Shown piece by piece: positions 1 to 63,802 of a stretch of 63,802 nucleotides of DNA. This DNA is from Callorhinchus milii (taxonomy: Eukaryota), in contig NW_024704757.1 in the NCBI RefSeq assembly GCF_018977255.1, positions 12,586,199 through 12,650,000 of the forward strand. Direction: 5' to 3'. Below the pieces are notes generated by a model, which saw only the letters and a list, made by a program, of their open reading frames with translations, was not told the origin of the DNA and did not search any database. The position numbers and the translations under genes are program-made. How positions within the stretch are numbered: position 1 is the stretch's first letter; every line of letters begins with the position of its first letter.

Positions 1-1030
1 CTTTGAGACGTCGAGAAGACGTGAAAAGCGCTATATCAAATGCAAGGATTATTATTATTATTATTACACGTCTGATGCATCACTGGGATTGAAGGATTTG
101 TGATCATTACAGTACAGATAAGGAGAGAACTGAGTGCTAATGAAGTGAGTTACGTTGGAGCAATGATTAGAAGAATCACACTGTAGTATGTTTTACCCCG
201 AAGATCTTAGCTGGCAGAGCACGGATGTATTTTAGATTTGAAAAAGCTGCTGGGGCGAGTTGAGAAATAGCTGAACTTTCATTGCTTTCTGCGGTCTAAT
301 TAGCTTTGACGGGCGCCCGTTTTATTCAACTCATGATCCCACGACCGTGCTGAAATTTCATTAGCTCGTGACAGACGAAAAGATCACATTCAATTCCTCG
401 CCCGCTGCCTGCCCATCCAATGCCGGTTTATCAGCAGGCAAGACTAATTCAAATCCAAAAAGTGCCCTTTAACCCGAGCAAAATGTGTTGGAAATACTGC
501 AGCCGTGAGAGCAGTTTACGGTTGAAAATCACCAGCCCACTCACTCAGCAGCGAGGCTGAGACTTGGCTCGGTGTCACCGTGTACAGTCACTGCTGCTGT
601 AAGTAAAGACAGGTACCAGGAGCGATTTGGAATCTTCTGGTTGGAATCAACGCGTTTCCCATATAAAAACCGAGCCATCGCTACGGCAGCATAAGCTTTA
701 ACCAGGGTCGCTGAAGTCACTTTCAATTTAATATTAAAACGACTGTCTTGCGCCTGTCTTCCTGTCGCGCTGCCTGCAACAAACAGCCAAGGTTCGACTG
801 AAATCGGAAGGAGAGACATCTTGGTCCACCTTGGCCAAATCTGAGGCCCACGTCCACATTGTCTATCAGCGCTTTACAGTCCTGCTGCTTCCATGGTTAA
901 CCGACTTAACCAAAGGGACCGACGTAAACCTGAAGAGATTCTGCAGTCACTGGATTGCACACTGTCCCGTCTCCAGGGTGCCACGCCTAGTAAGAATTTA
1001 ATTGAAGGAAGAAAGCTTCCACTCAACAAC

Positions 1031-1360
1031 AATAATAATAATAATAATAATAATCCTTGCATTTGATATAGCGCTTTTCACGTCGGGAGGACGTCCCAAA
1101 GCACTTCACAGAACACACTGTAAAGTGAATTGACTGTATATTTGTGGGCGAACGCGGCAGCCAATTGCGCACAGCAATGTCCCACAAACAGTCATGGATT
1201 GAAAATGACCAATTTATTATTGTTTTTGGTTTTGGAGGGATTATTATTAGGCTCTGTGTGGAGTAAGGAAACTTGCCCAAGGTTTCGCTCTCTGCCTGGA
1301 ACTGAACTCAGGTCTCTCACTTGCAAAGCGAGTGCTCTAACCACTGAGCTACAGGACTCC
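1031..1360 (-). mobile_element. Full-length tRNA-derived SINE, short/young subfamily
   Basis: Reverse complement reads GGAGTCCTGTAGCTCAGTGGTTAGAGCACTCGC (A box), GAGTTCAGTTCC (B-box-like), body, hairpin tail and (TTA)n. Near-identical to copies at 11162 and 23934. Confidence 0.9.
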
Positions 1361-1954
1361 ACTTCACAACAACTGTTGTTGGTGTTGTTGATGCTTCTCT
1401 GCAGAACTGAAGGAGAGCTGCATTGTTAAAAGTAACCCACACTCAGTTAATATATTAAACCAAGGTCATTTTCAGGTGGAAATGAGAATCCCAGCGACTG
1501 CTTAAAAAGAGAGGGAAGTTTGTCCCAAAGTGTTCTAACTGACAATCCTCCAGATAAATTGGTTACTCACTTCGTGACTGTATGGGACAACTGCTGTGTG
1601 CAAATTGGCTGCCGCATGATCCTACACATAGTCATTATGTTTCACAGCAATTATTGTGAAGGGTTTTGACGGATTATTACTTATTATGAAGGGTTCAGCC
1701 GTGACATTTCCAGAATATTCCTACCTCTGGAATTCCATTTGATCGTGGAGGCTTTTGAATGTCTCTTCGCTGTGTGTGTGTGAGAGGCTGTGAGACACCG
1801 TGACACTGACTCACCCACTCACTCACTTATTTACCTGATCAAGGGCGAGAGCCAATATTTATTCGATAAACACTTTGACCAATTAAAGAATAAAATCAAC
1901 ACAGATTTGTTCTATTGCAATGAACTGCTTTCCCTTTGTAATCCTCCGTGCCTT

Positions 1955-2110
1955 CAGCTCCCCTCTCGACTCTCTACCCCCTCCTCGCTCCCTCCCTTCC
2001 CTGACCAGTTCCCCCCTGCTCGGGTCCTGACCCAACTGTCCAGCGCCTTGGGACGTCCTCCCGACGTGAAAGGCACTTTATCAATCCAATCATGTTGTTG
2101 TTGTTGTTGA
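1955..2110 (+). mobile_element. L2 LINE 3' end fragment
   Basis: C-rich 3' UTR, CAGCGCCTTGGGACGTCCTCCCGACGTGAAAGGC hairpin and (GTT)n tail, shared with 55410-55757 and 57061-57319. Confidence 0.8.
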
Positions 2111-2337
2111 GGGTTGCAATTTATACAGCAAGATGATTTTCCCAGTCTGTGGCAGCTGAAAATAGGCTCCATCAGGTTTTATATTCATTTTGCTTACAGA
2201 CGGCTCTGTTACTGACAAAGCTTTAAGCAATGTGACACAAGGTGCAGGTGTTTGAAGGAATGCAGCTAAACCTCCACTCGTGCTATCAATGCACACTGTA
2301 TTTATATCTTTTACGTCAACTCTAGGAAGATGTGTCC

Positions 2338-2655
2338 GTTCCCTCCGCTCAGGTCCACGTCCCCCGCCCAGCCCAACCCACCATCGGCAGGCGAGCCTTC
2401 AGCCTCTCTGCCCCCAACCTTCGGAAATCCATCACACAGTGCCTTCGCCTTGCTCCCTCCCTTGCCTCCTTCAAGGCACGTCTCAAGACCATCCTCTTCG
2501 ACCGCACTTTCGGTCACTATCCTATCCCCACCCTCCCTGCCTTCCGCCCCTCCTGATTCTAAAGCCCCTACTCGGGTCCAAATCCCTGACTATCCAGCAC
2601 CTTGGGACATTCTCCCAACGTGAAAGGCGCTTTACAAATGCAATATGTTGTTGTT
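2338..2655 (+). mobile_element. L2 LINE 3' fragment (ORF2 C-terminus plus 3' UTR)
   Basis: Translates to PTIGRRAFSLSAP...SLASFKARLKTILF, a typical L2 ORF2 end, followed by the hairpin and (GTT)n tail. Confidence 0.85.
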
Positions 2656-2689
2656 CAAAGCCTCACAGCAGATCTCTGAGCTTCCAGCT

Positions 2690-2765
2690 CAGTTGACACT
2701 TCAATGCAGTACTGGGGAGAGCTGCACTGTTAAATGTGCCCACGTTCAGATAATGCATTAAAACA
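2690..2765 (+). mobile_element. Degenerate Deu-domain-like ancient SINE relic
   Basis: TGCAGTACTGGGGAGAGCTGCACTGTT resembles the AmnSINE1/SacSINE1 core as I recall it. Similar relics at ~1400-1470 and 6255-6325. Confidence 0.45.
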
Positions 2766-3349
2766 AAGTACATTTAGCTGTGAAGCATGAGGATTTGATC
2801 AGTGGAAGGGGTGGCTTTGGTAGTGTGAAGAGCTGATCCCGATACCACCTCCGCAATATAAGCGTAGCAACCGGTGTGAATCACACTTGGCTTGTATTAT
2901 TCCTTTGTACTCTCGACATCTCATTATTTTAATGTTATTACAGACCTGATCCTACAAACTCCGGATCTCACCATTCCCCCAGTTGTTTTCAAGTTGTTAC
3001 TTGATATTTTTCTTTAATTACTGTGAAATCCAAACTTTAAAAGCTGCTGCACTCTCTGTGGAACATAGTCATGGACACATTCCAGTTCTGCCAGTCGTAG
3101 CTGGCTCTTTTATAGATTGGCTTGAGGGAGTTTTTCTGTTAAACTAACTCCACGCTTAAACATTATTCTATTTAATCAAGTTCCTTAAGTGATTTGATAG
3201 TTCTTAAAATTTGTCCATTTCAACCTGCAGACTGTGTGGTAGGAGGTGCAAGAGACAGAAGCAAAGGGCAACGACAGAAGCAAAGGGTTCAGAAATCAAA
3301 GGGTGAGTTCAGCAACGTGTAGGGCTAGCGGGGAGAGAGTGGGGCAGTG

Positions 3350-3442
3350 GGAATCATTTGGACAGCTCATTCAAAGAGCTGGCACGGACACGATGGGCCG
3401 AATGGCCTCCTTCTTCTGTGCTGTATAATTCGATGATTCTAC
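3350..3442 (+). mobile_element. CR1-type LINE 3' terminus
   Basis: GGCACGGACACGATGGGCCGAATGGCCTCCTTC...TGTGCTGTATAATTCGATGATTCT. A related copy is at 27220-27280. Confidence 0.7.
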
Positions 3443-4133
3443 GTGCTACTCCTGCAGCAATGGAGCTGTTGAGTAAATTCCTAGATTCTCCGGGATGAAA
3501 CTTGTTCAGGTCAATTTGTGGCAAAGTCACTCCCTGTTCAGCTGGCCTCCGCATTTCTGACCATGACTGGCTCGTCTCTTAAGCTGCTCCTCACATTGAT
3601 CCGCCAGGAGTTATCTGAAGCAAAGGAACATGCCTGGATCGGTGCTGTTGATAAAGTCCACTTATCAGCAGCTTAAGCTTGTGAAATGCAGCCACTTACA
3701 CCTCACTGTGCACAATCCATACATTCTATTCATTTCATTAGGTCCATCTATTCCATTGGCTTCTTTGAAATCTGGACTGTCTCTCTCTCGTGCTTTTATT
3801 TTGGGCACATGACAGAACTGCAGAGTTACGCCATCGACAAGCCACCTCAAATAACATTGTGTGTAAGGAATTCCTCTGTGGTCATATTTTCCTCATCGGT
3901 CACAGTTCTGGTCATTAATAATGGTTGTTAGTGCTGAGATCTCTCGTGTGCAGAGTCCCCTGAAACAGCACCAGTGTTTTTGGCAGCGTCTGTTAATGAG
4001 TTCAGGACTTCACTCTGGAAGGAGATTCGTGGAGGTCAAAAATAGATGAGGCAGGGGAGTCTGCGGTAATTCACCCCTCTAACAATTTCCCACAGGCTCG
4101 TCTGATCGGTCCATCCAGCCTGGTCACCACGAC

Positions 4134-4498
4134 ATTATAATCTTTACATTTGACATAGCACCTTATCACATCTTCAAGACGTCTCAAAGCACTTCACAGA
4201 ATATACTGTAAAGTGAATTGACTGTATATTTGTGGGCGAAACATGGCAGCCAATTGCATACAGTAGTGTCCCACAAACAGTCGTGGATTGAGTGACCAAA
4301 TTATTATTTTTTTCTGTAGGTTTATTATGCCCAGAAAAGCGATCCGCCAATCGACAAACAACTGTGTTCCTACTTACTGCTAGGTAAACAGAGGCGTGTG
4401 GAGTAAGGAAACTCGCCCCACATTTCGCTCTGCCAGGAATAGAACCCAGGTCTCTTGTTTGCGAGGCGAGTGCTCTAACCACTGAGCTACAGGACTCC
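4134..4498 (-). mobile_element. Full-length tRNA-derived SINE, long/older subfamily
   Basis: Same tRNA head as the short subfamily plus an extra central segment (ACGCCTCTGTTTACCTAGCAGTAAGTAGGAAC...) and a TTTGAGACGTC-type tail. Confidence 0.9.
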
Positions 4499-6254
4499 AC
4501 TCCAGTGAATTGACTGTACATCTTGTGGGCAAAACATTGTTGAAGATTAGCGCATCATCGCTAGGATCATCACACCTGCCATTTTGATATCTTCCCAATT
4601 GGATCTTACGTTTGTGAACAAGAGTCTCCCAGTGCTTAATGCTGAGCACAGTTGCTTATTCTTCTGTTATAGTTGCTGAAATAAAGAGTGCAAAAGCCAC
4701 ATCTAAAGAGTATAGAGAAGTACGGATGAGGGACATGGTGTGAAAGCTTCCATTATAGGTGGACTCGAATGTCTATCTAGTTTAAGCTGGAATGGCATAG
4801 GAATGCTTGTAGATTTATAGGAAAACAGACATACTGGAGCTACATTGTCAGGGATAAGATACATCCACAGGAATGACACTGAAATCTCACCCCTATCCCC
4901 TCAACCCCTCTCCACCCTCCACAAGCACCTTTCCCTTTCACCTTCCTGGCCAGTGGGAACCACCTCGAGCTGTGCAGCAACAAGGGAGCTCTGTGAAAAA
5001 AAAATCTGGATTTGAAAATCAACTGTGACTCCAAAAATGGTTTCATGAAACAACGATGGAATCATTTCGGAAGTGTGAGGCAGCTGTTTGAGTGTCTCAG
5101 AAATTACTCTCCAGTTGTTTATGAAAATTGGCCATGATATCCCCCGGAGAAGGGGAAGTCTAGTCAATTGCAGTGGATTCTTAGTGAATGTGTGTCAACG
5201 ATCCTTTGCTTTATCTCATGTTTTTAAGGAAAACGTCTATCCTCAATGTTGGTACTCCAAAGTACTCAGGCACCGCAAACCCATAGAGCTATGAACCCGG
5301 TCACTGACTCATCACAGATCAGGCTTTCTGCTCGCCTTTCAACTAAGCCCATGTTTGTGTTTGTTGCTGGCTGTAAAAAAAAAAGAAACAATCTGGAAAA
5401 AAATTTTTTGTTTCTGTCGCAGGAAAGAAAATCTTATTACGCTTCAATCACACATTCAAGGATTGTTGGAACTGTTTGACAATCTACCTCTGAGTGTTTT
5501 CTTTCCATTCAGCAGAAATTACCAATAATTAGCGGCGATTACGGGAAGTGTAAAATTCAAATGGAATTTCCCGACGCCAGAAACTTGGGAAGTTCTAAAC
5601 GGTGTCACGGATTATTTGCTAAACATTGACTGCGAGGTAATTAATTTAGAAAGCTGTGATTTGTGCTCTATTGAGCAGTCACGAGTCAAAGACCAGATAT
5701 CTGTGCTTCGGTGAACTAATTTTCTTTGTCAGAGAAGGTGTCTGAACTGAAGGCCGTAGACATGGGTGACTTCAGCCTACGATAAAATGACTTCTTATGC
5801 AAGCGATGAGAATAGAAACTTCCCCTGAGAAATCCTATTGATGCCTTGCTGGAAGGAAAGGCTACAATAATGTCCCAGATTGCTCAAATACTGTATAACG
5901 AAACAACAATAACTTGCATTTATATAGCGTCCTTCACACAGGTAGCATCTCAGAGAGCTTAGCAGTGGTAGAATTTGATGTCAAGCTAAGGAAGGGGGGG
6001 AGGTGACCATAGGCGCAGATACGATCTGAAGAGGTGCAAGGAGGGGACGAGGCAGAGGGATTGAGGCAGAGTAATACAGCTAGAATATGGTGATCCTTTT
6101 TAAAACCCTAAAATAATGAAAACTCTGAGGAATTGGAAATCTTGCAATAAAACAATTAAATCTCTTATAAAAGCACATTGCAATGATACAAAATTGCTGG
6201 CACTGGCAATAGATGTTGGGAGTTTGAACTTAAGGCCTTGGTGGACATTTCTAT

Positions 6255-6325
6255 ACAGCGCTGGATGAGTTCTGCATTGTTGGAGGTGCCGTCCTTTGGA
6301 TGAGACATTAAACCAAACCCCTACC
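6255..6325 (+). mobile_element. Deu-domain-like ancient SINE relic
   Basis: CTGCATTGTTGGAGGTGCCGTCCTTTGGATGAGACATTAAACC closely matches the recalled Deu core GGAGGTGCCGTCTTTCGGATGAGACGTTAAACC. Confidence 0.6.
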
Positions 6326-6583
6326 CAGCAGTAACAAGTTTAAGCCAGGGTGGAGTTATCAGGAGTTTACTGTCTATTAAAAGTAATGAATTTGGTTTCA
6401 ATACTTTCCTCAATATTTTCTAGTGCCATTTGCTAGATTGTTTCCCGCCTCAAAGGGAACACTGTCAGTCACAGAGTGGGAAGAAATCATATTGACATGT
6501 TTACTGAACTGTTCGCCCACCGTGTTATACTGTCAGGCGTAATAATGTCCGTTTCTGACCAGGTCACAGAGTGTTCAGGCAAG

Positions 6584-6586
<3 letters not shown>

Positions 6587-6618
<32 letters not shown>
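6587..6618. repeat. (CA)n microsatellite
   Basis: Direct reading of the sequence. Confidence 0.95.
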
Positions 6619-6620
<2 letters not shown>

Positions 6621-7063
6621 CACTCTTTGAAATAGTTTGGGAAAAAGATTTGAATTATTTCAATGGTGTCACACTGTGCCACACACCTTACTGAAGGCCA
6701 ATTAGAAAAGGAATGCATTCCCTGAATCAGTGGCCTGTATCTGTGCTGGAATATTCTACGTAATGTCATGTTTTCCACAAATCCTTCACCTAAACAAGAA
6801 CAGAACAGACCTGGGAAACGCTGATGTGAAGCGATATTTCCTGCTCAGTCGATCCAGTAAAAAAAAAAGAATAAAAACGTGCATTTTGTTCAGAATGGTG
6901 AAGGAGCGTTATCGTCTACATTCAACAATACTTGACGAGTATTTGCTGAAGAGAGGGCACTTGCCCCACATCTCCCCTTTAAATTGGCTACTGAAAAGTC
7001 TTAGGTCCTCTGTGTTTCGTTCAACACCAACAGTGGGTTCACGTTGGCAGTAACAAAAAACAC

Positions 7064-7192
7064 AGGGTAAAATTTGCAGTATTCTGTAAAGCGTTCCCCA
7101 AGTTAGTTAGTTAAGAAACTCAGTTAAGAAGCAGGCCACCAACTGCTAGTGTTGCTTAAAAAAAAGTTAAGGAATACTGTAAATTTTACCCT
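7064..7192. mobile_element. MITE-like element with 21-bp terminal inverted repeats
   Basis: AGGGTAAAATTTGCAGTATTC (7064-7084) and GAATACTGTAAATTTTACCCT (7172-7192) are reverse complements with one mismatch. Confidence 0.6.
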
Positions 7193-7941
7193 AGTGTTGC
7201 TATCGGTAGCGGTGTTCAGCCCAGAGAGTGACAAACCAGCCCATCACTCGGGGTTAGTTTTACTTGTTAAGTGATAATAATTTTTTTGTGTGTGTATGCC
7301 TTTCGCAGCTAAAACATCTTAAAGTGCTTCACAAGAAATGGTCGCCGAGTCTGGTGACTGTGTGTTTGTTAGCAGGCAAACATGGCAGGCAAATTTTTGG
7401 CAGCAGGTCCCACAAATAGCCATTGGTGAATACCAGTTTATCTGGAGGCTTGTTGGCCAGGACACTGGGAGAAACTCCCTTCACTTACAGTTTCGCCCAC
7501 AAAATACACAGTCAATCCACTTTACAGTTTATCTTGTGAAGCCCGCTAAAACGTCTCGACGAGGTGAAAGGCGCTATATCAAATGCAAGGATTATTATTA
7601 GATTGAATCATGGGCATCTTTAGCATCCAATTAAACAGGACCTCTCTCTGCTCTATTAACGTGGGGAAAAGATAGTCTAGAAAGGGGCAGGTTAGTGATA
7701 CACTGACCTCCACCCAATCAGTGGTGCAACCACCAGTCGCAATCATATGAACATTGTGCTATCACAATAGGTATAGTGGATTAGTTGTTTGATTTGCATC
7801 AACATTCCTGGTTTATTGAGCACAGAGCTCCGGCATTGCGAGGTCCAGACTGTGATAAAAACGAAACGGTGTTAAAATATTTGACTTGCTTCCTGATGAT
7901 TGTGCAACACTTGTGGGATTCGAAGCTACAGTGGTGTAATA

Positions 7942-8114
7942 TTAATAATAATAAAAATCATAATATTTTTCATCCTTGCATTTGATACAGCGCTTTTCAC
8001 GTCTTCTAAACGTCTCAAAGCACTTCACAGAATACTCTGTAAAATTAATTAACTGTATATATTTGTGGGTGAAACGCGGCAGCCAATTGTCCACAGCAGT
8101 GTCCCACAAACAGT
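7942..8114 (-). mobile_element. 5'-truncated SINE copy
   Basis: SINE 3' half and tail in antisense. Another + strand tail lies at ~7493-7600. Confidence 0.8.
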
Positions 8115-8183
8115 GTAAAAGCATATACTGGATCATCTGGGTAGAGATGGCAAGGGAGCAACATTTAGTTGTGTTTTTTGAGT

Positions 8184-8197
8184 GTTTCCATGGTAAC
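8184..8197. promoter_or_regulatory. RFX X-box motif GTTTCCATGGTAAC
   Basis: Fits the palindromic GTNNCC-AT-GGNAAC X-box consensus. Function untested. Confidence 0.4.
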
Positions 8198-11161
8198 GTT
8201 GAAAAACAATATGCATGCCTTGCAGTTTAAACCAAGGGAAAGCTATGTTTTATTGGTGCTGTTTGTGCCAGCTCGGTTTGCTTTTCTTGGACAGAGAGGC
8301 ACGTAAAGTGCTAATGTATAATATTCAACGTCATCGTAAAATCAAATGTGACAGTCAAATAATGGGTGCAGAAGTTGAACTCTTCCACTCTCATGGAAAT
8401 GTTATTTGGCTGAAGTGGATATAGTAATGAAAGGAGAAGCAGTAGAAAAGTCAGGATTGGCAGAAAAGCCAAGCCTTTTGGAGAGACAAATAAGATAGCA
8501 TTATTTTTACATTACGGTTCCATGACAAAGAATTTGAGAAGAGGGGATTGCGGGGGAGGAAGGGAAAGGGAATCCTGAGTAGGTGCTAGAGAAAAGAGCT
8601 TTTTATATTGAAGATAAAATTGTTTCTGGTTGCATTGTTTACGATCGGTTTGACATAAAAAAGAAGGGCTGCTGTATTTATAACTAGCAACAACTTACAT
8701 TCACATACCACGTAGGATAATGTCTCAGAGTGCGTCTAATGACAGAGTCAGACACTTACCCTGGTTATTAAGAAAGTCACCTTGGAAATCAGAGGTGAAA
8801 AAAAAAGCATAAAAGATTGTTTGAAAATGCTATTCATTCAAAGGATGATGTGGCTTAATAGGATTCCTTAACACGAAATCTATGTTGATTGCAGAACCTT
8901 CAGAATGTATTCCCTCCCTTTATTACTGGATGATCGACCCTATTTATACCTTTGTTTCAAATTAATCTTTACTCTATAATAATCTTTGCACTTGACATAG
9001 TGCCTTATCACATCGTCATTGTCAAAATGTCTGATTGCTTCACCAGATTTTTGCTGTAAAGTATTGCGACTGTGTGCTGGTGGACAAATACCTTCGGAGT
9101 TCAGTTCAGCGCAATGGGTTGCAATCCTGATTGGAAAGTTCCTTTCTCAACCCGATTCAATCAAGAATCCCTTTAGCCTTCCGCACTTCCATGTTATTTC
9201 AGGCCTCAACCGTGCCTCACAGCAGATGAGATAATACAGCACACTGATCATTTTGAAAATTGCAGCCAGGACCCAATCAAATTATCCGTCTTAAGATACG
9301 CTCAATCTCTCTTTTCCGGCTTCATCTAAAATGTACATCAACTGTGATTCTAGCCACACAAAGAAATTATAATGAACTTTCACAGGACCAAATAACATCA
9401 ATAACAAACTACTACGCACTCTGTTCTATGATGTATAACTCTTCCTTTAATTATGGTTAAGGGTAAACCAAAATGCTACTTTGCTATTGTATTTGTTTTG
9501 CATTCAATGACACAGAGTTCAATTATTCCACTTATCTGAAGCAATATAAATGGAAACGAAACAATAGCAAAATAATGCAGCTATAGATTATTTTCATCGC
9601 TGCTAAAACAGATTAGATGTTTTGTTGTTGCAGATCTTCCACAAGTGGCATGAACAGAAGAATATTTTGCAGCTGAGCATGTAATATAACACAATAGTTG
9701 TGAATTATGTGCTTACCTTCGCTGAGAGATATTCATCAGAAGCCATTGCTTGCCGCTGTTTCCCAAGAGGATTTGGTTCTGTCAAGAAGGCTTATTCGTG
9801 TTATGTGGTAACCAGGAATTTAACATCGTTGTAGGTAATTAATAGGAGAATAAGGTAGATCATTGACAGGGCTCCCATTAATGATAGGATCAGGAGTTCC
9901 AAATTTTACCCTAAAAGTATTACTATTATTATTATTTTCACCCTATAGATTAATTTGCAGTATGTTATTATACTAAACTGGAGCGCAAAGCATTGGGAAT
10001 TTGGGGATGTTGGATCTCAAAGAGTGGAACAAATGGAAAAAATGGGGAAAAAAATGGAATCAAAAACTTTACAAGTGGATCCGTTTTTTGAGCTGCCAAA
10101 CCGACACTTGCTCAGGACAGAATGTCTCTTACAAAAAAAAACACTGCCAGAGACTATTCCCACTCTCTCGCACCGTCTTCTCGATTACAGTAGCATTTTT
10201 AAGGTGCTAATGGGATTGGAGTCCCGAATCGCTGTACTTTTTTTTTAATGAGAACTGCAGCAAAGAAAATCCACAATAGAGTAAAGTGCCCACAAATCTC
10301 TCGTTCCTGTTCATATTCTTTAATTAAATATTATTAATTGCTTTTATATTTTCTGGAACGAACCCAGTTAAATCACTTCAGAATTCACAGAGATGAATGG
10401 ATGGATGGAGTGGCAGCTATTGATCCCAGTTTCATAACATACCAGAAGGATATTTCAAGCACGTTAGGTAAAGAAATGGTTATTTTTTTTGCCAGTGTTG
10501 TGTCTGTAAAAGTGACCACTCACACCACCAAAGTCCCCAAGCCTGGGCTCTTGCCAACCTGCGCCTAATTCTTTCCGGGATTAGGTAAGCGTGTAGATGG
10601 GATACATGGACTTCTCAGTTTGGTTTGGATACTCTTAAGCACAGTGATGGGTTTCCGCATGTGTCAGACACCCGGTTGATCACGCCACACATCCTGTGTC
10701 TCCTCTCGTGAGACAGCAGATGGTGGAGATTTTCCAGGAACGAACAGTCCTAGCTCAGAATCTTCCGAGTCTGGTTTCACAGGCCACGAGAAGGTTTCTG
10801 CACTCGTTTCAGAGGAAAAGCTGGACAACTACTTCGCCAAATGCTACAGAGATTACTAAATGATGAAGAATTACTCATTTAAGAAACAGCTTGATGCTGT
10901 CATAGGAGGAGAGCAGGGCGTGGATTCTGGAAGGTTGAGATCAAATGGGCCAAAGGGCCTTCTCCATCTGAACCTCTTGTGCAATTGGCTGACATTTAAC
11001 GGAGAAACTTATCATTAATTACTAATGAGTCTTTCAAATAGTGTGCGGCTGCTAATCCCGTAGATATATTCGCCTTTTTGTCTTTCGGCTTCTGTTGAAT
11101 TTGCTTTAATATGCTGTCCCCAACCATCCCTGGAATCTTGTTATATTAATCTTGTTATCGT

Positions 11162-11486
11162 GGAGTCCTGTAGCTCAGTGGTTAGAGCACTCGCTTTGCA
11201 AGCGAGAGACCTGAGTTCAATTCCAGGCAGAGGGCGAAACCTTGGGCAAGTTTCCTTACTCCACACAGAGCCTAATAATAATCCCTCCAAAACCAAAACA
11301 ATAACAAATTGGTCATTTTCAATCCACGACTGTTTGTGGGACATTGCTGTGCACAATTGGCTGCCGCGTTCGCCCACAAATATACAGTCAATTCACTTTA
11401 CAGTGTGTCCTGTGAAGCGCTTTGGGACGTCCTCCCGACGTGAATAGCGCTATATCAAATGCAAGGATTATTATTATTATTATTAT
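11162..11486 (+). mobile_element. Full-length tRNA-derived SINE, short/young subfamily
   Basis: A box TAGCTCAGTGG, anticodon-like arm CTCGC-TTTGCAA-GCGAG, B box GAGTTCAATTCC, L2-like hairpin tail and (TTA)n. Confidence 0.92.
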
Positions 11487-13991
11487 ATCTTTGCCCACAA
11501 AATACACAGCAAATTCTCTAAGCGCTTTAAGACGACTCAACAAGTGATAAGGCACTACACCAAATGCAAGGATTATCATTATGTCTCTAACACATTCAGG
11601 TAATAATTAAGTTACGCAAATAACCTTTATTTAGAACAATTTCAGGCAAAGAAAATCTCCCCCCTCCCCAAAAAAGCTCTGTTTGTTATGAATAAATTGA
11701 TACACGACTGAAAGATTATTTTTTTTATTTTATATTAAACTGTACAGAAATTAAAGACCTTTACAAGTCAGTTTAACAATAAACTATATGCACATCTCAT
11801 ATTTTCTGTAAAATACGGTCTAAGAAAGTTACAGCTAATTTTTCGCACGACTATTTGTCCTTAAAATACATTCATAATAAAAGGGAAATAGAAAATGCTA
11901 TATATACCTGTAACTGTTCGCCAATCTAACATAAGAAATAAATAAGTTTGCTGTTACAGTAACATTATGCCTAAAATCACTGACAGTTTCCATACTCAAT
12001 CCCAGTGTTTATGGCACGGCACTAACAAAAAAAATGCAATGACATTAATTTTAACTGAAGAGAATTTAGCATTTTATGAAATCAGTTGGACTCATTTTCA
12101 TTCCAGTTCTCGAGTTAGGGAGCACTGTTGGCGGTAAATAAAAAGTATCTGAACTTCCTTAAGAATTCATAGCTTTTCAATCCGTGTGCAAGCAGATCAG
12201 AAATGATTTCAGGATCAAAAGCCTGTTAAGAACTTGAAAGTGTTAGCAAAAGGGTTCACTGATTTTGACAATAATCACCTGACAAAAGCCTTTGCATGTT
12301 TTGTCGGCTTATTCTCTGCCACCATCATTTTTAATTCTGCTATGCAGAAAATTGGCAGCGTTTAAAAGTACTCAGTAAGTTTCCTTATTTGCTTTTCCTT
12401 TCTTGGATACGGTGAAACTATTTTTTTTCAATAAAAAAAGAGCGATACAGAAAAAAACCCGATTGAAATCTGCCTTCATCAGTGGTACAGATTCTCTCCT
12501 TATACATCACTGTCCTGTACATTGTTCCTTACAATGACACAATGCACCTGGTTTACTGCTTTTCAGTTCTACATAAAATAAGTCTAACCAACTATTCAAC
12601 GCAACCATTAAAAATGAAAAGGAAATCTTCACAGACATTACGTAATACAGGGGAAAAAATGCTTCACAGTATTTTGATAGCCTCAAAGAGCTTTTAGCAC
12701 TCAGATGTTGAACAGAAAATTAATTTCTCTGTTACCATGAACAGTGTAAAGGAAAATACACTCAGCGGTGATTTCTTTGGCCTCTGTTACTTATGCTTTG
12801 CAACTGCTGAAAAAAGACAGCTCAACGCAAAACTGTTTGAATAGAAAATACCCATAGCCTTTTTTTCCCCCCTCATGAAAAATTATTTTTTGAATATTTT
12901 ATCAATGGGAGTGGAATCTACCATTCACAGAGAGAGACTCTGGAGGGAAGAGGTCACTGGTGGGAAACCACATGTCCTCGCTTGATTTTCACTGGAAGAG
13001 AGTCAATTCGGAAATTGGTCTTCAACTGTAATGCCTCTTGAACTCACTCGCATAGAACTGGCCAGAATGAGTCATTGTCAACGTTTTAATTTATTGTAAT
13101 CATCTCTCAGTATTTTCCAGCTAGTCTATAACTTGCTAATACCTGGAATCACAAACTACCGGCTTATTACTATATTTTACATTGGACGATTATCAGTTAT
13201 GAATACAACTCCCCTCTATCATGTTCAGGTTCACTAGCCAGTGGCAGTGGTTGCTGGCAAAATTTAGGGCCAAACTATCTGACATTTTCAACAACTAAAA
13301 CATTTATTTCTAATGCATCTGAAAGATTGAAAGTAAAATGTATTGGACAAATTAAACAGACCCAAGATTTGCATAAAAGCGTCTCTGATGGCATAGTATG
13401 GTTCTTCGAAATATAACAACATTCGGATTGTAAATTGACTGTATTGGAAACTGACAATATTACTGAACTGTTATTTCAACTGCAATTTTGCATCGCGATG
13501 ATTTATGAGGCGCAGGTACTCATTTACATAGATCTTTTGAAAAACTATGTGCATCTTTAACAAATACACATTATTGGTGTGGGTGCGGCTGAGACATCCA
13601 GCACAAGGCACGTCAAACCTCCAATTTACGTTGTTGGAAACCAAATTGAACCAATCAATCAAAAATCACTAGCGTACGTACATTGAGATTGAAAGTCATT
13701 CGGAGAATATTGCATTTCTCTGCTTTGACATTCACCGTGAAGTCACACTGTCCATCAGAAAGGGCTGTGATTAATTGAAACCTGAAAGTAATGAAATCAG
13801 AAGAAAGACCTGTATTTTTTTGTCCAGTGCCAACATATTGATGCTGTGTTGGTGCAATACAGTACTTCAACCCGAGCTACTAAAATTGGTTTCACCAGTT
13901 GGCTAGGATGCCGTTTGAGTCAATGCTGTTAATTCCAGGGAAACAACCTTCAAAGCGAATTGGAAACATCAGTCCATGATGCGTATGCTGG

Positions 13992-14102
<111 letters not shown>

Positions 14103-15836
14103 TTATTTTGCCATCCAATTGTAATTTTTTGAACATCAAAAACAGTCAGGGGGAAAAAGTACATTTTATACTCGACAACTGCTGAATGGAAAATGTTACT
14201 AGTTTTGCACCAGTGTCAGCATGATACCATTTACACATTACACTTAGCCTGGATCGGACGCAGTGCATTGCCCTCTTCACTAACAGTGCCTTCCCGATTT
14301 CAGATCACATCCGAAGACTTGCCTCTTCGACCGTGCTTACGGTCATCTCCCCTCAGTGTCAAGCTACGCCATTGTTCAGCGCTCTGAGAAGCTATTTAAG
14401 GGCGCTATATAAATGAAAGTCATTGTTGTTAGCTCCCGACCTCAGAGGTAACAGTACTTAGTGATTATAAATAAGAAGGGTATCAAAAAAGGTTTGAATG
14501 CAACTGTTTCAATGTCATACAAGCACAACAGCAATTGCACTTATATAAAGCAATGATTATGAAGTGGCTTATAAAGATGTAGTGGGAGCGTGAGCTGGGA
14601 GGGGCTTGGGTTGGAGGGTTGGGGATGGTGGGGGGAGAGTAGAACAGTGGCCCGAAAGTGAACCATTCTTTCTTCTAGACATCAGGTAATAGTAAAGGTT
14701 AGCAATCCTTCCAACTTTCCAACTCATAACACAAGGCAGTCACTGGCAGAAAAAATTCACACTGTATACGGCATTGCTGAATACCTTTGTCTTGTGGGGA
14801 AAGTGTTTGCTTCAACACTCCTTGTGTATTTTATTAACGGTCCAATTAATAAAGTGGGCAAAGATTACACACGTTTCCGGCTGGCATCCATGAACTGAAT
14901 TGCTGGGCTACTATGGTTACCCAATTCCACCGTGATCTGGAGCCTGGCAAGTTTTATTAATGCCGCCAAAAAACACGTACTGATTGGCAGCTGAGTCTGT
15001 GGCTCCCCTGCTGCTCATCCATCTGTTATTTTATTCACAGGCATGAAATCCGTTATAGTTCAGCCAATTATTATTCACCAGACATTCAGGTGGGACATTA
15101 GGTTTCTGCTGTGGCTGGATGCAATGCACTCAGATCCTCAGAGGTTTGCAGTGTTTTGTGGATGTTGCTACTATAATTTGCAAGTTTACACCAATTTATG
15201 CTTTGCAGGAGAACAGCCTGACAATGTTCCTATTTATTAACTGTGTGGTGTGCAGCAGGTGACTTGGATTCTTCCATTCTCTGCAGATTCCCTACAGATG
15301 GGCATTCGAGTTCCACAAGGCTAATTTCAGTGCAAATTACTGCTGCAAATACAACTGAAATACAAGCGTATCTGGGACTGTTTCAGTGGATGATTAGAGG
15401 AAGCAGTGGCCTTGTCTTTGGCTGAACGTACATGCTTAATGAAGATACACAGCGAATCAATGCGACAGTCAAGGACTTAGAATTCTTACACGTGAAAGGC
15501 GCTACACAAATGTAATTTGTATTGTAATTTGTATTGTATTTCATTCCATCTTCACGGCTTTCCCATCATGCTGGCTCTTTATGACGCACACCATGTGCCT
15601 GTGGAACGCTACACCACCAAGTCACGGTTGACTAATGATCACGAGAAGGAAATTATCCAAGATAGAATTTAAACGGACGTTCCTGTGCGCAATTGGCTGC
15701 CACGTTTCACCCACAAAATACACAGCCATTCCACTTTACAGTATATCCCGTGAAGCACTTTGAGATGTCTCAACGATGTGTTGGGGCGCTATATCAAATG
15801 CAAGGATTATTATTATTATTAAGTATACAAGGATTA

Positions 15837-16202
<366 letters not shown>

Positions 16203-17372
16203 TCAAATTAATCTTAACTCACAGTCTGTCCTGTTGTACATTGCAATTTCAAAAAACAATTAAAGTCACAACATGTATCAACACCTGAGAACAGCGCACA
16301 CCTGGTTAGGTGTTACACTTTGGTCACTCGATCCACGGCTGTTCGTGGGACACTGCTGTGCGCAATTGGCTGCCCTGCATTTTGCCCACAAAATGTACAG
16401 TCAATTCACTTTATGGTACATTCTGTGAAACGCTTTGTGACGTCTCAAAGACGTGATGAGGCGCTACATCAAATGCAAGGATTATTATTATTATTATAGG
16501 GTTGAGGAAACGCAGAGTAAAGCTATTCTATACAGCCACAGAGAGACCATCTAAAAACAAGAGCCGATAGTGGGGCAAAGAAGGAAAGAAACAATATCGA
16601 AAGTTCACGTTTGTAAGGTTCGATTGTCTGGCAGTGATAGAAAGCGTGCATAACGGATTATCAAACTGAGCAAAAGCTTGCCAACTGAAAAGGCACGTTT
16701 TGTTTATTTTATCCTCTGCGGGACATATGGATGTTTATTCTTACTCATAAAACAACATTTTCACAAGGCCCCTTTTTTTTAAAAAAAGTACTGTAAATTA
16801 ACGCGATGCAAAGTGCTGGTAAGGGACCTTGTATTTGTCCAGCCAGGACAGCCCCCACCCAACAGGATTTGGGCTCACAGGGTTCAGAACATGTTGACAT
16901 CTAAGTTTAATGTATGAGCCAGACTGACTGTTCAACGATGCCTCGGATTACTGTGCAGTCAGCTGGCTTCATCAGCCAATGTGTCCAAGAGGACCTTGCT
17001 GTGTGCCCCTGGTGTAGTGCTCGCTGCTTGAGCTATCTGAATGTTAAAAAAAAAACTATACAGCAGAGAATTTCGACACAGATCAAAACACAGAGAATAC
17101 TGGAGGCATCGTGAGTTCCACGTAATGTCATCTTAATTGAGCGGCACACCTTTCAAAAAGCGTTTTCACTTGCGTTTAATCCGCATCGTTTTTTTTTTTT
17201 TAATCGCTCCAATCTGTTACGCCCTTTCGGCACAAATCATTCACGACAGGTACTAAATAACGGAGATTTTTTTAAAAAAAAAATATATGGATCTTTCATT
17301 CTTCTGAGAGAGAGGAGGAAAAAAGCATTTTAATAGGGAAAGCACATCGGATGACTGTTTTGACGATTATTA

Positions 17373-17597
<225 letters not shown>

Positions 17598-18355
17598 TTA
17601 GAATGCTTGTTTGCACACAATGCGATAACCTTAGAAAACCGCTCTCCTCAAACTCGATTCGACATAATTTATTTTTCTGGGAACGACAGCGAGGACAGAG
17701 TGTAAAACTTTGCATCAAACGTAATTTCACAAAAACAGGACTGGAGGGAGAAAATAAAACAAAATCATGAGATAGAAATAACGGCTCAGTACTCAAAGGT
17801 CGGGTGGAGAGAAAGCATTATAAATGGTCGGCAAATTATATAGCAAACAGCAGTCGTTTGAGCAAATAGCATACAAAGTAGTATTAGCTTGTAGTGCCAC
17901 AGGCTGCTACGAATTCTCATGTTAGGTGTAACAAGGCATTATAAAATGACAAAAATAAGGACAACACAGTGTGATCCTAGAGAGGGGATGAGATTTTCTG
18001 TCAATGGAAATGATGATTCATAGTGAAATATCAAATGTTTCCATGAGTCAGATTTTTACTACGATTTATTTATTGACCAAGTTAAGATTCACAGGTCAAA
18101 ATTGTTTAACACGGAGAATGAATGAAGAATAATTGTGCTGCTGGCCATTTTTTTTTGGTGGGTGGGGGGGGTGGGGTTCAGCCGGGTGTCTGACGCATGC
18201 GGACACCCACCACCGTGCTATCCAAACCAAACAGAGTTCCATGCATCCTTTCTACCCGTGGAAATTTCAGAGATATTTATTGGAATGGAATGCGAACTCT
18301 CTCCCTGGAAGGATGTATGTATAAGTATGTGGATTTTGTGGTTTCCATATAGTAC

Positions 18356-18706
18356 GGAGTCCAATAGCTCAGTGGTTAGAGCACGCGCCTCGCAAGCGAG
18401 AGACCTGGGTTCGATTCCTGGCAGGGCGAAACATTGGGCAAGTTTCCTTACTCCACACTACCTGGCAGTAAGTACGAACCCGGTTGTTAGTCGATTGGTG
18501 GATTGTTTTTCTGGGTGTAACATTCCTTAAAAAATAAATAATAATACATTGGTCACTAAATCCACGACTGTCTGTGGGACGCTGCTGTGCGCAATTGGCT
18601 GCCGCGTTTCACCAACAAATATACAGTCAATTCACTTTACAGTATATTGCGTGAAGAGCTTTGACACGTCTTGAGGACGTGATGAGGCATTATATCAAAT
18701 GCAAGG
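18356..18706 (+). mobile_element. tRNA-derived SINE, long subfamily, tail truncated
   Basis: A box, B box GGTTCGATTCC and central extra segment. Ends at ATCAAATGCAAGGA against an antisense L2 fragment. Confidence 0.88.
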
Positions 18707-18709
18707 AAG

Positions 18710-19620
18710 ATTTTCAAGCGAGAAAAGGGGGACAAACGGGCCAAGTGGGAGGGATGAAGGGGGAGTGTCACAGAGTTTCGGGGCGTAGTGGCTGAAAGCG
18801 CGACCTCCGATGGTGGGATGGAGGGTGCGAGAGACGAGCAGGAGGCCGGTGTCAGTCGAGCGGAGACGCCGGGTGGTGGATTGGGGAGTGAGGAGGTCGG
18901 AGAGGGAGGGAGGGAGGGAGGTGCCAGAGAGTGAAGGGATTTGAACACGAGGGAGAGGATCCTGAAGTCGATCCGTTGGGTGATGGGGAGCCAGTGGATC
19001 CTGGGCAGAACTGGTGAGATGTGGGTATGGAGTTTGGTCCGGGTCAGTAGTGGGCGGCAGATTTTTTGATTTTTTGAACAGTGGAGCTGGGGAGACCGGC
19101 GAGGAGTGCATTGGAGTAATCCAGGCGGGAGGTGACAAATTCATGCAGGGGATTTCGGTTGCATTTGGTGTAAGGTAAGGTCGGAGGCGGGCAATGTGGC
19201 GGAGGAGGAAGACTGTGTCGAACATGGCAGAGAGATCCAGGAGGACGAGGAGGCAGAGGGAGCCCTGGTCACAGATGGAGAGGATATCGTTTGTGACTTT
19301 GACAGAGCTGTCTCTGTGCTGTGGGCAGTCAGGGCGAAAACCAGAGAGGGCTTGAGGATCTGCACGGAGGAGGTGATGGACGGTGGAAAACAGCGTCTTT
19401 GGATTATTGTTTGCCTCCAAGATGACTTTGGAGTAAAGGTCAGTTTTGGCCTGTCATAGGGAGAGGCATTGGGTGAGGAGATGCTCAAGCCACAGCTGGC
19501 GGTGAACTGTGAGGCCGGATTTCTGCCATCTGGGATCTGGGTTTGTGTTTTGAGTGAACAGAGATGGCTGTTGTTCCGGGGAGAGCGGGTGGGTTTGGAA
19601 AGAACCCTGGATTTCAGGGG
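18710..19620 (-). mobile_element. Degenerate, internally deleted L2 LINE ORF2 fragment in CLEC19A intron 2
   Basis: Frameshifted peptides NPKTLFSTV, HSTETAL/KVTNDIL, LLVLLDLSAMFDTV, LRHIARLRPYLT, FKSLH and GGRAFSHYAPKL are L2 ORF2 motifs. Confidence 0.85.
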
Positions 19621-19647
19621 AGCTGGGAATTAAAGATGTGCACATTA

Positions 19648-19881
<234 letters not shown>

Positions 19882-21402
19882 TCATCAGTCTCCCACTCTT
19901 TACTTGACTGGGTAACCGAAGCATAGCAGAACAAAACAGTAAGGCACGCAAGGTGATTGATGCTTGCCACTGCGACTCCGTTAATTTGTAATTGAAATGT
20001 TACCTGCATGATGGAGCCCATTAAAATACAATTGCTCATGGGGAATTATAAAAAATACTAAAAATATTGACATAGCTCCGGTGTTCGACCACTGATGTCA
20101 AATCCAAATGTATGATGTTGCTCATGCAGAACAACAATTACTGAGTAGGGAGTTACACAGGAGTTCAACTAACATTTAAACCTCAAGGGTGAAGCTAAAC
20201 ACTATTTAAATCATGTAAATCCTTAGCTATTCCCTCATTCATACACAACATTTAATGGCAGCAGAATTTTTAGTCGGAGAGGCCCTATTGTCTTGTTAGC
20301 TCTCCTGCTGGAGCTATCTATTATGTACTCGTGCTTTTCACACCACCTCCCCCACCCCATGCTATTTTGCATTGACACTCTTCAAGTGATTATCTGTTCG
20401 AATTAGTTTGGAATGTCTCAAGCAGCACCAAATGGTATCGGTGAACTCACAAGCCTGTGACGGACGCAAATTCATAATAGAACAACTTGCTTTTTTAGCG
20501 CTTTACAAAGACAAGGTCGGACACCGAGAGGTGTCGACAGATGCTGTCGAAGGTGTAATAATTTTCCTGCGATGGGTAGAAAGCTAAAACTACAGCTGGT
20601 TGCTGAGAGCCAATGTTAGGACCCAAGTCTTCCCGCTGGGGCGATTGTCCACAAACTAAGTTTATCTCAAGTGGTGGTCACTGAAGCTTACCTTATTTGT
20701 CCATGTGCTTTGGCCTGGTATGTAACAATAAGTTAATCTGCTCGTTTTTCAGATAAGTGTGTTTTTTTAAAAAAAGATAAAGCTCATCACATGAATGCCA
20801 ATTACTGCAATTGGCTGCCGCATTTCGCACAGAAAATATACAGTCAATTTACTTTACAGTGAGACAGTCTGAGAGGCTATCATTTCAATGATTTGGAGTA
20901 GAGAATTCAGAGGAGTTGTTAGAGTGTGCTAAAATATACACAGCTAAAATGCATCGCCTATGACGTGGTATGGGTTTGCTCTGTGCAGGCTTCTGCTCAC
21001 CATAATGTGCAGCTAGGTACATTATATATTGCTTTATGTACACTTCTGTTTTACTTTCAACCAAGAACATCTGGAGAAAGCACACAGCCAGAATCTGCAC
21101 TATTAAGTAATACGGTATTCCTTGTTCGACTGCAAATGATTTCTTAGTATTGTGCTCTGGGGATCAGTAAAAGATCCAGACGTCAGTATAGTATATAGCT
21201 GAAAGCGAGATGCAACCAGTTGGGGTTGGATGTTGGCAAGCACAAGCAAATAAACACTTCAAACTGAATATAGCGGAAAGTTATTGTTGAAATACTAACA
21301 ATGAAAAGTTTATTGGGAAGTGAGACGGTTAAAGTGAAAATAACTTGTTTTTTCATTTATAGTTCTTTATTCACAGTTTTTTTTTAGTCTATTTTAACAG
21401 TA

Positions 21403-22143
21403 ATAAGTTGGTCACTTCAATCCACGACTGTTTGTGTGCAATTGGCTGCCACGTTTCGCCCACAAATATACATTCAATGCACTTTACAGTATATTCTGTG
21501 AAGCGCTTTGAGACGTCTCGAAGACGTGAAAAGCACTATATGCAATGCAAGGATTATTATTTATCAGTTTAATTCTCTGATTCAGCTAATTTGCCTTGGT
21601 GTCAACTACATTGTGTTTAAACACCTTAACTGGTTTATATGGTTCACCCCCACTCCTGAAATGATCCAATCACCTGAAATGATAGTATATTCTGTGAAGC
21701 ACTTTGACACATCTCGAAAACGTGATAAGGCACTCTATCAAATGCAAGGATTATTATTATTATTATTATCTCCATCTTCCCACATCCAGTACAATGGCAG
21801 CTACTAGAGAATTCGCCTCACAAGCGTTCGATTCCCAGCAGGGCGAAACGCTGGGCAAGTTTCCTTACTCCACACGCCTCTGTTTACCTAGGAGTAAATA
21901 GGAACCTGATTGTTAGTCGATTGGTGGATCACTTTTCCATGGGTAATAATTCTTTCCAAAAAAATAATAATAATAAATTGGTCACTTCACTTCACGACTG
22001 TTTGTGGGACACTGCCGTGTGCAATCGGCTGCGGCGTTTCGCCCACAAAATATAAGTCAGTTCACTCTACAGTATGTTCTGCGAAGCGCTTTGAGGCGTC
22101 TCGAAGATGTGAGAAGGCGCTATATCAAACGCAAGGATTATTA
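21403..22143 (+). mobile_element. Cluster of three SINE copies or fragments in CLEC19A intron 1
   Basis: SINE tails end at ~21560, ~21768 and ~22143. The last copy has a partial head and the long central segment. Confidence 0.8.
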
Positions 22144-23520
22144 TCTCATTCTTACCATCTACTCAGACCACCCTTAATCACCTCCATCTTCAGTCAACAT
22201 CGGAAGCAGAGACAACCTGTAGATGTCTCAGCACCAATTCAAGCGCTTTAATTGATTTCTTTAAGAAATATTTAAAATGTCCGTATCACTCAACCCTTGT
22301 CCCCGAACAGGCATTCATTTCACTGACAGTTTGGAGACTGTCTGTGTTGTGCCTCTGAAAGGTTTTAATGAGGTGTCAGCCTGGCTCAGTCATTAGCCTG
22401 GCTGCCACGTCCGCCTGTAAAATGCACAGTCACTACACTTTACAAAATATCCTGTGAAGCTCTTGAGATGCGACATATTAAATGCAAGTCTTACAGGTAC
22501 AGTGTTTAATAATCTCTCTCTCTCTGCCCCAGCTATTAGTCACAGTCAAACCAATGGAAGTTGAACTGCATCTTTAACTAATAAAATTTAAATAATAATA
22601 AAATATATTACGCCTCCATGTGCTGACCAGACTCCTGTCACACACTGTGTTTATTACATTTAGTCCAGCTAGGTAACAATTTCACACGATGATCAGAAGA
22701 TTAATATGTGTGGTTAGCTTGATGATACTTGTGAATTTAAGAGGATTAAAATGATGCAATCGAAGTCCGAAAGAGTGGCATTGGCAAGTTAGATTTGACT
22801 AGTGTTCCTGATCCAAAATGCAGAGTCTTTCTCTTGGAATTGAAATCAGTAGGAAAACAGCGGAGCAAAAGTGAAACTGACAAAAGTTTAGCCAACAAAG
22901 TTTCAAATCCAGCCTCACTCAGTGTTTAAACTGTCCAGTTGGCTCCCATGTAGAACAGATCATTTAACGAATATGCGACCACAAAAAGTCGTGATAACTA
23001 CCCTATTATCTAAAAAAAATCATTTCTTTAGACTTATTAAACAAGGTAATGGGATCACGACTTTATGGTCACCCTACAGATAGGGCAATTGTTTAGGCTG
23101 TTTTTCAAGGACTGTTTGCTTTACTTTTTTTTCACAGAACTTCAGAACAGTATCAAAATTAAAAAAACTCAGACAAATAACACTAAACAGCAAACCAAGT
23201 CCACAAACTGGATTGAAGGGACTTGCCACTTGCTCTCTATCCTGTTTGATGAGCTGAAATAAAATCAATTCTGTTTCGAAAGAGCCAGAGAGATAGAATG
23301 TGCAGCCTCCAAAAACACTTCCGAGTAACTTTCTTTTAAACCAAAAGTCTGCGATGGTGATGGTTAACAACGTGTGTTTTTTTGCGCCCAATTTTCTCCC
23401 AATGTTGTGTTCAGTAATTATTCCGGGACCACTGATTATTCATTCCCGGGCAGTCAACCTCCACCTCCCTCCTTCCCTTCTTTTCTCTTTCCCCAGTGTT
23501 TAATGAAGGTTCTTACTTAC

Positions 23521-23608
23521 CTTGGCTGATCTGGATATGCGTTGGGGGAGCAGCTTCTCCTAACACCGCGGTTACAAACAGTATTGCACACAAGTTCCAT
23601 CTGACCAT
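23521..23608 (-). CDS. CLEC19A: CLEC19A coding exon 1 (signal peptide)
   Basis: ATG at 23608 gives MVRWNLCAILFVTAVLGEAAPPTHIQISQ, a hydrophobic signal-like N-terminus, then donor AAG|gtaagt. All five exons sum to 573 nt = 190 aa plus stop. Confidence 0.9.
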
Positions 23609-23742
23609 TGTGATGGCAATTGGATCGTTGCCCACTCGCTGATCAGACCCAGAGTATAAGTAAGCTCTCTCAATCGGTTCGGGTCTTAACTCAGTGATCC
23701 CTGGTGCTTGATTTCCACCCTCTGACTACACACACACTCCCC

Positions 23743-23748
23743 TTTATG
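23743..23748 (-). promoter_or_regulatory. TATA-like CATAAA upstream of CLEC19A
   Basis: CATAAAGGGG about 135 nt upstream of the ATG. Positional plausibility only. Confidence 0.25.
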
Positions 23749-23933
23749 GAAATCGGCCCAAGGGGGCTGGATTCAGAATCTCAGAAAGTTACACCAAGCT
23801 CAAAAAGGACAAGTTAGATTGAAGGACTTTCTTTCTGCTGGTTAGGAGTTGGCTTGTGGGGGTGGGTGGGTGGGAGTAGGGGAGGGTTTGGATTCCGTAC
23901 AGCTACAAAACATGTGATTGTTGGTCTACTGTC

Positions 23934-24257
23934 GGAGTCCTGTAGCTCAGTGGTTAGAGCACTCGCTTTGCAAGCGAGAGACCTGAGTTCAATTCTAGGC
24001 AGAGGGCGAAACCTTGGGCAAGTTTCCTTACTCCACACAGAGCCTAATAATAATCCCTCCAAAAACAAAAAACAATAATAAATTGGTCATTTTCAATCTA
24101 CGACTGTTTGTGGGACATTGCTGTGCGCAATTGGCTGCCGCGTTCGCGCACAAATATACAGTCAATTCACTTTACAGTGTGTTCTGTGAAGCGCTTTGGG
24201 ACGTCCTCCCGAAGTGAAAAGCGCTATATCAAATGCAAGGTTTATTATTATTATTAT
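23934..24257 (+). mobile_element. Full-length tRNA-derived SINE, short/young subfamily
   Basis: Near-identical to 11162-11486. Lies about 330 bp upstream of the CLEC19A ATG. Confidence 0.92.
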
Positions 24258-26496
24258 TTACTGCAAGCATGCTACCTAATATTATACCTTTGTTGCACAA
24301 TCAATTTGAACCGTAAACCACTTTGGATGATCCAAGATGATCTTTCACATTATGTAACTGAAAGGTTTTGACTCAGGTTCGCTTTGAGACATCTCAACCA
24401 CGCGATGAGGCGCTATATCAAATGCAAGGATTTTAAAAATTATTCTTAGTAGTAGTAGTACACATATAAGTAAAACAAATTAAAAAAACCATCGTGAGAC
24501 TTCATATGGCAGCACGATTGTATTTGGGGTTTGGACAAGGCAAATTTGATCAGGGACACAATACCTCATCTGGGGACTGTCCCTGGAAATCAAGCACGTA
24601 TGGTTACCCTACCCTAAATGGCTCCTTGAATGCTTAGCATCTTGTGCAGCCCAGTTCAGAAGTTCCAGTTAAACCCGACAAAGTTTTTAAACGCACGGTT
24701 GTTTCACGCTTTTTTCTGCCCCCACCGCAAATTGGCATCCCCATGAATGAGTGTCCGACATTTTACATGACGTTCCTGAACCAGTCTACCACTGAACACC
24801 ACTGCCACAGACAACACGTAACCTAACTCCCCAGAGCACGACCCAGTGAGCTCCTTACAGTGACAGACACCAGAAAAACTCATTAGCCTGATTGACTTTC
24901 CAGCTTATCTCCGGCTCTCAAATCTTTGCGCTGAACTCTCAGAGGGCACGTTTGATTGTCTGGGATGTGTCGCACATGTAAGGAGTTCTTAACCCACCGA
25001 GTGACAGTTTGGACTAATCGATGGCACGAAGCTAAGGCAGACCGCACCGTACTCTGTGAAGATACCACATTTAGCATTTTTAAAGCCATCACTTTGAGTT
25101 TGAATGTCAAGATTCTGCATCCTGCCCCCAGCACCTACTCAGGGAACAGGACTCACTTCATTATAATTCCTGCATCAAGCAGAGGGTGGGGGCGGGTAGA
25201 GATAGCACCCCGGTTCGATATGCTTTACATTCAGTGTGTGTTTTTTTACACACTGTTCTGCCAAGTGGGTATCGGAATGTCCCGTTAGTTACAGCAGAGT
25301 CTTTGCACAAATCGTTTTGTTTGATTGCAGTCCCGAGGAACAAAGCAGTTCAACAGCAGGGTTTCTTGATCTGCGAGGCCCGTTTGACTGCAGGAGACAC
25401 TTCATGACATATAGATGTCAAGAGTCGAGTGCAGTCAACCACAACGCCAGTTTGTCACAGATGCACAGTCACACCACAGCAAATAGAGGAGTGCAAGAGA
25501 AAGATCATAGGGGGAAAGGGAGGGGGGGGGGGGGGGAAATCGGAGAAACCTATAACCCTTAAATAATTTGCTTTTATGTCTTTTTCGAAGCTTTTAGATT
25601 TAAAAAAAAGATTATTTAACTGCGCAAGGTGGTAGGTAAGGGCTTCTCAGGAGAAGGCTTGCCTTAAATGCAGCTGGCAAGGTGACAGTCAACAAAACAA
25701 CGATGGCCACATGCAACTCGACGAAAGGAACTCGGTAAAATACAGAGCAGAACCATTGCTAAGCGAAAGCAATCAATGAGTCAAAATGATAATAAAGGAG
25801 ACAGTAAAAAGGTAGAACCAAGGAAAATAGCAAGTCAATGTACCGGTGCAGAATGAAAGGAAGCGTAAAGGAGGATTTTGAAAAGGGGCGAATTGTCTTC
25901 ACGAAATGTGTCCTTTCCTTTCAACCTTTCCTTTTTTGCTTGGGAAGGGACCGCAGCCTAGATTACTTTGATCGTTTTTGTTGGTCAGCCAGATGTCCAA
26001 CACATGTCTGACACATCGCCACGCTTATGTGTGCACAGACCAGCCTGGGGAGTTCCAGAAAGGCATGCAAATTTCCCTTTGTGTGGAATGGTGTGCGCAC
26101 TCTCCTACCGGAGGGATGCGCGCTGCTTACCTCATCCCGGAACTTATTAGTGGCAGGTTGTCAGAGAACCCCCAGAGTGTGTTAAAAACTGCACAGCTGT
26201 TTGTCAAGCTTGAGTCACCCTACCCTCTAAGTGGGGTTGACTCGCGGGCGTGAAACAGAGCAGGATGGGGAGAATCATAGGAACCCAGGTAAGGTCAACA
26301 CATTACACTTGTATAGCGTCCTTCACGTCGGGAGGACATCCCAGAGCGCTGGGTAACTAACCAGCCATAGACTAAAATAAAAATAATTCCAGCATCACGC
26401 AATCGTTCGTCTCTCGTCGTGATTGATGTCACAGAATTATATTTCCTCAAACTATTTGTCATTGCCTTGATTGTGAATGCAATGTTTGCCAAAGAC

Positions 26497-26590
26497 GTGT
26501 GTGTGTGTGTGCGCGCATGTGTGTGTGTGTGTGTGTGCGCGCACGTGTGTGTGTGCGCGCACGTGTGTGTGTGTGTGGGTGTGCGTGTGA
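26497..26590. repeat. (TG)n/(CG)n alternating purine-pyrimidine microsatellite
   Basis: GTGTGTGCGCGCACGTGTGT... An (TCAC)n tract follows at ~26695-26745. Confidence 0.9.
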
Positions 26591-29500
26591 GGACGGTGTC
26601 CCTTTTAAAGCATAAATATAACCAGTCATAATATTTATTGTCCACTGAAATGCGCAATATCACTCACATCCACTGGCACACTTTCACATTCTCTCTCACT
26701 CACTCGCTCGCTCACTCACTCACTCACTCACTCACACGCACACGCATGCTCTGCCTCTCTGAGTCACTTTAATGAATTATCCAGGATGTCAGCAATTGAA
26801 CTGGACTTGCTCCACAATAGACTTACAGCTGCTGCTGTCTTCAGTCCACCCACAGCCTGATCCTATTTCCAGAACAGCATTTGGTCAGGAAGAGCCAGAT
26901 TTAAGGAGACAAGTCACACCCTACAAGGTTTGACTATCCATCTGGTCACGAGAGATCACGTGAGAGGTGTGAAAGAAGAAGATCCTTCAGCCCATTTGGT
27001 CTTATCCTTCCAAACACAGTTGTTACTTGAACCAATTTGCCTATAAACAATTTGCTTTGAAGAGTGAGGTTTTTTGTGGGGGGGTGGAGTGGGGGCAAGC
27101 AATGGGGTGGTAAGCCAATTCTCTTATCTCCTTTCAGTTGTTATCTATGAGCTATCATGTGATTCCAGTTCACCCAGAGGCAGCACAGGGTAACTTGGGC
27201 TCTACATATCTTTCATACCCGGCACAGATACGATGGGCCTATTGGCCTCCTTCTGTGCTGGATAATTCTGTGATTCTATGATCAACTAGTATTTTTGTCC
27301 GTTGTCTCATTTTATCCTCTCTTTTCTTCTCCTGTGGTTATTTGATTCCTTTCACATTCTTTTTGGTTTAATTCCACAGTGACTAGGGTTTTTCCAGGTG
27401 CCTCCACCAAGTGGGTACTGTATTACTCATGTGTGAGCCTTAATTATGAGTGTTGACGGGCTATTTGGCCACAGCTGGCACTGCAATTGAATTCCAATCA
27501 AGTCTAAATCCTCACACGCAGCGAAGGTATGCATTCCTGGTGGCGTTCCATCTTCTCTTCCAACTTGTCTCAGCCAAGCTTCACAAGAAAGCTCCCCAGA
27601 AGACTATCATTTGGCTAAATGCTAGCCTTTATACAGAGGCCTAAAGAAACATGCCCTCAAAGCTACTTTCACCCAATTACTTTTACATCTCTTCGTCGGA
27701 AATGTTCTTGATCTCCATGCCTGTTCAGAAACGTATTAGGAACATTCCTTCCAAGTTGGAGGCTACTTGGGATTGTTTGCCTCAATGTCCAGACAGACTA
27801 AACATTATATCACCACAGATTTACTTTGCAAAGTTTGAGTGCAAACATTTCACAGTTTGGTTACCACTTTAGCAGGGATTTGTTACCTATCTGCCTGTTC
27901 AAGGGTAAGATCTCCTCCCAGGCCTTGCCCTTGCTCACTGAACTCTAAGGTTTCACACAAGGCCTGATGGAATCGGATGGAGATTCACTATTGCTTCATT
28001 CGCTCAGTAGTTACTTACAATTATCAATTAACCCACAGTAATTTGGCGGAGTGGGTTAGTGCAGTACTGTGGAAATGGAAAAGTAATGCAGGAATATATT
28101 TTGCAATCTGTATTGCACATATTAGAATCAGATATAACACTAATAACAGGAAGCAATCGAGCTGAACTTGGTGTGTTCACTAAGTAGGATGATATTTACT
28201 GAAATCCCTTATGATTATATTTGACATTAGAAATTCCTTGTCTAGATTTATCATATCTGATATCAATAAAAACCTGGCCCATTGCAATTCTGTGTGAACA
28301 ATCATAATGTTTTATGTTGGCGCTTCTTCAATTCAGTTTTTTTTAATTCAAATTCAATTGATTGACATTTTCTCCTTTTTTGATTTAGCAATTCGTCAAA
28401 TTTAATTGTTGGTGGTGAAATGTTACTGTTATTAAAAGACATAAACAGGCATCTACATCTATCTACACATCTGCACACGTTCACAGTCAGATAGCATTAG
28501 GACAGAGTAGAGAGACAGCCCTCATACCAATCATTTTGCTCTTTAAAGAGTGGCCAAAACAGTTTTAGGGATTCACTTTAAAATAAGAGTCTTGCTCATC
28601 TAAGACAAAACAGTTTTAATACAGTACTGAAGTACGGTTTGAAACATCTTTCCACTGCTTTCGAAAGAATATTTTGAAAATATAAAGTTTACTTTTTTAA
28701 TCTTCACTCTGTTACAGCCCATCACATACAGGTACAGAACATACATTTAATATAACTTACACTAGACATGTCTATTACATCTGTGATATCCATACAGGTG
28801 AAGGAAGCTTTAAGTCCAAGGCAGAGCCATGTGTCTCTGTCTGTGGCGATCCCACTACCATATTGTTTGCGGTTTGGCTTAAAATGGACACAACCGAGTT
28901 TGTTGATCAGCATCGTCAATGCAAGACAAGGTGAATGCATGGCATCTATATGTTGGCTTTATTCAGAATAAATATTTCCTGTATCTACCAATGTGCTTTA
29001 TTGAAACACTGATGGGAATTCGGAATAGTTGTTACTTTCTGACTGATTAACTAGAGCTACAGCCGGACATCCTTTTACCTAAGTACTCAAACACTGCATA
29101 CCAATCACGCAAAGACCCAAGACTCTCTGTAAAACACGTCGCATCAGTAACTTATCCCATCAACATGTCAATATAGCAGGAGGTTCCGAGACTAACGATA
29201 TATGTGCTCACAGCTATTCTGCACAATTCATCAAACAGTTCTACGGATCTCAGATTGTTCATTATAGCAACAATACGTTCAAATACCAATGTAATATTCT
29301 ATTGATAATCTATCGACAGTGGGGTCTTGTTATTCATAAGCATTGTGGCATGACATACAGCACTAGAGACGACACGTTCCAGTCATATCCACACAATTAC
29401 AGTAATCCTCCAAATATTGATGACTTCCACAAATACCAGACCCATCGAAACACTCAGATTTCACCAATGACACCAAAAAAAGCTCACATTGACTTTTTTT

Positions 29501-29813
29501 AAAAAAATCTATAACAACATAGGGACAATCAAGTGTACCTTAAACTAGTTGTTTCTCGCATTTGTATCATATGACGGCACATTACCCAACACGACTACAT
29601 GAATCACTTTGTCAGTGCTCATCTATCTCTGGAAATGAGGATACGAATAAATTGTGGATGCCGTGGCAGTGTTTGATGCATGATTGTACGTTAAGATATT
29701 TGTTTTCTTCTTCTTTGTTGAGGTACATAGGCGGAGTCTGCCCCTGTCCTTCATCCAGTTGGTGACTATTGACTGTAACAGCTTGGTTTGCAGCTTTGGC
29801 AGAGGTGGTTCCA

Positions 29814-30010
29814 TCACGTCACTTCCAGCGACGCAGGCGAGACCCGGTCGCACTCGGCGCGGGATCGCAAGCTGTGCCATTGCTCCGACGAGGTCCGATG
29901 TAAGCTAAGCATCCGCCGCCAGTGGTTGGATTCCGGGGCCCCTGTGGAGTATTGGCCGATGACAATCCTGCCGACAAAATCATTGCTGCTCTTCATGTTG
30001 TGACCGTAAA
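29814..30010 (-). CDS. SYT17: Synaptotagmin-17 coding exon 8 (last)
   Basis: Acceptor ccttacag. Encodes (V)YGHNMKSSNDFVGRIVIGQYSTG...WHSLRSRAECDRVSPASLEVT*, the characteristic SYT17 C-terminus. Confidence 0.96.
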
Positions 30011-30132
30011 CTGTAAGGAAACCGAAACACAGCCGTCAGGACAGTAGATTTCAACGGAGCAACTCGTAGGTGTAAATTAATCTCAGTTTACTCTTTACAA
30101 ACTCTTTACTCTTTGTGGTGTCCCAGTTGATA

Positions 30133-30360
30133 AACAACAACAACAACAACAACAAGATTCCATTTATAAAGCGCCTTTCACGTCAGGAGGACGTCCCACA
30201 GGATGTCGAGGATCAACATTTAACAACAATAACAATCCTTGCGTTTGACACAGCGCCTTATCACGTCTTCGAGACGTCTCAAACCGCTTCACAGAATATA
30301 CTGTGAAGCGAATTGACTGTATATTTTGTGGGCGAAACGCGGCAGCCAATTGCGCACAGC
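30133..30360 (-). mobile_element. L2 tail followed by a SINE 3' fragment
   Basis: (AAC)n plus hairpin at 30133-30200, then an antisense SINE tail at 30222-30360. Confidence 0.75.
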
Positions 30361-31747
30361 AACGGAGATCTGAGTTGGATTCTGATAGGAAAAAGGAAGT
30401 AAGAAGCCCACTGAAGAGGGTCACAGGACATCAATAACAACTTGCATTTATGTAGCGGCCTCCACATAGAGCAATATCTTGGAGCACTTTACAGTGGCAA
30501 GGAATGGACCTGGAGCGGGGGGGAGGAGAGAAGAGGGGAATGAAGGACCACCCAGATTGTGAAATAGAATCCACCTTGTGAGCCAATATTTACAAGCAAC
30601 GTGAGCTAATTCCTTCGATGGATTGAGGACATGTGTTCCCACTGTTCCGATTTAGAGCATTTTCACCTGGTGCTACACTAGTACAGTTATCATTGTGTTT
30701 GCAAATTCACTGAAAATAACTTTCAGACAGGCCAAGTTAACCGGACTAATTCTTAAACCGTGCCACGTGGTAAGATTGCTCGGTCGGTTAAAGAGTGACG
30801 AGGCTGCCAAAGTTGAGTTTCAACCAATCGTGCAGCTTTTTTTCCGATTGTCCCCAGTGGATTCCGAGATACAGATGGTTGGTAGCTGCTAATCCTGAGG
30901 AATTTAGCAGCCAAATACAAACTCTTGACCCTACCAGTCACATTTATCAGCAATCTGTTAGAACACATTGCCGAAAGCTGTGTACAGTCAAACGACATCT
31001 AATTTAAAGTGAATAGCTATTAAACACTAAACGTAAGGATGCCCGACTCTCTACTCCATTTGCCGAAGTTACTGGCATTGAACACACATTTCTAAGAGAG
31101 CACGCCTAACTATATCTCGGGCCTCAATGCTCAACTTCCCAGTGACTGATTCAGGAGTGAGATATAAACAGAAACTTGGGATGAAGTAGTCTGTCCCCCT
31201 CTGTTGGCTGGAGAAATGATTGGGGAGAGAGTTAAATTATAAAATACATTGAAAGGCAGGAGAAGGAAAAATAAAAGGGGAATAATTCATGGATTTGTTA
31301 CAGAATAATTTTTAGGTTTAATCCCAAACCACCCAAGCATCTCTCCGGAATAAATCCACATTGATATATTTTTTTAAACATATGTTCTGTGATAGAAATA
31401 TCCTGTGAAGCGCTTTGAGATGTCTCAGTGACATGATAAGGCGCAATATCAAATGAAATAATTATAACTGTATTCCAATGTTGACCTTCCGCTTAGGTAT
31501 GGGAATGGACATCAGAAATCTAGGCTTAATCCACAGAATGAGGAAACGTTAAGAACTATTAAGGGAAATTAATTCGGACAATTGCAATGAAGGAAACACG
31601 CACCCAAATTGGGGACAATAAATTGGGACATTGCTTGGTGAATGGTTCTAAGGTTGAAATGTGACCCTTACAGTTGGTGGGATAGCAACACCAACAATTA
31701 AAACCTCTGCTGCCCTCAACAGGTCTCATTTTGAAATGCGGGACCTT

Positions 31748-31964
31748 ATAATAATAATAATAATCCTTGCATTTGATATAGCGCTTTTCATGTCGGGAGG
31801 ACGTCCCAAAGCGCTTCACAGAACACACTGTAAAGTGAACTGACTGTACATTTGTGGGCGAACGCGGCAGCCAATTGCGCACAGCAATGTCCCACAAACA
31901 GTCGTAGATTGAAAATGACCAATTTATTATTGTTTTTTTTTGTTTTGGAGGGATTATTATTAGG
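31748..31964 (-). mobile_element. 5'-truncated young SINE
   Basis: Matches the 3' two-thirds of 23934-24257 and lacks the tRNA head. Confidence 0.88.
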
Positions 31965-34900
31965 TGTGATAAAGTGCTGAAGTATTCTCAAATAACGCAA
32001 GCTTCGCACCGAAATGAGAATAAAGAACGAAAGACCAAGCGACGGCACATTGCAAAAGAAACCAACTGTTAAATAAAAACTGCAACAACTCCAGAACTCA
32101 GTTCAAGCTCTATTCAAGGATCGATAGCGACAGAGTCAAAATGAAATACGGGCACTTTCAAAGCAAATCGTTCAAGAGAATAGCTTCTGGACGATTCATT
32201 CATTTAGCTTTAGTGGGGCCTTAGGATACTGAGGTTTCCTTTGCCATTGTCGCTGAAGAAAATACTGAACCTCTCAAGCGTTTGGTGGAATTGAGATATC
32301 ATAAAAATAATATTCACCCACAAAATACACAGTCACTACACTTTACAGTAAACTTTGCGACGTCTCAACAATTCGATAAGGTGCTGTACCAAATGTCAAG
32401 ATTATTATATTTTATTATTATTATAATTGACCCACCGGATAGCAGGAAAAGAGCAGACAAACATTAGGACGGGAGAACTCAGAAAGATTTTTTTGACTTT
32501 AATTTGGACATTTGTGTTTATTGTAATGTGTTACGGCTCATATTACAGTAATAAAGCTGTCCTGATGTTTGAGTGATTGTTATTGCTGTTGTATTAGTGC
32601 TAGCAGCTGGTTAAAGAGTGGCAGTGGAAAAAGATTGGGGACAAACCTCCAGCCCAGCTTCTGGGCGAGAGAATGATTGACATTAATGCAGGAAGATGTA
32701 TGAGCAAAACGAGAAAACAGTGCACGTTTCTGGCATCCAGATGGTGTGTTATTAAATATGGATTTGTGCCATTGAATGAACCGATGATAAAGGTGAAGCT
32801 AAGCCAAATGTTTGCCTGTACTGTTGACCTAAACACGGCTTATTCAGCAGTTCAGAACAGGCTTCGTTCGTTTAGGATCAGATCAAGGGAAAGACCAAAT
32901 CAAACTGATTTCTTATTGAAATGTCCTGCGACATATATACACACTGTTACATTTGCCTGCAAAATGCACAGTCACTACACATTGCACTTTATCTCGTGTC
33001 TGCCCGACGAGAAAGGCATTCTATAAAATGTAAGGATTACGTTTCTGATTGTATTAAAGGAATACTTTTATTCACAATACAGCTAAACATTAGACTTAAC
33101 TTGATTTTTTTTAAGTTCAACTTTGCCTCAAATGTACCAGTTTAAAAATATAGTATGTAGTAATATTCTTAAACATGTTAACAAGTTAATATATTGTATA
33201 TAACATGCTATCAAGTTAATATATTGTATATATTCATTCTATATATACATATATAATTAATATAATTGCGTGAGGAATTTGCTGCCGCATTTTGCCCACA
33301 AAATATACAGTCAATTCACTTTACAGTGTATTCCGTGAAGCGCTTTGAGATGTCTCAATGACGTGATAAGGCGCTATATCAAATGGAAGGATTATTATTA
33401 TTATATAAAGTTGGAGTGATGTGCTGGCATCTGAACCAAAAGGAGATGAACAAGAGTTTGCACAAGAACCAAAGGCTTTTTTTCCAGCTCTGCTTTGAAA
33501 GCCTTTGCATTGTAGGAATTTTAAAAAGATTGTAGGCGAACCTAGGTATGATCAGGATACCGTACATATCTATTTCATTTCAGTTTAGGTTAATTTAATC
33601 TTTGTAATGCAGTTAGTTCTCGGAAGCTGTGGTCATAATTTCATTACAGACCTCGGAAAGCAAAAAAAAAAATCAATGAGCAGTGTTTTACTATCCAATT
33701 TCTCTATTTGTGCTGAGATTTGGAAGATGTAAAATGTCAAGCATAATTAAATAGATGCTTGCCACTTAGATAATGCATAGAATAAAATTTACAAATCATA
33801 TCCATTGTAACCATTAATAATCCCAAATTGCTATTTAAATAGCTTCCTTGCCGCAGTACAGAACTAGATTGGAGTCTGCAGCATCAGAATATGTAATAGC
33901 AAGGATAATGTTACATTGCTTATCCTCGTGCGGAGAATGCGTGATCATGTTTGATATGAATAGACAAGAAGGATGGAAGGATAGCCTATCGTACGATGCC
34001 ATTATTTTCTGCTCAAATTACAGTATTCAGGTATCAGATCTTTGCAGAAGGCAACAAAGGATGTAAGTGGCACTGTGTAGCTTCACCATGTTGAGCACAG
34101 CTTTTCAATACTGCAATAGGTTTAGTGTTTAGTCGTCTTGGACATAGTTTCTCCCATGTCCCCCCAGATAAAACTGGCCATTCACTTCATGGCTGTTAGC
34201 GGGACATTGCTCTGAATACATTGTCTGCCACATTTGTCTATAAAATGCACACAATCACTACACATTACAGTATATCCCGTGTCTGCCCAACAAGAAAGGG
34301 GCTTTTTTTTAACCATGGTACATGAAATTGCTGAAAGAATTAGCAAGGGCACAAACAGCAAATCTATTAATAAGGTTCATATCAAATGTAAGTATTACGT
34401 TTATGATTTTATTAAAATTAATTTTGCTCAAAATAATGAGGCCATCTACATTTCAATCCCCAGAAGATACACTGATTATAATAAAGCAAAAAAAATCATT
34501 TCTAATCCATCAATTTTTCTTATAATCTTACTATATTGATATTCCTGACACCTTTTCCTCTCCTTATTGACATCTGAATGGTTAATAATTTGTGTATTTT
34601 AATACAAAATTAGGAAGAAATTGCCCCCAAAACTGTCTTTCTCTCAGTAAGTCCTAATAACACATCAAATGAAGATCATGTGAGTTACTGTTGACGTACT
34701 GAGAATGCTGCTTTTTAGTAGTTTCTATTGCCTAACATACATTTTTTTTGTACCATGATACATAAAATTGCTTAAAGAATTAGCAAGGAAGCAAACAGTG
34801 AATCAATTAACAAGGTTCATTAGCTCTCGCTAATAAATCTGTTGAACTCAACGGGGGGTTTGTTTATTTATGGTTCATGGCTCTTTAAACATAATCTCTC

Positions 34901-37699
34901 TCATTTACCATCTTTAAGAATGAATTGTGCAGCATTGTAAACAAACCAGAACCAACGATATCTCAATACCATTGGCTACTTTCGTAAGACTTAGGTTTTA
35001 AGGTTTGTTAGCATTTGACTCCATCCTTTCATTAAATGCAATAATGATGTAATGAGATAATATAATGCATTGTACTTATTCTCTTGATGTAAGGTATTCA
35101 GTTTTCAGCCGTAAATATTCTGCCACCTGAGTTGTTGCACAACGAGCAGTTAGAATAGAGCCCTTTACAGAGGAGTAATGTGATGGATGTGATTTAATGA
35201 CATTGCTTTTTCTGATACCATAAACATAGAATATGTTGTCGTTTGTGCGGGGGTGGTGGAGCAGGGAGCAGCAGCTAGAAACGGAAATGATATGATTCAA
35301 GTCACAATTTCCAGAAAGTCTTTACGAGAATTTGTATTGCATCTGTTGACAAGCTTCGACAATACCATTCACAGTAGCTTCTTCCTACAGTAAAACTGTC
35401 ACTTCTGTAACTGATCGTATTTTTTATGTTGGAAGAATCAAAGGACTTTGCGAATCACCCATACAGATAATCTTACTGAAAGCTATCACAAAGCCTCTAG
35501 TTTAGGGTTAGAAAGTGAGGATATTATATCCATATTGTATGAGGACATTACAGTTGAGTTCAGTGCTCTCAAAGAAGTCTCATTTGGAATCATTTCAGAA
35601 AATAAAGGAATTTGATCCGAGCAACTATATCCAGAAAATAATAATAATCCTTGCATTTGGAGGACGGCACCTTCATCAATGCAGCCCTCCCCTGGCATTG
35701 GAATGTCACCCGCCCTGGGCTATGTGAGCTCCACTGCTGTACAGTATGACCGTAGAGATTGGAAAGATTGGCAGCTGACCCTCAACGTTTGGGGTCCTGA
35801 ACTCTTGGAGAAAGGTTAACAGCCATTTACCAATTTAATAGGACGGGTTTTAATGACACCCTATGGGTTCAGTGGAATGCTCTGCAAACATAAACTTGTA
35901 TTGATTTCATTCAGTTCACTCTGCTTCCCCACACTAGCAACTGTTTGCCTTTCAGTGCTCCATTCAGAAAACGCTTGACTCTACATATTAAAACGTCCTC
36001 ATTGGACACGGCGATGCTAACAATGCTTGACGTACAAAATGTTTGGTGTGTGCTACGGTTCAGCAGGAGTGTTTCGGATAGAAAACCTAGTGTCACAGTA
36101 AATACAGTGTTTTAATAAATTCTAGTGTGACAGGTTACAGTGGCTCACAGTCACAGCTGAGTCGTCAGTAGCCATGCAATTGTCCTCTCCATCACCTAAC
36201 GCCCACTAAAAGAAACCGTGCTGCTGGCAACAATTCCACCAGCCATTAATAAATAATTCTCCCAAGCGTTGTGAAAGATTTTGGGCTTCAGGGGGATTTT
36301 TTTTTTAAACTTTAGTGATACGTTGCTTTTTCACCTTTATCATTGCAGATATGGATTTCTGCTAGGTAATTACAGAGATTTTTTGAAGTAGGTTAAAAGC
36401 TAACCCGCTTGTCCTAAGTGATTTGCCAGTACACCATTCCTGGTTTTCAAAACCTCACAAAATTGGTACATCTGACAGTATTGTTCTGGGTTTACTTTCT
36501 TAATGCTATATAGTAAAATATTCCTTGCTTCTAATATTACGTCTTCTCAAATCAAAGTGCCTCAAAAGAGCTTCAGAGAGTTTTTCTATAAAGCGTACTA
36601 TGTATTTTTATTAATCCTTGCATTTGATATAGCACTTTTCACATCTTCCAGACGTCTCAAAGTGCTTCACAGCGGCAGCCAATTGCACACAGCAGTGTCC
36701 CACAAACACTCGTGGATTGAAGTGACCAATTTATTATTTTTTTAGGTGAATGAGGCAGCCAATTTGCTTAGAGTAATTAATGCCCCACAAACAGCCATAA
36801 AGTGAATTAACTACCTGGGGGATAGTTGGACCAGGACATCGGGTAAACACCTTAGATAAGGTCTATCATGTCTTCTCTGAGACATTTCATTTCAAAACTG
36901 AAGAGCCCCAATTTATCTGATCTTTCCACAGAACTGATCCTTCGAACACATTGCCTCCACTGCCTGGCAAACCCTTTATGTACAGTGAGGTTAGTACAAA
37001 TTATGATACTGACAAACTGATTAGACTGTCAGCCTAGACTATGTGAGCTAAGCAGTTTATAGAAATCTTGATCCGTGTAATTTGCCCATCGCAAGGACTT
37101 ACTTTTTTTTCACGTACAAAATTCAGTATATTTCGCAGCAAATCCCGTGAAGCGCTTTGAGACATCCTCCTGTTGTTAAAGGTGCTACATCAAAAGCAAG
37201 GATCATAATTATTTTTAAATCTTTTCACAAAACGCAATACTTTTTTTTTCCACTTGGAAAATCCCAGCTGTATGAACTAAACCCTCTTTTCTAATTGGCT
37301 TTACATTACTTGATGAAAAAAAACATTTGATGTAGACAAAAGACTTTTCCCCTAATGAAACACGTGCCCACTGCAAACAAATTCATACAAATTGCAATCA
37401 GTGAAAAACAAAATCTTGGGTTCAGCATAAATCAGTCGGAGAGAATCAACAGAACATCATGCGACATGAATACAAACAAAGAATCCACAAGTCTCTGGCA
37501 GTGATTCCAATAGCTTAAACTTTGCTCCTGGATTTAAAACTCAACACAAGACCCTTTCTATTTGCAGCATTGTGTAGAGATGCGATCAATATCCAAATTT
37601 GACTGGTTTACTCCTTCACACAATTTATATATCACTGCAAACTTTTCAAGACTAGAAATGATGTAGGCCAAATATCTCATGATAATGTAATGCAGATGT

Positions 37700-38080
37700 C
37701 AGCAACATAGCGCTCAATGGGTAGCACTCTAGCCTCTGGGGCAGAAGGTTGTGGATTCATGCCTGATATTGGGATGTTATTTTATAACCTAGGATGATAA
37801 TTTAGTATGGAGCGGGGGGTTGGCTGTGTTTTTTTTGTCGGTTGTAACATTTTATTTTAGACAGGGCCATAGCCATTAAAAATCGCATTTGAAAAGCGAG
37901 AGGGGTTTCTCCTGGTGTTAATATGGACATTAATCCTCCATATTAATTAATCATTCACCTCTTGGCTGTGTACAAATCGACTGTTATGTTTGCTGCAAAA
38001 CGCAGTCACGACACGAGACAATAGTTAACACGAAGCTTTCTGAGACATTTTGACATTATATGAGGTGGAAAGACGCAAGT
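37700..38080 (+). mobile_element. Highly diverged ancient tRNA/Deu-type SINE
   Basis: Head GCTCAATGGGTAGCACTCTAGCCTCTG...AGAAGGTTGTGGATTCATGCC and tail GCAAGTTCTTTCTT. Antisense relatives at ~7300-7480 and ~57600-57895. Confidence 0.5.
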
Positions 38081-41000
38081 TCTTTCTTAATGCAGCTTTA
38101 ATTAAAAGTCAAGCAGAGCAGCATTGCACACCTGGAGAGGGATGTCAAGTGTGGTCTTAGAAAACTGCCAGGAAACTGCTAACCGTTCCATCGTGCAACG
38201 TGTAAAAAAACAGAAAAATCTGAAGAACTGCTCAAGAGGTTCATAGTGAGCATAGACTAATGTGGTTAGGAAGAGAATTGGACTGGTCAGGAAGCAAGGC
38301 AGTTGTTCAGTGTATACAGTGAGAGCAAGAGAACTTTAAACATTGACTTCTGTCCCATGAAGACAATCTAAACTAACACAGTGGCACAGTATTGCATAAG
38401 GAAGCAGCCTGGAGGGATGCATTTTGCTTACTTAATTCCGGAAAGTATTAGGCGCAGGTTGGCAAGACCCCAGAGTGCGAGTTGGGGTCCTGCTGCAGGC
38501 TAACCAGCTAACATCACATAGCTTGCCATTGATATTGCTATAGTAGGTTTTTTTTTTAAATTGATAGAAATAGCCTGAAGAAAGATCTTTGAAGTTGATC
38601 ATAATTATTGTTTTGGGATTTTGATGGGGAGGTAGCGTTTATAGTCTTTTGAGCATTCTCCCACAGAATTTACAGTCAATGTATTTTGCAGTATATTCTG
38701 TGAAGCGCTTTGAGACGTCTCGAATTCGTGATAAAGCGCTACATCAAATGTGCGGATTATTATTATCATTCTTTGCTTTTTTTTTCCCAGCACTGTGAGA
38801 ATCTGATTCCAGGTGATGGAAAGACAATGGAACATCAGTAACAGAACTGGCGTGAAGGAAATTACAGCACCAAAGATGTCAGGGAGTTTGAACTAACTTA
38901 AAAGAGGTGAAATGTCAAGTATCAGAAATCCTGGAAGTGCAGGACACAGAACACAAAGCCGTGATTGATTCCGGTGATGGATGCCATCGTGGTTTATTGG
39001 ATTATTCGGAAATTAAATATTATTGCTTTGTTTACACAGCGGACAGATGTTAATGGTCATCACTAATTCAGATTGATATAATATTCCAGCAGCTGCCTAC
39101 AAAAGCACAGTCACTTCGCTCAGGAGTGCTGAGAGACATGATAAGGCACTATCGAAACACGAGTTCTTTCTTCATCACGACGTGGAGCATGACATTGCGA
39201 AGGATCCTCCTCCATGGGGTTTGATTCGGAATTAAGTGGCACAGTTAGCACTTGAGGCTATTCCACCAATCTCTCCAATCCAGCGCATCAGGGGATTTCA
39301 AGGAGCTGTGACTTGCAATGACTTTGAGCTGAACGGAGGAAGATGGCTGGTCACACATCATTGTAGACAGCAGGCTGATGATGGGAACAAGCTGCGTGGC
39401 TAACTGTGCTCAGCCAACTCGCACGTTTTAACGCACAAATGCGTCTCTGGTATGACAACATTCAGCACATTTTTGGTGACAAAGCAAAGTGCTGCCAGTG
39501 CTGGGAAACTGAAGGGACCGACAACTCTCGATTTCTCTGTCTGATGTGCTTTCTTCAACGTCTGTCTGGGTATCTTTTCAAATGTTTTCAACCATCTTTA
39601 AGGTGTTTTTTTTTGGGATCGAGGATTGTCGCTAACACTGTCCTCTTTTCTCTCCCCCAGCTGTGTTCTCAGATGCTTGATCTTCATTGCTGGGAGAGTA
39701 CAGGGCTATTTTGTCTTCTCTTCTCTTGCTCAGACTCAACAATCCATCAGGCACAGCAATGAATCATTGGAGTCGGAAAAAGTCAGCCGTGAATTTGGGT
39801 GTGAATAATCATCGGTGCAGCTATCGATATGTGGTTTTCAGTTGGGAGTCATCTGAGGAGGATATTTATTGCAGATTACTACATAGGATATTCAAATAAG
39901 TCATTGCATTTAAAACATGTGCGGATTTCATGTAGGCAAGAGTATGGTAAATGTATTTTGATTATGCTATGGAGAGTGATACCAGGATCCGTGTTCATTG
40001 GCTGCATACATGTGAATGAACTACATATATACAGCGAATGACTCAGTGTAGCATAGAAGATTTAAAAGCTTACCATAATGTAAGGAGTCACTGCATGGGC
40101 TTCCTCCTGTTTGCCAGTCAGGGAGCTTCAGTTCTTCTGCGAGTGGCACATCTCTAACCTTGACCTTCCTTTCCAGATCTTTACTACAGGTCAATCTTTG
40201 ATGGCAATAGACCTTGAAGGTCACTCAAAACTCAAACTCCCCTGATAAGATGGAACGCTTTTTTCATATCAAAAATATCTTGCGCTATTTTAGTCCAGGC
40301 AGCCATTTCAATCCACACGACGAGTTATATTTCATTTGGGGAAGGTGGGGACTGCAAATATATGATAACTTCTTGGACTGAAACATACTGTGAAATGTGA
40401 CTTCTCGATTTGAATGTTATCTTCCGCACTTTACCATCCGTGAACCAGACTCGTTAACAAAGATTGGCCTCTTTGAAGTGGTGTTCAAGTGCTGGATTTC
40501 CATAATTTCTTCCAATTTGTTGTTTGATGGCCTAATGTGCTACCAGCAGTCAAGCACCAAGTGGGTCGTTCATTTATTTTGGCGTCAACTTGTATCGTTT
40601 TCTGTTTCTCAAGGAATTAAGCAGTGAAACTTGCGGCAAATCTCTGATTGAGCATCTTGTGAATATCACAGGGTTTCTCTAAGGAACCTACTATTCAGAA
40701 ATTGAATGGCTTGAACCAACAGTTACTCCTAGCGCACAGCAAATGAAAACTTGGCCCTATTATTTTTTAAAGCTGCTCTGATGTGCACAGAATTTCCTCT
40801 TGCTGTTAGCATCAGTGACCGACATAATCAGTCAGAGTGCTACTAATCACTAGGATGCTGCAAAGGTGGAGAGAAAATCAAACAGAATTTAATTATAGTA
40901 ATTTTATCAAAGGAAATACTAGCGTTTGCAGGCGGGATTGGCACTGTTGAGTCGCAGATGTTTTTGTTGGTCAAAGTTTGTTAATAAGTAAATTTGCAAA

Positions 41001-41421
41001 ATATTAACTAATCTGTTGTAATTTTATTTTGCATTTGAGAACATTCTTCTGACGTGAAAGGCGCTGTATCAAATGCAAAGATTATTACTATTCATTTTAA
41101 ATGAAACACATTAATGTCATTCATCTAAACACAAGAACACTAATGCATTCAGGTGCAAAGGTAATAAAAATCCAAGTATTTAATAAACAGGATCATAATT
41201 TTTATTAGATTTTACGTTCACTTCTATTGCAACAGATATTTTAGCAAAATTGAATTCCTTCAACAACAATAATAAATACCAATTAAAAGAGCTCTTTGTG
41301 GGGGCGAAACGGCTTTGAGGGACAGATAGGATTCATAACCAATTGAGAAAATGGATGGATATATAATTTTCATTTGAGCAATTATTATTTGAAAATCAGA
41401 AATGACACTGTGCAGTCTTAC

Positions 41422-41577
41422 CTGTGTAAACTAAGCTGATATCTTCCAACTCTTCAGATGGAACTTTGAAACTAAAGGATTCATTGTAGAACGGGTCTAT
41501 GGTTCCCTTCATGCAAGATGTCTTTTTGGTTTTCACCAATTTTAATCCGTGCACCAGCTGAACTTTCACAAATGGAT
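41422..41577 (-). CDS. SYT17: SYT17 coding exon 7 (C2B)
   Basis: (D)PFVKVQLVHGLKLVKTKKTSCMKGTIDPFYNESFSFKVPSEELEDISLVYT. Boundaries ctttag|AT and G|gtaaga. Absent from the ORF track. Confidence 0.95.
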
Positions 41578-41789
41578 CTAAAGAGTATAAACATAAAAGA
41601 AGATTAACCTCATTATAGCCTAGAATATCTTACATGAATCATATAAATAGCTTTCACTGCCAATTTTGTTTTATTATGTGTATTAAATTATTAGTTTAGA
41701 ATAGTCTTAAAACACACAAATCCTTACCAGTTTATTGTGTAATACAGTTGGCATTAACGGCATTTCGATTGACAAAGCTTCCCACTTAC

Positions 41790-41910
41790 CTGATCCTTGG
41801 CTCATATCTGTCTGTAGAAGCTGTTTTGCCCTAATGATATCCACATTTAGCCTTCCTGCACTTGGCAAATAATTAAGAGAGATCAGTAGCTCCCCTAGTT
41901 CCACTTCATT
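41790..41910 (-). CDS. SYT17: SYT17 coding exon 6 (start of C2B)
   Basis: NEVELGELLISLNYLPSAGRLNVDIIRAKQLLQTDMSQGS. Boundaries ccatag|AAT and G|gtaagt. Confidence 0.96.
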
Positions 41911-43683
41911 CTATGGGGAAAATAAATACAAACAGAATATCAAACACTGGTGGATATTATCAGCAAATATCCTCATACATCCTCATGAGGGATACCTTGT
42001 CTTCACAGGCTGGATATAAACAATTGCATTGATATCTTCCACGTGGACAGTTATATATTCACACTCAAGCATAATAATAATAATAATCCTCACATTTGTT
42101 GTAGCACCTTATCACGACTTTGTAACATCACAAAGCACTGCACAGAACATACTGTCAAGTGAATTGACTGTATATTTTGTGGGAGAAACATGGCAGCCAA
42201 TTGCACACAGCAGTGTATCATGGATTGAAGTGACCAATTTATTATTTTTTTGCATACAGTAATTAATGCCCCACAAACAACCATGAAGTGAACTACCTGG
42301 GGGATAGTTGGACCAGGACATTGGGTAAACACCTTATATAAGGTCTATGAGGTCTTCTCTGAGACTACTGCAAATCACTGCAAACAAAATTGATCCGTAA
42401 GCAAGACCCAATTCCAACTTGTCACAGAACCGCTCGCCTGATTTGATGCTTTCTTTTCGAAATCTCAGAAGAAGTCGCAGAGCCTAGGACTGACTTATAA
42501 TCAATAGCATTGTCTGACTGACTGGCTAAAGGTTCTTTAGGAGCTGAAATTTCACTGCATCTGGTGTGTGTTTCAAAATATATTGTCAAATTGCATCACA
42601 ACACTTCACTGAAATGTTAATTATGATCAGACATCTTTCAAAAGACATTGGCGCCATATTCTTTGCTTTGATGGACACAACAGCTTGTCATGTCAGAATG
42701 TCTCAAAGTGCTTCACATACCAACTTACTTTGATTTATACGAAGAGCAACAACACTCACATATATCAAACATCATTGGCAAAATTGACTGATCAGTCTGC
42801 GCTTAGCCATTCTGAATTTTTATTAAAGAGTAACTAATTGAATAAAATGTTAGTAAATTCCATAGTGCAGTGGCAGAATAATGGGTGACGAAACACCCGG
42901 GCAAACTAAGTTTACGGAACTCGGCATGTGTTTGTTAGGATACATTATTCACAGATTGTAAAAATACCCAAGTCAAGAAAAGAGCATTAACATCACCTGA
43001 CCAGTGGTTCATCTTTTTCTAAACAATTCTTGCACTTTGGTCCTTCCTGATTTCACATAAACTGTCGGCAACAAAAGGAAGTGCAATTCCTCGATTCACA
43101 TCCAGGCGAACTCACCAAATAGACCTCTCAACATGGAAAGACATCAATCCCCCTTGACAAAGCTAGTTTTTTCAACCATTAATGATTTATTTTTCCTTAT
43201 TTGGTTAAGGTCTGTATGGTCATTGTTAATATAGTGATTCAGCTAACAATCTGACATATTGCTGTGTCCCACATGTGCTGTGCGGAAATTAACTGGCCCA
43301 TTCGCTAACAAAATGCTCTACACTTTACACTAAACCCTGTGAAATGCTTTGAGTTGTCCTCCTGAAGTGAAAAGGCATATTAAATGCAAGGATTATTATT
43401 GAGTATTCTTATTGATTAAAGAATAGTAATTAAAAATCACACCACTTCTACCAACCTGACTAGCAAACATGACCTAGTAATCGGCACACAACACACACAC
43501 ACACAAATGTAACCAATGTTTGCACTAACCTAATTAGGACGTATGCCACATCATTAATGCTATTGAACCTGGTATTTTCACTGATGTAACCAGCAATTAT
43601 GTTCCAACTCATACTCAATGCCACAAAATAGTATTCTACGATTGATCAGACATAAAAACAAATGCACAAATTCGCACAATTAC

Positions 43684-44306
43684 CTGAGAACTTGGAACTA
43701 GTGCCTTCCACCAATGTCCACCTTTTACCAGGTCAACTTCGTTTAAAGACATTGCAACTTTCCCAATAACACAATGACGTGAAAATTTATCAAAGTCAAC
43801 AACTGTTAAAAGGAGAGTCCTTCTCTGCGTTTCTAAAAAAGGAACTTCAAACGTGTAGCGTTCCTCAAAAACCGGGTTCTGAGTCTTGCGTTTGACTCCT
43901 GTTTGCCTTGAGTTCTTCTGATCTGGTAGGAGGCACATCTTGACGTATGGATTAGAATGAGCCATATCTTGTCTGGAACCATCGTATGAGATAGGAGGAG
44001 GCAGATCCCTGGCTTCGATCACCCGCACTGTCAGATAATTATGCAGGAGGTCGTATTGAGTGCTAAAGTGGAGCATGCCAAGCTGATACCTGGACAGAAT
44101 CTCCTCATCGGTCAAAGAGTCCACATCGTCACTGTTTGAATCAACAGAGTAGAGTCTCGGTTCAAATTTCCGGAAGTAGTCCTCGGGAGCATATGGTTTC
44201 CTGAATACTTTAGGTTGAACTATTTCCTTCTTCGATCCAATTGTCCAAAACTCAATAGGTTTGATGTCAATCAGCGGAGAGCTCGGGCGTCTGGACGTCT
44301 CTAGAT
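43684..44306 (-). CDS. SYT17: SYT17 coding exon 5 (linker plus C2A)
   Basis: LETSRRPSSPLIDIKPIEF...LGMLHFSTQYDLLHN...NPYVKMCLLPD...VVDFDKFSRHCVIG...WWKALVPSSQ. Boundaries ctgcag|AT and CAG|gtaatt. Confidence 0.97.
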
Positions 44307-44729
44307 CTGCAGGATTGGGGAATTCAAACAACAAAAGTAAGTCATGAAACAATTCACACAGTGTTACTTACACTGAACAAATGGTCAACTGAACAGGCGG
44401 AAAAAACGGCTGCACAATATTCCAACTTTAATTCTTCACATCCGTACTTTCATTTTGAGATTCTGAAAACTGTTGCACCTTGTTAGTTTTCCTTTATTAG
44501 TCAGGGGCAATTTTACTCCTGTCCAGTTTTCTTCGCTGAAAGGATACAGTTCCATAGGTTCCGATCACCCTTTGGGACTTCACCCAACTGCCCATCCTCG
44601 ATGTGAGCATTTGGCTATGATTGTTGGCTAGTGATTCAACTGTGGTGGGGGAGTGAAGGGTCGGAATCACAGGTAAGCCTGTTATTTGCTCACATGCATT
44701 GACTACAGTTGCTAGCAGAAGTATATACC

Positions 44730-44872
44730 TTGATTGATTGTTTGATTGTTTGATTGGTTGATGATTGATTGATTGATTGATTGATTAATTGATTGATTGA
44801 TTGATTGATTGATGGACAGGTTGACTGACTGACTGACTGATCTATTGACTGATTGATTGACTGACTGATTGA
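44730..44872. repeat. (GATT/GACT)n tetranucleotide microsatellite
   Basis: Direct reading of the sequence. Confidence 0.92.
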
Positions 44873-45589
44873 CACCAAGGCTAGTCGCAATGTCCTAACT
44901 GCTGCACTGACTGGGATCAGCAATGGATAGCACAAAGTTTGCAGTGAGTTAAACTAGCTATCATTGGGTGAGAAGCACAAACCTCATGAGCGGAGCCTTG
45001 GGGGATGGTTTTTAAAATATGACTCAAACCAAAACCATAATAAATTACTGGTTTAAAAAAACGCACATGGAGTATAAACGTTGTAGGTATGTAATTCCTC
45101 CTGCGTATTCATTATTCTTCGCACAATCAGGTTCTGTTTTGCATGACTCATCATATATCCTCACAGGACATACCGCAGTTAACCAACAAAAACAAGAATA
45201 ATCAGTGCCTTCAGCAAATGGTATGTTTAAACTGCTAAAACAAGGCAACAATGTCATGGTATCTAATTCCTACAATCCTTTAGATTCCCTAGAACTCTCA
45301 CATTTCTGGCTTTGTGCCCTCGACTAGATTCTTACAGATCCCATTGTGGGATTTAGGTATTAATTCTTGGATTAGTCAGAAATATTACTCACCTGTGGAA
45401 TAAACTGCAGGTAAACAGCCCACAAAATACACAATCAATCCACTTGATAAAATATTGTTTGAAGCGCATTGAGACGCCTCAATGAAGTGATAAAGAGCTA
45501 CATCAAATGCAAGGATTATTATTATATAAATTATGATGTACATTTAACGTAGAGGCAAAGCCAAAGTGCTAAATGTGCTCGGCTCTTAC

Positions 45590-45735
45590 TCGAAATTCGT
45601 CTGGTCAGGCTGTAAGTGGAACGTGATGTATCTGAGGATCTCCGTCTATCAGAAGAGCTGCTTTGAGGAGTCTGCGGAGGGTCACTACTTGCACTGTCTA
45701 AATCTGCCTCCTGGTCATTGGTACGATCGCTTATC
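45590..45735 (-). CDS. SYT17: SYT17 coding exon 4
   Basis: ISDRTNDQEADLDSASSDPPQTPQSSSSDRRRSSDTSRSTYSLTRRIS. Boundaries aaccag|G and A|gtaaga. Phases 2 and 1 fit the neighbouring exons. Confidence 0.93.
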
Positions 45736-45954
45736 CTGGTTCACAGAAGAAACACAGAAATTAATCGCTGCAATTTTACGTGTGTTTACCGCACAGACGT
45801 CTGATCAATCTACTTTACAACAAAGGCCTGAAAGAGCTCTCTTATATCACGAATTACCCTTGTTCCTGTTCATATTTTACCTTTGCCTTTGTCTGCCAAG
45901 GGTTCTGACCCTTTGGTGCCATAAAGGAACTTCTTCCCCAAACAGCATCCACTC

Positions 45955-46513
45955 TAAGAGTAGGAAGTCTACTGTATAGGGCCTTGGTGAGACCGCACCT
46001 AGAGTATTGTGTGCAGTTTTGATCTCCTTATTTAAAAAAGGACATACTTGCCCTAGAGGGGGTGCAGCGTAGATTCACTACGTTATTTCCTGGGTTGAGG
46101 AGACTGACCTATGAGGATAGGCTGAATAAACTAGGGCTATATTCTCTAGAGTACAGAAGTATCAGCAGAGATCTTATTGAAACATATAAGATTCTTAAAG
46201 GGCTGATAAAGTAGACACTGAGGGTCTGTTTCCCCGGTAGGAGAATCTATAACCAGGGGTCACAGTCTGAAAATTAAGGGTCAGCCTTGAGGGTAGTGAA
46301 TTTATGGAATTCACTACCTCAGAAGGCTGTAGATGCTCTTCAAGGCTGAGACTGATAGATTTTTTAAAAAATAGAGGGATTAGTAGATATGGGGATAGGG
46401 CAGGTAATTATAGTTAGGTCAGAAGATCAGCCGTGATCTTATCGAATGACGGGGCAGGGCTCGAGGGGCCGAATGGCCTACTCCTGCTCCTAATTCTTAT
46501 GTTCTTATGTTCT
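45955..46513 (+). mobile_element. CR1 LINE 3' fragment
   Basis: Translates to [35 protein letters not shown], the CR1 ORF2 C-terminal motif. Ends in GGGCCGAATGGCCTACTCCTGCTCC and (TTCTTATG)n. Confidence 0.9.
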
Positions 46514-48746
46514 AATGGAATAATTTTTCAAGCACGTGTCAGGCCTGGAGCAGCTTATATCTTTCCTTCGCGCGCACACACACACACACACACACACCTG
46601 GACTGGGCACACTTAAACATCATGTGTGAGTGATGCTGGCGTGGAGAACAGAAATTCCTGTTTGTGGGTCCATTGTTTTGAAAGAAAACTTCTAGATTCG
46701 CTACGGTAACAGACAGCGACTAAATCTTGCTACCTCCTTAAATGGGATTTATTTGCATCTCTTGGTGAAAATAATTCATATCAATGACCGGCGCTTCTAA
46801 CGAGAGATGTATTGGCTTGCAAGCCAAAGTGCACACGGTCAGCTCGAGGGCATAGTGCACAGCTGTGACCCATGGCGTCCTTGAAATTGTTCAAAGCTGA
46901 TGTTACAACTCAAATAACGGGGCACTACGGAGCTTGACTGTGGCTGAATTAGTCCCACATAGCTTCTGTTTGGCAAGGATTTCTCAGAGCACGGCACAAC
47001 TCCCTTTAAAACCAGGCCTAATTGCTCGCTGTGTGCTAAAGGGACCTCTTCCATTACTATTACGTATGTCGTGTGGGGTCGTAACAGTGTCACAGAGTGC
47101 ACACTTCTGACACTGTACTGCAGATTGCACGGTCCCATCAAAAATGTGCTCCAGATTGGATGTTATTTTAACGGTAATGATGGTATCATCGTTGAGAAAA
47201 ACTTTCAGATAGGATTTTCAAGAGCTCACAGTGTTTTCGGTGATTGCTCCTGCAGGCACACACAGCAGCAAGATCTGCACATAATGAGTCATAAACTGCA
47301 TCAAATTATCGCCGGTATCACGCAGGGAAACAATGCTTCAAATGATACCTCCCAAGCTTAAGTATCACAGATTGAACTGGAGTCTTAATATAATGTGTTA
47401 TTTGTGTTATTCGTCTACGCTGACTGAGTTACGCTTGCTTCTATTTATGAAAGCATTTCAATTGATACCCCTACTTTTTTTTTTGGGGGGGGGGTGGTGG
47501 GTGGGGTGGGGGTGGGAATCTTCACAACAAATAAGAGAGAAACTTTGCCCCAATTGTATCACATCGCCATGTATTTATGCGACGGGCTAGGTTTAAATAG
47601 CAAGTACAGCGAAGCTGGTGAATCAATGAAATTAGAAGTAAATCATGCTTTAGGATACTATCGTGGATATTGAAGCAATCTCTTTTGAGCTCATCAGCAA
47701 ATGTGTTTGAGCGACAGGTGATTCAGTGGTGCTCCCAAGCATTCAGAATACAGGCTTCAAAAACGGTTGTGCATTTCCAGCACAGTGTAGCAAAAGGAAA
47801 TTATTCAATGCAAAGATGCGTGGCCACATTATATTAAGATCAAACACATTAGAAACACATACATACAACAAAAACAACAGCAACTTGCACACACGCACTG
47901 CACGGTACACAAATGAAGAAACACACAGAAATACACTAAACATGATTCCTCCAAACACACACACAAACCCTTTTTTTAGCAATTTTCATCCAAGGCATTT
48001 TCGAACTCTCTACGACAAGTAAATCACATTCAAGGGTTGTTGTGCATTCAATTTTAATATCCTTCTAAGAAATGAGCTCAGCTTAATCTCATTCATTTTT
48101 GAATAGGACTGTTTTTTTCCCCCCCAATCGGCCTCTGTGCATCTCAGGGTATTCAAGGAAAACGGTGTGGGTGGGTTTGCAAATTTGCCCGGCTGGTATT
48201 CTCATCGACTCTCACCGCGAACTGCACACAGCCAGACCTACGCAGAACGTAATATTGTACATGCAATTCTTTTCATCCACATCGCTGCAACAGGTGATGA
48301 ATCGAGATGTAATGTTAATAGCGGCCACTGTGCATCAAGTCAAAGTACGGGTCTGTCTGCTCACAGGGGCCTCACGTATCACATAACATCACATCCATTC
48401 GGACATCACACAGCAGTGACGTGGCATTTAATGCCTTTACCTGCAGGACTGTGCTAACTGAATGAAACAAGCCTGACAAGCCTGTATCTGCAGGACTTTG
48501 CTAACTGAAACAAACCGGGACTAATAGAATAAAACAAGCACAGCAACAAATCGCCCCGTTACCTCATTTCCACATTCACACACTCGCCAATCACACAGTA
48601 AGGCAGACACCACTGAATAATAAGTTAGGCTCTGGAGCACCTGTTACACGCATCAGATCGAGACGCCGTGTTAAAGAGAAAATGAATGTGTTTCTTTTAA
48701 TAAAACACACACACACACCTACACACACCCACACAAACGCACTTAC

Positions 48747-48895
48747 AGCCAAGGTGGTGTCTGAGCAGGAAACGGTCCTAAGATTTCCACCTCATCTTCA
48801 CTGGTCTGACAGCAACTGCAGTCATAACACTTTTCACAACAATTCCTGCAAGTCCATCTGCACAGAAGAAAATCTGATATTCGAGAGAGAAACCC
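48747..48895 (-). CDS. SYT17: SYT17 coding exon 3 (cysteine cluster)
   Basis: GFLSRISDFLLCRWTCRNCCEKCYDCSCCQTSEDEVEILGPFPAQTPPWL. Boundaries aaacag|GGG and CT|gtaagt. Confidence 0.96.
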
Positions 48896-49335
48896 CTGTT
48901 TTCACGTGGGAGAAATGGGGAAACAAAGGGAAATTAACAACAACCTGGTATCTTACTGTATATGCTATACATCATCAGTGCTCTCATTGTAGGCTGACAC
49001 TGGCAGCTGATTTCAGCTTCTCTTGTTAGCTTTAATGTGCTTTCTTACACCATCGCTGCTTACAGCCAGCACGGCAACATCCTGATGAATAGAATAACAC
49101 GGCAAAAATAAGGCGAAAATAAAGAGTTTGGCTCTCTTTTCGCAAAGGAATTACTGTTTGAAAAATGGAAATAATAAAAAAAAACTGTCTATTAAATCTG
49201 TGTCGGGACACAAAAAAAAACTACACAGAAAAAGCAAACACATACAAAAGTAAATTCCGGGTTCAGAAATTATAATTTTTGGGGGGGGTTTCTTTTAAAG
49301 AAAAATCGCATGTTATGAATAAAAGGAAAGCTTAC

Positions 49336-49353
49336 CTGGTTTATTGGTTCCAA
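49336..49353 (-). CDS. SYT17: SYT17 coding exon 2 (18-nt microexon)
   Basis: gacag|TTGGAACCAATAAACCAG|gtaagc encodes LEPINQ (human LEPLNE as recalled), phase 0/0. Confidence 0.88.
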
Positions 49354-49960
49354 CTGTCCTTTTAGAGACCCGTGAAAGGCGAGAGAGGGAAGGGGAGACA
49401 GAAATAAACTAGTTTAATAATAATCATAATCCTTGTAATTAATACCTTGTCTTATCACGTCTTCGAGACGTCTCAAAACGCTTCACAGAATACACTGTAA
49501 AGTGAACTGACTGTGCATTTTGTGGACGAAACAGTTAGCGCAGCAATATTTAGCATTCGAGGCTGCCACCGAATCTCATGTTGTTTTTTTGACAAAACAT
49601 ATTACACAAAATATATATGAACAAAAAGATAAACCTCAGTATATTTCACCCTCCCTCCACCACAGCTCAGATTTGAAGGGGGAGGGTGTGTGTGGGGGGG
49701 TGGGGGGTGGGGGGGAACAGGTGCAGGTCTTGTGAGGATAAGATTAAGGGTTAATTGACTTTTTAGTTAGGGCATCTGGGTTTATATAACAACAACTTGC
49801 ATTTATATAGCATCCTTCACGCTGGACGGTGTCTCAGAGCATATATATATATATATCTAAGGGTGATTTTTTGTTGTTATTGTTGGTCACAGTTGCAGGA
49901 GAGGGTTAGGAAGAGGAATTGTTCTCTCTGGGTTGCTCTCTCAATCAGCCAGTGATGGAT

Positions 49961-49974
49961 GTCACCATGGAAAC
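49961..49974. promoter_or_regulatory. RFX X-box motif GTCACCATGGAAAC in SYT17 intron 1
   Basis: Canonical 14-bp X-box palindrome. Function untested. Confidence 0.4.
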
Positions 49975-50427
49975 ACTGGATCAGAGAGCTGAGCCATCGC
50001 CTGATCTGTTAAACCACTGTAACCACCCAACTACCTATAACTAACTAAGTGACCAGAGACCCAACCAACCTCACACCCATTGCCAGTCTCAGGTTGTTGC
50101 ATTTTCACCAACTGTTGCTTCCTTTCACCCCCAGAACAAGAGGGAAAGAGGGAAAAACACAAAAAAAAAACAGGTTTGCACTGAAAGCCAAACCCTATCA
50201 AACAGCTCTTACTGAATGCACTACACAACAACAACAACAACAACTTGCATTGATGTAGCATCACTGTCAGGAGCCAAACACCATCAATGTTTTGCAACAA
50301 AACGTGAGGCTGGGAGATGGAGATGGAGATGGAGATGGGGTGGGGGGGGAGTTTGCCTCTTTTACATCAACCCATGGATGTCTGGAGGCTTCAGTTAATT
50401 GTGGTGACTTCCATATTTTGCTCCTTT

Positions 50428-50706
50428 CAGGGAAAGGGGGAAAGGAGAGGAGAGGAGGAGAGAGGGGAAGAGAAGAGAGAGAGGAAGAGAGGAACAGTGG
50501 AAGAGAGGATAGTGGAAAGGGAGGGGAAGAGAGGGGAGTGGAAGAAAGGAGAGGGATGGGGGGGGGGGGGGGGGGGAAGAGGGGAAGGAGAGGTGGGAGG
50601 AAGAAAGGAGAGAGGAATGGAGAGGGGAAGAGTAGAAGAGAGAGGGGTGGGGGGGGGGGAGAGAAGAGAGGGGAAGAGAGAAGAGGGGAGAGGGGGAAAG
50701 GAGAGG
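50428..50706 (+). repeat. Polypurine (GA-rich) low-complexity tract in SYT17 intron 1
   Basis: About 280 nt almost entirely G/A, with long G runs. Confidence 0.92.
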
Positions 50707-50839
50707 CATTGCACGAGAAAACTGGGGTGGGGGGGGGTTTGCAAATCAATCTCAAGTCCATTCCAGACACTGGTATGTGACAAAGCGTTGCAAAAAAAAA
50801 AGAGAAGAGAATGTTACCTTGAAATATTTACAAACCCAC

Positions 50840-50854
50840 CTGTATATACGCCAT
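50840..50854 (-). CDS. SYT17: SYT17 coding exon 1 (MAYIQ)
   Basis: GAGATGGCGTATATACAG|gtgggt with good Kozak context. All eight exons sum to 1425 nt = 474 aa plus stop. Confidence 0.9.
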
Positions 50855-50901
50855 CTCCACTCAGGGTCTCACTACTTCATATGTACCTGGTCCTTGTGCA
50901 T

Positions 50902-51810
50902 CACTCTCTCTCCCTCCTCTCTCCCTCTCCCTCTCTCCCTCCTCTCTCCCTCTCCCCAACTGTGGCTCTCAACCAGAATACTGTGCACAACAGAGACGTG
51001 ACCTGTGTGACTGAGAGATGCTGATGTGGTCCAGGCGACGTCTCGCTTTTGGATGAACCGCATTTCATCTCTTCCCTCCTCTNNNNNNNNNNNNNNNNNN
51101 NNNNNNNNNNNNNNNNNNNNNNNNNNNNNNNNNNNNNNNNNNNNNNNNNNNNNNNNNNNNNNNNNNNNNNNNNNNNNNNNNNNNNNNNNNNNNNNNNNNN
51201 NNNNNNNNNNNNNNNNNNNNNNNNNNNNNNNNNNNNNNNNNNNNNNNNNNNNNNNNNNNNNNNNNNNNNNNNNNNNNNNNNNNNNNNNNNNNNNNNNNNN
51301 NNNNNNNNNNNNNNNNNNNNNNNNNNNNNNNNNNNNNNNNNNNNNNNNNNNNNNNNNNNNNNNNNNNNNNNNNCCCCTTCCTCTCCTCTCTGTCCCCTCT
51401 CCTCTCCTCTCTCCCTCTCTCCTCTCCCCCTCTCCTTTCCTCTCTGTCCCCTCTCCTCTCCCCCTCTCCCCTCTGTCCCCTCTCCTCTNNNNNNNNNNNN
51501 NNNNNNNNNNNNNNNNNNNNNNNNNNNNNNNNNNNNNNNNNNNNNNNNNNNNNNNNNNNNNNNNNNNNNNNNNNNNNNNNNNNNNNNNNNNNNNNNNNNN
51601 NNNNNNNNNNNNNNNNNNNNNNNNNTCTCCCCCTCTCCCTCTCTGTTCCCTCTCCTCTCCCTTTCCTATCCCTCTCCCTCTCTGCCCCCCCCCCTCCTCT
51701 CCCACTCACTCCTTTATTCCTCTCCTCTCACTTCTCTTTCTCTCTCTCTTCTCTCCCCTTCTCCTCTACCTCTCCCTTCTCTATCTCTTTCCCTCTCTCC
51801 TCTCAGACTG
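50902..51810 (+). repeat. Polypyrimidine (CT-rich) tracts interrupted by assembly gaps (N 51083-51373 and 51489-51625)
   Basis: Direct reading. Covers the presumed SYT17 5' UTR and promoter. Confidence 0.9.
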
Positions 51811-53409
51811 ACTGCCCTCCTGTGAGTTCCCCATCCACTCCCTTTCCCAAACTCCAGATGAACCCAAGTCCATCCAAATGGCTCTCTGTGCCACTTCTGG
51901 TTAGATAGACATAATTTGTCTGTGTGTGTGTGTGTGTGTGTCTATCTATCACAACCTCTCTCTACCCCCCCACTTCCCACCAGTTTTCTTAGTGAGAATA
52001 ACATTAACATTGCCCCCCCCCCCCCCTCACCCTCCTCCTGCTTTCACTGCTCTCTGGTCTATATTAAAACCCCAGTCTATATCTCCCTCTAAACTGAAGT
52101 CCCAGTTGATATCACCAATTCTGTGCAGCCACCAACCCAGGACTGAATTAATAGGAGAATACATTGACCTGTGGTGTGTGGAATGTATTTAATGTTCAAG
52201 AGGTTGGACACCACCAGCACTACACTAAGGGGGGGGTTTAGGATGCTTTAGTTTAAAGCCAACACATTGCTGAGTAGCATTTTTTCAGTCAAAGGCATTC
52301 ATTCCAGCTCTGGAAATGACAGGAGTGTGTGCGTAAAAAAAATATATATGGGATTAAATATTTTTTTTAAGAAAGAGAAGAGACAAAAGAGGGAACTGAT
52401 CTCTCCATCACTCTTCTAACGAATTGATAAGCAACGAGGCTTTGCTCACCCTTGAGTTTTTCTGACTGATTCTGAGTTGTCAAGGTCTTGGAGGAGACAG
52501 CATCCAAGCTGAATCAGGCGAATTTTCTTTAGAACAGTGTGTGAAAAAAAATGACACTCACTTGTAGCTGAATTCTGACAACTGCTCCTTTCATAACAGG
52601 AAACATCCAGAAGCAGAAAAGTCATCAGGAAAAAAAAATGCAGTCCTGGAAAATTGTAGCGATGAATATTTAAACTGCATTAAATGAAAGTGCAGTAGTA
52701 ATGATACTAATAATAACAATTGCATTCGATATAATGCACTATGTCACGTCGTTGAGACGTCTCAAAGCGCTTCACGTGATATGCTGTACTGTGAAGTGGA
52801 TTGACTGTGTATTTCGTACAGAAAATTGGATTTTGTGTATGGATTTAAGTTCACACCATTCTTAGAGCAAAGTGAGGTGTAAAACCAGTCAAAACTCCAA
52901 AGGGAAGTTTATGATAAATCCTTTTTGATAAAGGATGCCCCACATATTAAAAAAAACCTAATTAAAACATGCATACAATATTATTCTGAATGCTTGGAAA
53001 TAAATAATAACAATAATAATAATAATAATAAAGTCCAGGATTATACCATATCGTATCAAGATATCATTAAAGATTAGCATTTGCTTAAAACAAAAGAAAA
53101 TCCGTACGTTTTATTTATTAATGCCTAAATGTAACGGAATCGCAGTCGCTGCGAATCGGCTCCTGAAATGGTTCAGTTTAAATGGCTTCATTCTGCGATT
53201 CCATTTAACACATTGCAAACCTGCGGGTCCAGCTCCAGCATTGCATTTGATCATTGCTTCCACTCAGTTTCCATCTGGAGTCACACAATAAATAGTTAAC
53301 ACCAACAACAACAACAACAAAATTCCCAGCAAATTTGGGGGATGATCTGATTAACAGTATCCCCCACATCACAGGGTTTTTTTTTCAAACTACTCCTATA
53401 TTCTCTTTG

Positions 53410-53630
53410 ACCGAGCCTTCAGCTCCCCTCTCGACTCTCTTCCCCCTCCTCGCTCCCTCCCTTCCCTCCCCTCACCCTGACCATTTCCCCCTCCTCGCTC
53501 CCTCCCTCCCCTCCCCTCACCCTGACCATTTCCCCCCAATGCTCGGGTCATGACCCAACTGTGCAGCGCCTTGGGACGTCCTCCTGACGTGAAAGGCGCT
53601 TTATAAATGGAATCTTGTTGTTGTTGTTGT
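53410..53630 (+). mobile_element. L2 3' end with an internal ~45-bp tandem duplication
   Basis: TCCCCCTCCTCGCTCCCTCC...CACCCTGACCATT occurs twice (53441-53530), followed by the hairpin and (GTT)n. Confidence 0.85.
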
Positions 53631-54105
53631 ATATATGTATATATATGTAAGAATAAGAGTTAAGATAAATGCCATGGCTTAACTTCTGGTTTGCATTTCA
53701 ATTTAGGCAATAAGATAATGAAACATTAAAAGAAGAGCAACCGCATTTTTCTTTTCAATCAAGATTGTGGTGTCTGACCGTCTTCAGATGCCCTCGATTT
53801 AGCAGCATTATAAAGCATTTTAACCGGTTGATAGCAGTAACTCGACCCTGACAATAGCAAAAATGCAAAGGAAAATAAAGAAAAAAAATAAATAAGTACA
53901 TTTAAAAAAATAATAAATGCATTTCAAACTTCAAGAGTTCTTCTTTTCTTTTCACCTGAGTCTTTTCCAGCTGTAAAGTACATAATCTGAAATTAACATC
54001 CTGAATGTGGTAGTGAATGAGGTGCTGAGATGACTTTATGGAGTCATAAAGGACAATAAATCAAATAGTTTTATTTGTTTGGTGGATTAAAAATTCGGGC
54101 ACATT

Positions 54106-54107
<2 letters not shown>

Positions 54108-54136
<29 letters not shown>

Positions 54137-54329
54137 CCTTGCATTTGATATAGCGCTTTTCACGTCGGGAGGACGTCCCAAAGCGCTTCACAGAACACAC
54201 TGTAAAGTGAACTGACTGTACATTTGTGGGCGAACGCGGCAGCCAATTGTGCACAGCAATGTCCCACAAACAGTCGTGGATTGAAAATGACCAGTTTTAT
54301 TGTTGTTTTTGGTTTTGGAGGGATTAATA
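54108..54329 (-). mobile_element. 5'-truncated young SINE
   Basis: Same portion of the element as 31748-31964, with a long (TAA)n tail. Confidence 0.88.
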
Positions 54330-54772
54330 ACCTCCCACATTGCGAACACAAGGAGGGAGGGATTTTCTTAAAATTATTATTTCCCCCCAAACAAAAAATG
54401 CACACTTCAACAGAGAAAGACTGATTGGGACAAGATGGATTGCGGAGGGTGGATGATGCTCCGGCTCCCCAGATAAACCCTCCAGACACAGACCAGTGTA
54501 CAGCACCACCAAGCGGGGTGTTGTAGTACAGCGACCCCTATCGTTCGAGACCAGGTACTGCACCACCAGTTCCTTCCAACTCCCCACCACCCACCCCCCC
54601 CCCCACCCAGTGAATCCCATCCAAACCTCTGGCTCTGGCAAACACATCATTGAAGCTTTTATTTTCGTTCGCGGCTGCAAGCGTGTGTATGTGTGTGTGT
54701 GTGTGTGTAAAAAAAAACTCTCTCACCTACGCTTTTGATCTATGATTGAATTGGGTTGTGCCAAGTGCTGTT

Positions 54773-54922
54773 NNNNNNNNNNNNNNNNNNNNNNNNNNNN
54801 NNNNNNNNNNNNNNNNNNNNNNNNNNNNNNNNNNNNNNNNNNNNNNNNNNNNNNNNNNNNNNNNNNNNNNNNNNNNNNNNNNNNNNNNNNNNNNNNNNNN
54901 NNNNNNNNNNNNNNNNNNNNNN
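54773..54922. other. Assembly gap
   Basis: Run of N. Confidence 1.
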
Positions 54923-55409
54923 TTTGCTCTAAGCCACTTGTTGCCCTGGGACTGCTTATTGCCCTCAAATGACTGAGGGTGGAATAGGTTCCATTCAGTG
55001 GGATAAGCAAATCCAGTTTCTTTACATCCATCGATTAACAAAGCAAATAAAAGCACAAACAATCTCACCTTCCTGACACCAAGCAGCAGTGAAAGCATTA
55101 AGCCTGCAAGCTGGCATCTCAGAGCTTCAAGTTACAGCATTTTCTGTCTATTGACTGGATGGATCAGCTCTGACACATGGAAATCAAGCAAAATTATTGC
55201 GGTAATACCCCCAAACCCTTTCCAAGTCTCTAGTGGTTATCACTTTGAAGATACTTTAGATATTGGAGGCAAAAGTGGCGTTGCTCGGAGCATGATCTCA
55301 ACATCCTGGAAAAAATATGGGTCCTGTAATTTTCACCTTCATTTGGTTATCAAGAGAAGAACGTCTACTTTGGCTATCAAGGGAAAGAACTCTACTTTTC
55401 CTTTGGCAT

Positions 55410-55757
55410 TTACCTGCTCATACCCTCCGTTCCTCTGGCTCCGGTCTGCTCCAAATCCCCCGCCCTACCATCAGTGGCCGGGCATTCAGCCTCTCAGCCC
55501 CGAGGCTCTGGAACTCCATCCCCCAGTGCCTTCGCCGCTTCCTCCCTTTCCTCCTTCAAGGCCGGTCTCAAGAACTTTCTCTTCAACCGTGTCTTCAGCT
55601 CCACTCTCGACTCTCTACCCCCTCCTCGCTCCCTCCTTTCCCTCCCCTCACCCTGACCATTCCCCCTTGCTCGGGTCCCGACCCAACTGTCCAGCGCCTT
55701 GGGACGTCCTCCCGACGTGAAAGGCGCTTTATAAATGCAATCTTGTTGTTGTTGTTG
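55410..55757 (+). mobile_element. L2 LINE 3' fragment
   Basis: PAHTLRSSGSGLLQIPR..ISGRAFSLSAPRLWNSIP and SLSSFKAGLK, then the hairpin and (GTT)n. Confidence 0.9.
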
Positions 55758-57060
55758 GTATCAATTCTGTTTTTAAATGCTCTTTCCAGGCTGCTAACTC
55801 TTGATTCAGAAAACCGATGATTTATAATTTTACACTGTAGGGTAAGACTCCCTAACTCATTGACACGATACAGAGAAAGTACAGCTACATTCAACATTGT
55901 TCTCAAAACCTTGTTACATAGGAAAGTCTATGGAATATGATTTATGTCCCAATGGGATAACCTTATAATTATAATAAATATAAATAAAAACAATCCTTGC
56001 ATTTGATATAGTGCTTTATCACGTCGTCGAGACGCTTCAAAGCGATTAACAGAATATACTGTAAAGTGAATTGACTGTGAATGTTGTGGGTGAAGAACAA
56101 AATCAAGAACCCACATCCCTTCAGCCGTTACTTGAGTCTTCCATCAGTCCTGTGGTTGCAGCACTCAATGAGGCAGAAGAGCATTCACAAACCTCGAGGG
56201 GGAGAGAGAGAGAGAGAGAAATGACGACACCAAGGCAAACGTTGTCTTGTTGCAAAACACATTGCACATCTGCCAAAGTGATACCCATACCCACTTTGCT
56301 ACAGACCTAAAACACCTTTCCTCTCCAGCTGATTGCATGTTTCTGAGAGGGCTCCGAGAGGGAAATAAAAGGGGAAAAATAAATCCAGGCACAAAAAGGA
56401 AAAAGCAAAGTAAAAGCATTCTCACTTTCAATCCAATGCCTCTTTCTGATGGGAAGCTAGCAACTGAAATTCAGCAATATTTCTTCCCTGAAGCAAGTAA
56501 ATCTTATTAACAAATTAGTTTGTAAGATCTAATAGGTTGGTCTGTCTACCCACACAATGGTACATTTCATCCACTGAGATTTTACATAATATTAAACCAT
56601 CTCAATTGAGGTATCATATTAATATATGTAGATGAAAGGTGACACCACCTGAATGTTGAGACAGAGGTCAATGTGTCTGCCTTATTTTTACTATTATAAC
56701 ACCTCCTGCGGTGTTAAACAACAGCTGCTGCCGTGGAACGAAAAAGGACTTTATATGCAGCAGTGCATTTATCAAAGTCTATTTTCTTACCTGCTAATGG
56801 AAAATAGATCCCACATGGTGTTTCATTCAGCCATCACATATTGGAAGGTTTACAGTACCTTCTGTGTAGGAGCATTGTTTTTGTTGCAAAAGAATTACAT
56901 ATAATACTCCTGATGTCAAATATACATTGAGAGAGAACTAACAGGTGGTATATTTAATGTCAATGGTGTCTGGTAGAGGAGAGTGAATTAAATATTGATT
57001 TGAGTTGGGACTGTAATGTGAAAAGAATTTGCTTTGTGTTTTCAGGTAAAAGAAGCTTTT

Positions 57061-57319
57061 GCTCTGGAACTCCATCCCCCAGTGCCTTCGCCGCTTCCTC
57101 CCTTTCCTCCTTCAAGGCCGGTCTCAAGACCTTTCTCTTTGACCGTGTCTTCAGCTCTCCTCTCGACTCCCTACCCCCTCCTCGCTCCCTCCCTTCCCTC
57201 CCCTCACCCTGACCATTTCCCCCCAATGCTCGGGTCCCGACCCAACTGTACAGCGCCTTGGGACGTCCTCCCGACGTGAAAAGTGCTCTATAAATGAAAT
57301 CCTGTTGTTGTTGTTGTTG
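57061..57319 (+). mobile_element. L2 LINE 3' fragment
   Basis: Near-identical to 55506-55757. Encodes SLSSFKAGLKTFLF. Confidence 0.9.
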
Positions 57320-60300
57320 ATCTGGGCACAATAAGTGGATGACGATCCTTCATGAAAGAAACAGCTCCCTGGAAATGTAAGAATGGCATATTTTAAGAGA
57401 AAACATAAAACACGACAAAGAATGTTCATTGGCAAAGGTGAAAAAAATGTTAAAGCGCACTATTGCCCTCTTTAGCTACACGATTCATCCTTCAACTATC
57501 AGTTAGAACCACAGAACTCGCCATTCTGTTCCACTGTTTATTATTAATAATACTAAAAATTAATAGTAGTTGCAATCGAACTTGCGCCTCTAATTATAAA
57601 ACATCTCAAAGTGCTCCACGGGTATTTGCTCTTAAATGTAATGATTGTGCACGGTGGGCAATTACCACAGCTAAGTTGAGCACAGCAAGGTCCCACAAAC
57701 AAGTGAATACCACCAATTTATCTGGGAGATTGGTGGTCTGGACTCCTGGAGAAATTTGCTTCTCTTTTTAGAATAGTCTTGTGGGATCTTTAATCTCCAC
57801 CTGATCAGGCAGACCAGATACTTGGTTTTAATGTCTCGTCTCAAGGTTGACACCTCTGACAGTGAGCTCAAAGTTCCTGCGTGGGATTTGAACCCCAATC
57901 ATTTGCCATTATGAATTTATAAATAAAATCATCCCTCGCGATTCTTGATGTTCCCACAAGCTGTTTAGTGGAGCTCCGAAGAACAGCCTGACAATTGTGA
58001 GTAATCACTGGCGAGTTCCTGATGGCTGATCAAAGCACAGTTTTGCCCGGATCAATAGCTTCGAAAGAGATAACAGTGTTTTGACTGAGCGCATGCAAAG
58101 ATCTCATCAAATATTAATGAGCAGAGGTTGTGAGTGGAGGTTGTGAATCATTGCCCACTTTCCCCTTCTCCATACGTTCATGATTACAGCTGAGAGAAAC
58201 AACAACACGATGTGGGGTCATTGTTCTAAGTGTGAAAACCCACACGCCACCACCTTGGCACATCTTCCCGATGTGAAAGGAGCTTTATAAATGCAATTTG
58301 TTGTTGTTGTTGTTAACCAAATCAGCTTTGAAAAGACCTTTCGTCAAGCGTTCCTATTCTACTGATGTGACGTATGGGAAATTCATCTTGTGGTGTTCAC
58401 GGAAATAATGGTTAGGATTACTTTCTTTTCAATTTACTTCTGCGATGATTGCAAGACATCAGGGCACATGGGATATTCGTGCGTTGATTCATTTGGCTTC
58501 AAATTTGCCGTTAAATTAATTTCTACGGCATTTGTAATTGTCCAGGTTCCAAGTGCTACGGATGTGAAGAACACAGCAGCGATATGAGTAATCAGTATCA
58601 CTGACACCAATGGACCACATTGTTCCTCAATGTACCACTGGGTGGTAAAATGATTTACACTGTGAAGTGATGCACAGTAAAACATGTCCTAGCAGTAGCT
58701 TGCAAATGAGGATAATCATTACTAGAAGGTGCTTGTCCGCAAAGTTTTTGAAAGCAACGAGCGCAGTCACTACACTTTACAGTAAACCCAGCGAAGCACG
58801 TTGAAGAGTCCTCCTTCCCCTAACGGGCGCGACGTCGAATGAAAGAATCGGAATTGCTTTGGAGGTGGGCAGTTTTCGACCAACCCTGTAAAGGAAGGTG
58901 TCAACAACACGACAACGTCAATCTGATCAGTCGCTGTGCATTCCTTCGTGTGTCCGTAAAAAGGAATAAAAGAACTTCACTGTTTCATGGAATTCAATCG
59001 TCCCGTTGAGCAGTAATTTCCCAGAATACAGATGCCCGAAGGCTGTCTCACGTGACTAAAACTGATGTAATATTCTGTAATGGGGCTTGACACATTCTGC
59101 AGAGTTCCTTTACCACATGACTCACACAGCAGCAATTGCAGACTGCGATTTAATTGAACATTACAGGGAACTAACATGCACCCGCACACTGAGTTAAACT
59201 AAGAGTGTATTTACCGCACAGTTACCTCTATCTCTGGTCGCCTCCATCCCCTTCATCGGCATCCTGGCCAAATACATTCGACACATACGTCAATGGAAGA
59301 TTGATACCGTTTTACATGTTGAAAACGCCCTTCACAGGTCAGACATGAGACCCTCCATGAATCAGACCTTTCCATACATTTAATTACCAGCTATAATTTT
59401 GTGGGCCCCACAAAATTACTTTGTGTTTCCCTTTGGATAATTAGACATCCAGCATTAAGCAAAGGCATTTGTTTCTTTTTAATAGCAGCAACCTATCCTT
59501 TCTCAAAGCCTTTTTAGCAAGGTTTTTTTTATATACAGCACGCTCTTTTGCAAAATGTGCAAAAGTCCATTTTTTTAATTATAAACTAAGTAATTATATT
59601 ATTTAGTTTGACGGAAGCTGACGCATTTGACAAAGTCTGAAATGATGTGTCATTGTCTGGGGTCTCAGTTCCTTCTGTGCATTTTGGTAACCTAAAAGGA
59701 AGTGATTACTCAAAGNAAAAATAGCGAACATACAGTGTTTTTCTACTTTGACATTATAACCTCATCCAGTCACAAAGTAAACAGTCATTACTTCAGAATG
59801 GGTGGGTACGGAAGGAACTTTAACTGGACAAGTTGGTACTGGTTAAATCTTCTCAAACATGCTTTATTACCCTTATGATCTTCAGATCTGAGAGGAAATA
59901 CAGTAATAAAAAGGGAAAAGTGGTATTTCTGATATAACATTTGTTTCAAAAACAACAGCCAACTAAATTGAAATACTCTTCCTCTCTGTCATGGGCTATT
60001 AGTCCTCCAGCATCGTATACACTTATCAGAAATTCATATCTTTTAAATAGCGATTTCCTTTGTGAATTCCTCACAGCAACAGTTCTGGGGTGGAAATATT
60101 TAAAGCACAAAAGTTATCCATGATCCTCGAATTGATATACAAACCAGTGATAAATGGAACGGTGCCAAAAAGTGTCAGAAAGTAACACAACAGCCTTTCA
60201 TTTCTGTTTCTTGGTTTTTGTGTGGTTTTCTGTGTGGGGGTGGGGGGTAGAGTAGCATTTTGTATGAGTCAATTAAGATGCAAATGACTATGTATAATCA

Positions 60301-60789
60301 TGTACATGAGTATAAGTTAAAGTAAATATCTCCCACACAGGAAGTTGTGCATCAAGGAACCATTACAAACTCTTACATCTGTGTACCAACGTGTTTAAGC
60401 AGTCAGTTTGACCGGCTCACTGACTGTGGAACCCGTACCACATGTGTTCTGTGAAGCGCTTTGGGACGTCCTCCGACGTGAAAAGCGCTATATCAAATGT
60501 AAGGATTATTATTATTATATTATTATGTGGAACAGGTCAGTTTGCATCGCTGATCCACCTTTTGATTTACGTTCATTACCTTTTTGACTATATCTTGGAG
60601 AGGAGAAAAACAGAGACGTCACAGAAATGGAAACTTTAAAGTAAAACTGGCTGAAATACATGTTTTTTTCAATGCAATCGCTTTGTTATCAAAGATTTTA
60701 GAACTAATGCGGTGAATTACCGATTGTGTTCCCCCTCCCCACCACCCCTTCTCCCCCCAACAAAAAAAATGTACAAGTACTACATTCAG

Positions 60790-61085
60790 AAAAAGAAATA
60801 TAAAGATTCTTTCAAATCCAATCGGACGAGATGTGGGATTGACAGCAATACATGGGAGGAAATCTCCACAGACCACAAACTGTGGTCATCTATATGTCGG
60901 TGAAGAGTTAATGATTTTGACCCCGCCAGGATTGTCAAGGACGAAGAGAAACGTAAACAGAGGAAGGAGCATCAGTTTGCTGAGACCACACCATCAACTG
61001 GGTCATCTCTCGTCTGTCAGATCTGTGATGAACTCTGTCTGTCTAGGATTGATCTACAGCCAACTAAATAGCCACCAAAGATGAG
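60790..61085 (+). mobile_element. Degenerate RTE-clade LINE 3' fragment
   Basis: KYKDSFKSNRTRCGIDSNTWEEISTDHKLW and a later CDELCLSRIDL resemble the RTE ORF C-terminus (KDxLK...WE..A.DR..W; C..C.SRIGL.SH). Confidence 0.6.
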
Positions 61086-61530
61086 GTCAATCTTAAAACC
61101 CAACTCCCCTCCCGCCATGTAACATAGGCAAACAAGGACTAAAGATATTCACTGCAGCCATGTCACCTTTGCGCCTCAAAGTGTTTTAATTTTGCGTCTG
61201 GGTTGAAAGTCGGTTAATTCATTAAAATATACGGATTGAAGCGCTTTGGGTAGGGAGAAAAAACACACAGATTTTAATTTTAAAACAAATCAAGTACATA
61301 TCTTCCTCTAGAATATTATTATTACCTTTTTCTGAACCGAGGAGAGCAGTACAGTAGGATACGCTTTCAAGAATTGTCTGGACTGGCCCAGAAGTGGTTA
61401 ATGGGCCGATTATAATCCAGTTGTACCATCGAAACTGACAAGCAGTAAATTAGGAGCAGCAGAAGAGACAAAATGTGTTATATCAGCATGAGCACAACGA
61501 TCCGATTGAGGCTTTTTTTCGTCGTTGTTA

Positions 61531-62272
61531 TTAGTGATTCCTTGGCAAGTGTTTATGATGAGTTAACTTCATCTTTAAATGTGAACAGTTCCACGTCTCC
61601 AAAAGTTGAACCGAAACCAGATCCAGCAGAGCAGCATCGAATCCAGCCAACAAGTTGACTGGCAAGGCTTCCTTGATCTGCCTGGGCACTGTCAAAAAAT
61701 CCGGCACCTTTTTATTCCCCAGGAAAAAGTGCATCAGTCGCTGCTGCCTCAAACGTTCCCTCCAGAACCTGACCATGTCCTCTAACCTTTCCATCAGGAA
61801 CCTCTCGTCCCAAGCCTCCAACGGGCCCTTCAGCACCAAATAGAACATAGCCGTTTTCAGGTTGTGAGAGGAGAGCACCGTGCTCCACTTGGCGGAGACT
61901 TTCTTCCCCAGGTCCTTGCAGCCCACGTCCCGCAGTGCTTTCAGGACCTGGAGGCACTTCAGGTGGCACGAGTTGGCGGGAGTTTGCTCTTTGAGCCAGT
62001 TCAGGAGCTTCTGCTCGTGTTTGGGCAAATAGACGCGCCAGAGAGCTTCTGGCTTTGCATGGGCGGGAGTGGACCCGGGTGGCTCTGGGCTCCGGGTCCT
62101 GGTCCAGGGCTGAGCCACCAGGAAGACCGAATCGCCCACGTGCACAGCCGGGATCAGCCGGACGGACATGGCGATGTGACAGCAAACGTAGTCGGACTTG
62201 GGCAGGAGTTTGAGGGTGAGGCTGTCGTCCTCCACAGACAGTGTCATGGAGCATCGTTCCTGACAGCGATAC
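61531..62272 (-). CDS. ITPRIPL2: ITPRIP-like 2 (Mab-21/cGAS-like fold), coding exon 2
   Basis: (R)YRCQERC...CCHIAMSVRLIPAVHVGDSVFLVA...EALW...EQKLLNWL...LKCLQVLKALRD...LSSHNLKT matches the recalled ITPRIPL2 C-terminal half. Acceptor tttcgcag|G. Confidence 0.9.
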
Positions 62273-62731
62273 CTGCGAAACACACAACATATACAGTCAA
62301 TCCACTTTACACTGTATCCTGTGAAGAACTTTGAGACGTCTCGACCACGTGATCAGGCGCTGTGTCAAACTCAAAGCATTATAGTGGGGTCCCGTGAGGC
62401 AGCGGTTGGCACCCTCTCGCCTCTGTTTACCCAGCGGGTAAGTAGGAACCCGGTTGTTAGTCGATTGGCGGTTCGCTTTTCCGGGGGGTAATGATACCTC
62501 CGAAAAAACGAAACAAACAAATCCGGTCACGCAATCCGCAAGTGTTTGTGTGGGGACACTGCTGGGGGCAATTGGCTGCCGCGTTTCGCCCACGAAATAC
62601 ACAGTCAATCCACTTCACGAAGTGATCCTGCGAAGCAGTTCAAGACATCTCGACGACGTGCTAAGGCGCTGTACCAGACGCGAGGTTATTATCATCGTTA
62701 TTATTATTATTAGGAATTATTTCCGATTTAC
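62273..62731 (-). other. 459-nt GT-AG phase-2 intron of ITPRIPL2 made of two antisense SINE copies
   Basis: Removal joins LSVIR to YRCQERC, colinear with human LATVRYSLEGRC as recalled. + strand SINE 3' fragment at ~62281-62382 and degenerate long SINE at ~62384-62712. Confidence 0.85.
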
Positions 62732-63674
62732 CTGATGACGCTCAGGCACCTTTGCATCTTGGCGTGGAACCACTTGAGCACCAGGGAGGAGGAGAGGGCC
62801 AGGCAGAGCGCCTTGTCAGGCCGAGGGGCACAGAAAGTGTGGCTGAAACTTTTGCAACGCTTGCCCCAACCCTCAGGCTTCTTGAAGCCGCCGGGGGGAG
62901 AAGAGGGGGAAGGAGGAGAAGAAGAAGAAGGAGGAGGAGAAGAAGGAAGAAGAAAGGGCTTGAGCTGACAAACAGCGGCTCCACACAAGTGCTGGGGGAG
63001 CTCTTGTGTGTCCCCCACGTTGGACTCCAACTCAAACGCGGGTTGAGGGCACCAGACCTGGGGCACTCTGATGGGGACGAGCAGGTCGAAGCCGTTGTGG
63101 GGGCTGTGGATTTTGTGCTGCTCGTAAGCGCTGCCGATCTGCACGAAGTCCCGCGGAAGGTCAGAGTCGAGTCCTCCTGGGCTTCGCGTTTGCCCACCCT
63201 GACCAGCTGGCCGACGATCTGGGTGACGTGAGCCTTGCTGTGCCCCAGGACGTGAGGAGACACTTTCATCTGCTGGTCGTAGTAAGTCTCCAAGGCGCTC
63301 CTCCTCCCGTCCGGGCCGAGGTCAGGGCACGGGCAGTCGCCAGCCGGTACCTGGGCTCGTGGCTTCCCCGTCGGACTCGCCTGGAGTCTGGCGGTGATGG
63401 AGGAGGAGGAGGAGGTGGTGATGGAGGTGCGGCACTTGATGAAAGAGTAACAGACCAAGAAAGCGGCCGACAGGCTGAAGAGAGGCAAGGCACTGGCTTG
63501 GCTGTGGCTGTGACTCTGACCCTGACCCTGCCCCTGCCCGTCCAGGTCAATGTCCAGGGTTCCTTCCACTTGACCAGCCTGGCTCTTCAGGGCTCGATGC
63601 AAACACAGCAGAGCTGTGCCACAGCAAGTGGCCAGCAGCCAGCACACCCTCACGCTCGGGGGATAAACCGACAT
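62732..63674 (-). CDS. ITPRIPL2: ITPRIPL2 coding exon 1, with an apparent 1-nt frameshift at 63150-63152
   Basis: MSVYPPSVRVCWLLATCCGTALLCL...LETYY...SPHVLGHSKAHVTQIVGQLVR...LTFRG, then in another frame FVQIGSAYEQHKI...FDLLVP...LVLKWF. One extra G restores FRGDFVQIG and a 561-aa protein. Confidence 0.88.
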
Positions 63675-63802
63675 CGTTGTCTCTCGTCCTTTTCTTTTGT
63701 TGGTTGCTGTCGCGACGAAATCAACCCATCGCTGTTTGGCAAAAAGGAAAAGAAGCCGACATCCATCCACGTGTGCGGCAATGAAAATCAAATCAAATCA
63801 AA

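Follow-up and report, generated by a model that had tools for sequence, protein, structure and literature searches.

We found that the coding sequence of ITPRIPL2 in Callorhinchus milii is interrupted by a real intron that is spliced and almost wholly SINE-derived. Our analysis indicates that this intron was probably born from the insertion of a SINE into the coding sequence. The gene lies on the minus strand of the window, by which we mean the whole stretch of 63,802 nt that was analysed, and its features are listed in Table 1.

Table 1. Coordinates in the window of the ITPRIPL2 exons, the intron and the sequences that make up the intron
Feature	Position	Strand	Remarks
ITPRIPL2 coding exon 1	62732..63674	-	codons 1-314 and AG of Arg315; one base missing at 63149
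ITPRIPL2 coding exon 2	61531..62272	-	Mab-21_C domain; ends at stop codon
GT-AG intron	62273..62731	-	phase 2; 459 nt (460 in X1, X2); spliced in X5, X8
CAG/GTA at donor	62729..62734	-	first copy of 6-bp repeat; candidate target-site duplication
CAG/GTA at acceptor	62270..62275	-	second copy of 6-bp repeat
Donor-side 19 nt outside SINE	62713..62731	-	not significantly tail-like
SINE copy A	62385..62712	+ (antisense to gene)	first ~23 nt of tRNA head, ~75 nt deleted, body, TTA tail; 83% to consensus
SINE copy B	62283..62384	+ (antisense to gene)	5'-truncated 3' fragment, consensus 269-366, short tail; 83%
Branch-point-like TTGAC	62296..62300	-	A at 62297, 25 nt before acceptor; in antisense SINE consensus; motif match
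Acceptor-side 10 nt beyond colinear SINE match	62273..62282	-	7 nt repeat SINE just past truncation point of B, inverted

The ITPRIPL2 intron is real and spliced exactly

The original prediction had described a 459-nt GT-AG segment that splits the coding sequence, and its coordinates, 62273-62731, hold. The intron falls within the Arg codon of Ile-Arg-Tyr, and on the gene strand the junctions read CATCAG/GTAAAT at the donor and TCGCAG/GTATCG at the acceptor (slashes mark the splice junctions). Thus the predicted CAG/GTA at both junctions was confirmed, as TACCTG on the plus strand at 62270-62275 and 62729-62734.

Sixteen sequencing runs hold all or part of the stretch, and splicing was compared in four of them (X1, X2, X5 and X8). 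Whether a run was RNA or genomic was guessed, and X1 and X2 were taken as genomic from their ~900 million letters of contigs. A spliced joint leading from 62269 to 62729, with 459 nt of CT..AC ends skipped, was found in both RNA-like runs, X5 and X8, which come from two studies. It was found in neither of the genome-sized runs, whose contigs cross both exon-intron borders, none of them spanning the whole intron. Both exons lie on one X5 contig of 2,524 nt. X5 also contains a 137-nt piece from inside the intron, at a depth of 4.6 compared with 33 for the spliced contig, which may be pre-mRNA or DNA. If the run kinds are as guessed, GT-AG ends are removed exactly from RNA and are present in DNA, as expected of a major-class spliceosomal intron. 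An intronless allele, considered from a word share of ~0.7 in X1-X4, was rejected, as X1 and X2 carry both junctions. At position 62683 these two runs have one extra base relative to the window, making the intron 460 nt there.

Excision is seamless, as had been predicted. All 19 aligned orthologs run through the junction without a gap, so no residue is gained or lost, and the exact spacing around the site is kept in 168 of the 189 fetched proteins longer than 400 aa.

Over exon 2 the window matches the C. milii ITPRIPL2 protein (P0001; RefSeq XP_007891928.1, UniRef A0A4W3I6Y3) at 100% identity; this protein is present at its full length of 561 aa in RefSeq and UniProt. In the window exon 1 is out of frame through the base missing at 63149, a deletion that had gone unnoticed in the original prediction. 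This base is present in runs X1, X2 and X5, and the database protein is in frame. The frameshift is an assembly error and consequently ITPRIPL2 is not a pseudogene.

The C. milii protein also carries low-complexity insertions, a Pro/Ser run and Gly-Gln and Ser-His repeats (window 62860-62950 and 63490-63560), which are absent from 18 aligned orthologs; its 561 aa compare with ~485 in sharks. SYT17 and a C-type lectin gene are represented in the window by exons at 14004-19785 and 29817-48901, on the minus strand like ITPRIPL2, and in a protein from another species (P0244) SYT17 and C-type lectin exons are fused in one model. We take these neighbours to be SYT17 and CLEC19A, and the order then matches the human one, ITPRIPL2-SYT17-CLEC19A. 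This gene order suggests that ITPRIPL2 is at its ancestral locus.

SINE content of the intron and the SINE family

A profile built from three window copies of the SINE gave 44 matches, amounting to 9.9% of the window, and a consensus was built from the 42 matches outside the intron. Copies A and B account for 430 of the 459 nt of the intron (94%), all antisense to the gene, which agrees with the ~430 nt of two tandem antisense tRNA-SINE copies originally proposed. An equal SINE content is reached in just 0.32% of the other 459-nt stretches in the window. In copy A the initial 23 nt of the tRNA head are matched at 16 positions, which is equalled at 2 of 124,350 other places. The 29 nt outside the SINE are divided into 19 and 10 at the two ends, and 6 of them belong to the repeat.

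At the acceptor end, among 915 acceptor-like 10-mers of the window, this site being one of them, a single one reached the score of the inverted 7-nt match at the 5' end of B. A similar match occurs at 1 of 35 other 5' junctions of truncated copies, and as the match was found after looking it carries modest weight. The reading of the donor-side 19 nt as a decayed SINE tail was unsupported, with 58% of 925 GTRA-starting controls scoring as well. We likewise found no support for copy B as a local duplication of A; all six consensus differences that the two share also occur in other copies.

The intronic copies are strongly shifted towards G/C, with 38 changes from A/T to G/C against 9 in reverse, compared with 293 against 311 in the other copies (Fisher p 1.4e-5). 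For this reason they cannot be dated by their divergence. The intron is part of a CpG-rich stretch, and 14 of 19 consensus CpGs are kept in its copies (62283-62712) compared with 169 of 314 elsewhere.

Full-length members of the family have a TTA tail and, as tRNA-derived SINEs do, a tRNA-like head of the tRNA-Ala type, and five tRNA matches at heads of the family were called tRNA-Ala. The last ~55 nt of the SINE align to two LINE-like 3' ends in the window. From protein motifs this LINE partner may belong to the L2 clade; a Pfam search of two such LINE-like fragments returned no match. Decayed LINE-like fragments lie at 2256-2696, 18637-19629 and 55296-55820, and two of them share the SINE 3' end. 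There is also a younger, shorter subfamily that lacks a middle segment of ~60 nt (1047-1361, 11161-11474 and 23933-24248), the heads of which were called tRNA-Ala by both ARAGORN and Rfam.

The window contains three head-to-tail SINE pairs including that of the intron, the others being at 11276-11583 and 21641-22150. Insertion into the tail of an earlier copy is common in the window. Candidate duplications of at least 5 nt flank 7 of 35 window copies, about twice the 8.7% of shuffled controls, and those of at least 6 nt flank 2 of 35 compared with 2.4%. Truncation at the right distance from the branch motif was seen in 10 of 34 tailed copies.

Origin of the intron

We compared the intron with six of the seven other introns in the window. 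These ordinary introns have junction repeats of 0, 2, 2, 4, 2 and 1 nt compared with 6 nt here, and, counting profile matches only, are 0-18% SINE compared with 83% here. None of the six is a similar SINE intron. Their SINE matches lean towards antisense, 10 of 15 overall (given by intron, 7 of 8 in four and 6 of 10 in the longest). As an argument against pure chance, just two CAGGTA sites are present in the 1,685 nt of joined coding sequence.

Arg-Tyr codons form the proto-splice site AG/GTA, at which vertebrate GPCR genes are described as having gained introns recurrently (PMC3151243), and arrestin introns show the same site preference (PMC5501109). In these accounts vertebrate gains at Arg-Tyr and AG/GY sites are recurrent and their source is untraceable (PMC3151243, PMC5501109). 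In Drosophila, repeats of at least 5 bp are reported at 26% of conserved introns (PMC3443670). The exonic CAG/GTA is present because the codons dictate it, and since Arg-Tyr sites gain introns repeatedly the 6-bp repeat alone is weak evidence. The original proposal that a SINE generated the intron stands as the best reading, on the small amount of non-SINE sequence and the branch-like motif within the SINE, but the repeat counts for less than had been implied. Its caveat that L2-mobilised SINEs often lack duplications is softer than stated: duplications of the L2 clade are reported to peak at 3-5 bp, and those of ZfL2-1 are 5 bp (PMC4245944). The same report describes extra 5' nucleotides at about half of zebrafish ZfL2-2 inserts and no 5' inversions of ZfL2-1 in cell assays (PMC4245944). 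The 7 extra nt at the 5' end of B fit the ZfL2-2 type of extra nucleotides.

The most plausible course of events begins with LINE machinery, probably of the L2 type, which would have cut the Ile-Arg-Tyr codons at CAGGTA. Reverse transcription would have been primed on the gene strand and a 6-bp duplication left behind, the first copy becoming the donor CAG/GTA and the second the acceptor CAG/GTA. Because both copies serve as splice sites, the original codons are regained on splicing. Lying in antisense, the SINE would have brought with it a U/G-rich run as well as the TTGAC branch motif at -25; by motif match, TTGAC is the sole yTnAy motif in the 40 nt before the acceptor and is SINE-derived. 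In the likeliest order, the truncated copy B was the founding insertion and made an intron of ~130 nt, and copy A later entered the tail of B; alternatively, a B and A dimer may have inserted once. Such an intron would need no function, and would persist because it is spliced out.

Target-primed insertion is an established mechanism, and the tail of the SINE faces the donor-side repeat, which is the geometry that we would expect from it. Vertebrate introns have a minimum of ~60-70 nt. Since the 29 nt outside the SINE are below this minimum, an older intron fits only with extra deletion. On the other side, SINE homology falls short of the intron boundaries by 19 and 10 nt, and the copies, at 83% identity, are old, so that there has been time for deletions.

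The main rival to a SINE origin, which we consider unlikely although it deserves the most weight among the alternatives, is that the chimaera lineage acquired an intron at this proto-splice site in some other way, whether through filler DNA at a repaired break, through tandem duplication or through an unknown process, and that SINEs then inserted and the original interior was deleted. It would be in keeping with the recurrent, untraceable gains at Arg-Tyr and AG/GY sites (PMC3151243, PMC5501109), with a SINE that is abundant in the window and antisense-leaning in ordinary introns, and with the 19 donor-side nt that the SINE does not explain. However, it requires a SINE to have landed 10 nt from the acceptor and the original branch point to have been lost along with nearly all the original sequence, and so few comparable stretches of the window (0.32%) are this SINE-rich.

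A more ancient intron overwritten by SINEs, gained in the stem of cartilaginous fishes or else ancestral to jawed vertebrates and lost in bony vertebrates, is distinctly improbable. It is helped by the fact that the cartilaginous-fish DNA compared was that of C. milii only, the pre-insertion allele being seen in no cartilaginous fish. It shares the overwriting problem, however, and the split codon varies between R and K among orthologs. At the DNA level, absence of the intron was observed in one bird-like contig only, a 10.5-kb metagenome contig (L001; 85% like the chicken-cluster protein P0044) that reads in one frame through the site. More than 9 kb of this contig lies beyond the gene, which suggests that it is genomic DNA. 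Two proteins called on metagenome contigs, P0044 (contig of 15.4 kb) and P0110 (contig of 5.9 kb), likewise run through the site in a single frame, an indication rather than a proof that the DNA is intronless. Human ITPRIPL2 is a single-exon gene, and its coding region and those of its paralogs are unsplit; the literature on ITPRIPL2 that was searched gave no exon count.

Shark proteins do not reveal exon structure. A metagenome scan with a protein alignment (A1) gave 68 pattern matches and no relative, and one with P0044, covering 17 of 64 parts, gave one locus among 597 matches. A search of sequencing runs with the stretch gave one organism only, and none of the runs containing it is recorded as RNA. 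Short exon-only fragments (none in 2,800 candidates) and a query with a sawfish protein (no DNA-called shark or chimaera frame among the matches listed, 120 of 193) were uninformative on shark gene structure. C. milii is described as having few intron changes overall (PMC3964593).

Still less probable is that a staggered double-strand break took up SINE cDNA as filler during its repair, with no LINE endonuclease and with the repeat arising from break repair; the intron would then still be SINE-derived. The 19 and 10 nt left unassigned at the two ends could be read in this way, and gained introns in Daphnia have been reported to carry short direct repeats through break repair (PMC3443670). However, the intact 3' tail facing one repeat, the truncated 5' end and a repeat of near-L2 length fit ordinary retrotransposition.

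Finally, a disrupting insertion in a dead gene with no intron, which the original prediction had allowed for and to which the window frameshift and an in-frame stop directly after the donor might seem to point, is refuted by the exact spliced joint in X5 and X8, the X5 contig over both exons, the recovered base at 63149 and the full-length protein, and has practically no probability left.

Relation to known intron gains

Insertion of a transposon at AGGT with target duplication is an existing model of intron gain, with cases in Oryza, Zea, Drosophila and Oikopleura (Yenerall and Zhou 2012, PMC3443670). The ITPRIPL2 intron resembles these in having an element between two AG/GT copies, exact excision and an unchanged protein. 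It differs in being in a vertebrate and made of a tRNA-derived SINE, and the table in that paper has no vertebrate for this mechanism. Here the AG/GT repeat is present and is longer than at the six controls but is also expected from the proto-splice context, and where the model has the element run from end to end, the SINE copies cover 430 of 459 nt.

Introners are families of at least four similar introns in unrelated genes, with similarity reaching the boundaries, and about 5% of those classified are described as coming from non-LTR retrotransposons (Gozashti et al. 2025, PMC12130899). The ITPRIPL2 intron is likewise derived from a transposable element but is one old, compound case. As reported, the introner screen, which targets recent, similar copies, found no family in either of the two C. 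milii assemblies (PMC12130899). The ITPRIPL2 intron works like an introner, but an introner family, the introner-like system raised in the original prediction, is unsupported so far.

Alu intronization in primate last exons, for example in CWF19L1, also turns a SINE insertion into an exon into a new vertebrate intron. The Alu introns are described as alternative, partly retained and located in 3' UTRs (Sela et al. 2007, PMC2394776), whereas the ITPRIPL2 intron splits a coding codon and must be spliced exactly. The DRY-motif introns of GPCR genes and the introns of teleost MC2R and MC5R (Kumar et al. 2011, PMC3151243) share with it phase 2, the Arg of x-Arg-Tyr and an otherwise unsplit coding region, and the reported DRY-motif pattern includes Ile-Arg-Tyr (PMC3151243). 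In those introns the repeats are internal and no source was established, whereas the ITPRIPL2 intron is 94% element with a branch-like motif.

In the main text of a 2024 review of transposon-derived introns neither a SINE nor a vertebrate appears (PMC11282704), and a whale shark preprint (10.1101/443036) adds nothing on mechanism. In the literature searched, which left most subscription journals outside, there was no report of the ITPRIPL2 intron or of a SINE-made vertebrate coding intron.

It is conceivable, though we regard it as rather unlikely, that this SINE is an occasional intron-maker and that several chimaera-specific introns come from it, given a branch motif in its antisense strand, apt truncation points and short duplications that copy AG/GT. 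If true, this would be a retroposon introner in a vertebrate, whose introns would escape published introner screens through their age or compound make-up. An antisense SINE, truncation near consensus 245-267 and AG/GT repeats make up a signature for a genome-wide test. Intron gains in vertebrates are rare and their source is usually unrecognisable; here a candidate source can still be recognised, together with its contribution to the splice signals and a target repeat, and splicing occurs. Should the intron be absent from sharks and rays, ITPRIPL2 would be a traceable case of a retroposon creating an intron in the coding region of a vertebrate gene.
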